This document shows, piece after piece, positions 1 to 64,000 of a DNA stretch of 64,000 nucleotides; position 1 is the first letter of the stretch; every line of letters starts with the position of its first letter. The notes beneath the pieces were generated by a model. That model had not been told where the DNA came from. It saw only the letters and a list, made by a program, of their open reading frames with translations, and searched no databases. Made by a program: the position numbers and the translations under genes. The stretch lies in NCBI RefSeq assembly GCF_032191835.1, contig NC_083235.1, positions 47,616,001 to 47,680,000 of the forward strand, in the 5' to 3' direction. This DNA comes from Heteronotia binoei (lineage: Eukaryota).

Positions 1-205
1 TTAAGATCAATGAGTGCTAACGTTTTCAGCATGTTTTAAGATTTTTTTAATTAATTGTGTTTGTGTCCTTTATAAAGTTTATATCTCTGCGACATAATCT
101 TAAATAGGTACACACATGGCTTGGCCCGACATGGCCTGGCCCGACAAGGTCTAATTTATGTCAGATCTGGCCCTCATAACAAATTAGTTCGACACCCCTG
201 CCCTA
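1..205. mobile_element. Partial non-autonomous DNA transposon (hAT-like MITE) end
   Basis: Ends in a TIR-like GTTCGACACCCCTG. The block ...tttataaagtttatatctc...atttatgtcagatc...ccctcataacaaat recurs at ~4820-4910, ~36860-37020 and, inverted, at ~51540-51600. Confidence 0.6.
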
Positions 206-784
206 GTTTTATTGTTCTATTTATCACTACAAGGGCAGCTGTTTTTGTTATATTGCAATGGCTTTTGGCAGTGTACAATAAAATTTTACCTACATACTGA
301 GTATTGCTTCATCTACATGGAGGCCTTTTTCCAGTTTGGTGACTTTTTTTGTGTGTGCATCCAAATGATATTTTTCTGTAATCATCCAGCTTTCCCCATC
401 CTCAATAAGTTCTCTCTCAGACCTGCTATATTTTTTTAAAGAGTGAAGACCAAGCGCATTAGCAAGCCATCTGGATGGGAGGTTGCACATTTTAAAGGGC
501 CATCTCATATTGGTACCATGTTATTTCCATCATTTCCTAGTAGTTCCCATTTTCCCTGCCAGGTCACTGGAGGCTATAAAACTTTTCTAAAATTAGAAAT
601 CATTACAGCCAGTGCTTTTTTTGCATTTTTATTTGCATATTAAGCCACACCCCCTGACACCAAGCCAGCTGGAACTGCGTTCCTGTGGGTTCCTGCTAAA
701 AAAAAAAGCCCTGTTGACATCCCTGTGTGTACTTGATTATTCTGTTGCTAAGATGCACAAGTGAGACTGAGCGTACCTACACTG

Positions 785-900
785 CAAACGTCACACACCG
801 GAAACAGATGCAATGGTCCATTAAATATACTTCCTCAATTTCTTGCCACCTCTTTCTTCAAGACAACTTCTTTGGCATGACTGCAGTTTCGCAAATCTAA
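785..900 (+). promoter_or_regulatory. Candidate myeloid-type proximal promoter of MILR1
   Basis: Immediately 5' of the ATG at 904: ETS core CCGGAA(A) 798-804 abutting E-box CAGATG 805-810, PU.1-type ACTTCCTC 829-836, C/EBP-type TTTCGCAA 887-894. Motif matches only. Confidence 0.45.
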
Positions 901-903
901 GCA

Positions 904-3900
904 ATGGCTCCAGTCTTATTTAAAATGCTGACATTTACAGTCATCGGGTGCCTCCTGACAGCACACAGTAAGACCTTTCTCTCATGTATAGTGTTTATTT
1001 TCTAAAATGCTCTATTTTACTACCTAATTCAAGATACATTGCCCTCCTTCTTTCAGTTCAGCCATCTCTATCAGATGAAAATGAGCATGACCCTGATGAA
1101 GATGGTAAGTTTCCTTTGGCAGCTGGCTGCATGCTCAGTGCAACCAAGTTTCTTTTTGTTGTGGTGGTTTCTTTAGGGTGGGTCTGGCCCCATCCTGGAT
1201 TAATTAAAGCCCATTTTGATTAAATTATAAACCAGCACTATCTCTGCACAAAATCTATAGTGCCTGTCTCCAAGCTGTATTTTTCCTTATTCTTTCAGTT
1301 CAATCATTTCTTCTAGACAGGGAATGATCACGAACAACAGAATAATGTCCCCCCCCGCCCCATTATAATAGTGAATGTAATAGAAAAAGAACAATAGTGG
1401 ATATTAGGTGCAGGGGTATCTGCTCCCACCTCAGATGAAGATATTATTAAAATATTGCTTGAGGCTTTAAAATGGGAACTGGGAAGCTGAAATGTTTGTT
1501 TGTATATTTCTCACTTTTGCCTGTGTTTCGGTGATTGGCATCAAGTTGAAAGATAACTAAATATTATACTGAAAAGATCAACACAGAGTTCCATTATCTT
1601 ATTTTTTTAAAACAGTTTTGGGGTGAGGGTGGGGTGTTAACCAAAACACTCTCACTCCGTAGCCATACCTCACTCACAGTTTCTCCATTCTAAAATCATC
1701 ACTAAGCTCAGCTGCTTTTCCTATTGCGAGGCTAAAATTAAATATATATGCACCTACCTTTTTGAATCCTACAGAGGGTAGGGAGGAGGGCAAAAAGAGT
1801 TGAACCTAGAATGTGCTTTAAAGCAGACAAAGGGTTAAGGTTTGTTTAGGATTGCTCATTGTACCTTTTCCATTTCACTGGCTTTTGACCACATTATTTA
1901 CAGTTCCCCCCCCCCCCCCCATGCCAGTTGTGTTAATGTGTCTACCACCTTAGGACATTTCATGCATCTGCTGAAGTAGTCACTAGCTCATAATAAATCA
2001 TTTTGGTTTTTAACACTTGGCATATTACAGTGTGATGTTTGAAAGTTAATGGTAGGCTCTTCCTGATCTGCTTTTCCACCCCCCTCAGAGCCTATGTCTT
2101 GTCCTACAATCAACAGTCCCTCAACAGAAGTTGCCATAGGCGAGAGTGTAACACTGAAGTGCTCCTCGAAAACATGTTCTCTGCCAGTTAACTACACCTT
2201 ATATAAAGGAAATGTCAGAGTGCTATCTCCTGCAAGCAATAAAGGAGAAGAGGCTGAATTTAACTTCACCATCAAATTAATCAGTGAACTGGGTGAATAT
2301 AAATGCAAAGCTGCAAATTTTAATGAAAGCAAATATAGTCTTGGTTTCAACTTCACACTGGGAGGTACGTGTGGTTTTTCCAGACACAAATTTCCAACTT
2401 CAAGCTCTGATCTTGAGACATGCCTTTTTACAGGGACAGTTCAGCTGTTATAGGCACTGGAGAAAGACCTACAGGGGCAATGGCCTGGGGCAATGGTCAC
2501 ACAAGGTGAGGAGTCTCTCATCTTACACTCAGGGGCTTTGACGCAACTGCCATCACTAGCCAGCCTTTATGGGGAGATCATGCCAGGGAGGAGGGTGACC
2601 CTTTTCCTTGGTAATTTTTTATCCTGGTAGGGTTGTATATTTGGATACTGCCTACCTGATAACATGCTTGATATTTGTGGTATCAGGTCAGGGTCAGCAA
2701 TATCCAGCCATTGCTCTCTTCCCAAATCAGGCATTGTCACCCCTGATAACACTGGATTCAAGAATCCTGTTGAGAGTGCAGGTGCTAAGAGATCTCTCAG
2801 CTCCATACATGAAAGCCCTATCAGTCCTGATAGATGAATGGAACCTTCCTGTTAATTAAATACCTAGCAAACAAGACAGGACATATTTTGTAAACTTTAA
2901 AATACTGTGTGCTTTCATTGTGCAGAAAGTGACACACATATAACATTCCTTCTGTAGACATACAAATGCGGAAGGCTGGCAACATTTGGAGTACCATTTT
3001 TCTGTCAGCATATTGCAACATGATGTTTAAAGATTAATGGCAGACTCCTATTTATGTGGCTTTTTGTTCAGAGCCTGTGTCTCAACCTGTGGTCTGCAGT
3101 TCCTCAACAGAAATTAGTAGAGGTGAGAATGTGACACTGTCTTGCTTCTCAAGGACTGGTTCTCTGCCCATTAAATACACACTATATAAAGGAAAAAACA
3201 GAGTGCGACGTCCTGCAAGCAAGAACAAGACAGGAGAAGCTGCTGAGTTTCACTTCCCTATCAATTTAATCAATGATCTCGGTGAATATAAATGCAAAGC
3301 TGAAAACAAATTTTCTACAGGAAAATATAGCCTTGGTTTCAACTTTACAATGAGAGGTATGTGTGCATTTTCATCAGCGAGAGATTCAGATCTTGAGAAA
3401 CACCAACTATGCGTTTTCACTGTTGGACACAAGAGACCCTGACAAGCTGAGTATTAACAGCTTGTAATAATCCCGCAAGGGAGATCCATATGAGTGTGTA
3501 GCATTTTGAACATATAAAGCTGCCTTATGCCAAGGCAGATCATAGATCCATCTAGCCCAGGGGTACCAAACATACAGCCTGGGGGATGAAACTAGGGCTC
3601 TTCTCCAACCCCTGAGCAACTGATGTGAGGAAGAGAAGGCAGGAGGCTGCTCAGGGCGAGCCAGGACAGGGCGTATGCGGTAAAGTGTGTGTGGTTAAAG
3701 CTGTCAAGAAATAGGAAGGAAATTGCTAGGGGTCAGGACTATGATGAGATAAAATATTGTGGTAGGAATGGCAGCAAAGATGGAGAAAGAGGAAGCATGG
3801 TGTTTTCCCCTTTTCTACCTCCTCTGACCGCAGCTGCATGAGGATTGGTGAAGCCATGGGGCATAGCCAGTGCTGCCACCACCACATTAAACAGGAACTG

Positions 3901-6900
3901 TGAGTGGGGGGGGGGGTTGGTGAGAGTGGGTATGTGGGGTGGTAGTCTGCCAATTAAGGGACAGGGCTGGCAGGGGAGAGAGAAGCAGGGCCAGCGCATG
4001 GATTGGGAAGAAATTGGGCTGTCTTGTGCATATCACTGAGACGAAAGATATCTCATTCTTGGAAATGAGTGGAAAGCCAAAGGAAAAAAAGGGATGCTGC
4101 TATCGCTGCTGCACACTGGACAGCTGCAGAACTGAGAGGCAGAGTGAGTGTTAGGGGGTGGGGAATGGCAACCACCCTTCTCTTCTACACCTGATCTCAG
4201 CCCATGAAAGAGAAAAGGTAGTTGGAGGACAAAAAGCTCCCCTTGGAGTTTTAAATAACAATCTCTCCTTTAGGACTTCCTGCTTCAACAGAAAAAGCAG
4301 AATAGATGAGAACTGGTGGTGGGTGGCTCTGGGAGAGCCAGGTTCAGACACCCCTCCTCCTGAGTCAGGAACCTATTGTCTGGATCACCCAGGGTGGTTG
4401 TTCAACCTGGCCCACCTCACAATGTTGTTGTTGGGGATGGGGCTATGGAAGGAGGAGTCCAGTGTGCCTTCTTGAGATCCTCAGAGGTAGGAAGGGGGGA
4501 AGAGAGGAAACAAATAGTGAGAGATAGATTGTAGCCATGCTAGGCTGCTGGGGCTAAGCATATGGGGGGGGGGGGGATTTGCTGAAAAACTGCCTTATTT
4601 ATGTGGTGAGGAAGATGACTCATTTCCTAAAAGTGCTATATATACAAAAAGGAATTAATTTATTTGGAAATATTCCATCCCCTTTATGGTACCCATTGGA
4701 AAAAAATACATTTATTGGGTTTTTTTGTGTGGATTCCTCAGTAAATCAATTGCTTTCACTCCTAGGAAACTTGTTTGTATTTTGAGTAAAAATTCATATT
4801 GTTAACTGGGCTTGCCTATGTCCTTTATAAAGTTTATTTCTCCTGTACTTGGCATTACATTTTACAGCACACATGGCCTGGCCTGACAAAGTAAAATTTA
4901 TGTCAGATCCATAGGGCTGCCAAGCGCTTGCCGGGGGTGGGGGATGGCACTACTGAAATGGGGATCTTCTGCATTCATAGCATGTACTCTGCCATTAAAC
5001 TTTACTATCCTGCCACCATTCTATGTGGGTTGAGTAGGTACACACCTTCCTATCTGTGTCATGATACCTATCTGCACCCTGTTGAGCTGCTTGGCTATAT
5101 TTTTTGGTATAAATGGGGTCATGGGCATCTGAGGTTTCTAGTTATTACATGGGAATATGTGTTTACAACTAACTACAACTGGGTTGGCGTCAGAACCTAT
5201 GTTTGCTATATACTTTTCTTAAATGAGGCCCAGAAATGTACCAAAAGAAGGAACCTAAAACTCTGAAGCAAAAAACAGACTCAGAAACATCAATTTAGGA
5301 GCACATCCTGTAATTTGTGATTACATCTGATTAAAAGACACTGGTTTTTTTAAGTAAAATGGAAAAAAAATGTATTGAAAAAGAATCATTACCATACCTA
5401 ATCATTACACCTTTTTATTAGCAGGAGAGGACAATAATACAATTTTGTTCATCGTGCCACCTCTGCTATTGCTGCTTTTGGCATTATTTTTAGCAATTCT
5501 GTTGCTTATCCTTCCCCGGCGTAAAGCAAGTAAGTTTACTTTTGCCTGCCTGTGCTTCCACCAATACTTTTCCCCCAAACCATGTGCACCCTAGAAATTG
5601 AAAACAGAATATAGTTTTACTTTCAGCTTGTCAACTGAACATGAGCCCTATCCTTCCATATGTGCCAATATGCTGGCTGGGGGAAAATGAGTAACTATGA
5701 TTTATTCCCTGTGTTGTGTGAAAACCATTTACTACCATATAGGGTTGCCAAGTCCAATTTAAGAAATATCTGGGGACTTTGGGGGTGGAGCCAGGAGACA
5801 TTGGGGTGGAGCCAAGATCAAGGCTGTGACAAGCACAATTGAACTCCAAAGGAAGTTCTGGCCATCACATTTAAAAGGACAGCACACCTTTCCAATGCCT
5901 TCCTTCCATAGGAAGTAATGAAGGATAGGGGCACCTTCTTTTGGGGCACATAGAATTGGACCCCCTTGTCCAATCGTTTTGAAACTTGAGGAGTATTTTG
6001 GGGAGAGACACTAGATGCTGTACTGAAAATTTGGTGCCTCTACCTCAAAAAACAGCCCCCCCAGAGCCCCAGATACCCGCGGATCAATTCTCCATGATTT
6101 TCTATGGGAATAAATTTCCATAGGGAATAACAGAGTTCCCAGCAGACATTTCCCGGCCTCCCCTCCCCCTGCTTTCTGACGACCCTGAAGCGGGGGGAGG
6201 GCCTCCAAACCAGGGGATCCCCTGCTCCCACCTGGGGATTGGCAACCCTACTACCATACGGGAAGTGTTTAAAGGAGGGGGTGGTGTTCCCAAATGGGAT
6301 CATGGAGGAGCAAGGAATAACAGGAAAATTTCCCCCAGTCCAGTTTTTCCTCTCCTGAAGAGTATTCAACTATGAAATTCAGTGTTGGGAGGAACAAACT
6401 GGAGGCCTGCAAATAAACGGGGAGGAAAGGAAATAATATGGAGAACTTCAGCTGGCCAATTTCCCATATGATTCTCCATCTGCCTTTATTTCCACCTATT
6501 CTCTTTATCCAGTTCTTTCTAGAACTTACTCATTCCTCAGCAAGTTGCTTTAGGAGGCTTTGGGGGGGGGCTAATTTATACTATTTTCTGCATGACTCCA
6601 AAGACGCACAAATATGTGGAACCATACCTTGTCTGTAGGGTGCAGTGAGCTATAATGATATGGATATAATGATGCTATTGATTGAATGTTAGATACAGTT
6701 AAGAATATTTGCATTGATATTGTGTTAGGTCCAGTGAGGAAAGTGACTCAGCCATACGATTCACTATTATCACATGGGCAAACCATTACCAGACTACATT
6801 ATTTTCCCAATGATGTAGAGAGTATTAAAATGGAGACCAAAAACTCTAGGAACATGTTGAATTAATTGCCAGCCAGAGCTCATGTAAAGTCCCTACAATG

Positions 6901-9900
6901 AGATCACCAAAAAAATTACATATTTTTGACAATTCACCACACAGGTCGTAAACTACTTCATAAAGATTCTAGGGATATGCAACAAACAAGTACATGTTGG
7001 CAACATGATAGTAGAAAATAGATTTATGTTACAGGTAAAACTACAAGCAGTGGTTGCTTCTTAAAGGACATGTCAGGAAATCGTCATGGATTTAAATTCC
7101 AGTAACAATCTTAATATTTTTAATTTATGTGGGTAGCCACCACAAGCCAGAATAATGGCAGGCTTTTCTGTGTGGCGCTCTGTTCTTTCGTTCTGGCCTC
7201 ATACTTCTTTCTGCATTTTTTTTTTTAGCTGTAGCTTTTGTTTTTTTCCTATTTTTCTTCCTCCTGGTATTTTTGAGACCACTTTTACCTGTCTTTTTCT
7301 GGAAGCTGATTTTGAGTCACCTTTTTTATGTATGTTTCTTTGTTTTCTTTGTCCCACCTACACCTAATTGAAAACCTTCCAAGGGTATAATGCCATAGAG
7401 TCCACCTTCCAAGGCACCTTCCAAGGATATAATGCCATAGAGTCCACCTTCCAAGGCAGCCATTTTCTCCAGGGAAACTGATTTCTGTAGCCTGAAGATA
7501 AACAGGTTACTCACCTGTAATTGATGATCTTCGAGTGGTCATCTGTGCAGTCACACACATGGGTTTTCCTATCAGGACGAACCCTACCTCGGAGATTTTA
7601 AAAAGCTAGCCTAGGCGTTATTTTTGGCGCGCACTCCCTCTCGCTCTGGGGAGCAGGCATCCACTGCGCATGCCTGTAGCGCGAGGGAGGCGCCCAACCC
7701 ACTCAGTTTCTTTCCCCGCCGCTGACATAATAGGAGCGCGGATATATAAGACAAGTAGCCAGCAGCGGGGACGGCTGGGCGGGCGTGTGTGACTGCACAG
7801 ATGACCACTCGAAGATCATCAATTACAGGTGAGTAACCTGTTTATCTTCTTCGTGGTCTCTGTGCAGTCCCACACATGGGTGACTGATAAGCTGACCTGC
7901 AAGGCGGTGGGTGCTGGCACTAGAGTTGGAGGAAGAAATAGTGCAAAGGTTAGTGCAACATAGTCAGCACATTATAGGCTATAAGGTAAGTAACTACTCA
8001 CCAAGCCCGGACCAGCTTCTTAGTCAAAGATGGAGCGAAGAACTGCCTGTCCGAAGGATGCATCCCGCCTAGCACGAACGTCCAAAGCGTAGTGCATGGC
8101 GAAGGTCGAGGAGGAAGACCAAGCGGCAGCAGCGCAAATGTCCTCCATGGATACACCCCTGGCAAGGGCAGATGACGTTGACAGAGCTCTTGTAGAATGA
8201 GCTCTTATGGCAGATGGGACTGGTTGCTTCGCGAGTTTGTAGCACAGCTCTATAGCAGCAACCAACCATTTTGATAGTCTCTGTGTAGATATCTTTTTTC
8301 CCTTATGACGGCGGCCGTAGGCCACAAAAAGTCTGGAGTCTGTGCGGAACGATGCAGTTCTATCTATATAAAAGGCGAGTGCTCTTCTCACGTCTAGACA
8401 GTGTAGAGCTTCTTGGCCCTTATCCGTAGGCCGTTGGAAAAAAGCAGGTAAGGTAGTGGTTCTATGCAGATGGAATGCGGAGACCACCTTCGGTAAGAAA
8501 GCGGGATCTGGCCGTAACACCACCTTATCATGGTGAAACATGGTGTAAGGCGAGTCCGCTCTGAACGCGCAGAGATCACTTGCTCTTTTAGCAGAGGTGA
8601 GTGCAACTAAAAGTGCCGTTTTCCATGAGAGGAGGTGAAGTGGTATCGTAGCCATAGGTTCGAAAGGCGGTTTTACTAGTTGGCTAAGCACTAGTGACAA
8701 ACTCCAGCTAGGATACATTTGCCGCAGTGGTGGGTGCAAATGTAAGATTCCCCTTAAGAAGGATTTCGCAGCAGGGTGTGAGAAAACAGTTCGACCCTGT
8801 ACATGCGGGTGAAAAGCTGAGATTGCTGCCAGGTGCACCTTCAGAGAGGAGTACGTAAGGCCCTTTTCTGACAAATGCAGTGTATACGCTAAGATTTGAG
8901 GCATGGAAGCCGAGGAGGGGCTGAAATTATGCTTGGTAGCGTAGATGGAAAACCTTTTCCATTTCATGGAATATGACTTCCTTGTTGACGGTTTCCTTGC
9001 ATTAAGGAGAACGTGTCTTACTCCTTCAGGAAAGTCTGAGAGCATATCCTCCAGGCCGTTAGGCGAAGCCTGTTCGGGTCGTGGTGCAGAACCCTGCCGT
9101 TCTGCTGGGACAGGAGGTTGTGTGCCAGAGGGAAGTGATGGTAAGTGTTTTCTGACAGGAGGAGAAGGGTTGTGAACCATGGCTGGCGTGGCCACCATGG
9201 CGTCACTAGAATGCAATCTGTGTTGTCCAGTTGAATTTTCTGTATGCACCGTGTTATTAGCGGAAAGGGAGGGAAGAGGAAGTGTAGTGGACCGGTCCAC
9301 GTTTGTATGAAGGCATCCCCTGCAGACTGTTGTGAGGGCGGACCTCTCATAAAAAAGATCGCACACTGTGCATTGTCTGGTGCAGCAAACGCATCTATTG
9401 ACGGAGTTCCGAATTTCCGGAATACTGGCAGAAGGTATGACCGGTGGAGTGACCACTCGTGGTCGTTGATGGAATATCTGCTCAGTCTGTCCGCTTGAAT
9501 ATTCTGTACGCCAGGAAGATGTACCGCAGTGAGGTGGATCTGATGGGCAATACTCCAATGCCACAGGTGCATTGCTCTTTTGCAAAGGCGGGTGGATGCT
9601 GTCCCTCCTTGCCTGTTTATATAAAAAACCGTCGCCACATTGTCTGAGGCGATTTGTACGTGTAGGCCTTGAAGAGATGGAAGAAACGATTTTAACGCTC
9701 TGTGAACAGCTAGAAGCTCTAAGCAATTGATGTGGAGCGACTGTTCGTACGGTGTCCATTGCCCCTGGACCGTGAGTACGTCGAGATGAGCTCCCCAGCC
9801 CCATCTCGAGGCGTCTGTTGTAACCACTGCTGAGGGGCTTGGCCGTAAAAAGGGCATTCCCGCAAGCAGGTGAGCTCGAACTGTCCACCATTCGAGCGAA

Positions 9901-12900
9901 GGGAGGATGTGGTTTGGAACAGTGAAGACCGTTCCTTGAGATTGGTGTTGGGGTCGAAACGCGCGGACGAACCAGATTTGTAGGGTTCGCATGCGTAGTC
10001 TTGCGTGTGTCAGAACTGCCGTCGTGGCTGCCATAAGTCCTAACATGCGCTGAATGTTGAAGGCCGGTTGTTTGGGTTGTCGCATTATTTGTGTGGCCAG
10101 CGTCTGAATGGAGGATATCCTGTCCACAGGAAGATACGCCTTGTGGTCCGTGGTGCACAAACGAGCCCCAATAAACTGAATGTCTTGAGTTGGGGTAAGG
10201 TGTGACTTTTGATGATTGACCTGGAGGCCCAGGTTTGCTAGGAGCGCAAGTGTGATGGAAATGTCCTTCATCAACTGCGTCCTTGAGGCTCCCACAAGGA
10301 GCCAATCGTCTATGTATGGGTAGGTTGCAACGCCGCGTTGTCTGAGGTATGCTGCAATAACCGCCATACATTTCGTGAATGTCCGTGGTGCCGTGGAAAG
10401 TCCGAAGGGCAGAGCTCGGAACTGGTAGTGGTTGTTGCCAACGGCGAAGCGCAGAAACTTTCTGTGGCATTGGTGTATTGTCAGGTGGAAGTATGCGTCC
10501 TGTAAATCTACCAGTGCCATCCAGGAGTTTCTGGGGATTAAGGGCAGAATCGATTGTAAAGTGATCATTCTGAATTTTCTGTGGCGGATGAATTTGTTTA
10601 GGGCTCTTAGATCCAGAATCGGGCGCTGTCCCCCATCCCTTTTCGGGACTAGAAAGTACCTGGAATAAAAACCTGTCCGATGATACTGGACTGGGACAGG
10701 CTCTATAGCCGCTTTGGCTATTAAGGTGTCTATAAGAATCATGGGATTCCCGTGCCTGTTAGCCGCCCTGAGCCCGCCTGGCGGGGAGGGCGGGATATAA
10801 AAATAAAATATTATTATTATTATTATTATTATTATTTCTTCCTGAAGGGAAGGTGATGGGGGAGTGGAAACAAAATGATGTCTTTTTGGTGGTGCTTGAA
10901 ACTCTATGGAGTAGCCCCTCCAAATAATGTTCAGAACCCATTTGTCCGTGGTTATTTGCTGCCAATTGTCGAGAAATGGAAGAAGTCTGGAGACGTGCTG
11001 AATTGGTAGAGGTAGAAAGTCAAAGAGACTGCTTTGATGAAGATGCAGCCTTTTTAGGTGGTTGTGGTCTCTGCTGTCTCTGGTTAAAGGATTGCTTTGG
11101 AGGAGGAGCCTTACGTTTCCAGTATTCAGATTGTCGAGGGGATCTGGAACGTTTGAAGGGCGTTGGTTTCCATGATCTGGGCTTATAGCTCTGTTGTTGT
11201 TGTTGCTGTTGGGCTACCCCCAATCTTTTCGCTCGTTTGCGGCTGTCGTCCACGGTGGAGAGTATATCGTCCGTTGTGGCATTAAAGAGACCTTGTCCAT
11301 CGAAGGGAAGGTCTTCTATTTTGAATTTCAGATCGGGCTGCAACGAAGAGGATCGAAGCCAAGCGTGTCGTCTTAGGGCAATTGAGGCGGCCATCGCCTT
11401 GGAAGTGCACCCCACAGAGTGACGGATGGTGTTTATCTGTTGCTTTGAAATCCTGTTGAGCTCCTGAAGCAGCTTGCAGGCTTGTTTCTGGGAGGGCTCA
11501 GGCAGGGCAGAGACGAGCGTATTCAGTTGGGAGGAGATATTGTGGGAATACGCGGCGAAGTATGCTAGGTAATTGTTGATTTTGGCAGTTGCCGTCGAGA
11601 TTGAATACATTTTCCTTCCAAGAGTATCTAACTTCCTGCCTTCCTTCTCAGGGGGTACCGGGTGGCGGGTCTGTTTAGTTTTAGAAGATGAATGCACTAT
11701 CAGAGAATTCGGTGCTGGATGGCTAAATAAAAATTTCGAATCCGGTGCTTGGATCCTATAAAGGGATTCAATGCGTTTTGAAGTTGGGGGAATGGAGGCT
11801 GGGTTGTCCCAAGCTTCTTTGATGGCTTCTAGGTGTACCGGCAGCATCGGCAGAAAGGAACCAGCAGGTAAATCTGAGTGCACCAAGTCGTGTACCACGT
11901 CTGTCACCTTGGGTGCATCCGAAGTAAGAGTTACGTTAAGTGCAGAGGCCATATTGGCAATCAAGTCCAGGTATGTCTTTGCCCCTTCGGACGGTGACAA
12001 ATCCGCGGGCTTGGCGATATCCGAGGCGGGGGACCCAGGGGACATGGACTGTATCGAGTCCGATGATTGAGCGTCGGATTCAGCATCAGAGTCAGGTTCG
12101 GGTTCAGGTGGGTCCGGTCTGGTTGGAGTCGTGCTTTTGGGTTCCACTGGAATCGCACCTCTAGGTTTAGAAGTCGAAGTGGAAGGAGTCGGAGACGGCT
12201 GTTTCGGTAGTTGCTTGCTCCGTTGGACAGGAGTCGCTTCCTTGGATGGGTTCCTGTGATAATCGGTTCGGTACCGAGAATGGTGGTATCCGCAACATGC
12301 ATGGGATTCGATGGAAGGAGACCTTGAAGCATAATGGCGTCGCCTCGGGGACATGGATGGGGACCGAGATCTCGGGTTGTAGCGATGGCGGTCCCTCCCT
12401 CTACTAGGGGATCTCTCCGGGAAACGCGTATGATGGTACCGATATCTCTCTATGCTGGGGGACCTGGCTGGGAACCGATGCGCATCGAAGTACCTGTAAG
12501 CGTCATGTTTGTACTGGATGGGATTCGACATATCGCGGAACGATCTAGGATCGATGTGGTGTCGAGTCCACTGTTGCGGGTCTCGAATCGGCTCCAGAGC
12601 AGGGTCTAGCATGGATCCTTGCGGGGAAGGGGATCGGGACGGAATAGGAATAACTTCTTCCGTCTGTTGGTGCGGCGACTCCGTAGCCGGGGTGGTCACT
12701 TCCTGGGTGTCGGATCCGGGAGTGGAGGGCTCGCATTGCGATTCGGGCTCGTTCTGTTGTTCGGAAGATTTTCTCGAGTCCCTCGGAATCTTCGGGTCCT
12801 TCGGGTCTGTCGGTTTCCGCGGAGCCTTCGGATCGGACGGTTTTCTCGAATCCTTCTGGCCCTTCGGGTCGGAATGCTTATGTTTCTTAGTGTGCTTCCC

Positions 12901-15900
12901 GCCCTTTGGTTTAGTCGCCGCGGCCGTTTGTTCTGACGTTCTCGCGCCGTCGCCGGCTTTCGCGGCATCGCCGGACTTATGCTTGCTGGGAACAATGGCC
13001 ACTGAAGCTGCCGACCGTGCGCCGTCCCCTTGGGGAGTCAGTAGGGGGGGCGACTTACTTGCTGACGAAGATTGCGACATATCAGGCTGGAGCACAGACT
13101 CCATTAAGTGGCTTCTGAGTCTAGCGGCTCTGTTTTTGCGCGCCTGTTTGCAGAATTGAAGGCAATGCGCACAGGCGTCCACTTTATGGGATTCTCCCAA
13201 ACAGAACAAGCAAAGCGAATGCCCGTCCGATGTAGGGATTTTCGCCCTACAGCGCGAGCACCTTTTGAAGGTTATTTTACTGTCCCTTCCTTCCATACGC
13301 CCGGGGGGGGGGGGTGGGGGAAGGGAGGTCTGAGGAAAAGCGGGGAAGATATTTATCTAAATTTTTTTTTTTTTTTTTTGAAGATAAGAATATGAAGAAA
13401 TAGCGAAGGATGAAATAAGAGGAAACTTGAAGAAAACGGAGGCTAGATATCTGAGGTAAGTGAGGAGCGCAACGAGGTAGGACTATCCCGGGCGGCGGTT
13501 GGAAAGAAACTGAGTGGGTTGGGCGCCTCCCTCGCGCTACAGGCATGCGCAGTGGATGCCTGCTCCCCAGAGCGAGAGGGAGTGCGCGCCAAAAATAACG
13601 CCTAGGCTAGCTTTTTAAAATCTCCGAGGTAGGGTTCGTCCTGATAGGAAAACCCATGTGTGGGACTGCACAGAGACCACGAAGAAGATCAGTTATAATT
13701 CACCACTTGGAGGCTGGCATCTCTACCTATGAGGAATCCTGAGATTTCTCTTTAGAATATCAGTTCTACTACAAATATAATTCACCTTTCTTTTCCCCAC
13801 ATACAGCATGTGAAATAACAAACAGCAATAAACTATTGTGGATTATAAGAATGTATGAAGCAGCCTTATATTCAGTCAGTCTATTTAGCTCAGCAGTCAG
13901 CAGTCTACTCTGACTAACATGGACATTTCCCAGGTCTCATGGAGAAAGACTTTAGAATGTCTTCCCCTATAATAGCTACCTGAGATACTTTAACTGCAGA
14001 AAGGGAGGCAGTTTTTTGTTTCTGGGAACTATTTTCCTTTTTTTCAAGAGCTACCAGCCACAAGATCGCAGATTAGTGGGTGAAGCCAGTCACAAAATGG
14101 CAGCTGATAGAAAAATCATGTTTCAGAGCAGCTCTGCAGTGCTAAGGTGGGGAAAACTCTCCTCTGTGAGGCAAGCACATCACCATCCCAAAAGGTTACT
14201 TTCCTTGCAGGGGAAAGTTATACAATGTTTTTGTTGGACAAGGCGGATTGCAGAATTGATAAGGGGAGGGGGAGTCAACAGCATTCTCCTTTCCCATCCA
14301 GAGCAAGGGGTGTGCGTGTGCATGAATGAAGGAGGATTAAATGTGGAAAGGAACTGGTGCTGAAATTGTCATCTTCCCATCCAGAGTAAAGGTGTGTATG
14401 TGTGTCTGTGCATGCCACTTTTTACATGAAAAAAGGAGAAAAGCTGCCACAGTACTTTTAGAGGGAAGAAAAATAAAGGAATTACAGCAGCACTAAAGAA
14501 AGGCCAGAGGGCAATTATTGCTTGGGGATTTACTGGTCACTCCTGAATGACCATCTGCCCTTGCCCTACCCCTGCTCTGAAGAAGCCAGGGATTGAACAT
14601 AGTGCCTTCTGCATGCAAAGCACAATTGACAAGTCAATGCTCCTCCTGTGTAGCTACAAAATCACCAAGGGTAATGATTGCCACTTCCTCAGAAACTCCA
14701 TAATAAAGATGGTAAATCTTTAAAATTTTGCTTCCTCTTGCAGGAAATCTGAGAGACGTCCCACCCACTGTTAACCCAGCAAGTTACCCAGGCCCAGAAA
14801 ATGATGTGACTTATGCCGAGATTGGTAAATTCCAAGAGAATTACTCAATATGTCTTTGTACAGAGAACTGTCTGCAGAAATTAGTAATATCTGGGGAATA
14901 TTTCTGATTTGCAAAAGAAAGAAGTAGAGAAATCAACAGCTCTTGCCTTACAAATTTATGCCTTCATGCAATATAGGGAGAGGGTGTAAATCACTGGAAC
15001 ATTATACAGAAGTTCTGTCAGGAAATTACATAGGTGGAAAGCCCCTCTTGCTCAGCCAAGTCAAAAGCACTATTATTAATATTACAGAAAGCTAGAAGGA
15101 AACATTTTGTCTTAGGCACAGGGAACAGATGGTATTTGGAGAAGTGAATTATACATGCATCAGATACATAGTTTCTACCACAAGCTAAGTAAGAAAGCAA
15201 TGGATTAATATCTAGTGCAGCAATAAGGTCAGTGCAAGGACACACATATTGTGATTGTCAGCTCCCCCTACTGTGGTAGCCTAATATGCCCTCCCCTCTT
15301 GCTCCTTAGGAAGAGGTGACCCCCCTGGAAGATTTGGGGTGGGGGTCTTTTGGACTATCACAACAGGAGGGACCTGAGAAAGTAATGCCCCATGCATGTG
15401 AGTCCTTGCACTTGTGGAAACACTGTGCTGGATCCAACTCAATGTATGGGAGGTACTAGCACTCTTGGTATAATTATAGTCAAGGAGACTCTACAGGGTT
15501 TACAATAAAAACATATAGAATTCATATCAGTCTAACGGTGGTTCCCCAGACATTAGGGATTTCAAAACAATCTCTGCAGCAATTAACATTGAATCGGGAC
15601 ACTTAACAGTTTGATAGGCCATAGCAAGGAACTTGAGCAGAATGTAGATCACTTTCTAAGTATTCTGCCAGTAGCAATCAAAGGCAGTGCTAGAAAACTG
15701 GCTAAGACGACAAGATAAATAACAGGCTTATCAGAAAGGAGGGGAAAATTACAGTATGAAGATTTTTACATTATGATTCTTGTTTTTTTTACAGTATGAA
15801 GCTCAAGAACTGTAGAGGTCAGCGTTCTAGTTAGATCTGTAGCCCACCCTGTCTAAAGACTCAGGGTGGGCACCTTATGAGGCATGGCTATAGCAACACA

Positions 15901-18475
15901 GAGCATTTGAAAGTGCAATAAAACCATAGGAAAAGGGAGCAGAGTTTCACTGATTCAAGGTCAACAAACAGACCTTTCTATTTCCCAAGCAGCATATGGG
16001 CAAAGAACCACCAGGCTAAGAACTAAACAACTGGGAATGATTAATAGAGTAGCAAACAGTTTTCTAAGCACAAATGAAAGAAATGGTTACTAATCTCCTT
16101 CTAGTCCTTTTTTGTATTCTATCAAAAGCAAATGTGATTTAAAAGTTTCACTGAGCACATGAGATCATTTCAGATAATTCCCCCAAACCCCTATTTGGAG
16201 CTCTGAACATGATAGTGATTGAATTGAGCCCTAGAGAACATAAGATACTATGCTGATCAGTCAAATGGAAAGAATCAATAAAGTTCTGGGAACTCTGTCT
16301 ATTGTCAGTGCATTGTTCAACTCATACATGAATGTTTTTGCTGGTCAAAAGTCCCCTTTGCTCTTTTCATTTATATTTCTTACTTGCATTCTATTCAGCA
16401 CATGAAAAATTCCAAGAAGAATATGTCAACTTGGAATTTAGTAACAAAAAAGAAAAAAGAAAAGGTAATGTCTACATGTTTCATAACTTAAAGAAAACCA
16501 GAACATGATGTGTATGATGTTTTTAGGAGGGCAACTCTACTCAAGCCAACTTTCAGTGAGTGGCAGAAGTCAGTGATAGAACAAAGTTTGAATCCAGTGG
16601 CACCTTTAAGACCAACAAAGTTTTATTCAGGGTATGAACTTTTGTGTGCATGCATACTTCCTCAGATAGAATGAAATGGAATTTACCAGTCTATACATGT
16701 AAGGCAGAAGTTGAACAGTAAATTACTATACAATTTGTTTACACTGAATGCTTGAGAGGAGACAGATGGAACGTACAAGTTCTCAGTCAATTGCTCTTAG
16801 CACTTCACAATTAAGAATGATTAATTTATACATCGGCTTCCAATTCTGACACATTTATTTGCTCCACTGTTTCCCCCCAAATTAAAACCAAACAATGGTG
16901 ACCATATAACGTTGCATCTGTTAAAACATCATTATGCTGAATGTTATTTGCTGTTCAACCTCTGCCTTATATGTATGGACTGGTAGATTCAATTTCATTG
17001 TATCTGAAGAAGAGTGCATGCACATTAAAGCCCATACCTTGATTAAAACTTTGTTGGTCTTAAAGGTGCCACTGGACTCAACCTTTGTTGTACAAGGCAA
17101 GTACTAAGATAAGAGTCAAATCTACAGTTGAAGAGGGTCTTCAACCTCATAACTAAATTTTCAGGTCAGATTATTAAACAAAAGTAATATGCAATTTTAC
17201 CTGAAGAATTGTAGATTGAAACCACCTCTGCATCTTGTAACCTGATCTTTCTAACAAATTACCAAAGCCAGCTAAAGAGACCAAATACAGAAAATGTGAA
17301 TACTAGGCAAATGTGTAGTCTATGTGCCAATGCTAGGCATAATTTTCAACAGGATGTGCATTCCAAAGAACGGTGTACCATTTTAAGAACAATATGAATA
17401 GAATTAGGGATTTTTTTTAAATTTAGGATTGCAACCTTTTTTATTGTTGGTCATACTAAAAATGGTAGCTCATATTAGCCTATCAGCAGCAACAGAGCTA
17501 GTCAAAAGATTATTGGGAACTGCAGCCCTGTTGCACTTTATGCTAAATAAGAATGTTTTACTAGTATTTTGGTGCATTTGTTAATAGATTATGTAAGTGG
17601 AGGAGAAGCAGTAAGGAATTCATACATAAAAACAGACCTTCAGGACCTTTCTGGTTTTAAAACAAATCCTTGTAAGAATATTAGAATATTGTTAATTTTA
17701 AAATACCGACAAAAATCTTGGTTAAAATTGAAGAACATTGAAGCATACAAAAGTTAAAAACTTGATACACAGGGAGTTCCACATAACCACTACTGCAGTG
17801 AACAGAGAGTGAACATAGCCAGTACTGCTGGACTGCACCTTAGGTGTTTGCAAGGGTTTTGCTCAAAAGAGTCAATGAGACTGCAGCAACAAAAAGGAAA
17901 TATTACTATGATCCTTCCCTGGGCCATACAGTGCAATTTTAAAATCTGCTTTTTGGAAATGAGCTCTACTGAACAGATGTCAGTAGGATTCTGAGTAGGC
18001 TTGTTGGGAATTCAATTGCATAGTAGTGAATGACAGTCACCCTAGGCTGGATCCTGTGCAGTGCCAAGGAAAGATACTGGAAGAAGCAAATCATTCCTGA
18101 CTTCCCCTTCCCCCAGCAACTGCCTAAGAGTACCCAAAAAAGTGATGCCCAGCACTGAGAAACCCCTGTGGATAAAAAGCCATGCAACATGGCTAGCTAC
18201 TGCAAAGGGGAAGCAAATGAAATCACCATTGTTGTGTGAAAGGAATGTTTCTTGCTTAGAAGGACACAGGATCCAACTACTACAGGCAGTAATTCCCAAA
18301 CCACACAAAAATTATGCACATGGAAGTTCATTTATATAACAAGCAATAGCTATTTAAGACTTCATTTATATTTTAATGTTTGTTACGCGTAATGTTTACT
18401 TCTGATTATTTGATTATTCTAGTGAGCTTCGGAGACGCTACTACAGTCGCCTATTCAGAAGTCATCAGAAGATAA
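904..18475 (+). CDS. MILR1: Allergin-1 / mast cell immunoglobulin-like receptor 1-like; 8 coding exons, 325 aa
   Basis: Exons 904-967 (signal MAPVLFKMLTFTVIGCLLTAH), 1057-1104, 2089-2364 (Ig1), 3072-3356 (Ig2), 5425-5529 (TM ILFIVPPLLLLLLALFLAILLLIL, then PRRK), 14744-14824 (ITIM VTYAEI), 16399-16464 (EYVNL), 18423-18475 (ITIM VAYSEV, TAA). All introns are GT-AG and phase 1; total 978 nt. Tail-to-tail with POLG2, as MILR1 is in mammals. Confidence 0.85.
1292..1350 (+). pseudogene. Degenerate duplicate of MILR1 mini-exon 2
   Basis: tttcag|TTCAATCATTTCTTCTAGACAGGGAATGATCACGAA aligns to tttcag|TTCAGCCATCTCTATCAGATGAAAATGAGCATGAC (1051-1092). A 1-nt insertion gives an in-frame TGA and there is no good donor. 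Confidence 0.5.
5740..6250. mobile_element. hAT-superfamily MITE
   Basis: TIR TAGGGTTGCCAA...TTGGCAACCCTA and perfect 8-bp TSD CTACCATA (5732-5739, 6251-6258). Sister copy at 32997-33535. Confidence 0.85.
7374..7499. mobile_element. Left part of a hAT-like MITE split by the DIRS element; includes a 42-bp tandem duplication
   Basis: ...gccattttctccagggaaactgatttctgtagcctgaagat continues after the DIRS as cagttataattc...ggaggctggcatctcta (13690-13725). Related sequence lies at 27960-28539. The unit accttccaaggRtataatgccatagagtccaccttccaaggc is repeated at 7374-7415 and 7416-7457. Confidence 0.7.
7554..7715 (+). repeat. DIRS 3' inverted terminal repeat core
   Basis: Reverse complement of 13501-13662 (162 bp, no mismatch seen by eye). 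CpG-rich, contains TGCGCATGC. Confidence 0.92.
7785..7881. repeat. DIRS internal complementary region (ICR)
   Basis: 7785-7849 is the reverse complement of the left terminus (7494-7559). 7844-7881 is the reverse complement of the right terminus (13652-13689). The halves overlap at ATCTTC. Confidence 0.93.
8020..10470 (-). CDS. DIRS tyrosine recombinase (YR) ORF, 816 aa, overlapping pol in another frame
   Basis: C-terminal part has an N-terminal SAM-like segment (ARKPSTRKSYSMKWKRF), catalytic R in TSAKRASDL, HSTR, W in AAAWSS and Y in MHYALDV. The true start codon is uncertain. Confidence 0.9.
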   Translation of the reverse strand: MPQKVSALRRWQQPLPVPSSALRTFHGTTDIHEMYGGYCSIPQTTRRCNLPIHRRLAPCGSLKDAVDEGHFHHTCAPSKPGPPGQSSKVTPYPNSRHSVYWGSFVHHGPQGVSSCGQDILHSDAGHTNNATTQTTGLQHSAHVRTYGSHDGSSDTRKTTHANPTNLVRPRVSTPTPISRNGLHCSKPHPPFARMVDSSSSPACGNALFTAKPLSSGYNRRLEMGLGSSSRRTHGPGAMDTVRTVAPHQLLRASSCSQSVKIVSSISSRPTRTNRLRQCGDGFLYKQARRDSIHPPLQKSNAPVALEYCPSDPPHCGTSSWRTEYSSGQTEQIFHQRPRVVTPPVIPSASIPEIRNSVNRCVCCTRQCTVCDLFYERSALTTVCRGCLHTNVDRSTTLPLPSLSANNTVHTENSTGQHRLHSSDAMVATPAMVHNPSPPVRKHLPSLPSGTQPPVPAERQGSAPRPEQASPNGLEDMLSDFPEGVRHVLLNARKPSTRKSYSMKWKRFSIYATKHNFSPSSASMPQILAYTLHLSEKGLTYSSLKVHLAAISAFHPHVQGRTVFSHPAAKSFLRGILHLHPPLRQMYPSWSLSLVLSQLVKPPFEPMATIPLHLLSWKTALLVALTSAKRASDLCAFRADSPYTMFHHDKVVLRPDPAFLPKVVSAFHLHRTTTLPAFFQRPTDKGQEALHCLDVRRALAFYIDRTASFRTDSRLFVAYGRRHKGKKISTQRLSKWLVAAIELCYKLAKQPVPSAIRAHSTRALSTSSALARGVSMEDICAAAAWSSSSTFAMHYALDVRARRDASFGQAVLRSIFD
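9018..11213 (-). CDS. DIRS pol: reverse transcriptase + RNase H + Dam-like methyltransferase domain (stop-to-stop frame)
   Basis: Motifs: FLVPK, RPILDLRALN, DLQDAYFH, LPFGLSTAP, YIDD; RNase H TTDAS...CLELLAV...SDN...ADRLS; MT-like IDAFA...FPPF...VTPWWPRQPWF. The frame is open from TAG at 11214-11216 through RLLPFLDNWQQITTDKWVLNIIWRGYSIEF and the 102-bp insertion. The track's start at 10742 lies inside that insertion. Confidence 0.92.
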   Translation of the reverse strand, partial: PNSNNNNRAISPDHGNQRPSNVPDPLDNLNTGNVRLLLQSNPLTRDSRDHNHLKRLHLHQSSLFDFLPLPIQHVSRLLPFLDNWQQITTDKWVLNIIWRGYSIEFQAPPKRHHFVSTPPSPSLQEEIIIIIIIIIFYFYIPPSPPGGLRAANRHGNPMILIDTLIAKAAIEPVPVQYHRTGFYSRYFLVPKRDGGQRPILDLRALNKFIRHRKFRMITLQSILPLIPRNSWMALVDLQDAYFHLTIHQCHRKFLRFAVGNNHYQFRALPFGLSTAPRTFTKCMAVIAAYLRQRGVATYPYIDDWLLVGASRTQLMKDISITLALLANLGLQVNHQKSHLTPTQDIQFIGARLCTTDHKAYLPVDRISSIQTLATQIMRQPKQPAFNIQRMLGLMAATTAVLTHARLRMRTLQIWFVRAFRPQHQSQGTVFTVPNHILPSLEWWTVRAHLLAGMPFLRPSPSAVVTTDASRWGWGAHLDVLTVQGQWTPYEQSLHINCLELLAVHRALKSFLPSLQGLHVQIASDNVATVFYINRQGGTASTRLCKRAMHLWHWSIAHQIHLTAVHLPGVQNIQADRLSRYSINDHEWSLHRSYLLPVFRKFGTPSIDAFAAPDNAQCAIFFMRGPPSQQSAGDAFIQTWTGPLHFLFPPFPLITRCIQKIQLDNTDCILVTPWWPRQPWFTTLLLLSENTYHHFPLAHNLLSQQNGRVLHHDPNRLRLTAWRICSQTFLKE
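10734..10835 (+). mobile_element. 5'-truncated LINE2 3' tail inserted into DIRS pol
   Basis: agccgccctgagccc...ggggagggcgggatata...(TTA)n matches the tail of the L2 copy at ~51420-51496. It splits native QEE-I-DTLIAK. Confidence 0.88.
11020..13296 (-). CDS. DIRS ORF1 (gag-like), 758 aa
   Basis: N-terminal CxxC...HxxCxxC...HxxxxCxxC zinc finger, K/P/D/S repeats, RSPS repeats, and a C-terminal LAP2alpha-like region (EAWDNP...RKLDTLGRK...RRHAWLR...DLPFDGQGLF) typical of vertebrate DIRS1 ORF1. Confidence 0.9.
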   Translation of the reverse strand: MEGRDSKITFKRCSRCRAKIPTSDGHSLCLFCLGESHKVDACAHCLQFCKQARKNRAARLRSHLMESVLQPDMSQSSSASKSPPLLTPQGDGARSAASVAIVPSKHKSGDAAKAGDGARTSEQTAAATKPKGGKHTKKHKHSDPKGQKDSRKPSDPKAPRKPTDPKDPKIPRDSRKSSEQQNEPESQCEPSTPGSDTQEVTTPATESPHQQTEEVIPIPSRSPSPQGSMLDPALEPIRDPQQWTRHHIDPRSFRDMSNPIQYKHDAYRYFDAHRFPARSPSIERYRYHHTRFPERSPSRGRDRHRYNPRSRSPSMSPRRRHYASRSPSIESHACCGYHHSRYRTDYHRNPSKEATPVQRSKQLPKQPSPTPSTSTSKPRGAIPVEPKSTTPTRPDPPEPEPDSDAESDAQSSDSIQSMSPGSPASDIAKPADLSPSEGAKTYLDLIANMASALNVTLTSDAPKVTDVVHDLVHSDLPAGSFLPMLPVHLEAIKEAWDNPASIPPTSKRIESLYRIQAPDSKFLFSHPAPNSLIVHSSSKTKQTRHPVPPEKEGRKLDTLGRKMYSISTATAKINNYLAYFAAYSHNISSQLNTLVSALPEPSQKQACKLLQELNRISKQQINTIRHSVGCTSKAMAASIALRRHAWLRSSSLQPDLKFKIEDLPFDGQGLFNATTDDILSTVDDSRKRAKRLGVAQQQQQQQSYKPRSWKPTPFKRSRSPRQSEYWKRKAPPPKQSFNQRQQRPQPPKKAASSSKQSL
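13501..13689 (-). repeat. DIRS 5' inverted terminal repeat
   Basis: 13501-13662 is the reverse complement of 7554-7715. The terminal 13652-13689 is complementary to the ICR. Confidence 0.92.
16580..17090. mobile_element. Inverted pair of Penelope-like terminal repeats
   Basis: Arms ~16580-16722 and ~16947-17090 are reverse complements with scattered mismatches. The motif ttgttggtcttaaaggtgccactggactc also occurs in variants at ~52670-52750, ~53865-53900 and ~61596-61760. Penelope assignment is from memory. Confidence 0.65.
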
Positions 18476-18758
18476 AAAGGTAAAACTCCTTCCTCAGAAT
18501 TTACATTCAGTTGTGTGTGTCTGTGGACGGTAATATTTCTTTTCCTTCTCTATTCCTCTGACCTACTGGTCTTGAGTAATATTGATCTATCCTACTAAGA
18601 ATAAAAGGAAGAATTCAAACCAGAGTGAAAAAGCTATACTATGTCAGAGACTGTCTCTTGTCACAAGTTGCCTGAACTCTCATGGCCTGAACAAGGAATT
18701 TAAGTTAAAAAATGTATTTGCTGGCCTAGGCTCCATTAAATTTTTAGTAACTAAAATG

Positions 18759-18927
18759 TCATTTAACTCGGGCATAAGTGGTTTAATTTCTCCCTAGCCT
18801 CCTTATGCCATAGATATTCAAATAAGACATGCTTCACAGTTAACTCATTTAACTCAGGCATAAGTGGTTTAATTTCCCCTTAGCCTCCTTATGCCATAGA
18901 CATTCAAATAAGACATGCTTCACAGTT
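18759..18927 (+). repeat. Direct tandem duplication, period 86 bp, 3' of the MILR1 stop
   Basis: tcatttaactcRggcataagtgg...gcttcacagtt at 18759-18841 and 18845-18927, a few mismatches. Confidence 0.9.
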
Positions 18928-19659
18928 TCTATGCTCCCTAAGCCACAAGTGCAATATCTATCTGAAACAGTATACCTAATATATGGTTTTCAGAGATTGC
19001 GGATGGTAGCACATTTAATCCTGTGAGCATAATTACTTGTCTGCATCTTGAAACTGTAAGGCTAAACAAGTATTTTGGAATTGTAAAGTATGCTGGGATT
19101 CCCATGTAGAGAGTAGACATGCCTAGCTCAGCACACAGTACTATTTTATATCAATCTTCATAATCAACTGCTTAATAGCCTTATGGGCTAGGGGCTACCC
19201 TAACACAAAGACAACTTTCTCTGAGCATTGCATAATATTCAGTTTTTCTATTATAGCCTGATTCCATGGACTGGAAAAATTATATTTTGCCATATAATAT
19301 AATAAACTATTATCCTTAGAGAACATTATTTTGATTTGCAGATTAAATTAATGCCAGCATCCAAACCCTAGATTCAACTGAACGCTGGCCAAGTTCCAGT
19401 CTAAGGGCAGCACCAGCCACATATTTCAGGATCCCACAGATCTAACACAAGAATTGTATTAGTGGCTGATCTATAGTTTCATTTATCCTGTGAACCCACA
19501 GTGGGCTACCTTTATCATCTTTAGTACTGTCCTTCGTTCAGTGTAACTACATTTAGAATATTGTCCACAGTTTTGGTCATCTCATCTGAAACATATTGCA
19601 AAACTGAAAAGGCTGCAGAAAAAGATAGTTTAAAAAGATAGTCTGCAGAAAAAGATAAC

Positions 19660-19920
19660 GGGTTTGGGGCTCCTTTGTTACAAGAAAAGGCTAAATAGTT
19701 TGGGCCTTTTACTTTAGAAATAAGGAATATAATAGTGGCTTTATAAAAATATGGATTGTGTGGACAGAACTTCCTTTCCTTCATAATGCTAAAACTCCAG
19801 GTCACCCAATCAAAATGATGGGCAGTAGATTAAGTGAAGACAAAATAAAGTACTCTTCACAAAATGCAATGATAGTTGTTAGCTTAGAAGGTGACCAGAC
19901 AAATCCATGAAATATATCAA
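19660..19920 (+). mobile_element. Old CR1 LINE 3' fragment
   Basis: Degenerate CR1 ORF2 C-terminal sequence (gaaaaggctaaatagtttgggccttttactttagaaa...aaaactccaggtcacccaatcaaaatgatgggcagtaga). Boundaries approximate. Confidence 0.55.
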
Positions 19921-20601
19921 TGACTTGGATAGCTAGATGGAAAGCCTGATTTCAGTTATAGTTAGCTCCTTCTAAATACCAACAGCTAGGACACTTGGAA
20001 GATTAGCAAGGGCTATTGCTCATGGCCCCTTTATGAATGTCCCAAAGGCACCTGGCCAGGTCACTGCAGAAAAACAGGACACTGCAGTAGACTTGGTGGG
20101 CTTTTGGTATAATCCAGTAGGGCTCTATAGTCATTGTAGAGGATGCACACAAAGAATTTGTGTTAAACTGCATAACAGGAAACTCTTTTTTGAAAAGTGC
20201 AAGTTAGCTGAAATAGGAGCAGTTCAGTGTAAATATTTTTTTTCAAGCACTCTCACTACAAACTTTTATATGGAGTGCAAAAGAGCCCCTAAGCTACAAA
20301 GAGCACATTTGTGCTCTGCTGGTCCTGCACTTGATCTATCCCTAGATCAAAGAATAGAGAAAGAAAAGAGACTACATAGCAGCCTAGAAACAAGATTTGC
20401 TTGGAGTGATGGTTGGTGTTATTGCCTCACCAGCCCTGTAGTGTTATTGAAATATCACATCTACATCTTTCACAGCCTATATATTTCCCTTACATTACCC
20501 AGACAATAGTCATATATTGATTGCTGAGCTGAATCTGACTCATAGAACAACAATCACACAAGTTAGATTTAGCAGATGAATCAAAGAAAATCCACACACC
20601 C

Positions 20602-20812
20602 TTTTTTTTGGTTAAACAATTTTATTTGGTAATATATGGAAATCATATCCAATACTAAAAAAATATTAATAAACACTTACTACCTTCCCCATACATTACA
20701 CTTTCCCCACCTCCCCTCCCCCCAAATCTTGACTTCCGCCGGTGCCAATTACCTAAAATTTTAATATCAAAAGGTATCTTTAACTTTAAAAGAATCTTAA
20801 TTAAAAAAAGAA

Positions 20813-20844
<32 letters not shown>

Positions 20845-22581
20845 ACTTTATAAAGTCCCACCCAGTTATTATAATTCATCTTCTTTCTTCTCCTAAATAT
20901 CTAGGTGGTATTCTCAAAAACCACCCAATGGCCTTTTACTTTCCATTCTTTTTCTATATATCATCTGAAATTATCTCAATCCCTTTTAAATCCCTCTAAA
21001 TCATAGTATTTCAAGATTCTTGTAAGTTTATCCATTTCACTCCATAACATGACTTTTACAATCCAGTCCCATTTTTCTGGTATTTTATCTTGCTTCCATA
21101 ACTGTGCATATAATGTCCTAGCAGCTGAAAGCAAGTACCAAATTACAGTTCTATCTTCTTTTGGAAATTTCTCCATTTGTAATCCCAATATGAAAGTCTT
21201 TGGAGTTCTCTTAAATTCATATCCTAAAGTTTTAGAGATTTCTCGTTGAATCATTTGCCAAAACTGTTTCGCTCTTTCACAAGTCCACCACATATGGTAA
21301 AAACAACCTTCATGCTTTTTGCATTTCCAACATCTATCTGGCATCTTATTGTACATTTCTGCTAACTTTTTCGGAGTCATATATCACCTATACATAATTT
21401 TATAACAGTTTTCTTTATTATAACATGTCGAAATTTTCATAGAGTTCTTCCACAAGTATTCCCATGTTTCCATCTTTATTTCTTTATAAACATTAATTGC
21501 CCATTTTATCATTTGAGATTTTACTACTTCATCTTTAGTAGACCATTTCAGTAATAGTTTATATAATTTTGAAATCAACTTTTCATTATCTCCAAGCAGA
21601 ACATTTTCTAATTCAGTTTGCACTTTCCTTATTCCTTCATTTTTAATATCATTTTCCACCAAGCTCTTTATTTGTTGCATTTGGAACCAGTCATACTTAT
21701 TATTCAATTCTTCAGCTGTTTTCAACTCTATCTTGCCACCCTGTATTTTTAATAATTGATTATATGACAACCATCTTGCTTCCCCTGTCTCCACCGATAT
21801 TTTAATTACTTCTGCTGGCACTATCCACAACGGTTTCCTTTTATCTCCATATTTTCTGTATTTCATCCACGTATTTAACAAATTACTTCTTATATAGTGA
21901 TGAGAGAAAAAACCATCCATCTTTTTCTTCCCATAATACATATAAGCGTGCCAACCAAATTTATTTCCATGACCTTCCAATGCTAAAAGCTTTCTATTCA
22001 ACAGTCACCCATTCTTTTTTCCATACTAAACATACTGCTTCATGGTATAGCTTTAAATCTGGTAGCTGAAATCCTCCTCTTTCTTTTGCATCTGTTAAAA
22101 CTTTCATTTTAATTCTTGGTTTCTTTTCTGCCCATACAAACTCTGAAATTTTTCTTTGCCATTTGTTGATTTGTTTAATGTCTTTCACTATCGGAATAGT
22201 TTGGAACAAATACATAATTCTTGGTAAGATATTCATTTTTATTGCAGCTATTCTTCCAAGCAATGACATATTAAGTTTATTCCATTTTACCATATCTTCA
22301 TTCATTTTATGCCGCAGCTTTTCATAATTATTTTTATATAGATCAATATTTTTCATTGTAATCTCCACACCCAGATACTTTACTTTAGAGGTAACTTCGC
22401 ATCCCGTTAAATCCTGCAGTTCTTTTTGTTTACTCCCTTGCATATTTTTGCATAAAAATTTTGACTTCTCTTTGTTGATGTAAAATCCTGCTTTTTCTTC
22501 ATATTCTTCTATCTTAGCTAGTAATAATGGCGTTATTTGTATAGGATTTTCATTTATAAACATTACCTTGGCAAATGCTCT
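20602..22581 (-). mobile_element. 5'-truncated L1-clade LINE with frameshifted ORF2, poly(A) and TSD
   Basis: ORF pieces 21994-22590, 21384-22001 and 20976-21380 encode KYLG, LGRIAAIKMNILPR, GGFQLPDLKLY and the zinc knuckle CWKC...HMWWTC. T-tract at 20602-20609. Near-TSD aatccacac(a)cccttttt at ~20589 and 22582. G-rich 3' UTR with (TA)n at ~20813-20838. Confidence 0.9.
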
Positions 22582-23361
22582 AATCCACACCCCTTTTTAT
22601 CTCTTTATAAGACCCTGACAAGGCAACATAAGAAGGGTATGAGAAATAGCAGACAGACTTTTCAGAAGTTCAATACCACACACACACACACACATATATA
22701 TGTGCAAAGTGTTCTCTTTTTGATGTTCAATTTTTACTCAAATTCCACAATACTAAGACTGCAGAAGTCAAGGCACAAGACAGCAATTTTATTCCACTTA
22801 CCATTTGTTACCAACCCTCTCTTCAAATATGGTGCAACATTTCATGTACAGCCTGTAGGCATTTTATATGACACATACTGACATTGATGCAAATGTCATT
22901 TGTGTGTTAAAACTTTGGACTGTCTAGTGACAGCTTTAAGAGGATTTTTCTTCAAATGACAGTGACTTGTCTGATTTCAGCTCATCCGTTATGGTTTTCC
23001 AGTTTGTATGGCAGAACAAGGCAACACTATTGCATAACCTTGTGCTAATCTGTTCCATCTGAAAAGGTGATTAATTTAAAATAACTGCAGTACTTCCCAA
23101 GGCAGAAAAATCTCAAACTGAGTATCAGTAGAACTTACTCAGCTATGCTTGTATGGCATTTGGTTGAGAACTCAAAGCTGTGGCTTACCAGTCCAACAGT
23201 TTTATCTCCGCTATCCTCCTGTCTCACTTTGTATAAAAGAGCTCCCCCTGCTGAACAGTGCAGGGTACTGGCTTTTGTGGGAAAATTTGAACAAAATGGT
23301 TGGAGAAAATTTGACAAAATGCATCTGGACAGGAAAATACAAAATTATTTTTTATTATAAC

Positions 23362-32033
<8,672 letters not shown>

Positions 32034-32059
32034 GTCCACTGAACCAAGAACCTCCCGAG

Positions 32060-32350
32060 ACGGACAGCGCACGCGCACCTCCAAGGGCGAGCCGTAAGAA
32101 CGGAAGCGACGGCGAAGGGTAGAGGAAGAGGGGATCCCTAGTGGACGCATGCGCATTTTGCCGAAAAGTCCTCTACGTAAGCGGCGTTCTTAGCCAGTGA
32201 ATCATAGCTGTAGTTCCATTTTCAGCTAGAACGTACCGCGTAGGGGCAAACAAGAGAAAGCACGTTGATATGTGGGGGGCAGAAATAAACCATTAGCCCG
32301 CGTTATTTTTTTACTTCTCCGCGTCCGAATGGAAACCGGAGTTGAGGACT
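32060..32350 (-). promoter_or_regulatory. POLG2 CpG-rich promoter with NRF1 and ETS motifs
   Basis: NRF1-type ACGCATGCGCA 32145-32155 and GCGCACGCGCA near 32067-32077; CGGAAG at 32101-32106; locally high CpG. NRF1 and GABP are known regulators of mitochondrial biogenesis genes. Confidence 0.6.
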
Positions 32351-32996
32351 TCCTGTATTTTTTTTCTGGTGATATAGAAGGTAGAATTCCACAAAGTAAG
32401 CCGTATTGTTCCATCAGAATTTAACAGGAGTCTTGTGGAATCTTAATGACTAACCGCCCTCCCCCGCTCATTTTAGCGCTTAATCTTTTGTGGACTAGAT
32501 CCCTAATCCATGGATGCTGGAATAAAGTGTTGTTGTCTTTAAGGTATAAGAAAGGCGGGAGTCAAGCAGCCAGTCTTGTCAGCCGGTCATGGATTAAACG
32601 CCACCATCCACAGAGACGGCAATATCATGCAAATAGGTGTCAGCAACAGAAGGATGAATAGTAATACGGCTCTCCTATGTACATTGTGCGCCTAAATTCT
32701 GCTCCATCAAAGGCTGTCGAATGGGAACCGGAAATTCGTGTTGCGTGCCCCTTGTTCTATCTCTATCATCATTTTAGCAAGAGTGGCTATGTAATCGTGG
32801 CAACGCAATGTGTTTCGATGCAAGCTGAGGTTGTGGATTGGATGATGCAGTGGAAGTGGCGGTCTAACAATATTAACCCCGCCCCCTCCCGGTGCCACGA
32901 GGTGCGTTTTACGTGTGACATCTTTTACTGTACAATGATTCTGCTATCCAGTGTACTGGATTAGTTTCAGTGGTCTTAGAGTAACTGCATAGGATT

Positions 32997-33535
32997 TAGA
33001 GTTGCCAGGTCCAATTCAAGAAATATCTGGGGACTTTGGGGATGGAGCCAAGGAGACTTTGGGGGTGCAGCCAGGAGATATTGAGGGCGGAGCAAGTATG
33101 TTATGACAAGCATGATATTGCCGTTATGACAAGCATAACTCCAAAGGGAGTTCTGGCCATCACATTTAAAGGGACCGCACGCCTATTAAATGCCTTCCCT
33201 CCATTGAAAATAATGAAGGATTGGGGAACCTGCTTTTGGGGCGCATAGAATTGGACCCCCTGGTCCAATCCTTTTGAAACTTGGAGGCTGGTTTGAGGAG
33301 AGCCACGGAATGCTATGCTGCAAATTTGGTGCCTCTACCTAAAAAAAAACAGAGTCCCAGATACCTGTGGATCAATTCTCCATTATACCCAATGGGAATC
33401 GGTCTCCATAGGGAATAATGGAGTGCCCAGCAGACATTTCCCTCCCCCTGCCCCACTTTCTGATGACCCTGAAGCGGGGGGAGGGCCTCCAAACTGGGGG
33501 GATCTCCTATTCCCACCTGCGGATTGGCAACCCTA
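32997..33535. mobile_element. hAT MITE (same family as 5740-6250)
   Basis: TIR TAGAGTTGCCA...TGGCAACCCTA, perfect 8-bp TSD ATAGGATT, colinear with 5740-6250. Confidence 0.85.
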
Positions 33536-34442
33536 ATAGGATTGTACTGTTTTACATGCATGGACTTCGTTAGTAAAAAAACCCTATATTATCTTACTAC
33601 CCAATTACTGTTTGTTTGTGGCCTTTAAATAACACATGTGAGCTATGAACAACCTCTACCTGTGATGGCGTATTGCACTCATGGGCATTAAGATCGTATT
33701 GTAGATTTTATTAGATATAATCTATACAAAATGTGGACATCAGAAAACAACAGTTTGTCATAACTCCTGCTAAAACTTCAACAAGAGGATATTATCAATA
33801 TATTGTAGTTATTATAAGACATTACTTTTGAGTATCACAACACAACATGCAGCTCAAGGGTATAAATAGTGGGCTGTGTTGTAGTAGTAGTGTTTAATAG
33901 TAATGTGTAGTAGTAATGTGTAGTAGTAATGTTTATCTTAGCCTGCCTGACATTTTTACATTTTGTTGTCTTCCTTAAGTCTCAGGGTAAAAGGTGTGGA
34001 CTCAGAAAACCTTGCAGCTTACTCATCCTCAGGTCCTTGCATTGACTCGAGGTGGCAACCACACACCCCACTGGGCAATTACTTGCCCAGTTTCCTGGAA
34101 CACAAAGCAGATTCCACACTACATGTTCAGAAGAGCCACAAAGTAGTTCCTGTGTCTCTGAAGGAGTATCACTGATCGAGGTCTTTTATATGAATGTGTT
34201 CAGAAGATGGTGGTGATATTCTATGAGGTTGTCTTGTCTTTTATCAAAGAATAAGTCTCATGACCAGTGGCTGTTAGACATTTTGCTGTCTCACTTTCCC
34301 CTGATTTCAGGCATTGTTCTCTCCATTAACAAGAGCTATTAAGGAAGAGCTTTGAATGAACTTTTATATTTCTTTACCTGTGTTATAAGGGTTTTTTGAA
34401 TTTTGTTTATATAAATAAGTTTTAGACAGATTTAAGTGCTTC

Positions 34443-36467
34443 CTCTTCATGGCTTTTGTGCAGTCCCACATAGTTGTGCAGGCCTGCTGCAGAGATCTTT
34501 TCCTAAAAACTCTAGAGAAGATTCTCCCCCCTCCTCATGGGCCGTCTCTTTCCTGCCCAGCTGGCACATGACAGGGTGGGGAGAGCACTCCTTTGCTCAG
34601 TCCTTTCTTCACTGTTGTGGAGATTGGATACTGCACTCTCTCCTGCTACTTACTTCAGGTTTTTTCTTGTGATTTCTCATTTCTACTGCTTTTTGATTCG
34701 TTGATCATTTTTGCATCTCAGAAGAAGAAATTTGTTTGTCTCCATTTTCCGTACGATGGCTGTATTCAAAAAGTGTCCTAAAAATGGCAAAATTGGATGA
34801 CCATGACTGTTGTCTCCAGTGCCTGGGTAGAGCCCAATTTGTCTGCTTGCCTGATTTGCAAGCAATTTACCTCAAAAGTTTGCTTTAATTAAGCTTCGGA
34901 GTTGAAAGCTGCCCTTTGGGGAAAGGCTTTGGCAGCTCCTAGGAACTGGAATTGAAGTGTAGGGCCCATATAACCCCTTTGGGGTCAATGCCACCAAGAT
35001 TCATATTGAAACCAGGCCTACTATTGGAACCAGCTCCAAAGAAATCTTCAACTTTGCAGAGTTCCTCAGAACCACCACCGCAAAAGAAAAAGTTTAAGTC
35101 CAAGCATAAGGCTTCTCATTCTTCCTCTACCCAGTCATGAGTGGATATGTCCTCCACCCAATGACCCCGGACCCCTTCCTCTACCCCAAGCCCATATCCT
35201 TCTCCTCCTTCCTCTGATTATGAGGTCACTAAGGTTCCTCCACAGTCCCCCTCTGTAGCTGAGTCTCCCCAGCAAAGCAGCATTCCAGATTCTGGGGTGT
35301 CTCATGCTACTGGGAACCACTCCCTCCACAATGGTTCCAGTATGCTCTGCTACCCATGTACTGGCCTATGCAGTGGGAACAGCCATTGCTGCTTTCTGTT
35401 GAACCAAACCCCCAGCCTCATTGTGGTCCACCATTGACATAGGTCAGCATGGGCCTGAATCCTTTGGAACTGAATGAACACAAGCTTCCATACATAGGTG
35501 GTTCCAACACTCCCTTGGAACCATCTCCCAACATGTGCATCACAGACTCTTCACTGTTTCTTCAACAGATGATCTCCACCTGTATCCTGAATAGTTGATT
35601 TATATGGCTAAGCCTCTCCACCTTGATGTGATCTGCTCTGAACTGACTGCTCCTGATCCTATCCTGAAGGTATACTATCCCCCCAATGTGGGCTTGGTCG
35701 CTTTTCTGATGCTTCTGGGCTTACTGGACGCAGCCAAAACCATTTGGCTAAGCCAGCATCCATCTTCCCTGTAACTAAGAAGATTGGTCTCTCCAGGGCA
35801 GTTATTTGCTTCCTTTGCTCTGTTGCTGGGGCCAACCCCAGGTGGACCTGTTTGCCTCCTCTTTGAATGCTAAGTGCCCCTAGTTTTGCTTGCTGGTTGG
35901 GGTGGATACTCACTCAGGGATGCTTTTCAGTTGACATGGCAAGGACCCGTTTTATGCCTTCCCCAGGAAGGTTCTCTCCAATATTTCAATGGATGAATCC
36001 CTCTGCATTCTAATTTTACCCTTCTGGTCTCCAAGGGTGTGGCTTCCAACACTGATTCCTGTCTGAAGGCTGCCACATGCCTCTGCCCATGGTGGGAGAC
36101 CGGCTTCACATAGGGCCCCTCCTTCTCCATGATGTCCAGTCCCTAAACCTGTTTGCTTGGCTGATGTGCAACCATTAGTGTTGCCCAGGTACTAGTATCT
36201 TCCAGATGCCCCTTGACAAGGAAGTTTTAGGCTGCCAAATGTGTAGGTTCTCCCCCATTTTCCCTAAGCAGGCACACATCCCTCCCTCCTTTCCCCACTG
36301 TGGGATCCTTGCGCTCACTGGTCTTTCCATGGCAGCAAGAAAAGGACTGAGGGAAGGAGTACTCTTCCCACCCTGTCACGTGCTGGATGGGCAGAAAAGA
36401 GGTGTGCCTGCACAAAAGACTACTTGATAAACAACAGTTACATGTAAGCGTGAAACCCTGTTTTCTC
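34443..36467 (+). mobile_element. Internally deleted, decayed DIRS1-like relic of a second family
   Basis: 5' end ctcttcatggcttttgtgcagtcccaca resembles the intact element's cttcttcgtggtctctgtgcagtcccaca. Inverted repeats at ~34546-34609 and ~36337-36401. Broken gag zinc finger ATG 34756 MAVFKKCPK / DDHDCCLQCLG. The 3' end resembles the intact 3' terminus. Confidence 0.7.
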
Positions 36468-39269
36468 TTTTGCCCCGTGCTCAGCAAAGGCTGACAAAAT
36501 AATACATGCATTTTGATATTTATATGTGCATACAGCACAGTCAGGTGCAAAATATTTTTAAAAAACCACAGTCCTCTTGCAGTCTTACAATATAAAATAG
36601 ACAATGGATAAAATACTGGAGAGGAAAAGGAGCAACAAGGGTTGTTTTTTAAAATCACTAGACATGTAGTCTCAGCAGCATGAGACTACCAGTCGCAAAG
36701 CAGAGCTATTGACCCAAGCCTCTTTTCCTTTTATTGGCTGAGGCTCCTCCCCCTCCTGGTCCCCTGGGGAAGGAAGGAAACAGCCAGAGTTTCCTTTGCC
36801 CAATTCCCTGGATCACATGGGAGAGATACAAAGAAAGCACCTTTAAGATCGACTGCTAATGTTTTAAGCATTTTTAAATTAAAAAAAAAACCTTTGTGTT
36901 TGTCTGTGTCCTTTATAAAGTTTATATCTCTGCATTTTACGACACACATGGCCTGGCCTGACAAGGTCTCATTTATGTCAGATCCAGCCCTCATAACAAA
37001 TGAGTTCGACATCCCTGCTCTAGCATTTCATTCCTCCAAACCTCTATTCCCTGCCAGGAGGAAGGGGGAAATCTTGACCCACCTGTTATCTCTCTTGCTA
37101 GTTCTATTAGCATGTGAATTAAGGTGAGCAGAGGAGCATCTGGAAAGCAATTGCACAGACTTCCACCCCTTGCTTGTTTCCTGCCCAGAGGAAAAAAGAC
37201 TTTTAAAAAGTGGAAGTGGAGGTTTTGCTCATTTCAGACTACCAGGAAAAAATGCATTTCTCCACAGGCAGCAAGGGAGAATAAGGTGGATTCTTGCAGA
37301 AGAGCAAGGTATCTTCTGGCTGCTGATTGTGAGAGAGGAAGGAGCAGAAATCCTTGATGAGGACATAGCAAGAAACATGAGCAGGAACACTGGCTAAGGT
37401 CAAGGTTGTGGAGAATTTTGTGCTGGAGAGGGAAGCCAGTGCAAGGATCTGAAAAGCAGCATTACATGATCTGAGCAATAGGAGAGGTAGATGATGTGGG
37501 CAGCATAGTTTCGAGTAGAACTGTATTTTATTCAGAGCAGGAGATAATGAGAGCATGAGTTGGCATTTTAGCTGAGAAGTGGGCAGACTTGTGCAAAAGA
37601 ACATGTCAGTTGTTATCTTGCCTTTCTCCCTCCCAAAAGAGGACCCAATCAGTAACTGAAAATGTTCATGGACTTCCTTGGCTGCCCTTTCTCTGTCAGA
37701 GCACTGTGAATGATGAAGTTACAAATGCATGGTGAGACTGATACAACTCACTGTTTTCTTAAAGTTCAGATCCAAATTTCAGTTCTAAGACCACACACAT
37801 GTGGCATGTAGAAATGAAAAGACATTTGGATTTTCTAACAGAGCTGCATTCTATCCAGCCATTCATCCCTTCCTATCCTTATGTTGTAGACACACTATAG
37901 TCCTATTGCTTTAATGATTACATATAACACACAATCCAGAGTATGCTAATTGTATATGAAAATCAAGTGAATTAATTTACATGCATTGCATATTTTCCAT
38001 AGAAAGATATTTTAACTTTTGTTTGGAAGCTATCGATTTTATTGGTGAAAATGGAAACAGTACCCAAACAAGGTAACTTTTGATTTTGAGAACTGTACTT
38101 TTAACGCTAAGGACTTCCAAACATTAAGCATACATTCCTGTGTCCTACTGCCCCAAAATGTTACTAATCAGTAAGCTAAATTTAAAATGGCGCGTTCTCT
38201 GTTCTGCCAGTGTTACCAATTCTGCTCTGGCACAGCCTGACTCATCAGCAATCCATTGGAAATTTCCATCAGGCAACATTTGCTAAAGCATCATCATAAC
38301 CTACCTTCCTTTAGGTGGAGCTTACAGTGAAGCAGTATTAAGCTTGCTGAGCCCGTTATGGAGAAACATCAGCCATGTTCTTGTTCTGGTGAATCACAAA
38401 ATCCTAATTGCCACATTCCAGAATCCAGTATATGACTGACTGGGACTCAGCACTTATGAAGTCACAGGGGTAAAAATGAGACTTTGTTAACACTTCTCAA
38501 CCACAGTAATACTTAATGTGAAGACATTTATAATTCCGTCCCATGCACTTTTGAAATAAAAAATTTAGAAGCCACAGATACCTGTGGAAATTATGAATCT
38601 AGTAGATCTGTGTGTAAAAATCTGGTATACCTGGGATTCTGCAATAGGTTTACACAAGGCTTTTTTGGTAGAAAAAGCCTAGCAGGAACACATTTGCATC
38701 TTAGGCCACACCCTGTGATGTCACCTAGATTTCCAGTTTTGTAGGGAAAAGCCCAGCAGGAACTCATTTGCATATTAGGCCATAACCCTGATGATTAGCC
38801 AGCCGGAATTACGTCCGTGTGTGTTCCTGCTCATAAAAAGCTCTGGATTTATGTTATCATGCCCCATCTCACAGGCTTTTGGTTATTGAGGCTTGAAAAA
38901 AGTCAGTGAGGGGTTTGTCTCTCAAAATTGTGTCAAAAATACTCTGAACACTGCAGGATGTAAACATAAAGTGTTTTCCCCTCCTCCAAAAGATACGGCA
39001 TCAGTTGCATGAGGGGAAGAGCACTGCTGCTTGATAACGAGTATAACAAGTCTCCCGACCCATCTTCTCTCCCCTTTCACTGCAGTTTAGGACACTAATC
39101 TTTGTATATGATCTGCTATAGCTGGAGCTTATATGTGTTGTGAAAGAATCTGGTCAAGGAGAAAGCCCTTAACAGCTTAGGCGCACCACTAATGCTTGTG
39201 GGATAGCTTCCTACCCAGCAGTTACTACTATAGTACTAAGCTTCTCATGTTCAAGCCAACCTGAGAGTT

Positions 39270-39460
39270 TGGTGGTGGTGGAAAGTGCTGTCAAGTTGCA
39301 GCTGACTTATGGCGATCTCAAGGCAAGAGAAGTTCAGAGGTGATTTGCTGTTACCTGCCTTTGTGTAGCAACCCTGGCTTTCCTTGGTGGCCAACCATCC
39401 AAATTCTAATCAAGGCTAAGCCTGCTTGGCTTCTGAGATTTTATGAGATTGGGCTAGGCT
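39270..39460 (-). mobile_element. 5S rRNA-derived SINE (5S-Sauria-like)
   Basis: Minus strand reads cccaatctcataaaatctcagaagccaagcagg...ttagaatttggatgg (5S internal-control-region-like), followed by a Sauria-type body ending in (ACC)n. Confidence 0.65.
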
Positions 39461-40059
39461 TAGTAGTGTTAAACTGTTTCAAACAGGACTGTACAAACTT
39501 CTTTAAAGTCAAGCTATATCATACAACAAAAGATAAGTTTTATTTATATTATTTATAGTCTGCCTCTCCATTCAATGGACAATGAATTAGGATTTAGATT
39601 GTAGAACGTAACAGAAATCTAAAAAGCAGAAATGAAGCATAAATGTTAACATGATACATAAAATGATACAAGATCACACACTAGGATCCAGTTTACAAGC
39701 TATAAAGGGATCCACCCAGTCCAAGCAGGTCTTGCTCGCCTGAGGCTCTCCTGGGGCATCTCCCCAGTCAAAAGGCCAGCAAGCCACCCACCCACCACCC
39801 AAAATCACGTAAGTGGAGAAAGGACAGTGTGGGCTTCTCCAGGGGTTAATGAGGGCTGCTGGGGGTGTGGCAAAGCTCCTGGTGGCTGGCTGCCACTCTC
39901 CTAATCCAGGGATTGTTATGCAGCTGCACCTACTATTCAATAGACAAGGTAGATGGGGAGGAGGAGGAACCCTCAGAAAAGTTCAGGAGCTATACTCATG
40001 TGAGCTCCTGCTGAATCTGAGGCCTGTGTGTGAATAATTTTTGCAGTGCTACCTTATTG

Positions 40060-40109
40060 CTTGCATAATTTGCAGAAAGCCTGACCTTGCATAATTTGCA
40101 GAAAGCCTG
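40060..40109 (+). repeat. 26-bp tandem duplication
   Basis: cttgcataatttgcagaaagcctg twice. Confidence 0.8.
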
Positions 40110-40199
40110 GGAGCCTTCCTGACCTCATGTTCTGCAAGGTGGGGCCCACAAGGGAGAAGGCACATATACAGGAAATTGATTTTGCCTGTTTGCAGGTTG

Positions 40200-40740
40200 G
40201 TACCTGCAGAAGGCCCTGTTCAAATGAGCAAAGGTGTCACAGCAGAGCATAGGAGATGGTCTTGCGGATATGAGGGTCAAAGGCCCTGAAGGGCTTTGTA
40301 TGTGGTAGCCAATACCTTAAATTGAACCCTGTAACTGATGGGCAGCCAGTGGAGTGACTGCAGAATGGGAGTAACATGCATGTTCCATCTAGCTGTGGCA
40401 TTCTACACCAGACATTATTTCCAAATGGATTTTGAGGGAAGACTAATATACAATGCATCTTGTCACTGTGGCATGGATTCAGGTGGCCAGATCAGGTGCA
40501 TCAAGAGGTCATTTTTTGAGCTAGCCTGAGTTGGCAGGATGCCTTTTTTTGTAACTGTATTAACTTGCTTCCCCAGCAATAACGTTCAGCCCAGTACAAC
40601 CCCAAGGCTCTTAACTGAATTCACAAGGGTCACAAGAACCCAGTCAAATGTGGGGAGCATAATAGCCTTCAAGATCTCTGCCTTCCCAACCAGTATTACT
40701 TCTTCTGGCAACTGTCTCTCCCATTTTAAATTATACCTAA
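40200..40740 (-). mobile_element. LINE2 ORF2 fragment
   Basis: Minus strand encodes HVTPILQSLHWLPISYRVQF, a typical L2 RT C-terminal motif. Boundaries approximate. Confidence 0.7.
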
Positions 40741-41495
40741 AGCTTCAAATTGTTTTAAATCCGCACATTAATGAACAAGGTGATAGGTATAAGGTTTATT
40801 AAAGTAACTATGGTAATAATAATCAGGCAAGGTTGGGGTTCTTTGGTGTTGGAATGCCTTGATCCAGTTAAGACACTAGGTTTTGCTAACTTGGGCTGTT
40901 AAGTTATTAAAACATTAAGTCCAGTTACTGTTTCTCACTGCTATCAATAATTCCAGTTTTGGAAACTTTGCATCTTTTAGTTAATAGTTACGTAGCCCAC
41001 TGCCACTTCAATATATGAACTGTAAGAAACACCGTTAGGCTCTTATAGAATGCAGAAAGGAATTTCTCATTAGCACAATGAAAGCACCCTTAGGGCTATT
41101 TCTTTCTCCCTACTAAATAATTTTGAGTAAGAAGTCAAACTTGCCAGATTTTACTGGCTTTCAAAAAGACACCCACTAAATGGAATATAGAGCCTACACT
41201 AGTAATTACTTGCACAGTACAAGCATGCGTGAATGGAAACCATATGACCCGTATACCTAAACCCACTACTTCCATTGAAATACAGTCTAGGACAACTGAC
41301 AAATTAGTCTGCAGTATTCTTTTTGAACTTCCAAGCAAACTTTGCAAATAAGTTTTTCTCTTTCAGAGATAATGCTGTTAAACTTGCAACAATTACTACT
41401 GTAGTAGCATGTGTTGTAGGGTGGCTTTACTATGTATGTCTTGTTTCACATACTTCATACCACTGAAGACCCAACAAATTCCATTTTCAAATACT

Positions 41496-41501
41496 TTTAT
41501 T
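41496..41501 (-). terminator. Candidate proximal DDX5 polyadenylation signal
   Basis: AATAAA on the minus strand ~275 nt after the stop. A second AATAAA at 40795-40800 could be a distal site. Confidence 0.55.
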
Positions 41502-41776
41502 GGAAGGCCATGCATTGCCTTCTGTTGTTGTATTTCAAATCACTGTACATTTACTTTGTGAAAACACTGCCTGCATTTTCTAGTACAAAAAACTAAAAAT
41601 CGTTTCAGGAATGTAGAGAATATTAAACTTAAATAGCGGAAAAGTGCACCATAATTACTGCTGCACTGCAGACACTGCTGCATGTTCCACAAGATTTTAA
41701 ATAACTATCCTGTCTCAGTAACACACAATATAAAGAGCAATTATGAAAAAACAAGACACTTAAATATACTTCTAAG

Positions 41777-48356
<6,580 letters not shown>

Positions 48357-49614
48357 GACGATAATGGCGATCAAGAAGGTCTCGACAACGATGGAGGGCA
48401 GGCAGGACCGGTCAAATGTAACTCCGAAGCCGATGTCGAGGGCGAGGAAACCGGGAGTGTCCGAGGAGCCGGATGCCGGTTATATAGCCGGCGCCGCTGC
48501 GAATGTTGGGAAGCCGGCTAGTGACGTCATTAAAGGTACCGCCCCCTCCCGTTCTAGACTGGGGCGGGCGGCTGAAAATTCTCTTCGCTTTAAAAGAGGC
48601 GGGGCTAAGGCTGGGCCTGTCTGCTGGCCTATGAACGCCTCGCTGTGTTTGGCGAAGCTGACCGGCCGGCGCGCCAGTTTTTCATCTCTTTCAGGAATTA
48701 ACGGAAGCGCCCTTCTCAGCTCGGGTTGTCAGCACGCCAGCTCCCTCTCAGCTGTTGCACGCAGTTCAGTCCCGCGTGCACAACCCCCCCTCTTGCGTGC
48801 CTTTTCGGTTTCTCACCAACCACAACTCAGAACGCCAGTTCTCCACGCGTGCGCAGATCGATTTGCCTCTTGGGGACGTTGCAGCTTTGTTTAGAAAGAC
48901 CGGCGGGGGGGGGAGGTATTTTCCGCTTGCCTGGCAGCCTCTAGCGAGCGGAAAAACGGCCCTTATGTTTAATTCTTTTTTTTTTTTAAACCCCATTCCA
49001 ATGATATTTAACAATAATAAAAAATATGAGCGTCTCCGATTTCTGAAGATTGAAAGAAGCTTTTCAAAACTTGCAATGGCCTCCTTCCCTCTTTTTTTTT
49101 TTTTTTTTAAAAACGTTTTAATAAATTGTCAGAAGTTTATTACAATTGCTTTGCCAGAGCACAGCATACAATCAATGGGACTAAGTGCCACTAACTGGCT
49201 CTTCTGGAATTAATGGTAAGATGTTTTAATCGATATGATAAAAATCCAAACAATAACAAAAACCCTCAGTGTACATACACTATGTCAAATAAAGGAACTC
49301 TAAGCCGATTGGCTAACTCTGCCAGTAGCTCAATCAGATACTGCAGCTCATAACTGCACAAGTTAACTGGTGTTCTCTCAACTCAAAGGTGTGCTTTTCA
49401 GTGTAGTGGTTTTATGTATTCCCCACCAAGTATTTAAGTGATGTGAAGGCATATGTGACCCAGGAATTAAGTATTTCAGAGGTCATACTATAACAGATTA
49501 TAATCACATAACTAAAATAAAGTGTACTACTCTAGTGCCTTTTTTAAAAAAAAAGTCAGGCTGTAACTACATTGCAAGTCTTCAGTAAGAAAATCGAAAG
49601 AATCAGATTTTGAA

Positions 49615-49885
49615 TGAGGAAGAGATTGGATTCAAACCCTGCCCTTCGCTATACAAAGAAGTCTCAAAGTGGCTTACTATCTCCTTTCCCTTCCCCATCC
49701 CACAATAGACACCCTGTGAGGTAGGCGGAGCTGAGAGAGCATTGACAGAAACTGCTCTTGAGAGAACAGCTCTGAGAGAACTTGTGACTGGCCCAAGGTC
49801 ACTCCAGCAGTTGCATGTTGAGAAATGGGGAATCAAACCTCCTAGATAAGAGTCCACACACTTAACCACTATACTAAACTGGTTG
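49615..49885 (-). mobile_element. tRNA-derived squamate SINE
   Basis: Minus strand starts ccagtttagtatagtggttaagtg...ggtttgattcccc (A/B boxes), then a CORE-like gtgaccttgggccagtcac. Related pieces at ~28900-29050 and ~56795-56870. Confidence 0.7.
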
Positions 49886-50339
49886 GGAAGTAAGATATAT
49901 GCATAAGAACTTGTCATCTGTTGTACAGTATTCCAAAAGATGTTTGAATCCATGGATAGCTAGGGTTGCCACAGTCTTCTCAGCTGGGCTCTTCTGCCTT
50001 AAAAGCTGCATTGCAAGTAATACTTCAGCTGGTTAAGTTTTTCACATCATGGCATTTCTGTGCTGGGAAAATTAGTATCTGACAAAGGTGACTGTTTTCC
50101 TGCTGTTAAAGGTACAAGAGTGCTTTGGGGAAGGGGAAAGGTGAAAATCCCATGGGCAGTGGAATCTTATGGTCAAGCTAAAATAAGTGCCTTTCAAGTT
50201 TCTGGCATAAGGGAATTTACGCATAGCCCTATAAAGCACAGGTATTATTTGCAAGTGGGCAGAATGAGGCTCTTAGTAATTTTCTGAATAATTCTCAATT
50301 ATTTTCACATGAATGAATTGTAATAATTACATCAAAATA

Positions 50340-50740
50340 TTGTGGCATTACATAGTTGTCTTTTTGCTATGGAAGGGCAGCCATAATCACCTTCAGACAT
50401 TCCATAAAAAGATGAATATAATGATTGAGAACCTGCAGTTTGAATTAAATGCAAATAAAATATTTTTTTAAATACCATGGTTGTTAAGGTTGTTAAATTG
50501 TCAGCTGTACTGCACAAGAAACCAACTCTTTCCCATATTTTAAAAGTAATCATATTGTTTATATTAAACAAAATTTACCATTCATTCAGTTGCTAAGAAT
50601 TAGAAGGAACTGTACTAATGTTCAGGATTTCCATGGAGAAGCTCTGACTCTGAGACACAACCTGGCAAGGAAAGGGTATCCTAAAACAACACTGCAGTCT
50701 GCTTATCTCAAGGCTGTTTTCTGCAAGAGGGAGATGCTGC
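50340..50740 (+). mobile_element. Penelope-like element, RT C-terminal fragment
   Basis: Decayed HYIVVFLLWKG...F...MN (RYIDD-like), LHKKPT, QLLRIRRNC...F...A..L...L...GYP...AYLKA. Confidence 0.65.
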
Positions 50741-51059
50741 TTAGGAAAAAAATGATTCAAGGAAGGTTATATGTAGTCTTACTTGTAATCTCATCAATGT
50801 TGGATTGAATAGAAGCATTTATAGAAATGGAACATGTTGTATGATATACCTTTGTGTACAAAAAAAGAAGTTATTTATGGCTTTTAAGAAGACTTCTAGT
50901 TTGAAGGACAAATTAGTACATGGTAACACATTTCAGCCTACTAACTCATAAAAAAACCTTATCAGGATCTAGCTTACCAAGTGGTCATTTTCCCTGTACA
51001 AATTGTACTTTTTGCAGATTCACAAGTTTTATGAAATATTTCCCCATATGAGCCCCAGA

Positions 51060-51496
51060 GAGCGCTGAGGTCAGCTGGGAAAAACCAGCTGAATATCCCT
51101 GGGCCAAGGGAGACCAGATTGAAGGCCACCCGAGACCGGGCCTTCTCTATTGCTGCTCCACTGCTGTGGAATCAACTCCCGGAGGAGGTGCGGGCCCTAC
51201 GATGCTTAGATCAATTCCGTAGGGCCTGTAAGACCCACCTCTTCAAAATAGCCTTCAACCAATGACAAACCGGGAAGTGCCATTGAAAATGCTCCTTATT
51301 TACTGAATTCTGCTGAAGACGTAACGCTTAGTACCATGTTGATATTGCTATTGTTAATTTTAATAATTGTAAATTGTTTTAACTGTGATTTTATAAGTAA
51401 ACTGATGTATAATGTATTTTATGTTGTAAGCCGCCCTGAGCCTGCCCCGGCGGGGAGGGCGGGATAGAAATAAAAAGTTATTATTATTATTATTAT
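51060..51496 (+). mobile_element. LINE2 3' end (ORF2 C-terminus, 3' UTR, (TTA)n tail)
   Basis: Encodes RAFSIAAPLLWNQLPEEVRALRCLDQFRRACKTHLFKIAF; tail gtaagccgccctgagcc...gggagggcgggata...(TTA)n. Confidence 0.85.
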
Positions 51497-53079
51497 CAAC
51501 CCACGTGACAACAAGACCCAGTATACCATAAAGCAGAGGTATGGAATTCGTTTGTTATGAGGGCTGGATCTTACATAAATGTTGCTGGGCTGAGCCATGC
51601 ATGCCCAAAACTGTAACACAAGGTACTGGAGATATAAACGTCGTCGTAAAGCTGATTTCAGATGTCAAATGGCAATAGCAGATGAATAACAATAGCAGGC
51701 TTGATTAGATTAGGTGTGATATGCAGAGGAGTAGTAGCCGTGGAGATAACCAGCGTTGGTAGACAGGAAATCTAGGTCTCAGTTCCATCCAGCAGGATTC
51801 AGTCCAGGAGGATGCAAAGAATAAATGGACATAACCCTGACAATAGAAACCACAACACTCAGTTGCTGACCTAAGAGTAGCAATGCTCTTATAAAGGAAT
51901 TTCAAAGGGAGACTAGAAAAAGAAACTGCTGAATTGCAATGGATAATGAAGCCCAAGACTGAATTGAGAGCCAGTTTTCCTGCCTTATTACAAATGTGTG
52001 CTATTATCATTTTGGCATCTGAAATCACTCCACTCTCCAAGATATAAGGATCAATCCAAGTGTTTTAATTCTTAATCAGGATCCTTTTGAAGTAAAATAA
52101 GTCCAGATAAGAAACTCACTAATTTTTTTTTAAGGAGGAAATTATGGGTGGAAAAGTACCAGATAGATATTAGGAAAAAATTTTTTAGTTCAGCAGTGGA
52201 ATTGGCTGCCATAATGCACAATTCACATCTAAACAAACAAAAAAAATCAAAACATTCCAACATAGTAAAATAAACAGAATTTAAAATATATATGATAATA
52301 GGTACAATGAAGAAACTGAGCGCTAAAATGTAATATTATCATAATTTGGCTAACAGCCAAGATTAATTTCTTCCTTATATTTGTTGATAAGAAAATAAAA
52401 GCAGTCACCTTAAGAGTAACATCTAGAATAAAAAGTCTCCTCTGCAAGCACCAGTCGTTTCCAACTGCTTTCACAATGTTTTCACAGCACTTTTTACAGG
52501 GTGGTTTGCCATTGAATAGCATCAGCCAATAGAAATTTAATACATTCCTCTTCTGAGCCTGGAAAATTTGTAAGGAACTGGTTCAACACTGTTTCAAATG
52601 AGATCAAAATAGGGAGTTAGAAGAGTCCATCCTTTCACCCACCCATCCATCCTGCCTCCTTCTAAAGAAGAAGTGTGCTTGCACACAAAAGCTTATACCT
52701 GGAATAAAACATTGTTGGTCTTAGATCTGCCATGGGAGTCCAGCATTGTTGTCTCTCTCTTCTCCTTCTCTGTTCCCAAAAGAGGAGAAGCAGCCCCAGA
52801 GAAACAAGCAGAAGTGTGTGTGAGAGAAAGAGCTGCAGAGGCAGGCTTCTCTTTGTATCTTCGAGCTCTCCATGTGACTGTGTATGTGTGAGAAGGAAAG
52901 GAGGGGGGGAGAGAAAAGAGGCAGGAAGCGAAGAGCCATGGAAGGAGCTGGGGGGGAAAGCAAGGTAAGGCACAGCTGCAGCAGCAGCCCTGGAAAGGAA
53001 GCAGAAGGAGGTTGCTTGCGGGACCAAATTTCAGCCCTGCTTTGGCCACACATTTGACACTCCTGCCCTAAAGCATTTT

Positions 53080-53400
53080 ACAACATGTGACTCTGTTTGG
53101 GTAGTTTATGTGATCAGATCTCGTTTGAAATTACGGTATATGCAGGTAAAGTAAAAAGGAAGCTTAAGGTGCTCATTAGGGAACATAAACAGGGTATCTT
53201 ACATTTAAAAAAACCCAGGTGCACCATTGGTACGTTTTTTAGAACAGTCATGCCCCAACTGATTTATTTTCTGGGCTATATATAGATCTGATAGCCAGAA
53301 TGTTAAGATTCGTATTAGAAGGGAAGCTGAGTGGATTCTTAAGTTGACAACCTTAGAACCACATGAGTTAAACAAAAACATATGTAACAGCCTTTGGAGG
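53080..53400 (+). mobile_element. Penelope-like element, GIY-YIG endonuclease fragment
   Basis: VVYVIR...YAGKVKRKLKVLIREHK and RREAEWILKLTTLEPHELNK, read across frameshifts. Confidence 0.65.
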
Positions 53401-53444
53401 AGGGCAGGGAGCTGTTCCTGTTGGTAGCAGAGGATAGGACACAC

Positions 53445-53570
53445 AGCAATAGGTTTAAATTATGGGTGGAAAGGTACCAGATGGATATTAGGAAAAAATT
53501 TTTTTAGTTTAGCAGTGAAATTGGCTGCCTAAGGAGATTGTGAGCTCTTCCCCACTGGCAGTCTTCATGC
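53445..53570 (+). mobile_element. CR1 3' fragment (sister copy at ~52140-52210)
   Basis: gcaataggtttaaatta...gatattaggaaaaaa...cagtgaaattggctgcctaaggag...ctcttcccactggcagtcttc is a CR1 3'-end consensus-like sequence. Confidence 0.65.
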
Positions 53571-55204
53571 AGTGTACAGATCTCACTGAGGAAGCTTAAC
53601 ATGAAACATTTAGGGGTTAAGACTATAGTGAAATAAATTTATCTCACTGTTGAGAAAATTCTGATCCCAATAACTCCATATCTATTTAGAAGGTAATTAC
53701 ATCAGTACCACCCTGGTGGGATAGGATGGGACAATTAATGAAACAAACAAATAAGCAACTCTTCAAACACGTGAATCACCTTGAGGAAAACAACAACAAA
53801 TTCTAATCCACAAACTCAAGATATTCCTTCTTTACTTACATCTTCCAGTAAAAGCCTCAGAACATTTTTTTTAGTCTTTAAGGTGCTACTGAACTCTTGT
53901 TTTTTTCTACTGCTACAGATGGACTAGCGTGGCTACCCATCTTGATCTACCTCAGAACATGATCATGGTTCAGGTGAACAGCATCACTTGCAGTCACAGT
54001 GGTGATACTCAAACTTGGGACATGAATGGTCTTGGGTAAGGCTTGTACAGCTGCAGCTGTAGGCTTAAAAGCTGTTCCCCACACAACAGGTCAAAGCAGC
54101 AAACCACCACTACAGCAGCAACTATTACCACAAAAGATAAGTTACCACAGAAAGTCAAACATAGATAATTTATGTAAGCACCAAGGCCCAGGTACAATCC
54201 TTAAGTAAAATTCTACCATACAAGAGAGAAACAGAGTCTGCCAATACAAAAATATGTGTGTTTGTTGCCCTGCGATTTTCAATATGCATATACTGCAGAT
54301 TTTTCCTGATCAGAGAGAAATACTACACCTACAATGCTATGAAAATACATCAGTCTTCATTTTACCTTTATCACAGATATGACTGAACTCAGCATTGCTA
54401 AATTCAAAACCAAAGTATTAGGCTTATTAATGTGCAAAAACCTAATATGGTATGTTTGTGGACAATGTATGAGCTAGTGATTTAAATTTCATTTTTTAAA
54501 AGGATTTGTTTCTTACTGTAGATTGGTTTCATTGAAGCCAATACTACAAAACTCCAGAAAACTTTAGAATTATATAGTCTTATGGACTTTCTGAAGCGAC
54601 TTGAATCAGCTGAAGTGACTTGGCTGTATCCTTCCATAATGAGGAAGGGGAATATTATGGGGAGAATATCGGTATCCTTTTATGTTCCTGCTTTATATAG
54701 ACCCACAACACTCAGCTAAAAAAAAAAAAACTGTTCGAAAATTCCTACTCCTTTTCTAAGAACATCCAACTCATCCCCTCAGACTGCAAGATTCCCTTGC
54801 ATATTGCTGTACTCAAGTCAACCCCCCTCCCTATGGTTTTTGCCTTTCTCCTTTCTAAACTAACAGAAACAGAGTCCAAACGGAAGGATAGGGGAGTTAA
54901 GTAGTAGAAAGGGAACTGGCAGGGCAAGGACATTTTCCCGAGCCCAGGAAGCCTCCCCCTACCATCTCAAATATGTGAGAATTTATTGTATTACTCATTG
55001 GGGAGAGAAAATGCAGTCTGGACATTCTCTAGAGCTTTTGTTGTTTTACATCTTTCAAGGCTGGTAAGGTGACATTCGCCGGGACGGAAAACATAGAATC
55101 ATAGAGTCATAAAATTGGTTTCTCTGATTGTATGATTTTAGTGTAGAAAGTCAGTTTGGGGATAGAGTTAAACCAGGATTAAAGCTCTAGTGCGAAATTG
55201 GTCA

Positions 55205-55301
55205 GTGGTATATAGCCCAGTCTCGTTAGATCTCGAAAGCTAAGCACGGTCAGTACTTGGAAGGGAAACCATCCAAGAAAGGCTCTGCAGAGGAAGGCAA
55301 T
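55205..55301 (+). mobile_element. Truncated 5S rRNA-derived SINE
   Basis: cccagtctcgttagatctcgaaagctaagcacggtc-agtacttggaagggaaacc resembles 5S box A/IE/C with a deletion, followed by non-5S gcagaggaaggcaat. Confidence 0.65.
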
Positions 55302-55399
55302 ACTCCGTTGTTTTGAAAGCTCCCTGTTGGCTCCCCATAAGCAGGCTGCGACCTGACGGCACTTTACACACACAGCATACACCCATGACATTCAAAACC

Positions 55400-55830
55400 G
55401 GATTTTGTTGGGAATGAAGAACGTCTGGAAGATGCTGTCCTCCCGCCCAGTACCCTACTTTGCGCGCCGTAATCTACGTTGCCTTGGCACTATGGCGAGG
55501 AACGAGGGTAATTCCACCAACACCCACGGGCTCGTTACCACCGCAACCAGTCCCGGCTGAAAATAGCGTAACTCGGAACAATAAACCGGAACTAGGTTAC
55601 TGAGGGGAGGGAAAGAAGACAGGCTCTCTCACCGTGTGAGAGGAAATCCTGCCGTTTCCGCCTCTGGCTAGCCAATGAAAACGCACAAGGCCGTGGATCG
55701 GTTAAGGTTAAATCTCCCGGGGCTCCGTTTAAGGGGTTGTAAAATTAGGTGGCTGGAGTCGTCAGCGCCGGCTGCAGAAAGAAGTCGCCTCCACTCCCGT
55801 GACGATATGGGCAGTCCAGAAGAAAGAGGT
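55400..55830 (+). promoter_or_regulatory. CpG-rich CEP95 promoter region
   Basis: Local CpG enrichment directly 5' of the CEP95 ATG; CCAAT at 55672-55676. Confidence 0.6.
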
Positions 55831-58800
55831 GGGTGGGGGTATCTCGTGGTGGGTGAGATTTGGGTCGTCCCCCTCCTTTTTGAGTTTAGCTAGCCAAGGG
55901 TCTCCGGTTTTTGTTTATGTTCCATTTTGCCGCTTCCGCAATTCCTAGTGCCCATGTGGGGGATGAATCTCTGTCGTAATATATGTCATAAAACCTTCCG
56001 TTTCCTTAACAGTTTTAGTGCAGTGTTGAATTTTTCCATTTCTCTCCCACCGAAAAGTATGTTTCCGATTCAGTGGCCAGCTCTATTATACATAAAAGCC
56101 CATTGTTGTTCGTTTACTTTCTTGTGTCGCATACTAATTGTTCTGCTTTGCATTTTAGTGAAGTCTCAGATCTTTCTTTTCTTGAATTCTTAATCTCCAA
56201 AGTAAACAGGACTTTAAAGCCCGAAAACAGTTGGACTGCCCAGCTTGGGCTCTTTTGCAGACTTAGCTGATGTTCCTCTTTAAATGAAATGCATTAGAGT
56301 AGATCCCATTCCTCCTGTAATTTCTGCAGCTAGAGAACATTGGTGTGTAATGCCATGGCAATATCAGTTTGATCCATTTTCACATGCTAAATTGACATGG
56401 GCCAATCCAGATCTGAAAATTGGGAAAAATATTTTTTATGGAAGGGTTGGACAGATAGGGGGATTTTTATATTGGACCAATTGGTAGACTATGATGAGTT
56501 TTTGTTATTTTCTCAGCTGAGGTCTAGATATTATTGTAAATTTCTGTTGAATGGTAATATTTACAGTTACAACATCTGCTGGTATCTAAATATGGCCCTG
56601 CAGCACTGTCTTAGAGTCAATCCCTTTTGCTCCAATTGAGTCAATGCAGAAAATGAAACCTTCAATATTTGTCTTTTTTCTTTTCTTTTTTTGCAATTTC
56701 CACCGTTTGGCTAATTAAAAACTGAAAATGACGCCTCTTGAACACAGTGTCAGAATGAAGGTCATTTACAATCTGTATTTCAGTATTGTCACCCAGCAGC
56801 TACATGTGGAGGAGCGGGGAATTAAACCCAGTTCTCTGAGTAGAATCTGTACACTTAAGCACTGCACCAAATAAGGAGGTGGATTGCCCAATTTTGCCAA
56901 AGCAATGGAATATGGTAGGAGTGTCAAACATGTGGCCTGGGGGCAAAACCCCCAGAAGTTATTAATACTGAATCATGTCCCTCTGATTAATATGATATTA
57001 AATATAATTTCAGTGGCACTGTTTCCCAGTTAGGCACCAGTATGGCAATGCTTCAGAGCAACACAGGCACTAGTGAGGAAAGGGACGGACCCAGGAACAT
57101 GGGAAGATTTGGTTGGCTCCCTAACTTGCCCCAGCTTAGAATATCCCTCCAAACTAGTGGGAAATTATGCTGTCAAAAATCACGGTGTAAAACAAAGGAA
57201 CCCATAAAACAGTAAAGACTGAGCACCTCCCGCCCCCCTTCCCCCGAGCTCAGGTCCACCCAAAAGCCCTGGTGGAGCACAAAGTGCCAACCACAGCTGC
57301 TACCCTACCCTCAAGATTTTTATGTTGGCCCCTAAATGCTATTATTTCCAAGAATAACAGGGACCACATCGGTGCATCAAGGGATGCTGGCTTAATTTTG
57401 AGGAAATAAGCCTGCCAATTTATTTGACTGCTGCAATACAGAGAAATAACTGTAATCCTTGAGAAGTGGCAATGTTGGACTCTTAGTTCATTTGTCTAGG
57501 AAACAAAACAGATTTCTGTTGCTATATCTATAGATTTAAAAGCCCTTGAAGGGGGGTACTGCATTCTTTTATGTGCAAAAAGATTCTATACTTCTCTGGG
57601 AAGTCTCAACACTTCAACTTTTTATTTTGACAGAATGGGTCAACGTGGCAAACAATCTTCTGGCAAAATGTAACATAGACCTGCATGTTACTGATCTCCT
57701 TGACTGCAGAGCTAAAGTGTTTATTTCTCTTTATGAGTCAGTGCTGGGAGAGAAAGTTCCAGGTAAGACTGCTTGCATGCTGCAATGCCTTAGTTGTCTA
57801 GGGAATTTTAAAAAATATGTATATGTACTTGTACAATATATTGCAGAGACTGTGTCTTGTAGCACATTAATAGGCTAACAGTTATTGTGACATAATTTTA
57901 GTGGTCTGTAGTCTGTGAAAAAAGCAGCCCCAAGGTGCAAAGTGGTAAAGCTGCAGTACTGCAGTCGAAGCTCTCTGCTTGCAACCTGAGGTCGATCCCG
58001 ACGGAAGCTGGGTTCAGGTAGCTGGCTCAAGGTTCACTCAGCCTTCAATTCTTCCAAGGTCGGTAAAATGAGTACCCAGCTTGCTGGAGGGAAAGTGTAG
58101 GTGACTGGGGAAGGCAATGGCAAACCACCCTGTAAAAAGTCTGCCGTGAAAATGTCATGATGCGACGTCACCCCAGAGTTGGAAATGAATGGTGCTTGCA
58201 CAGGGGACTACCTTTTTTGTCTATGAAGGCTTGTTCTATTATATACCTGTTTATTTTGATGGTCTAATAAGACTCCTTTTTGTATAGCAACTGTATAGGA
58301 CTGCAGTTGGGCATAAATGAGCAGCATAACTCTAAGTCCAAAGACTTTTTATAACATCCTAAGGGTTTTTTTGCATTTTAAAAGCCCAGTTCTTTGAGAA
58401 GAGCTAAATACAAAGGATATTCTCAGAACTTAAAAATAAGTTTTAAACTCTGAGGTAATATGTGACTATGGATATTTAGAATTAACAGAGACACTATGGA
58501 TATTTAGAATTAACAAAGACACTCTCAAGAACAGTAATTCTTAACTGAGACCTATTACATTTTTAAGGTGTTTATGTTTCACTTTTCCATCTAGGGATTC
58601 AGAGCAGCATACAAACAAATGCAAAAAGACTGCTTAACATACACTGTAATGTTCCTGTAACTGGAGGAACAGAAGCCCAGGGCACATCTTCATCTGGTCC
58701 CCAAGGGGCAAATCTACAAATCTTGCGGCCATTCAGAACTTTTGGAAGGAAATTGAAAGCATTTAAGTTTTTAGACAGCCTTTCTCCTCACTAGCAGTGG

Positions 58801-61800
58801 TGTCTAATAGCCAGCAGAGGAAGGATGTTTTATACTGTTCAGCCTGTCTAGAAGACAAAATCTCAGATTCTGTATTTCTCCCTTAGGCTGTTAACAAAGA
58901 GGGCCATAGCAAAAAGGAATCAAAGCTACTAGTAGGAAGGAGTTGACTGATAACCAATGAGACTGTGGGCCTACGATGTAGGCATCCTATACATTTATCA
59001 TAAATACACATGTATAAATAAAACCGGCTTGTTTGGAGTCATGTTTTTATATCCTAAAAATTATTATTTGGTTCTTGGAGTCATTCAGTTATATACTTGA
59101 TGGGCAATAGTGGATTAAATATTAAGAATGGCTGATCTCAGGTGACTATCAACTTAGCACTGGACCCTCTTAGTTAATGGGCAGAGCAATCCTGAGTTAC
59201 ATCTACCTTTGGGTGCCCAGCCACCACAGAACTCAGGTGCCGCTAGCCAACTGCCTAAAGGCTAAGTTACGCTGAGGTGGAGGAGGGGAGAAAGCATAGC
59301 TGCTGTAGTGTGGCCTCCTGGTGTACTGTCAAGGCAGGGGTAGCAGGAGGGGCGGGGCACTTTGGATCAATGGGATTGGCCAGTCCTGGTGAAGGTGCCA
59401 TTGCACATGACAGTTGGGGGCAGAGAGATGCAGCTCTGGAGAGCCCAATCACCTCTCTCACCGCGCCCCCTGACCGAGATCCAGGTCAATGACAGGCACA
59501 TGGTCAAAGTAATCTGCTTTCCCTGTATGACAGCATGTTCCATGGGTAAGCTCCTGGTGAATACTTTGAGTCCGCCCCCTACCTTGGCTCCCCCAACACT
59601 GACTCAGAGAATCCTTGTGAATCAATGCCACCCCCTTCTATGTGCTCAGAGGTCCTGCCCCCTGGGTGCAAGGGGAACCCTGTCCTGGAGCAGACACAGA
59701 GTGAGGAGCCTCAGCCATGCATTCATTCCATTAGTGACTCCCCCATGCCCGTTGCATCTTTCCCCTCTCCTCCGTCCCATGCGCATGGCAACCCTGGGAG
59801 GTCGGTCAGGCTAAGGGAATGCATCTGTCCTAAAGCCAGCTCCCTAGATCCCATGGTACATGTGGGGAACAGACTTACCACACCTCTAAGCCTCTGTTGA
59901 ATCTCCACCTGCAAGACAGTGAAACAGATCTATGATAACTGTTCAGGAGTTCCATTGCCAGCCTCAGTCACAGATGTTCTGTCCTGACAGGGTTGGCAAA
60001 GGCAGCCCCAGGGTGAGGTTGCCACAAATCCCCCCACCCCCCGGGAGGCACATGATAGAACCAGCCAACTCACACTCACCTGTCCTGGGTTGAAGTGCTC
60101 CTGGATTCATCAGCTGATGCAGCTGCAGCCCAAGGCTGTGTTTTAGCAAGGGAATTATTTGCTGAGCTGGATCACCACAGAAACAGAGCAGCTGCCAGAC
60201 CTGTTCCCCCCAGACTCATCCTGTGCCCTGCCAAGGTTGGGAACCAGGCAAGGGACTTACCATCTCACAGAAAACTTCTTGGGGAGGTTTTCCCATGGCA
60301 TGTAGAGGCTGTGGCAATGAGGGGCCATGGTTTGTGCTGCCCGTCGCCTATATATATGTGTGTGTGTATATATATATATATACACACACACAAACCACAC
60401 ACTGTGGCTCTGCTCCATATCAAGCAAGTTTAGGGTGCTTTCCCATGCTTGCCTGTCCCTGCATGAGTGCCAATGTACATTGAGCCACCATATTTGTTGG
60501 GATTCTGAAATGGGAGAAGTTAGCCACAGAATATAGACCTTTCTCTCCTCCTTGCATGTCAAAATGCTTGCCCTGTAGTACTAAGTGCCCTCTCTGCATC
60601 ATCCACCACTCAAGTGCCTCGCCCCTTGCTCTAAGTCTGCATGGCAGGGAACTCCCTCCTCGCAGATTACACTGTTAGTCAGTGTTATTGGGTTTAGTCT
60701 TGTGACTATTTCATTGTGAATGCTGAATTTAAACACTGTCCTGTTGCCAGCAAACAGTAGGTAGTGGCATAATGAGCATAAGGAGGGAGTGTTCCTGCCA
60801 AAACCTTTAATGCCTATTTGCTCTAACCTACAAAGTTTTATGATTACTGTGGACATCTAAAACAAATAATGTAATAATGACGACTACAACTGCGGACAAC
60901 TAGGGGATTACTCAACTTTAAGGCTGATGATGAAGAAATAGATATTGTTCAAGTGCCTGTGTTGTGAGCCGCCCTGAGCCTGCTTCGGCGGGGAGGGTGG
61001 GATACAAATTAAATATTATTATTATTTTCTACTCCTTGGCTCCATCTTTAACCATTAGGGGGACTGCAACTAAGAAATCGGAAGGATGCCATTTTGCATG
61101 AGAATCAACATACCTGTTAACTTACCCAACAGATGGGGTGACACAGCACAAACCTCCCTTACATTTAAAAGTGAGCACTGTCTATACTTGCAGATCAATT
61201 TTCATGTTTTGGTGAAATTTACATCAACTTAATAAACCCCTGTGGTATTATTTAGTTCTTCTGTTATCACTGAAAAAGGAGGTAAAGGAAGAGTGTGGGA
61301 TAATAGAAAGAGTTTGGACTTATTTATAACTTGCCCTATGAACTCGGTTACAGCATGTTTATCAAAAACAATAGATGGATCACTTTTTCTAAGGGATCCA
61401 TAATGTATGGAAATAATATAATGTTCTTCAGGAAACAAGGGAGAACTAAAATAATCCTATAAATTATAATTTTTGTAAAGACTTTATAGAATTTCAGAGT
61501 CAAGTAGGTCTTCATGGATTTCCAATATTGCTGTTATCACAAATGCCAAAGCTGCATAAGAGTAATCACTGGGATTCATCAAGCAATCAATAGGAGTCTT
61601 GTGGCACCTTAAAGACTAACAGTTGTTTATTCCAACATAAACTTTTGTGGATTAGCACCCACTTCCCCAGATGTGAAGATGTATTCTAGAATAAAATTGT
61701 GTTGGTCTTTAAGAGATGGTTACAACTCTTGCTTGTTTTTGCTGTAACAGACTTGACACAACTACTCCTCTGGAATGTTTAGGTGGGTAGTATTTCATTG

Positions 61801-63354
61801 CATACTTTAGTCTAATTGTAAGAACTGTCTTTTCAAAGATAGATGGTTTTGACAGGAAATCCTGAAAAATGGGTTGGATCCAGGCTCCACTTGCATAAAA
61901 ATGTGTATGGAGGAGGCGTTTCAGCTAGTTGCTGCAGCTGCTTACATATGTGGCATGTTTTGGGGTGTCTCCTGATCTTTGGTTTGCTGAGAGAAGGAAG
62001 TAACATGAAGCAAAAAACAATAGTACAACTTTCAGAAACTCACTCAATTTATGGAAACTTAGATCAAACCCAATGTCTTCTGTTTGCAGGACAGCTGGTG
62101 CAATAGATTTATTGTTAGATTTGTAGCCTGCTTTTTCACAAAGCAGTTAATTTAAAATCCAATAAAAAGTTCAATTTTGACTTAAAAAAACCTCCGCCCA
62201 AGAACCTAAATTATTCATCAATCAAAGTCAGTTGGCTTCATCAAATATCTCAGGGGTGGCCAACGGTAGCTCTCCAGATGTTTTTTGTCTACAACTCCCA
62301 TCAGCCCCAGCCATTGGCCATGCTGTCTGGAGCTAATGGGAGTTGTAGGCAAAAACATCTGGAGAGCTACCGTTGGCCACCCCTGAAATATCTGATGAAA
62401 AAATAATTTTATTGCTCTTCCAAAATGGCTAATAGAACTGATCTTGGGAGAGAAATCATAGGTGAGAGCATCCACTGGAAAGGTCTTGTGTTTGATCCAA
62501 GAGTGCCTTTCTATCCACAGAAGAATCTTCTGTTTATGCATTGTGTCTCTTGTTAGTGTAAGAGAAATCAGAAGGAATCTTTCCACAAATGAAAGATTTA
62601 TCTTGGGAGTGTAAAAGGCACATTTAACATCTAACCCCTTTTTTGTAGAATAGGTCAGTCTTTCACTAGTCGTAGTATCCAAAGGAGGCCCTCAAGCCTC
62701 AAATCACAAGGAGGAGTCTTGCATTAAAAAAAAAGGTAAAGGTAAGTCCCCTGTGAAAGCATCAGTCATTTTCGACCCTGGAGTGACGTTGCATCATGAC
62801 GTTTTCATGGCAGACTTTTTACAGGGTGGTTTGCCATTGCCTTCCACAGTCATCTACACTTTCTCTCCAGCAAGCTGGGTACTCATTTTACCGACCTTGG
62901 AAGGATGGAAGGCTGAGTGAACCTTGAGCCGGCTACCTAAACCCAGCTTCTGCCAGGATTGAACTCAGGTAGTAAGCAGAGAGCTTCAACTGCACTACTG
63001 CAGCTTTACCACTCTGTGCCATGGAGTCTTGCATAGCTTGATACTAAATTGAGTTTACATTTGTATATGTTGTCTGAAGTAATAGTTCAGTGTTCTCATG
63101 TATCAATCCACTGCTGTTTATGCCTATCCAAGCTGCTTTATGTGCAAAGACATTTGTGGACTTGTTCTGAACTTGATATTTTCTTGGGCTTAGGCTATGT
63201 ACTGTCCTGTGTAAAGCTAGTATGATGGAATTATATTATTTTATAGATTTAATAGCTGAACCTAGATGCCAAGAAGATGATGCTCACAATGTGCAGGCAG
63301 TCATAGATTCTTTGGCACTGGACTACTTGCAGATCAGCCTGTCACATATAACTG
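55807..63354 (+). CDS. CEP95: Centrosomal protein of 95 kDa, first three coding exons (continues beyond the window)
   Basis: 55807-55828 (MGSPEER), 57634-57762 ([15 protein letters not shown]...[11 protein letters not shown]), 63247-63354 ([36 protein letters not shown]). All phase 1, GT-AG; divergent from DDX5 as in mammals. Confidence 0.92.
57924..58218 (+). mobile_element. Sauria SINE, near full length
   Basis: tRNA-like head, ggctcaaggttcactcagccttc...gtcggtaaaatgagtacccag, Bov-B-like ggaaggcaatggcaaaccacc and an acct(t)n tail. Confidence 0.85.
58465..58520 (+). repeat. 28-bp tandem duplication
   Basis: actatggatatttagaattaacaRagac twice. Confidence 0.8.
60960..61027 (+). mobile_element. 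LINE2 3' tail
   Basis: gttgtgagccgccctgagcctgcttcggcggggagggtgggata...(TTA)n. Confidence 0.75.
62251..62385. mobile_element. 135-bp near-palindromic hAT MITE in CEP95 intron 2
   Basis: CAGGGGTGGCCAACGGTAGCTCTCCAGATGTTTT...AAAACATCTGGAGAGCTACCGTTGGCCACCCCTG with perfect 8-bp TSD AAATATCT. Confidence 0.9.
62730..63030 (-). mobile_element. Sauria SINE, near full length
   Basis: Reverse complement of the 57924-58218 family, with an (AAAGGT)n tail. Confidence 0.85.
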
Positions 63355-64000
63355 GTGGGTACCCGGAATTTAACATTCAATACCTTGTTGGTTAATGGAC
63401 AAAATATTCTTGAGGCGCAGCTTTGCACCTCTTGCTGCTTAGAGTAAATGGAACTTTGTGTGAATTTGTATGGCTGAAGCCAGCAAGATTTCGTTTCGTT
63501 ATGTATTGATATAATTTTGAATCTTCTGCATACAGAAAGCTTATGCGACAGTTTTTAAGCCTTTGTTCTTATTCTTGGGAGCAAGACCTGTTGAACATCA
63601 GAAAAAGCAGGTGAAGGTTCAGGCAGCAAAATGTTTATCCCCAAGTGGCCCCACTACAATCCATAAAGAATTTTTGCTGGAGTTATTTTGGAACTTTGAA
63701 CTACTCTATGGGATTTAAAACCTCAGCTTTGAAAGCTAAGCTGCCAGTTTCAAAGAAAGCCAATTATGTAAAATAATGTTGGAAATACTGACCTGGCAAC
63801 TCAACTGCACATGTAATGTAGTGGTATTTTGGGATGCCACTTTTACCTTAGTAAACAATCAAAGCTTTTTGATGACCACTAACAGAGAGTGCAGTGATTT
63901 GTTCTCAAGCAATGAGACAAGATGAATGGTAGACAAACATGAATTCGTCATCAGTTGCAATGATAGTATCTCTCATTCTTTTGACTGCATTTCAGTTTTA

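What the first reader, a model, noticed from the sequence alone, without database searches (positions are those of the whole stretch)
7494..13689. Full-length, potentially mobile DIRS1 tyrosine-recombinase retrotransposon inside an immune-receptor intron
Seen: a 162-bp ITR core with no mismatch I could find, an ICR complementary to both termini, and no stops or frameshifts in gag (758 aa), pol (731 codons stop-to-stop) or YR (816 aa). The YIDD, RNase H D-E-D-D and YR R-H-R-W-Y residues are retained. Known: this is the DIRS1 architecture (circular intermediate, YR integration), a group missing from mammals and birds and little characterised in squamates. Inference: a very recent insertion from a possibly still active family.
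Basis: partly seen in the sequence, partly recalled or inferred. Interest (0 to 1): 0.8.

Follow-up and report, generated by a model that had tools for sequence, protein, structure and literature searches.

The report
Young DIRS1 retrotransposon with one lesion
This is a real, young and structurally complete DIRS1-type (tyrosine-recombinase) retrotransposon in a squamate-like genome, a kind already catalogued in lizards. A 102-bp piece of another repeat sits inside its polymerase gene, so this copy probably cannot move on its own.

Summary
On the minus strand, 7494-13689 is a 6,196-bp DIRS1-like element. It has inverted terminal repeats (174 nt, one mismatch, so a 162-nt perfect core). Its internal complementary region, 7785-7881, matches both termini exactly (65/65 and 38/38). 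The gag (758 aa), pol (731 codons) and recombinase (816 aa) frames are open, and YIDD, the RNase H D-E-D-D and the Cre-like R-K-H-R-W-Y residues are present.

Youth is supported: CpG o/e is 0.83 against 0.25 for the rest of the window, and contigs at least 99% alike occur in RNA libraries.

Two things were missed.
- Pol carries a 102-nt in-frame insertion (10734-10835) that all eight aligned homologues lack. It is a fragment of a repeat dispersed through the window, and it supplies pol's only ATG.
- In four relatives (grass carp, Pogona vitticeps, two assembled contigs) the gag frame continues past a single TGA for 962-1049 codons to the end of the recombinase. Here that frame has one extra stop, TAA at 10761-10759, inside the insertion.

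The copy is therefore probably not autonomous, though it may be mobilisable in trans. The "immune-receptor intron" context is only partly shown. DIRS1-like elements are already described in Anolis (775 copies). This is a new member of a known kind.

The parts
7494..13689 (-). Whole DIRS1-like element, 6,196 bp
   Evidence: Bounded by the ITR and ICR complementarities. RNA-library contigs that run from the left flank straight into the right flank place the boundaries at the GAAGAT hexamers (loose ends at 7499).
13501..13689 (-). Left (5') ITR: conserved core 13501-13674 plus outer 15 nt
   Evidence: Inverted repeat I1, 174 nt at 99%. The outer 38 nt (13652-13689) are mirrored in the ICR.
11020..13296 (-). 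gag ORF, 758 aa. N-terminal Cys/His motif, long low-complexity middle, conserved C-terminal core of about 300 aa.
   Evidence: ORF listed. The core is 39% identical to the gag of the Pogona copy, E 5e-58. Weak Pfam LAP2alpha hit and LAP2alpha-bearing Atlas clusters. LAP2alpha-type gag is reported for DIRS-like families (PMC9210276, PMC4495291).
11019..11025 (-). gag stop in the context CTT-TGA-C. Pol continues in the +1 frame and the recombinase frame continues in frame 0.
   Evidence: Context printed. The same cTT-TGA-CTc context is found in L001, L002 and L003, and TCC-TGA-C in the grass carp copy.
9018..11213 (-). pol frame (RT, RNase H, methyltransferase-like), 731 codons stop-to-stop, +1 relative to gag
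   Evidence: Pfam RVT_1 at 1.2e-22 and RT_RNaseH at 4e-6. It aligns end to end with eight DIRS pol homologues.
10734..10835 (-). 102-nt insertion in pol (34 codons). It is a fragment of a dispersed (AAT)n-headed repeat and contains pol's first ATG (10742).
   Evidence: Absent from all eight homologues. It matches other window copies at 28107-28176, 51425-51496 and 60963-61026 at 86-90%. It lies mostly within a low-confidence linker of the AF2 model: residues 111-154 have pLDDT below 50 and block 151-160 averages 54.
10759..10761 (-). TAA in the gag/recombinase frame, the only stop between the gag TGA and the recombinase stop
   Evidence: The relatives L001, L002, L003 and L006 have no stop there.
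8020..10470 (-). Recombinase ORF, 816 aa from its first ATG, in the same frame as gag. Its first 484 codons are overprinted on pol. The catalytic domain is 8020-9018.
   Evidence: ORF. There are 0 stops in the overlap, against a mean of 16.5 (minimum 5) in 3000 synonymous resamplings. Catalytic residues are conserved and the profile matches Cre.
7785..7881 (-). Internal complementary region. 7785-7849 mirrors the 3' terminus and 7844-7881 mirrors the 5' terminus. The two halves share the hexamer 7844-7849.
   Evidence: Inverted repeats I2 (65/65) and I3 (38/38).
7494..7715 (-). Right (3') ITR: conserved core 7542-7715 plus a 48-nt outer extension
7494..7499 (+). Terminal GAAGAT. It is repeated at 13684-13689 and present once in the ICR junction.
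   Evidence: Paralogous uninterrupted copies of the flanking repeat read GAAGAT followed directly by CAGTTATAATTC (table 7).

Best explanation
A young copy of a DIRS1-like tyrosine-recombinase retrotransposon lies on the minus strand at 7494-13689.

How it works, from the DIRS model in the literature: an RNA that lacks the extreme ends is reverse-transcribed, and the ICR serves as the template that restores and joins the two termini. The recombinase then crosses the joined ends with a short identical sequence in the genome, without a target-site duplication.

Shown here: the crossover sequence is visible as GAAGAT. It occurs once in the ICR junction, once in uninterrupted paralogues of the target repeat, and at both ends of the integrated copy.

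Inferred: expression is organised around the gag stop, CUU-UGA-C. Termination would give Gag. Pol lies in the +1 frame and starts its conserved part exactly there. The gag frame continues through all of pol to the recombinase.

This copy has one lesion. A 102-nt fragment of another repeat adds 34 residues to a pol linker and puts a TAA into the gag-to-recombinase frame. The copy is most likely a recent product of a recently active family, probably not autonomous itself, and at best mobilisable by proteins from other copies.
For: - Architecture and catalytic residues.
- Youth: CpG o/e is 0.83 in the element against 0.25 in the rest of the window. Termini and ICR are 103/103 complementary. All three frames are open. 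Only 4 of 124 (pol) and 1 of 45 (recombinase) columns on which all homologues agree are changed in this copy.
- Multi-copy, diversified family: RNA-library contigs cover all 30 bins in run X1, with 146 contigs at 99% or more. A word look-up in this scan's own index matched 43 notes for this genome, of which the eight shown were about DIRS elements (lead only).
- Crossover hexamer and empty-site paralogues.
- Insertion.
- Conserved layout in relatives: gag in frame 0, pol +1, recombinase in frame 0, a single TGA, and 0 stops in 628-712 overlap codons against 14-25 expected.
[quoted passage not shown] The junction-recombination model is in PMC3266345.
Against: - No genomic DNA reads or other genomic copies were available. 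Copy number, polymorphism, and whether the insertion is private to this copy are therefore unknown.
- The RNA-library contigs do not prove transcription. DNA can be present in such libraries, and no silent stretch was laid for comparison.
- At about 24 of the listed sites, none of the X1 contigs carries the window's base. The sampled copies, or the sampled animals, are therefore not identical to this one.
- The recombinase might be translated from the internal ATG at 10470, which would make the upstream TAA irrelevant.
- The 34-residue insertion lies mostly in a low-confidence linker and might be tolerated.
- Readthrough and +1 frameshifting are inferred from sequence only.
Confidence: 0.7

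Rival explanations
1. The copy is fully autonomous and active. On this reading the 34-residue insertion is tolerated in a pol linker and the recombinase is made from its own ATG at 10470.
For: All three ATG- or stop-delimited ORFs are open and the catalytic residues are intact. The insertion falls mostly in a low-pLDDT linker. No contig that skips the insertion appeared among the joints listed, although rows in that low-complexity stretch may be dropped.
Against: All eight aligned pol homologues lack the insertion. The frame it interrupts is kept free of stops over 962-1049 codons in four relatives from fish to lizard, including long stretches upstream of their first ATG at codons 97-376. That argues the frame is entered at the gag stop rather than at an internal ATG.
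Confidence: 0.2
2. The copy is an old, fixed, inert relic whose open frames survive by chance or by gene conversion, and the family is no longer active.
For: At about 24 of the listed sites no X1 contig carries the window's base. Most laid contigs are only 90-95% alike. ITR identity is not a reliable clock in this group.
Against: CpG o/e is 0.83 in a background of 0.25. About 5.4 kb of coding sequence has no stop or frameshift in its main frames. Termini and ICR are 103/103 complementary. 146 contigs are at least 99% alike.
Confidence: 0.08
3. The element is an assembly artefact, that is, a consensus of several copies collapsed into this locus.
For: The family is multi-copy, and no read-level DNA evidence could be obtained for this locus.
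Against: The window has no N runs. The two flanks join into one continuous repeat sequence in paralogues, exactly at the hexamer. No contig skipping the insertion was among the listed joints, although rows in that low-complexity stretch may be dropped.
Confidence: 0.02

Closest known systems
AcDIRS1 / AcDIRS2 of Anolis carolinensis (DIRS1-like superfamily; Piednoel et al. 2011, PMC3266345)
   Same: Same host class and similar size (5938 and 5997 bp against 6196 bp). Same plan: ITRs with a conserved core (136-140 nt against 162-174 nt), a two-part ICR (39-60 nt against 38-65 nt), gag, RT/RH/MT and YR. AcDIRS2 has a long ORF overlap. AcDIRS1 has a CTT/AAG-type junction.
   Different: The nearest proteins found are only 52-56% identical, so this is a distinct lineage or family. 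The junction homology visible here is 6 nt, against the 3 nt described. This copy carries a foreign 102-nt insertion.
Pogona vitticeps genomic copy (locus L003, 4914-10973)
   Same: 6,060 bp with ITRs of 167 nt and an ICR of 40+58 nt exactly complementary to the termini. gag is 780 aa, pol about 731-735 codons, and the recombinase frame is 962 codons. The frame layout is identical (0, +1, 0) and so is the CTT-TGA-C gag stop.
   Different: Amino-acid identity is 39% in the gag core, 44% in pol and 52% in the recombinase. Its ITRs are only 94% alike. It has no insertion in pol and no stop in frame 0. The overlap of the two ICR halves is 1 nt.
DIRS-1 of Dictyostelium discoideum (founding member)
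   Same: ITRs, ICR, gag, overlapping YR and RT/RH/MT ORFs. In DIRS-1 the ICR was shown to be essential and the reverse transcriptase to act in trans (PMC7192593).
   Different: It is very distant in sequence and is 4.8 kb long. The mechanistic experiments exist only for that element. Nothing has been tested in a vertebrate.
Cre and other tyrosine recombinases
   Same: The catalytic HxxR...W...Y block aligns with Cre H289/R292/W315/Y324 (Cre residue numbers are from my own knowledge). The 6-nt identity between junction and target is the size of a typical YR strand-exchange region (established knowledge).
   Different: The sequence match is marginal (E 6e-5 with a profile). Here the recombinase belongs to a retroelement and integrates a cDNA-derived molecule.

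Membership tests
DIRS1-like superfamily (order DIRS) | Ty3/Gypsy-related RT and RNase H with catalytic YxDD and D-E-D-D | tested here: met
   Pfam RVT_1 at 1.2e-22 and RT_RNaseH at 4e-6. YIDD and D467/E499/D524/D575 fall in invariant columns.
DIRS1-like superfamily (order DIRS) | Methyltransferase-like domain downstream of RNase H. This separates DIRS1-like from Ngaro and VIPER. | tested here: met
   The C-terminal ~180 residues of pol align with eight DIRS pol homologues, with many invariant columns up to residue 721. Several relatives carry a precomputed Pfam PF05869 (Dam) hit. This copy gave no Dam hit at E<=0.01.
DIRS1-like superfamily (order DIRS) | [quoted passage not shown] | tested here: met
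   R145, K177, H274, R277, W300 and Y310 are conserved. The profile matches Cre/Tre. Weak Phage_int_SAM hits. The catalytic domain starts right after the pol stop.
DIRS1-like superfamily (order DIRS) | Inverted terminal repeats, as opposed to the split direct repeats of PAT and Ngaro | tested here: met
   174-nt arms at 99%.
DIRS1-like superfamily (order DIRS) | ICR made of two parts complementary to the two termini, overlapping at the circular junction | tested here: met
   65/65 and 38/38 complementarity, with the two parts overlapping at 7844-7849.
DIRS1-like superfamily (order DIRS) | No target-site duplication: the same short sequence at both ends, identical to the junction and present once in the target | tested here: met
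   GAAGAT is at both ends and once in the ICR. Paralogues of the target repeat carry it once. The identity is 6 nt, against the 3 nt described in PMC3266345, and rests on one insertion only.
DIRS1-like superfamily (order DIRS) | gag-like ORF1 of the LAP2alpha type | tested here: met
   Pfam LAP2alpha at E 2.7e-4, below the curated cut-off. 39% identity to the Pogona DIRS gag. Atlas clusters with LAP2alpha.
Autonomous, currently active copy | Coding capacity equal to that of intact relatives | tested here: not met
   A 34-codon foreign insertion in pol and a TAA in the frame that relatives keep open from the gag stop to the recombinase end.
Autonomous, currently active copy | Transcription of this copy | tested here: inconclusive
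   Family sequences are present in four RNA-library runs of one study. These are assembled contigs only, no control stretch was laid, and at about 24 of the listed sites no X1 contig shows the window's base.
Autonomous, currently active copy | Insertion polymorphism or new insertions in the population | not testable with these tools
   No DNA run of the host was served.

The most novel reading that the evidence does not exclude
In vertebrate DIRS1-like elements the single gag stop may be a three-way recoding switch.

- Termination would give Gag.
- A +1 shift would give Gag-Pol. CUU-UGA-C is the heptamer of the bacterial prfB frameshift site, and the UCC-UGA of the grass carp copy resembles the antizyme site (both from my own knowledge).
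- UGA readthrough would give a Gag-X-recombinase fusion. Its middle part of about 630-710 residues would be overprinted on the whole of RT/RNase H/MT.

The layout is conserved from a cyprinid fish to lizards. This window's copy would then be a natural lesion case, in which a foreign insertion leaves the +1 frame open but closes the readthrough frame.

A second, smaller point: the crossover homology at integration appears to be 6 nt, the size of a classical tyrosine-recombinase overlap region, and not the 3 nt described.
Probability: 0.35. Interest if true: 0.7.

Novelty: new member of a known kind. Interest (0 to 1): 0.35.

Why it matters
As an object it is ordinary. DIRS1-like elements with exactly this plan are catalogued in lizards, frogs, turtles and fish, and young TE copies are common in squamate genomes.

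Its value is as a clean specimen in three respects.
- Both ends, the ICR junction and uninterrupted paralogues of the target are visible together, so the recombinase crossover sequence can be read directly.
- Comparison with relatives shows that the recombinase frame is kept open from the gag stop through all of pol. The expression strategy of DIRS elements has never been worked out experimentally in an animal, and the papers I could search do not discuss it.
- If the family is active, it is one of the few tyrosine-recombinase retroelements in an amniote that could be studied in vivo.

An antisense 6-kb insertion next to Ig-like receptor exons could also affect that gene, but this was not tested.

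Tried and rejected
- Exact look-up of the gag protein in public assemblies found nothing on record.
- Protein searches with pol, with the recombinase and with a 157-aa piece spanning the insertion found no close relative, only 52-56% identity or less. I could therefore not tell from other copies whether the insertion is private to this locus.
- Run searches found no DNA run of the host, only four RNA-library runs of one study kept as contigs. No copy number, start, end or strand could be read from them.
- BLAST of the element against the rest of the window found no second DIRS copy.
- Earlier notes by place (near) and by sequence returned nothing.
- A downstream exon of the Ig-like gene was not found. 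tblastn with the two Ig exons found no further Ig exon. The candidate ORF 35165-35434 had no Pfam hit.
- I looked for a target-site duplication around the 102-nt insertion and saw none that was convincing.
- ITR identity as an age estimate was rejected. The Pogona copy has open gag, pol and recombinase frames but ITRs only 94% alike.
- The Varanus (L004) and Pelodiscus (L005) copies do not keep the layout. L004 has different frames and L005 has two frame-0 stops. I took them as degraded copies and did not count them as support.


Full report
**Observation**

The element lies on the minus strand at 7494-13689 (6,196 bp). The repeat finder gave three inverted pairs:
- 7542-7715 with 13501-13674: 174 nt, 99% complementary;
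- 7494-7558 with 7785-7849: 65 nt, 100%;
- 7844-7881 with 13652-13689: 38 nt, 100%.

A script found the single ITR mismatch at 7553.

The region 7785-7881 is therefore an internal complementary region (ICR) whose two halves mirror the two termini. They share the hexamer 7844-7849.

- gag 13296..11020, 758 aa;
- pol 11213..9021, 731 codons stop-to-stop;
- a recombinase ORF 10470..8020, 816 aa.

The window has no N and no second DIRS copy.

**Identity**

Pfam finds RVT_1 (1.2e-22) and RT_RNaseH in pol, weak Phage_int_SAM hits in the recombinase ORF and a weak LAP2alpha hit in gag.

Pol aligns end to end with eight homologues from reptiles, fish and unnamed assemblies at 37-50% identity. YIDD and the RNase H D-E-D-D fall in invariant columns, and conservation runs through the C-terminal methyltransferase-like part.

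The recombinase domain (residues 485-816 of its ORF) is 39-56% identical to the 13 homologues aligned with it, from Varanus komodoensis, Chelydra serpentina (a turtle), Eublepharis macularius, Anolis sagrei, Sceloporus undulatus, coelacanth, a frog, a fish and unnamed contigs. R145, K177, H274, W300 and Y310 are invariant and R277 nearly so. A profile of that alignment matches Cre/Tre over the HxxR...W...Y block.

The gag core is 39% identical to the gag of a Pogona vitticeps DIRS copy and falls with LAP2alpha-bearing clusters. LAP2alpha-type gag is described for DIRS-like families (PMC9210276, PMC4495291).

Every defining feature of the DIRS1-like superfamily listed by Piednoel et al. (PMC3266345) was tested and met.

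**Integration site**

The plus strand reads ...GTAGCCT-GAAGAT-AAACAGG... at the low end and ...CACGAA-GAAGAT-CAGTTATAATTC... at the high end. The ICR holds this hexamer once.

Contigs from RNA libraries that match the left flank up to 7499 continue with CAGTTATAATTCC. That is what follows 13689 in the window (table 7).

The two flanks are thus one dispersed repeat, and its uninterrupted paralogues carry GAAGAT once. This is the pattern expected from the published model: recombination between the joined termini and an identical short genomic sequence, without a target-site duplication (PMC3266345, PMC7192593).

The identity here is 6 nt rather than the 3 nt described. It rests on this one insertion; in the Pogona copy the two ICR halves overlap by only 1 nt.

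**Age**

- CpG o/e is 0.83 in the element and 0.25 in the rest of the window. The Pogona copy has 0.70 against 0.18 in its flanks.
- The termini and the ICR, which the model regenerates at each cycle, are 103/103 complementary.
- No main frame has a stop or a shift.
- This copy differs at only 4 of 124 pol columns and 1 of 45 recombinase columns on which all homologues agree.
- ITR identity is not a clock here. The Pogona copy has open gag, pol and recombinase frames with ITRs 94% alike.

**Family**

No DNA run of the host was available. Four RNA-library runs of one study hold family sequences as contigs.

In run X1, 866 contigs were laid on the element: 146 at 99% or more, 235 at 95-99% and 485 at 90-95%. 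They cover all 30 bins. This shows a multi-copy, diversified family with very close relatives of this copy.

It does not prove transcription. At about 24 of the listed sites no X1 contig carries the window's base.

A word look-up in the scan's own index matched 43 notes for this genome; the eight shown were about DIRS elements. That is a lead only.

The alignment shows 34 extra residues in this pol, between the conserved N-terminal helices and the RT body. All eight homologues lack them.

The 102 nt (10734-10835) begin with an (ATA)n run followed by a GC-rich motif. They match other copies of a short dispersed repeat at 28107-28176, 51425-51496 and 60963-61026 at 86-90%.

The insertion is in frame and has no stop in the pol frame. 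It also contains the only ATG of the pol frame upstream of the RT (10742); the 157 codons before it have no Met.

In an AlphaFold model the insertion falls mostly in a low-confidence linker. Residues 111-154 have pLDDT below 50 and block 151-160 averages 54, so it might be tolerated in pol.

I fetched relatives for comparison:
- two assembled contigs with about 50% amino-acid identity (L001, L002);
- a Pogona vitticeps genomic copy (L003, 4914-10973);
- a grass carp copy (L006);
- two degraded copies (L004 from Varanus, L005 from Pelodiscus).

L001, L002 and L003 share this window's layout. gag is in frame 0, pol is +1, and the recombinase is in frame 0. In L006 the recombinase frame is likewise one behind pol, and the ORF upstream of its TGA, in that same frame, is gag-like.

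In all four intact relatives the stop that ends gag is the only stop in frame 0 until the recombinase stop, 962-1049 codons later. It is TGA in the context cTT-TGA-CTc in the three closest and TCC-TGA-C in the carp.

Synonymous resampling of pol gives 14-25 expected stops in the overlap (minimum 4-12 in 1000 trials), against 0 observed. In this window the figures are 16.5 expected against 0 observed over 484 codons, and the third frame has 20 stops.

In the relatives the first Met of that frame comes only at codons 97-376. The frame is thus kept open well upstream of any ATG. That argues it is entered at the gag stop.

In this window, frame 0 has exactly one additional stop, TAA at 10761-10759, and it lies inside the insertion.

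**Mechanism**

Shown: the architecture, the crossover hexamer, the conserved frame layout and the position of the lesion.

[quoted passage not shown] All of this is from Dictyostelium only (PMC7192593).

Inferred:
- Gag-Pol arises by a +1 shift at CUU-UGA-C. This heptamer is the prfB frameshift site, which I know from memory and did not test.
- A Gag-X-recombinase product arises by UGA readthrough.

Neither idea appears in the DIRS papers I could search. [quoted passage not shown] First-stage notes on other windows of this genome raise the same ideas. They are not independent evidence, but I tested the open-frame claim on relatives from other species and it holds.

On this reading the copy could still make Gag and an altered Gag-Pol. 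It could not make the readthrough product, and would depend on other copies.

**Context**

Two Ig-like exons, 59% identical to each other, lie at about 2088-2432 and 3068-3421 on the plus strand (Pfam Ig_2, Ig_C17orf99).

A DEAD-box helicase C-terminal exon lies at 42375-42728 on the minus strand.

The element is 4 kb downstream of the Ig exons and antisense to them. I found no later exon of that gene, so 'intron' is plausible but not shown.

**Verdict**

This is a genuine, young, structurally complete DIRS1-like element and a new member of a known kind. DIRS1-like elements are well documented in Anolis, with 775 copies, AcDIRS1 of 5938 bp and AcDIRS2 of 5997 bp (PMC3266345). They are reported absent from mammals, birds and alligator (PMC4350176).

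The claim that this copy is potentially mobile is weakened by the insertion. The more interesting by-product is the conserved single-stop layout linking gag, pol and the recombinase.

Noticed in passing
window 10734-10835, 28107-28176, 51425-51500, 60963-61030 (also 26229-26245): A short dispersed repeat: an (AAT)n run followed by a conserved GC-rich core containing GGCTCAGGGCGGCT. There are at least four to five copies in 64 kb, and it is very abundant in the RNA-library contigs (depth about 2,600 at 10775-10779 in run X1, against about 100 in neighbouring bins). It is probably the 3' part of a SINE- or LINE-mobilised element. It was not identified.
   Followed up: partly
window 7374-7493 and 13690-about 13760: The DIRS element sits inside a copy of another abundant dispersed repeat. 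That repeat includes a 42-bp tandem duplication at 7374-7457. Contig depth over 7450-7649 reaches thousands, and about 22,000 in a run of a different organism (X3). A loose paralogue lies at 28380-28460 on the minus strand.
   Followed up: partly
window 2067-2450 and 3038-3439 (+): Two tandem Ig-like domain exons, 59% identical to each other (Pfam Ig_2, Ig_3, Ig_C17orf99). The gene was not named and no further Ig exon is present in the window.
   Followed up: partly
window 42375-42728 (-): An exon encoding the end of a DEAD-box helicase C-terminal domain (Pfam Helicase_C, 1.8e-8), with the motif [13 protein letters not shown]. From memory it resembles DDX5/DDX17. A GC-richer stretch at about 48-50 kb may be its promoter region.
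   Followed up: no
window 20979-22596 (-): Three adjacent ORFs (135, 206 and 200 aa) with weak RVT_1 and zf-RVT hits, in an AT-rich stretch. Probably a decayed LINE.
   Followed up: no
window 13297-13500: The 5' untranslated part of the element holds a G run of about 12 and a T run of about 20 on the plus strand. The read-laying tool skipped 13350-13449 as a repeat. Whether these runs are original or expanded in this copy is unknown.
   Followed up: no
L005 (Pelodiscus sinensis) 6732 and 6759: A turtle DIRS copy inside a RAD51-paralogue gene keeps the gag/pol/recombinase frame layout. It has two frame-0 stops 27 nt apart after the gag stop, a small local lesion in the same frame as in this window.
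   Followed up: no
L006 (grass carp) 5536-6987: The fish gag shares an N-terminal Cys/His motif (C-x2-C ... H-x2-C-x2-C ... H ... C-x2-C) with this window's gag, although the rest of gag is not detectably similar by tblastn.
   Followed up: no

What the first reader, a model, noticed from the sequence alone, without database searches (positions are those of the whole stretch)
7480..13725. Exact empty site: DIRS integrated by crossover in a shared GAAGAT hexamer inside a hAT MITE
Seen: left ...tctgtagcct|GAAGAT|aaacagg, right ...ccacgaa|GAAGAT|cagttataattc. The ICR, which mirrors the circle junction, has the two halves overlapping exactly at ATCTTC. Removing the element restores ...ctgtagcctGAAGATcagttataattc..., a continuous piece of a TAGGGTTGCCA-type MITE. 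Inference: the YR recombined a circle whose junction core matches a 6-bp target core, as in site-specific recombination rather than a staggered-cut TSD. The family may prefer this motif, which an abundant MITE would supply as a landing pad.
Basis: partly seen in the sequence, partly recalled or inferred. Interest (0 to 1): 0.75.

Follow-up and report, generated by a model that had tools for sequence, protein, structure and literature searches.

The report
DIRS retrotransposon integrated at matching hexamer
A young, intact DIRS-type jumping gene in a gecko genome sits in a decayed small transposon, flanked on both sides by the same six letters that mark its internal copy of the circle junction; this illustrates the published integration model for these elements and is not a new mechanism.

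Summary
The sequence observation is correct to the base. A 6,196-bp DIRS1-like retrotransposon lies on the minus strand at 7494-13689. GAAGAT forms both of its outermost hexamers. The two halves of its internal complementary region (ICR) overlap by exactly that hexamer, at 7844-7849.

The element looks young and intact. It has open gag, pol and a Cre-like tyrosine recombinase with all catalytic residues.

Both flanks resemble TAGGGTTGCCA-type hAT MITEs in the same window. Joined, they align colinearly to one MITE relative, so the rebuilt empty site is plausible, though it rests on few and diverged relatives.

Only the 6-bp overlap is unusual, against 2-4 bp in 28 published elements. For one copy this is weak evidence: a 3-bp core plus chance matches gives 6 bp or more about 5% of the time.

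The MITE landing-pad idea has no support. GAAGAT occurs about once per 1.3 kb outside the element, and the MITE relatives here carry other letters at that position.

The scan had not noted this elsewhere.

The parts
7494..13689 (-). Full-length DIRS1-like retrotransposon, 6,196 bp, counted with both terminal hexamers
   Evidence: ITR and ICR geometry; RT and RNase H domains; open gag, pol and YR frames
7494..7499 (+). GAAGAT at the window-left junction, which is the element's 3' end
13684..13689 (+). GAAGAT at the window-right junction, which is the element's 5' end and also the outermost six bases of the divergent left ITR
7494..7526 (-). Right extension (rE), complementary only to the ICR; together with the adjacent bases to 7541 it folds as a small hairpin
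   Evidence: the fold of 7494-7541 has z -2.8
7527..7541 (-). Divergent part of the right ITR; starts with ATCTTC, the inverted counterpart of the hexamer at 13684-13689
7542..7715 (-). Conserved right ITR arm
   Evidence: 174 nt, 99% complementary to 13501-13674
13501..13674 (-). Conserved left ITR arm
7785..7881 (-). Internal complementary region: 7785-7849 pairs with the 3' terminus, 7844-7881 pairs with the 5' terminus
   Evidence: both halves 100% complementary to their termini
7844..7849 (+). ATCTTC, the six-base overlap of the two ICR halves; mirrors the circle-junction core
11020..13296 (-). gag ORF (758 aa from the ATG; the open frame is 11023-13356)
9021..11213 (-). pol open frame (RT, RNase H, weak Dam-like methyltransferase); motifs YIDD, TTDAS, ADRLSR, LFPP
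8023..10758 (-). Tyrosine recombinase open frame; the catalytic part is 8023-9021, with R146, K178, H275, R278, W301, Y311
   Evidence: the family profile hits Cre at E 5e-8
7374..7493 (+). Left flank: internal module of a decayed hAT-type MITE, including a 42-bp tandem duplication at 7374-7457
13690..13725 (+). Right flank: terminal module of the same MITE, ending in a decayed TIR

Best explanation
A recently active DIRS1-like retrotransposon integrated into a decayed hAT MITE. Its own Cre-like tyrosine recombinase probably did this by one reciprocal crossover. The partners were the junction of a circular DNA copy, whose junction sequence is mirrored in the ICR, and a GAAGAT already present in the target.

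Because the exchange fell inside six shared bases, the hexamer now stands at both ends. No target site duplication was made, and deleting the element with one hexamer restores the target.

Shown: the geometry of termini, ICR and hexamers; the intact recombinase; the MITE-like nature of both flanks. Inferred: the circular intermediate, the recombinase as the agent, and the presence of the hexamer in the target before insertion.

How many of the six bases the enzyme needs (3 to 6) is not settled by this one copy.
For: - The termini and ICR halves are 100% complementary and overlap by exactly the hexamer. The flanks diverge from the ICR immediately outside it.
- The single mismatch between the two ITR arms lies in the ICR-covered part, and each ICR half mirrors its own terminus. 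This fits ICR-templated ends.
- The recombinase frame is open and carries the full R-K-H-R-W-Y set. Its family profile matches Cre in both domains.
- The target held six bases at this position. The MITE relative at 28311-28394 aligns across the junction with GAACTC opposite the hexamer. A 7-bp inverted repeat, 7474-7480 with 13688-13694, spans the right junction, and the restored site folds as a hairpin (2.2% of shuffles fold as well).
- The published model says exactly this, for a 3-bp core (PMC3266345; PMC7192593).
Against: - There is only one copy, so neither a required core length nor any preference can be shown.
- I found no convincing inverted binding arms around the core, in either the junction or the target (my own reading of the sequences).
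- Work in Dictyostelium found mostly linear single-stranded cDNA and no PCR product across a circle junction (PMC7192593), so the circle remains a model.
- The MITE evidence rests on diverged relatives, with gaps close to the junction.
Confidence: 0.7

Rival explanations
1. The canonical 3-bp core applies. Only three of the six bases mattered, and the other three matched the target by chance.
For: The published annotation of 28 DIRS1-like elements gives ICR overlaps of 2-4 bp, mostly 3. Chance extension from a 3-bp core to 6 or more has P about 0.05, or about 0.017 for any one fixed trinucleotide. That is small but not negligible for an observation picked out after the fact.
Against: Six of six on both sides is still the less likely outcome under this model. 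The closest solved relative, Cre, exchanges strands across a 6-bp stagger (established knowledge of loxP), so a longer core is mechanistically natural.
Confidence: 0.25
2. A linear cDNA carrying the hexamer at both ends was joined to a chromosomal break at or near GAAGAT by host microhomology-mediated repair, without recombinase strand exchange. The terminal redundancy would come from each end being copied from the ICR.
For: Dictyostelium DIRS-1 makes mainly linear single-stranded cDNA that is integration-competent (PMC7192593). The sequence outcome would be identical.
Against: The recombinase is intact and conserved, which argues that it is used. The same paper reports that transformed cDNA conferred resistance in the rrpC- mutant but not in wild-type cells, and the authors attribute this to the element's proteins being available only in the mutant.
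Confidence: 0.08
3. The target had no hexamer. The element arrived with GAAGAT on both ends, or made a 6-bp staggered-cut duplication that matches the ICR by coincidence.
For: None specific. It cannot be formally excluded without a true empty site.
Against: A coincidental duplication matching the ICR has P about 1 in 4096. The MITE relative has six aligned bases at this position, and an inverted repeat spans the hexamer and right-flank boundary. DIRS elements encode no DDE integrase or endonuclease.
Confidence: 0.03

Closest known systems
DIRS1-like retrotransposons (DIRS order), e.g. AcDIRS1 and AcDIRS2 of Anolis carolinensis and XtDIRS3 of Xenopus, as annotated by Piednoël et al. 2011
   Same: Three overlapping ORFs (gag; pol with RT, RNase H and methyltransferase; tyrosine recombinase with the HSTR motif). 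Inverted terminal repeats with a divergent outer part. A right extension. An ICR whose halves mirror the two termini. No target site duplication. Size about 6 kb.
   Different: The ICR halves overlap by 6 bp here, against 2-4 bp in the 28 published annotations. The proteins are at most 52-56% identical to anything in the protein collection, so this is an undescribed gecko family.
Cre/loxP and other phage-type tyrosine recombinase systems
   Same: The recombinase profile matches Cre in both the core-binding and the catalytic domain, with the same catalytic residues and spacing. The exchange falls within a short stretch identical in both partners. Cre cleaves 6 bp apart (established knowledge).
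   Different: There are no evident 13-bp inverted binding arms around the core. The target is an ordinary genomic hexamer, not a dedicated site.
Cryptons (tyrosine recombinase DNA transposons)
   Same: They are flanked by 4-6 bp direct repeats read as microhomology between the element and the target, not as duplications (PMC13465315).
   Different: Cryptons have no reverse transcriptase, ITRs or ICR.

Membership tests
DIRS1-like retrotransposon | Reverse transcriptase and RNase H of the Ty3-related type | tested here: met
   RVT_1 at E 1e-22 and RT_RNaseH at E 4e-6, both above Pfam cut-offs. Motifs YIDD, TTDAS and ADRLSR.
DIRS1-like retrotransposon | Tyrosine recombinase in place of an integrase | tested here: met
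   Single-sequence Pfam hits are below cut-off. But 80 homologues exist, some named Tyr recombinase domain proteins. R146, K178, H275, R278, W301 and Y311 are conserved. The family profile hits Cre at E 5e-8.
DIRS1-like retrotransposon | Methyltransferase domain after RNase H | tested here: inconclusive
   Dam PF05869 at E 0.005, 16.9 bits, below the cut-off of 28.1. The LFPP motif is present. Several homologues carry PF05869.
DIRS1-like retrotransposon | Inverted terminal repeats | tested here: met
   Arms of 174 nt, 99% complementary.
DIRS1-like retrotransposon | ICR near the 3' end, complementary to the start of the left terminus and the end of the right terminus | tested here: met
   38 nt and 65 nt, both 100% complementary.
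DIRS1-like retrotransposon | A 3-bp circular junction shared by both ends | tested here: not met
   The overlap is 6 bp in this copy. Published values are 2-4 bp. The feature is descriptive, so I still file the element in the superfamily.
hAT-type MITE with TAGGGTTGCCA termini | Terminal inverted repeat of that type | tested here: inconclusive
   Only one end is present, at 13702-13725. It matches 17 of 24 bases of the TIR of the 6250 copy (my own count on the sequences printed). Its best in-window hit is the MITE terminus at 32997.
hAT-type MITE with TAGGGTTGCCA termini | 8-bp target site duplication | tested here: inconclusive
   Met for two in-window relatives: CTACCATA around 5740-6250 and ATAGGATT around 32997-33535. 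For the copy hit by the DIRS, the other end is missing, and CCTATGAG occurs only at 13726.
Site-specific recombination of the Cre or lambda type | Identical crossover core in both partners | tested here: met
   Six of six bases at both junctions and in the ICR, for one event only.
Site-specific recombination of the Cre or lambda type | Inverted recombinase-binding arms flanking the core in both partners | tested here: not met
   By my own base-by-base comparison of the sequences read (no script or tool run), 5 of 13 positions match between the junction arms, and similarity between the target and the junction outside the core is at chance level.

The most novel reading that the evidence does not exclude
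This gecko DIRS family may really use a six-base crossover core, like the 6-bp stagger of its nearest solved relative Cre, and not the three bases quoted for DIRS elements. Its insertion sites would then be predictable from the ICR alone. The palindrome of an abundant MITE, which carries GGAGAT/GAAGAT-like letters, could be a recurrent target.
Probability: 0.3. Interest if true: 0.5.

Novelty: new member of a known kind. Interest (0 to 1): 0.3.

Why it matters
DIRS integration has never been reconstituted, and the evidence for the circle-plus-short-identity model is entirely comparative. A young copy with perfect termini, a perfect ICR and a reconstructable target is a clean textbook example. 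It also supplies a concrete substrate pair for an in vitro test: junction against target.

If the six-base identity held across the family, it would lengthen the accepted core and bring DIRS recombinases into line with Cre-type enzymes. On present evidence it is one well-resolved instance of the known model.

Tried and rejected
- Other copies in the window: none. BLAST of the element against the rest of the window gave only three hits to a roughly 70-bp repeat segment.
- Protein word searches gave no relative above 52% (RT) or 56% (recombinase) identity. The family is therefore absent from that collection.
- Eighty DIRS-bearing metagenome contigs were fetched and scanned for termini, ICR and flanks. 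Only about four had both ends, and their junctions were degenerate or truncated, so no distribution of overlap lengths could be made.
- Exact-pattern scans for the element's terminal motif and for the MITE module in viral and prokaryote genome collections were empty.
- The scan's own notes hold nothing on GAAGAT or on DIRS flanks.
- A paper search for the MITE terminus returned only unrelated titles among those listed.
- The recombinase alone has no PDB sequence hit; only the family profile does.
- I recall a squamate MITE consensus that carries GGAGAT at this position inside a 10-bp palindrome arm. That is memory, not a tool result, and I did not use it as evidence.
Full report
**What is there**

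The stretch 7494-13689 is a 6,196-bp DIRS1-like retrotransposon on the minus strand. It has:
- Conserved inverted terminal repeat arms at 7542-7715 and 13501-13674 (174 nt, 99% complementary).
- An internal complementary region (ICR) at 7785-7881.
- Three overlapping open frames in element orientation: gag (window 11023-13356); pol (9021-11213), with RVT_1 and RT_RNaseH above the Pfam cut-offs, the motifs YIDD, TTDAS, ADRLSR and LFPP, and a weak Dam-like hit; and the recombinase frame (8023-10758), with the HSTR motif.

On its own the recombinase scores below the Pfam cut-offs and has no PDB sequence hit. However, 80 homologues exist in reptiles, turtles, amphibians and coelacanth. Their alignment shows R146, K178, H275, R278, W301 and Y311 conserved. 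The family profile matches Cre recombinase in both domains at E about 5e-8.

Nothing in the frames is broken. The termini are 100% identical to the ICR, so the copy is young. Notes of this scan name the genome as a gecko, Heteronotia binoei in one note. I did not check that.

**The observation**

It holds to the base.
- GAAGAT stands at 7494-7499 and at 13684-13689.
- 7494-7558 is perfectly complementary to 7785-7849, and 13652-13689 to 7844-7881. The two ICR halves therefore share exactly 7844-7849, ATCTTC.
- The flank bases next to the hexamers do not continue the ICR match on either side.

One added detail: the hexamer at 13684-13689 is also the outermost part of the divergent ITR. Its inverted counterpart, ATCTTC at 7527-7532, lies inside the other terminus. 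The 33 nt outside that (7494-7526) are a right extension in the sense of Piednoël et al. The terminal 48 nt, 7494-7541, fold as a small hairpin.

The single mismatch between the ITR arms (A or C in the motif at 7542-7564) is mirrored in the matching ICR half. This is what ICR-templated regeneration of the termini predicts.

**Is it more than chance?**

With no homology requirement, an overlap of six or more has P about 0.001. With a true core of three bases and chance matches on either side, P is about 0.05. With four bases it is 0.16, and with five it is 0.44. The hexamer is thus good evidence for homology-guided insertion, but only weak evidence that all six bases are needed.

**The target**

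- The right flank ends at 13725 in a decayed terminal inverted repeat. By my own count on the sequences printed it matches 17 of 24 bases of the terminus of the copy ending at 6250 (the script's own comparison in that call was offset by one base). Its best hit anywhere else in the window is the terminus of the MITE at 32997 (z about 5.8).
- The left flank's best hits lie inside the MITE at 27960-28539 (z about 8.7 and 4.7).
- The joined flanks, keeping one hexamer, align colinearly across the junction to 28311-28394 (z 7.3). GAACTC stands opposite the hexamer there.
- A 7-bp inverted repeat (7474-7480 with 13688-13694) spans the hexamer and right-flank boundary. The restored site folds as a hairpin better than 98% of shuffles.
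- Two relatives with TAGGGTTGCCA termini have 8-bp duplications, CTACCATA and ATAGGATT, as hAT elements do.

I therefore accept that the target was a decayed hAT-type MITE that already held six bases at this point. The support comes from few and diverged relatives. The copy's other end is missing, and no close copy of this module is in the window.

**Mechanism and what is already known**

Piednoël et al. 2011 (PMC3266345) describe the two ICRs as overlapping on a 3-bp circular junction. [quoted passage not shown] Malicki et al. 2020 (PMC7192593) restate this and show that the ICR is essential. They also found mainly linear single-stranded cDNA and no PCR product across a circle junction.

The difference is length. 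In the supplementary annotation of 28 elements, the ICR halves overlap by 2-4 bases, mostly 3; here they overlap by 6. Cryptons, another recombinase-bearing class, show 4-6 bp repeats read as microhomology (PMC13465315). Cre, the nearest solved relative, cleaves 6 bp apart (established knowledge). A six-base core would thus be unsurprising mechanistically, but one copy does not demonstrate it.

**The landing-pad idea**

GAAGAT or its complement occurs 43 times in the 57.8 kb outside the element, about once per 1.3 kb. No MITE is needed to supply it. The MITE relatives in the window carry other letters at the equivalent position and no DIRS. Unchecked notes of this scan place other DIRS copies of this genome in unique intronic DNA. 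One insertion in a common repeat says nothing about preference.

**What could not be done**

The test that would settle the question needs the flanks of other copies of this family. That was out of reach:
- The window has no second copy.
- The protein collection holds nothing closer than 52-56% identity.
- Pattern scans were empty.
- Metagenome DIRS contigs almost never carry both ends with flanks.

No contig looked human.

**Verdict**

The two extensions, a six-base core and a MITE landing pad, are respectively open and unsupported.

Noticed in passing
window 10757-10829: A roughly 70-bp segment inside the DIRS, in the open pol frame, is 86-90% identical to three other places in the window: 28107-28176, 51425-51496 and 60963-61026. 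This looks like a SINE or LINE tail piece. Another first-stage note reads it as an in-frame LINE2 tail.
   Followed up: partly
window 7374-7457: An exact-register 42-bp tandem duplication (98% identical) inside the MITE remnant, just left of the DIRS.
   Followed up: no
window 27960-28539: A MITE bounded by TAGGGTTGCCA and CAGGGTTGCCA. It carries the flank-like module twice in opposite orientations (28311-28394 and 28404-28473) plus an inserted repeat tail. It has no matching 8-bp duplication, so it may be two elements or a rearranged one.
   Followed up: partly
window 7494-7541 and 7800-7849: The right extension and its ICR mirror contain a small palindrome (ACAGGT, five bases, ACCTGT). On the plus strand of the ICR there is a consensus 5' splice-site string (CAGGTGAGT). 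Other notes of the scan discuss splice-like signals around DIRS ICRs.
   Followed up: no
window 7542-7564, 7785-7807, 7859-7881, 13652-13674: A 23-nt motif is present four times: in both ITRs and in both ICR halves. This is the short block that Piednoël et al. describe as conserved at the boundary of divergent and conserved ITR.
   Followed up: partly
window 13300-13380: Long G and T homopolymer runs in the element's 5' untranslated region, between the left ITR and the gag start.
   Followed up: no
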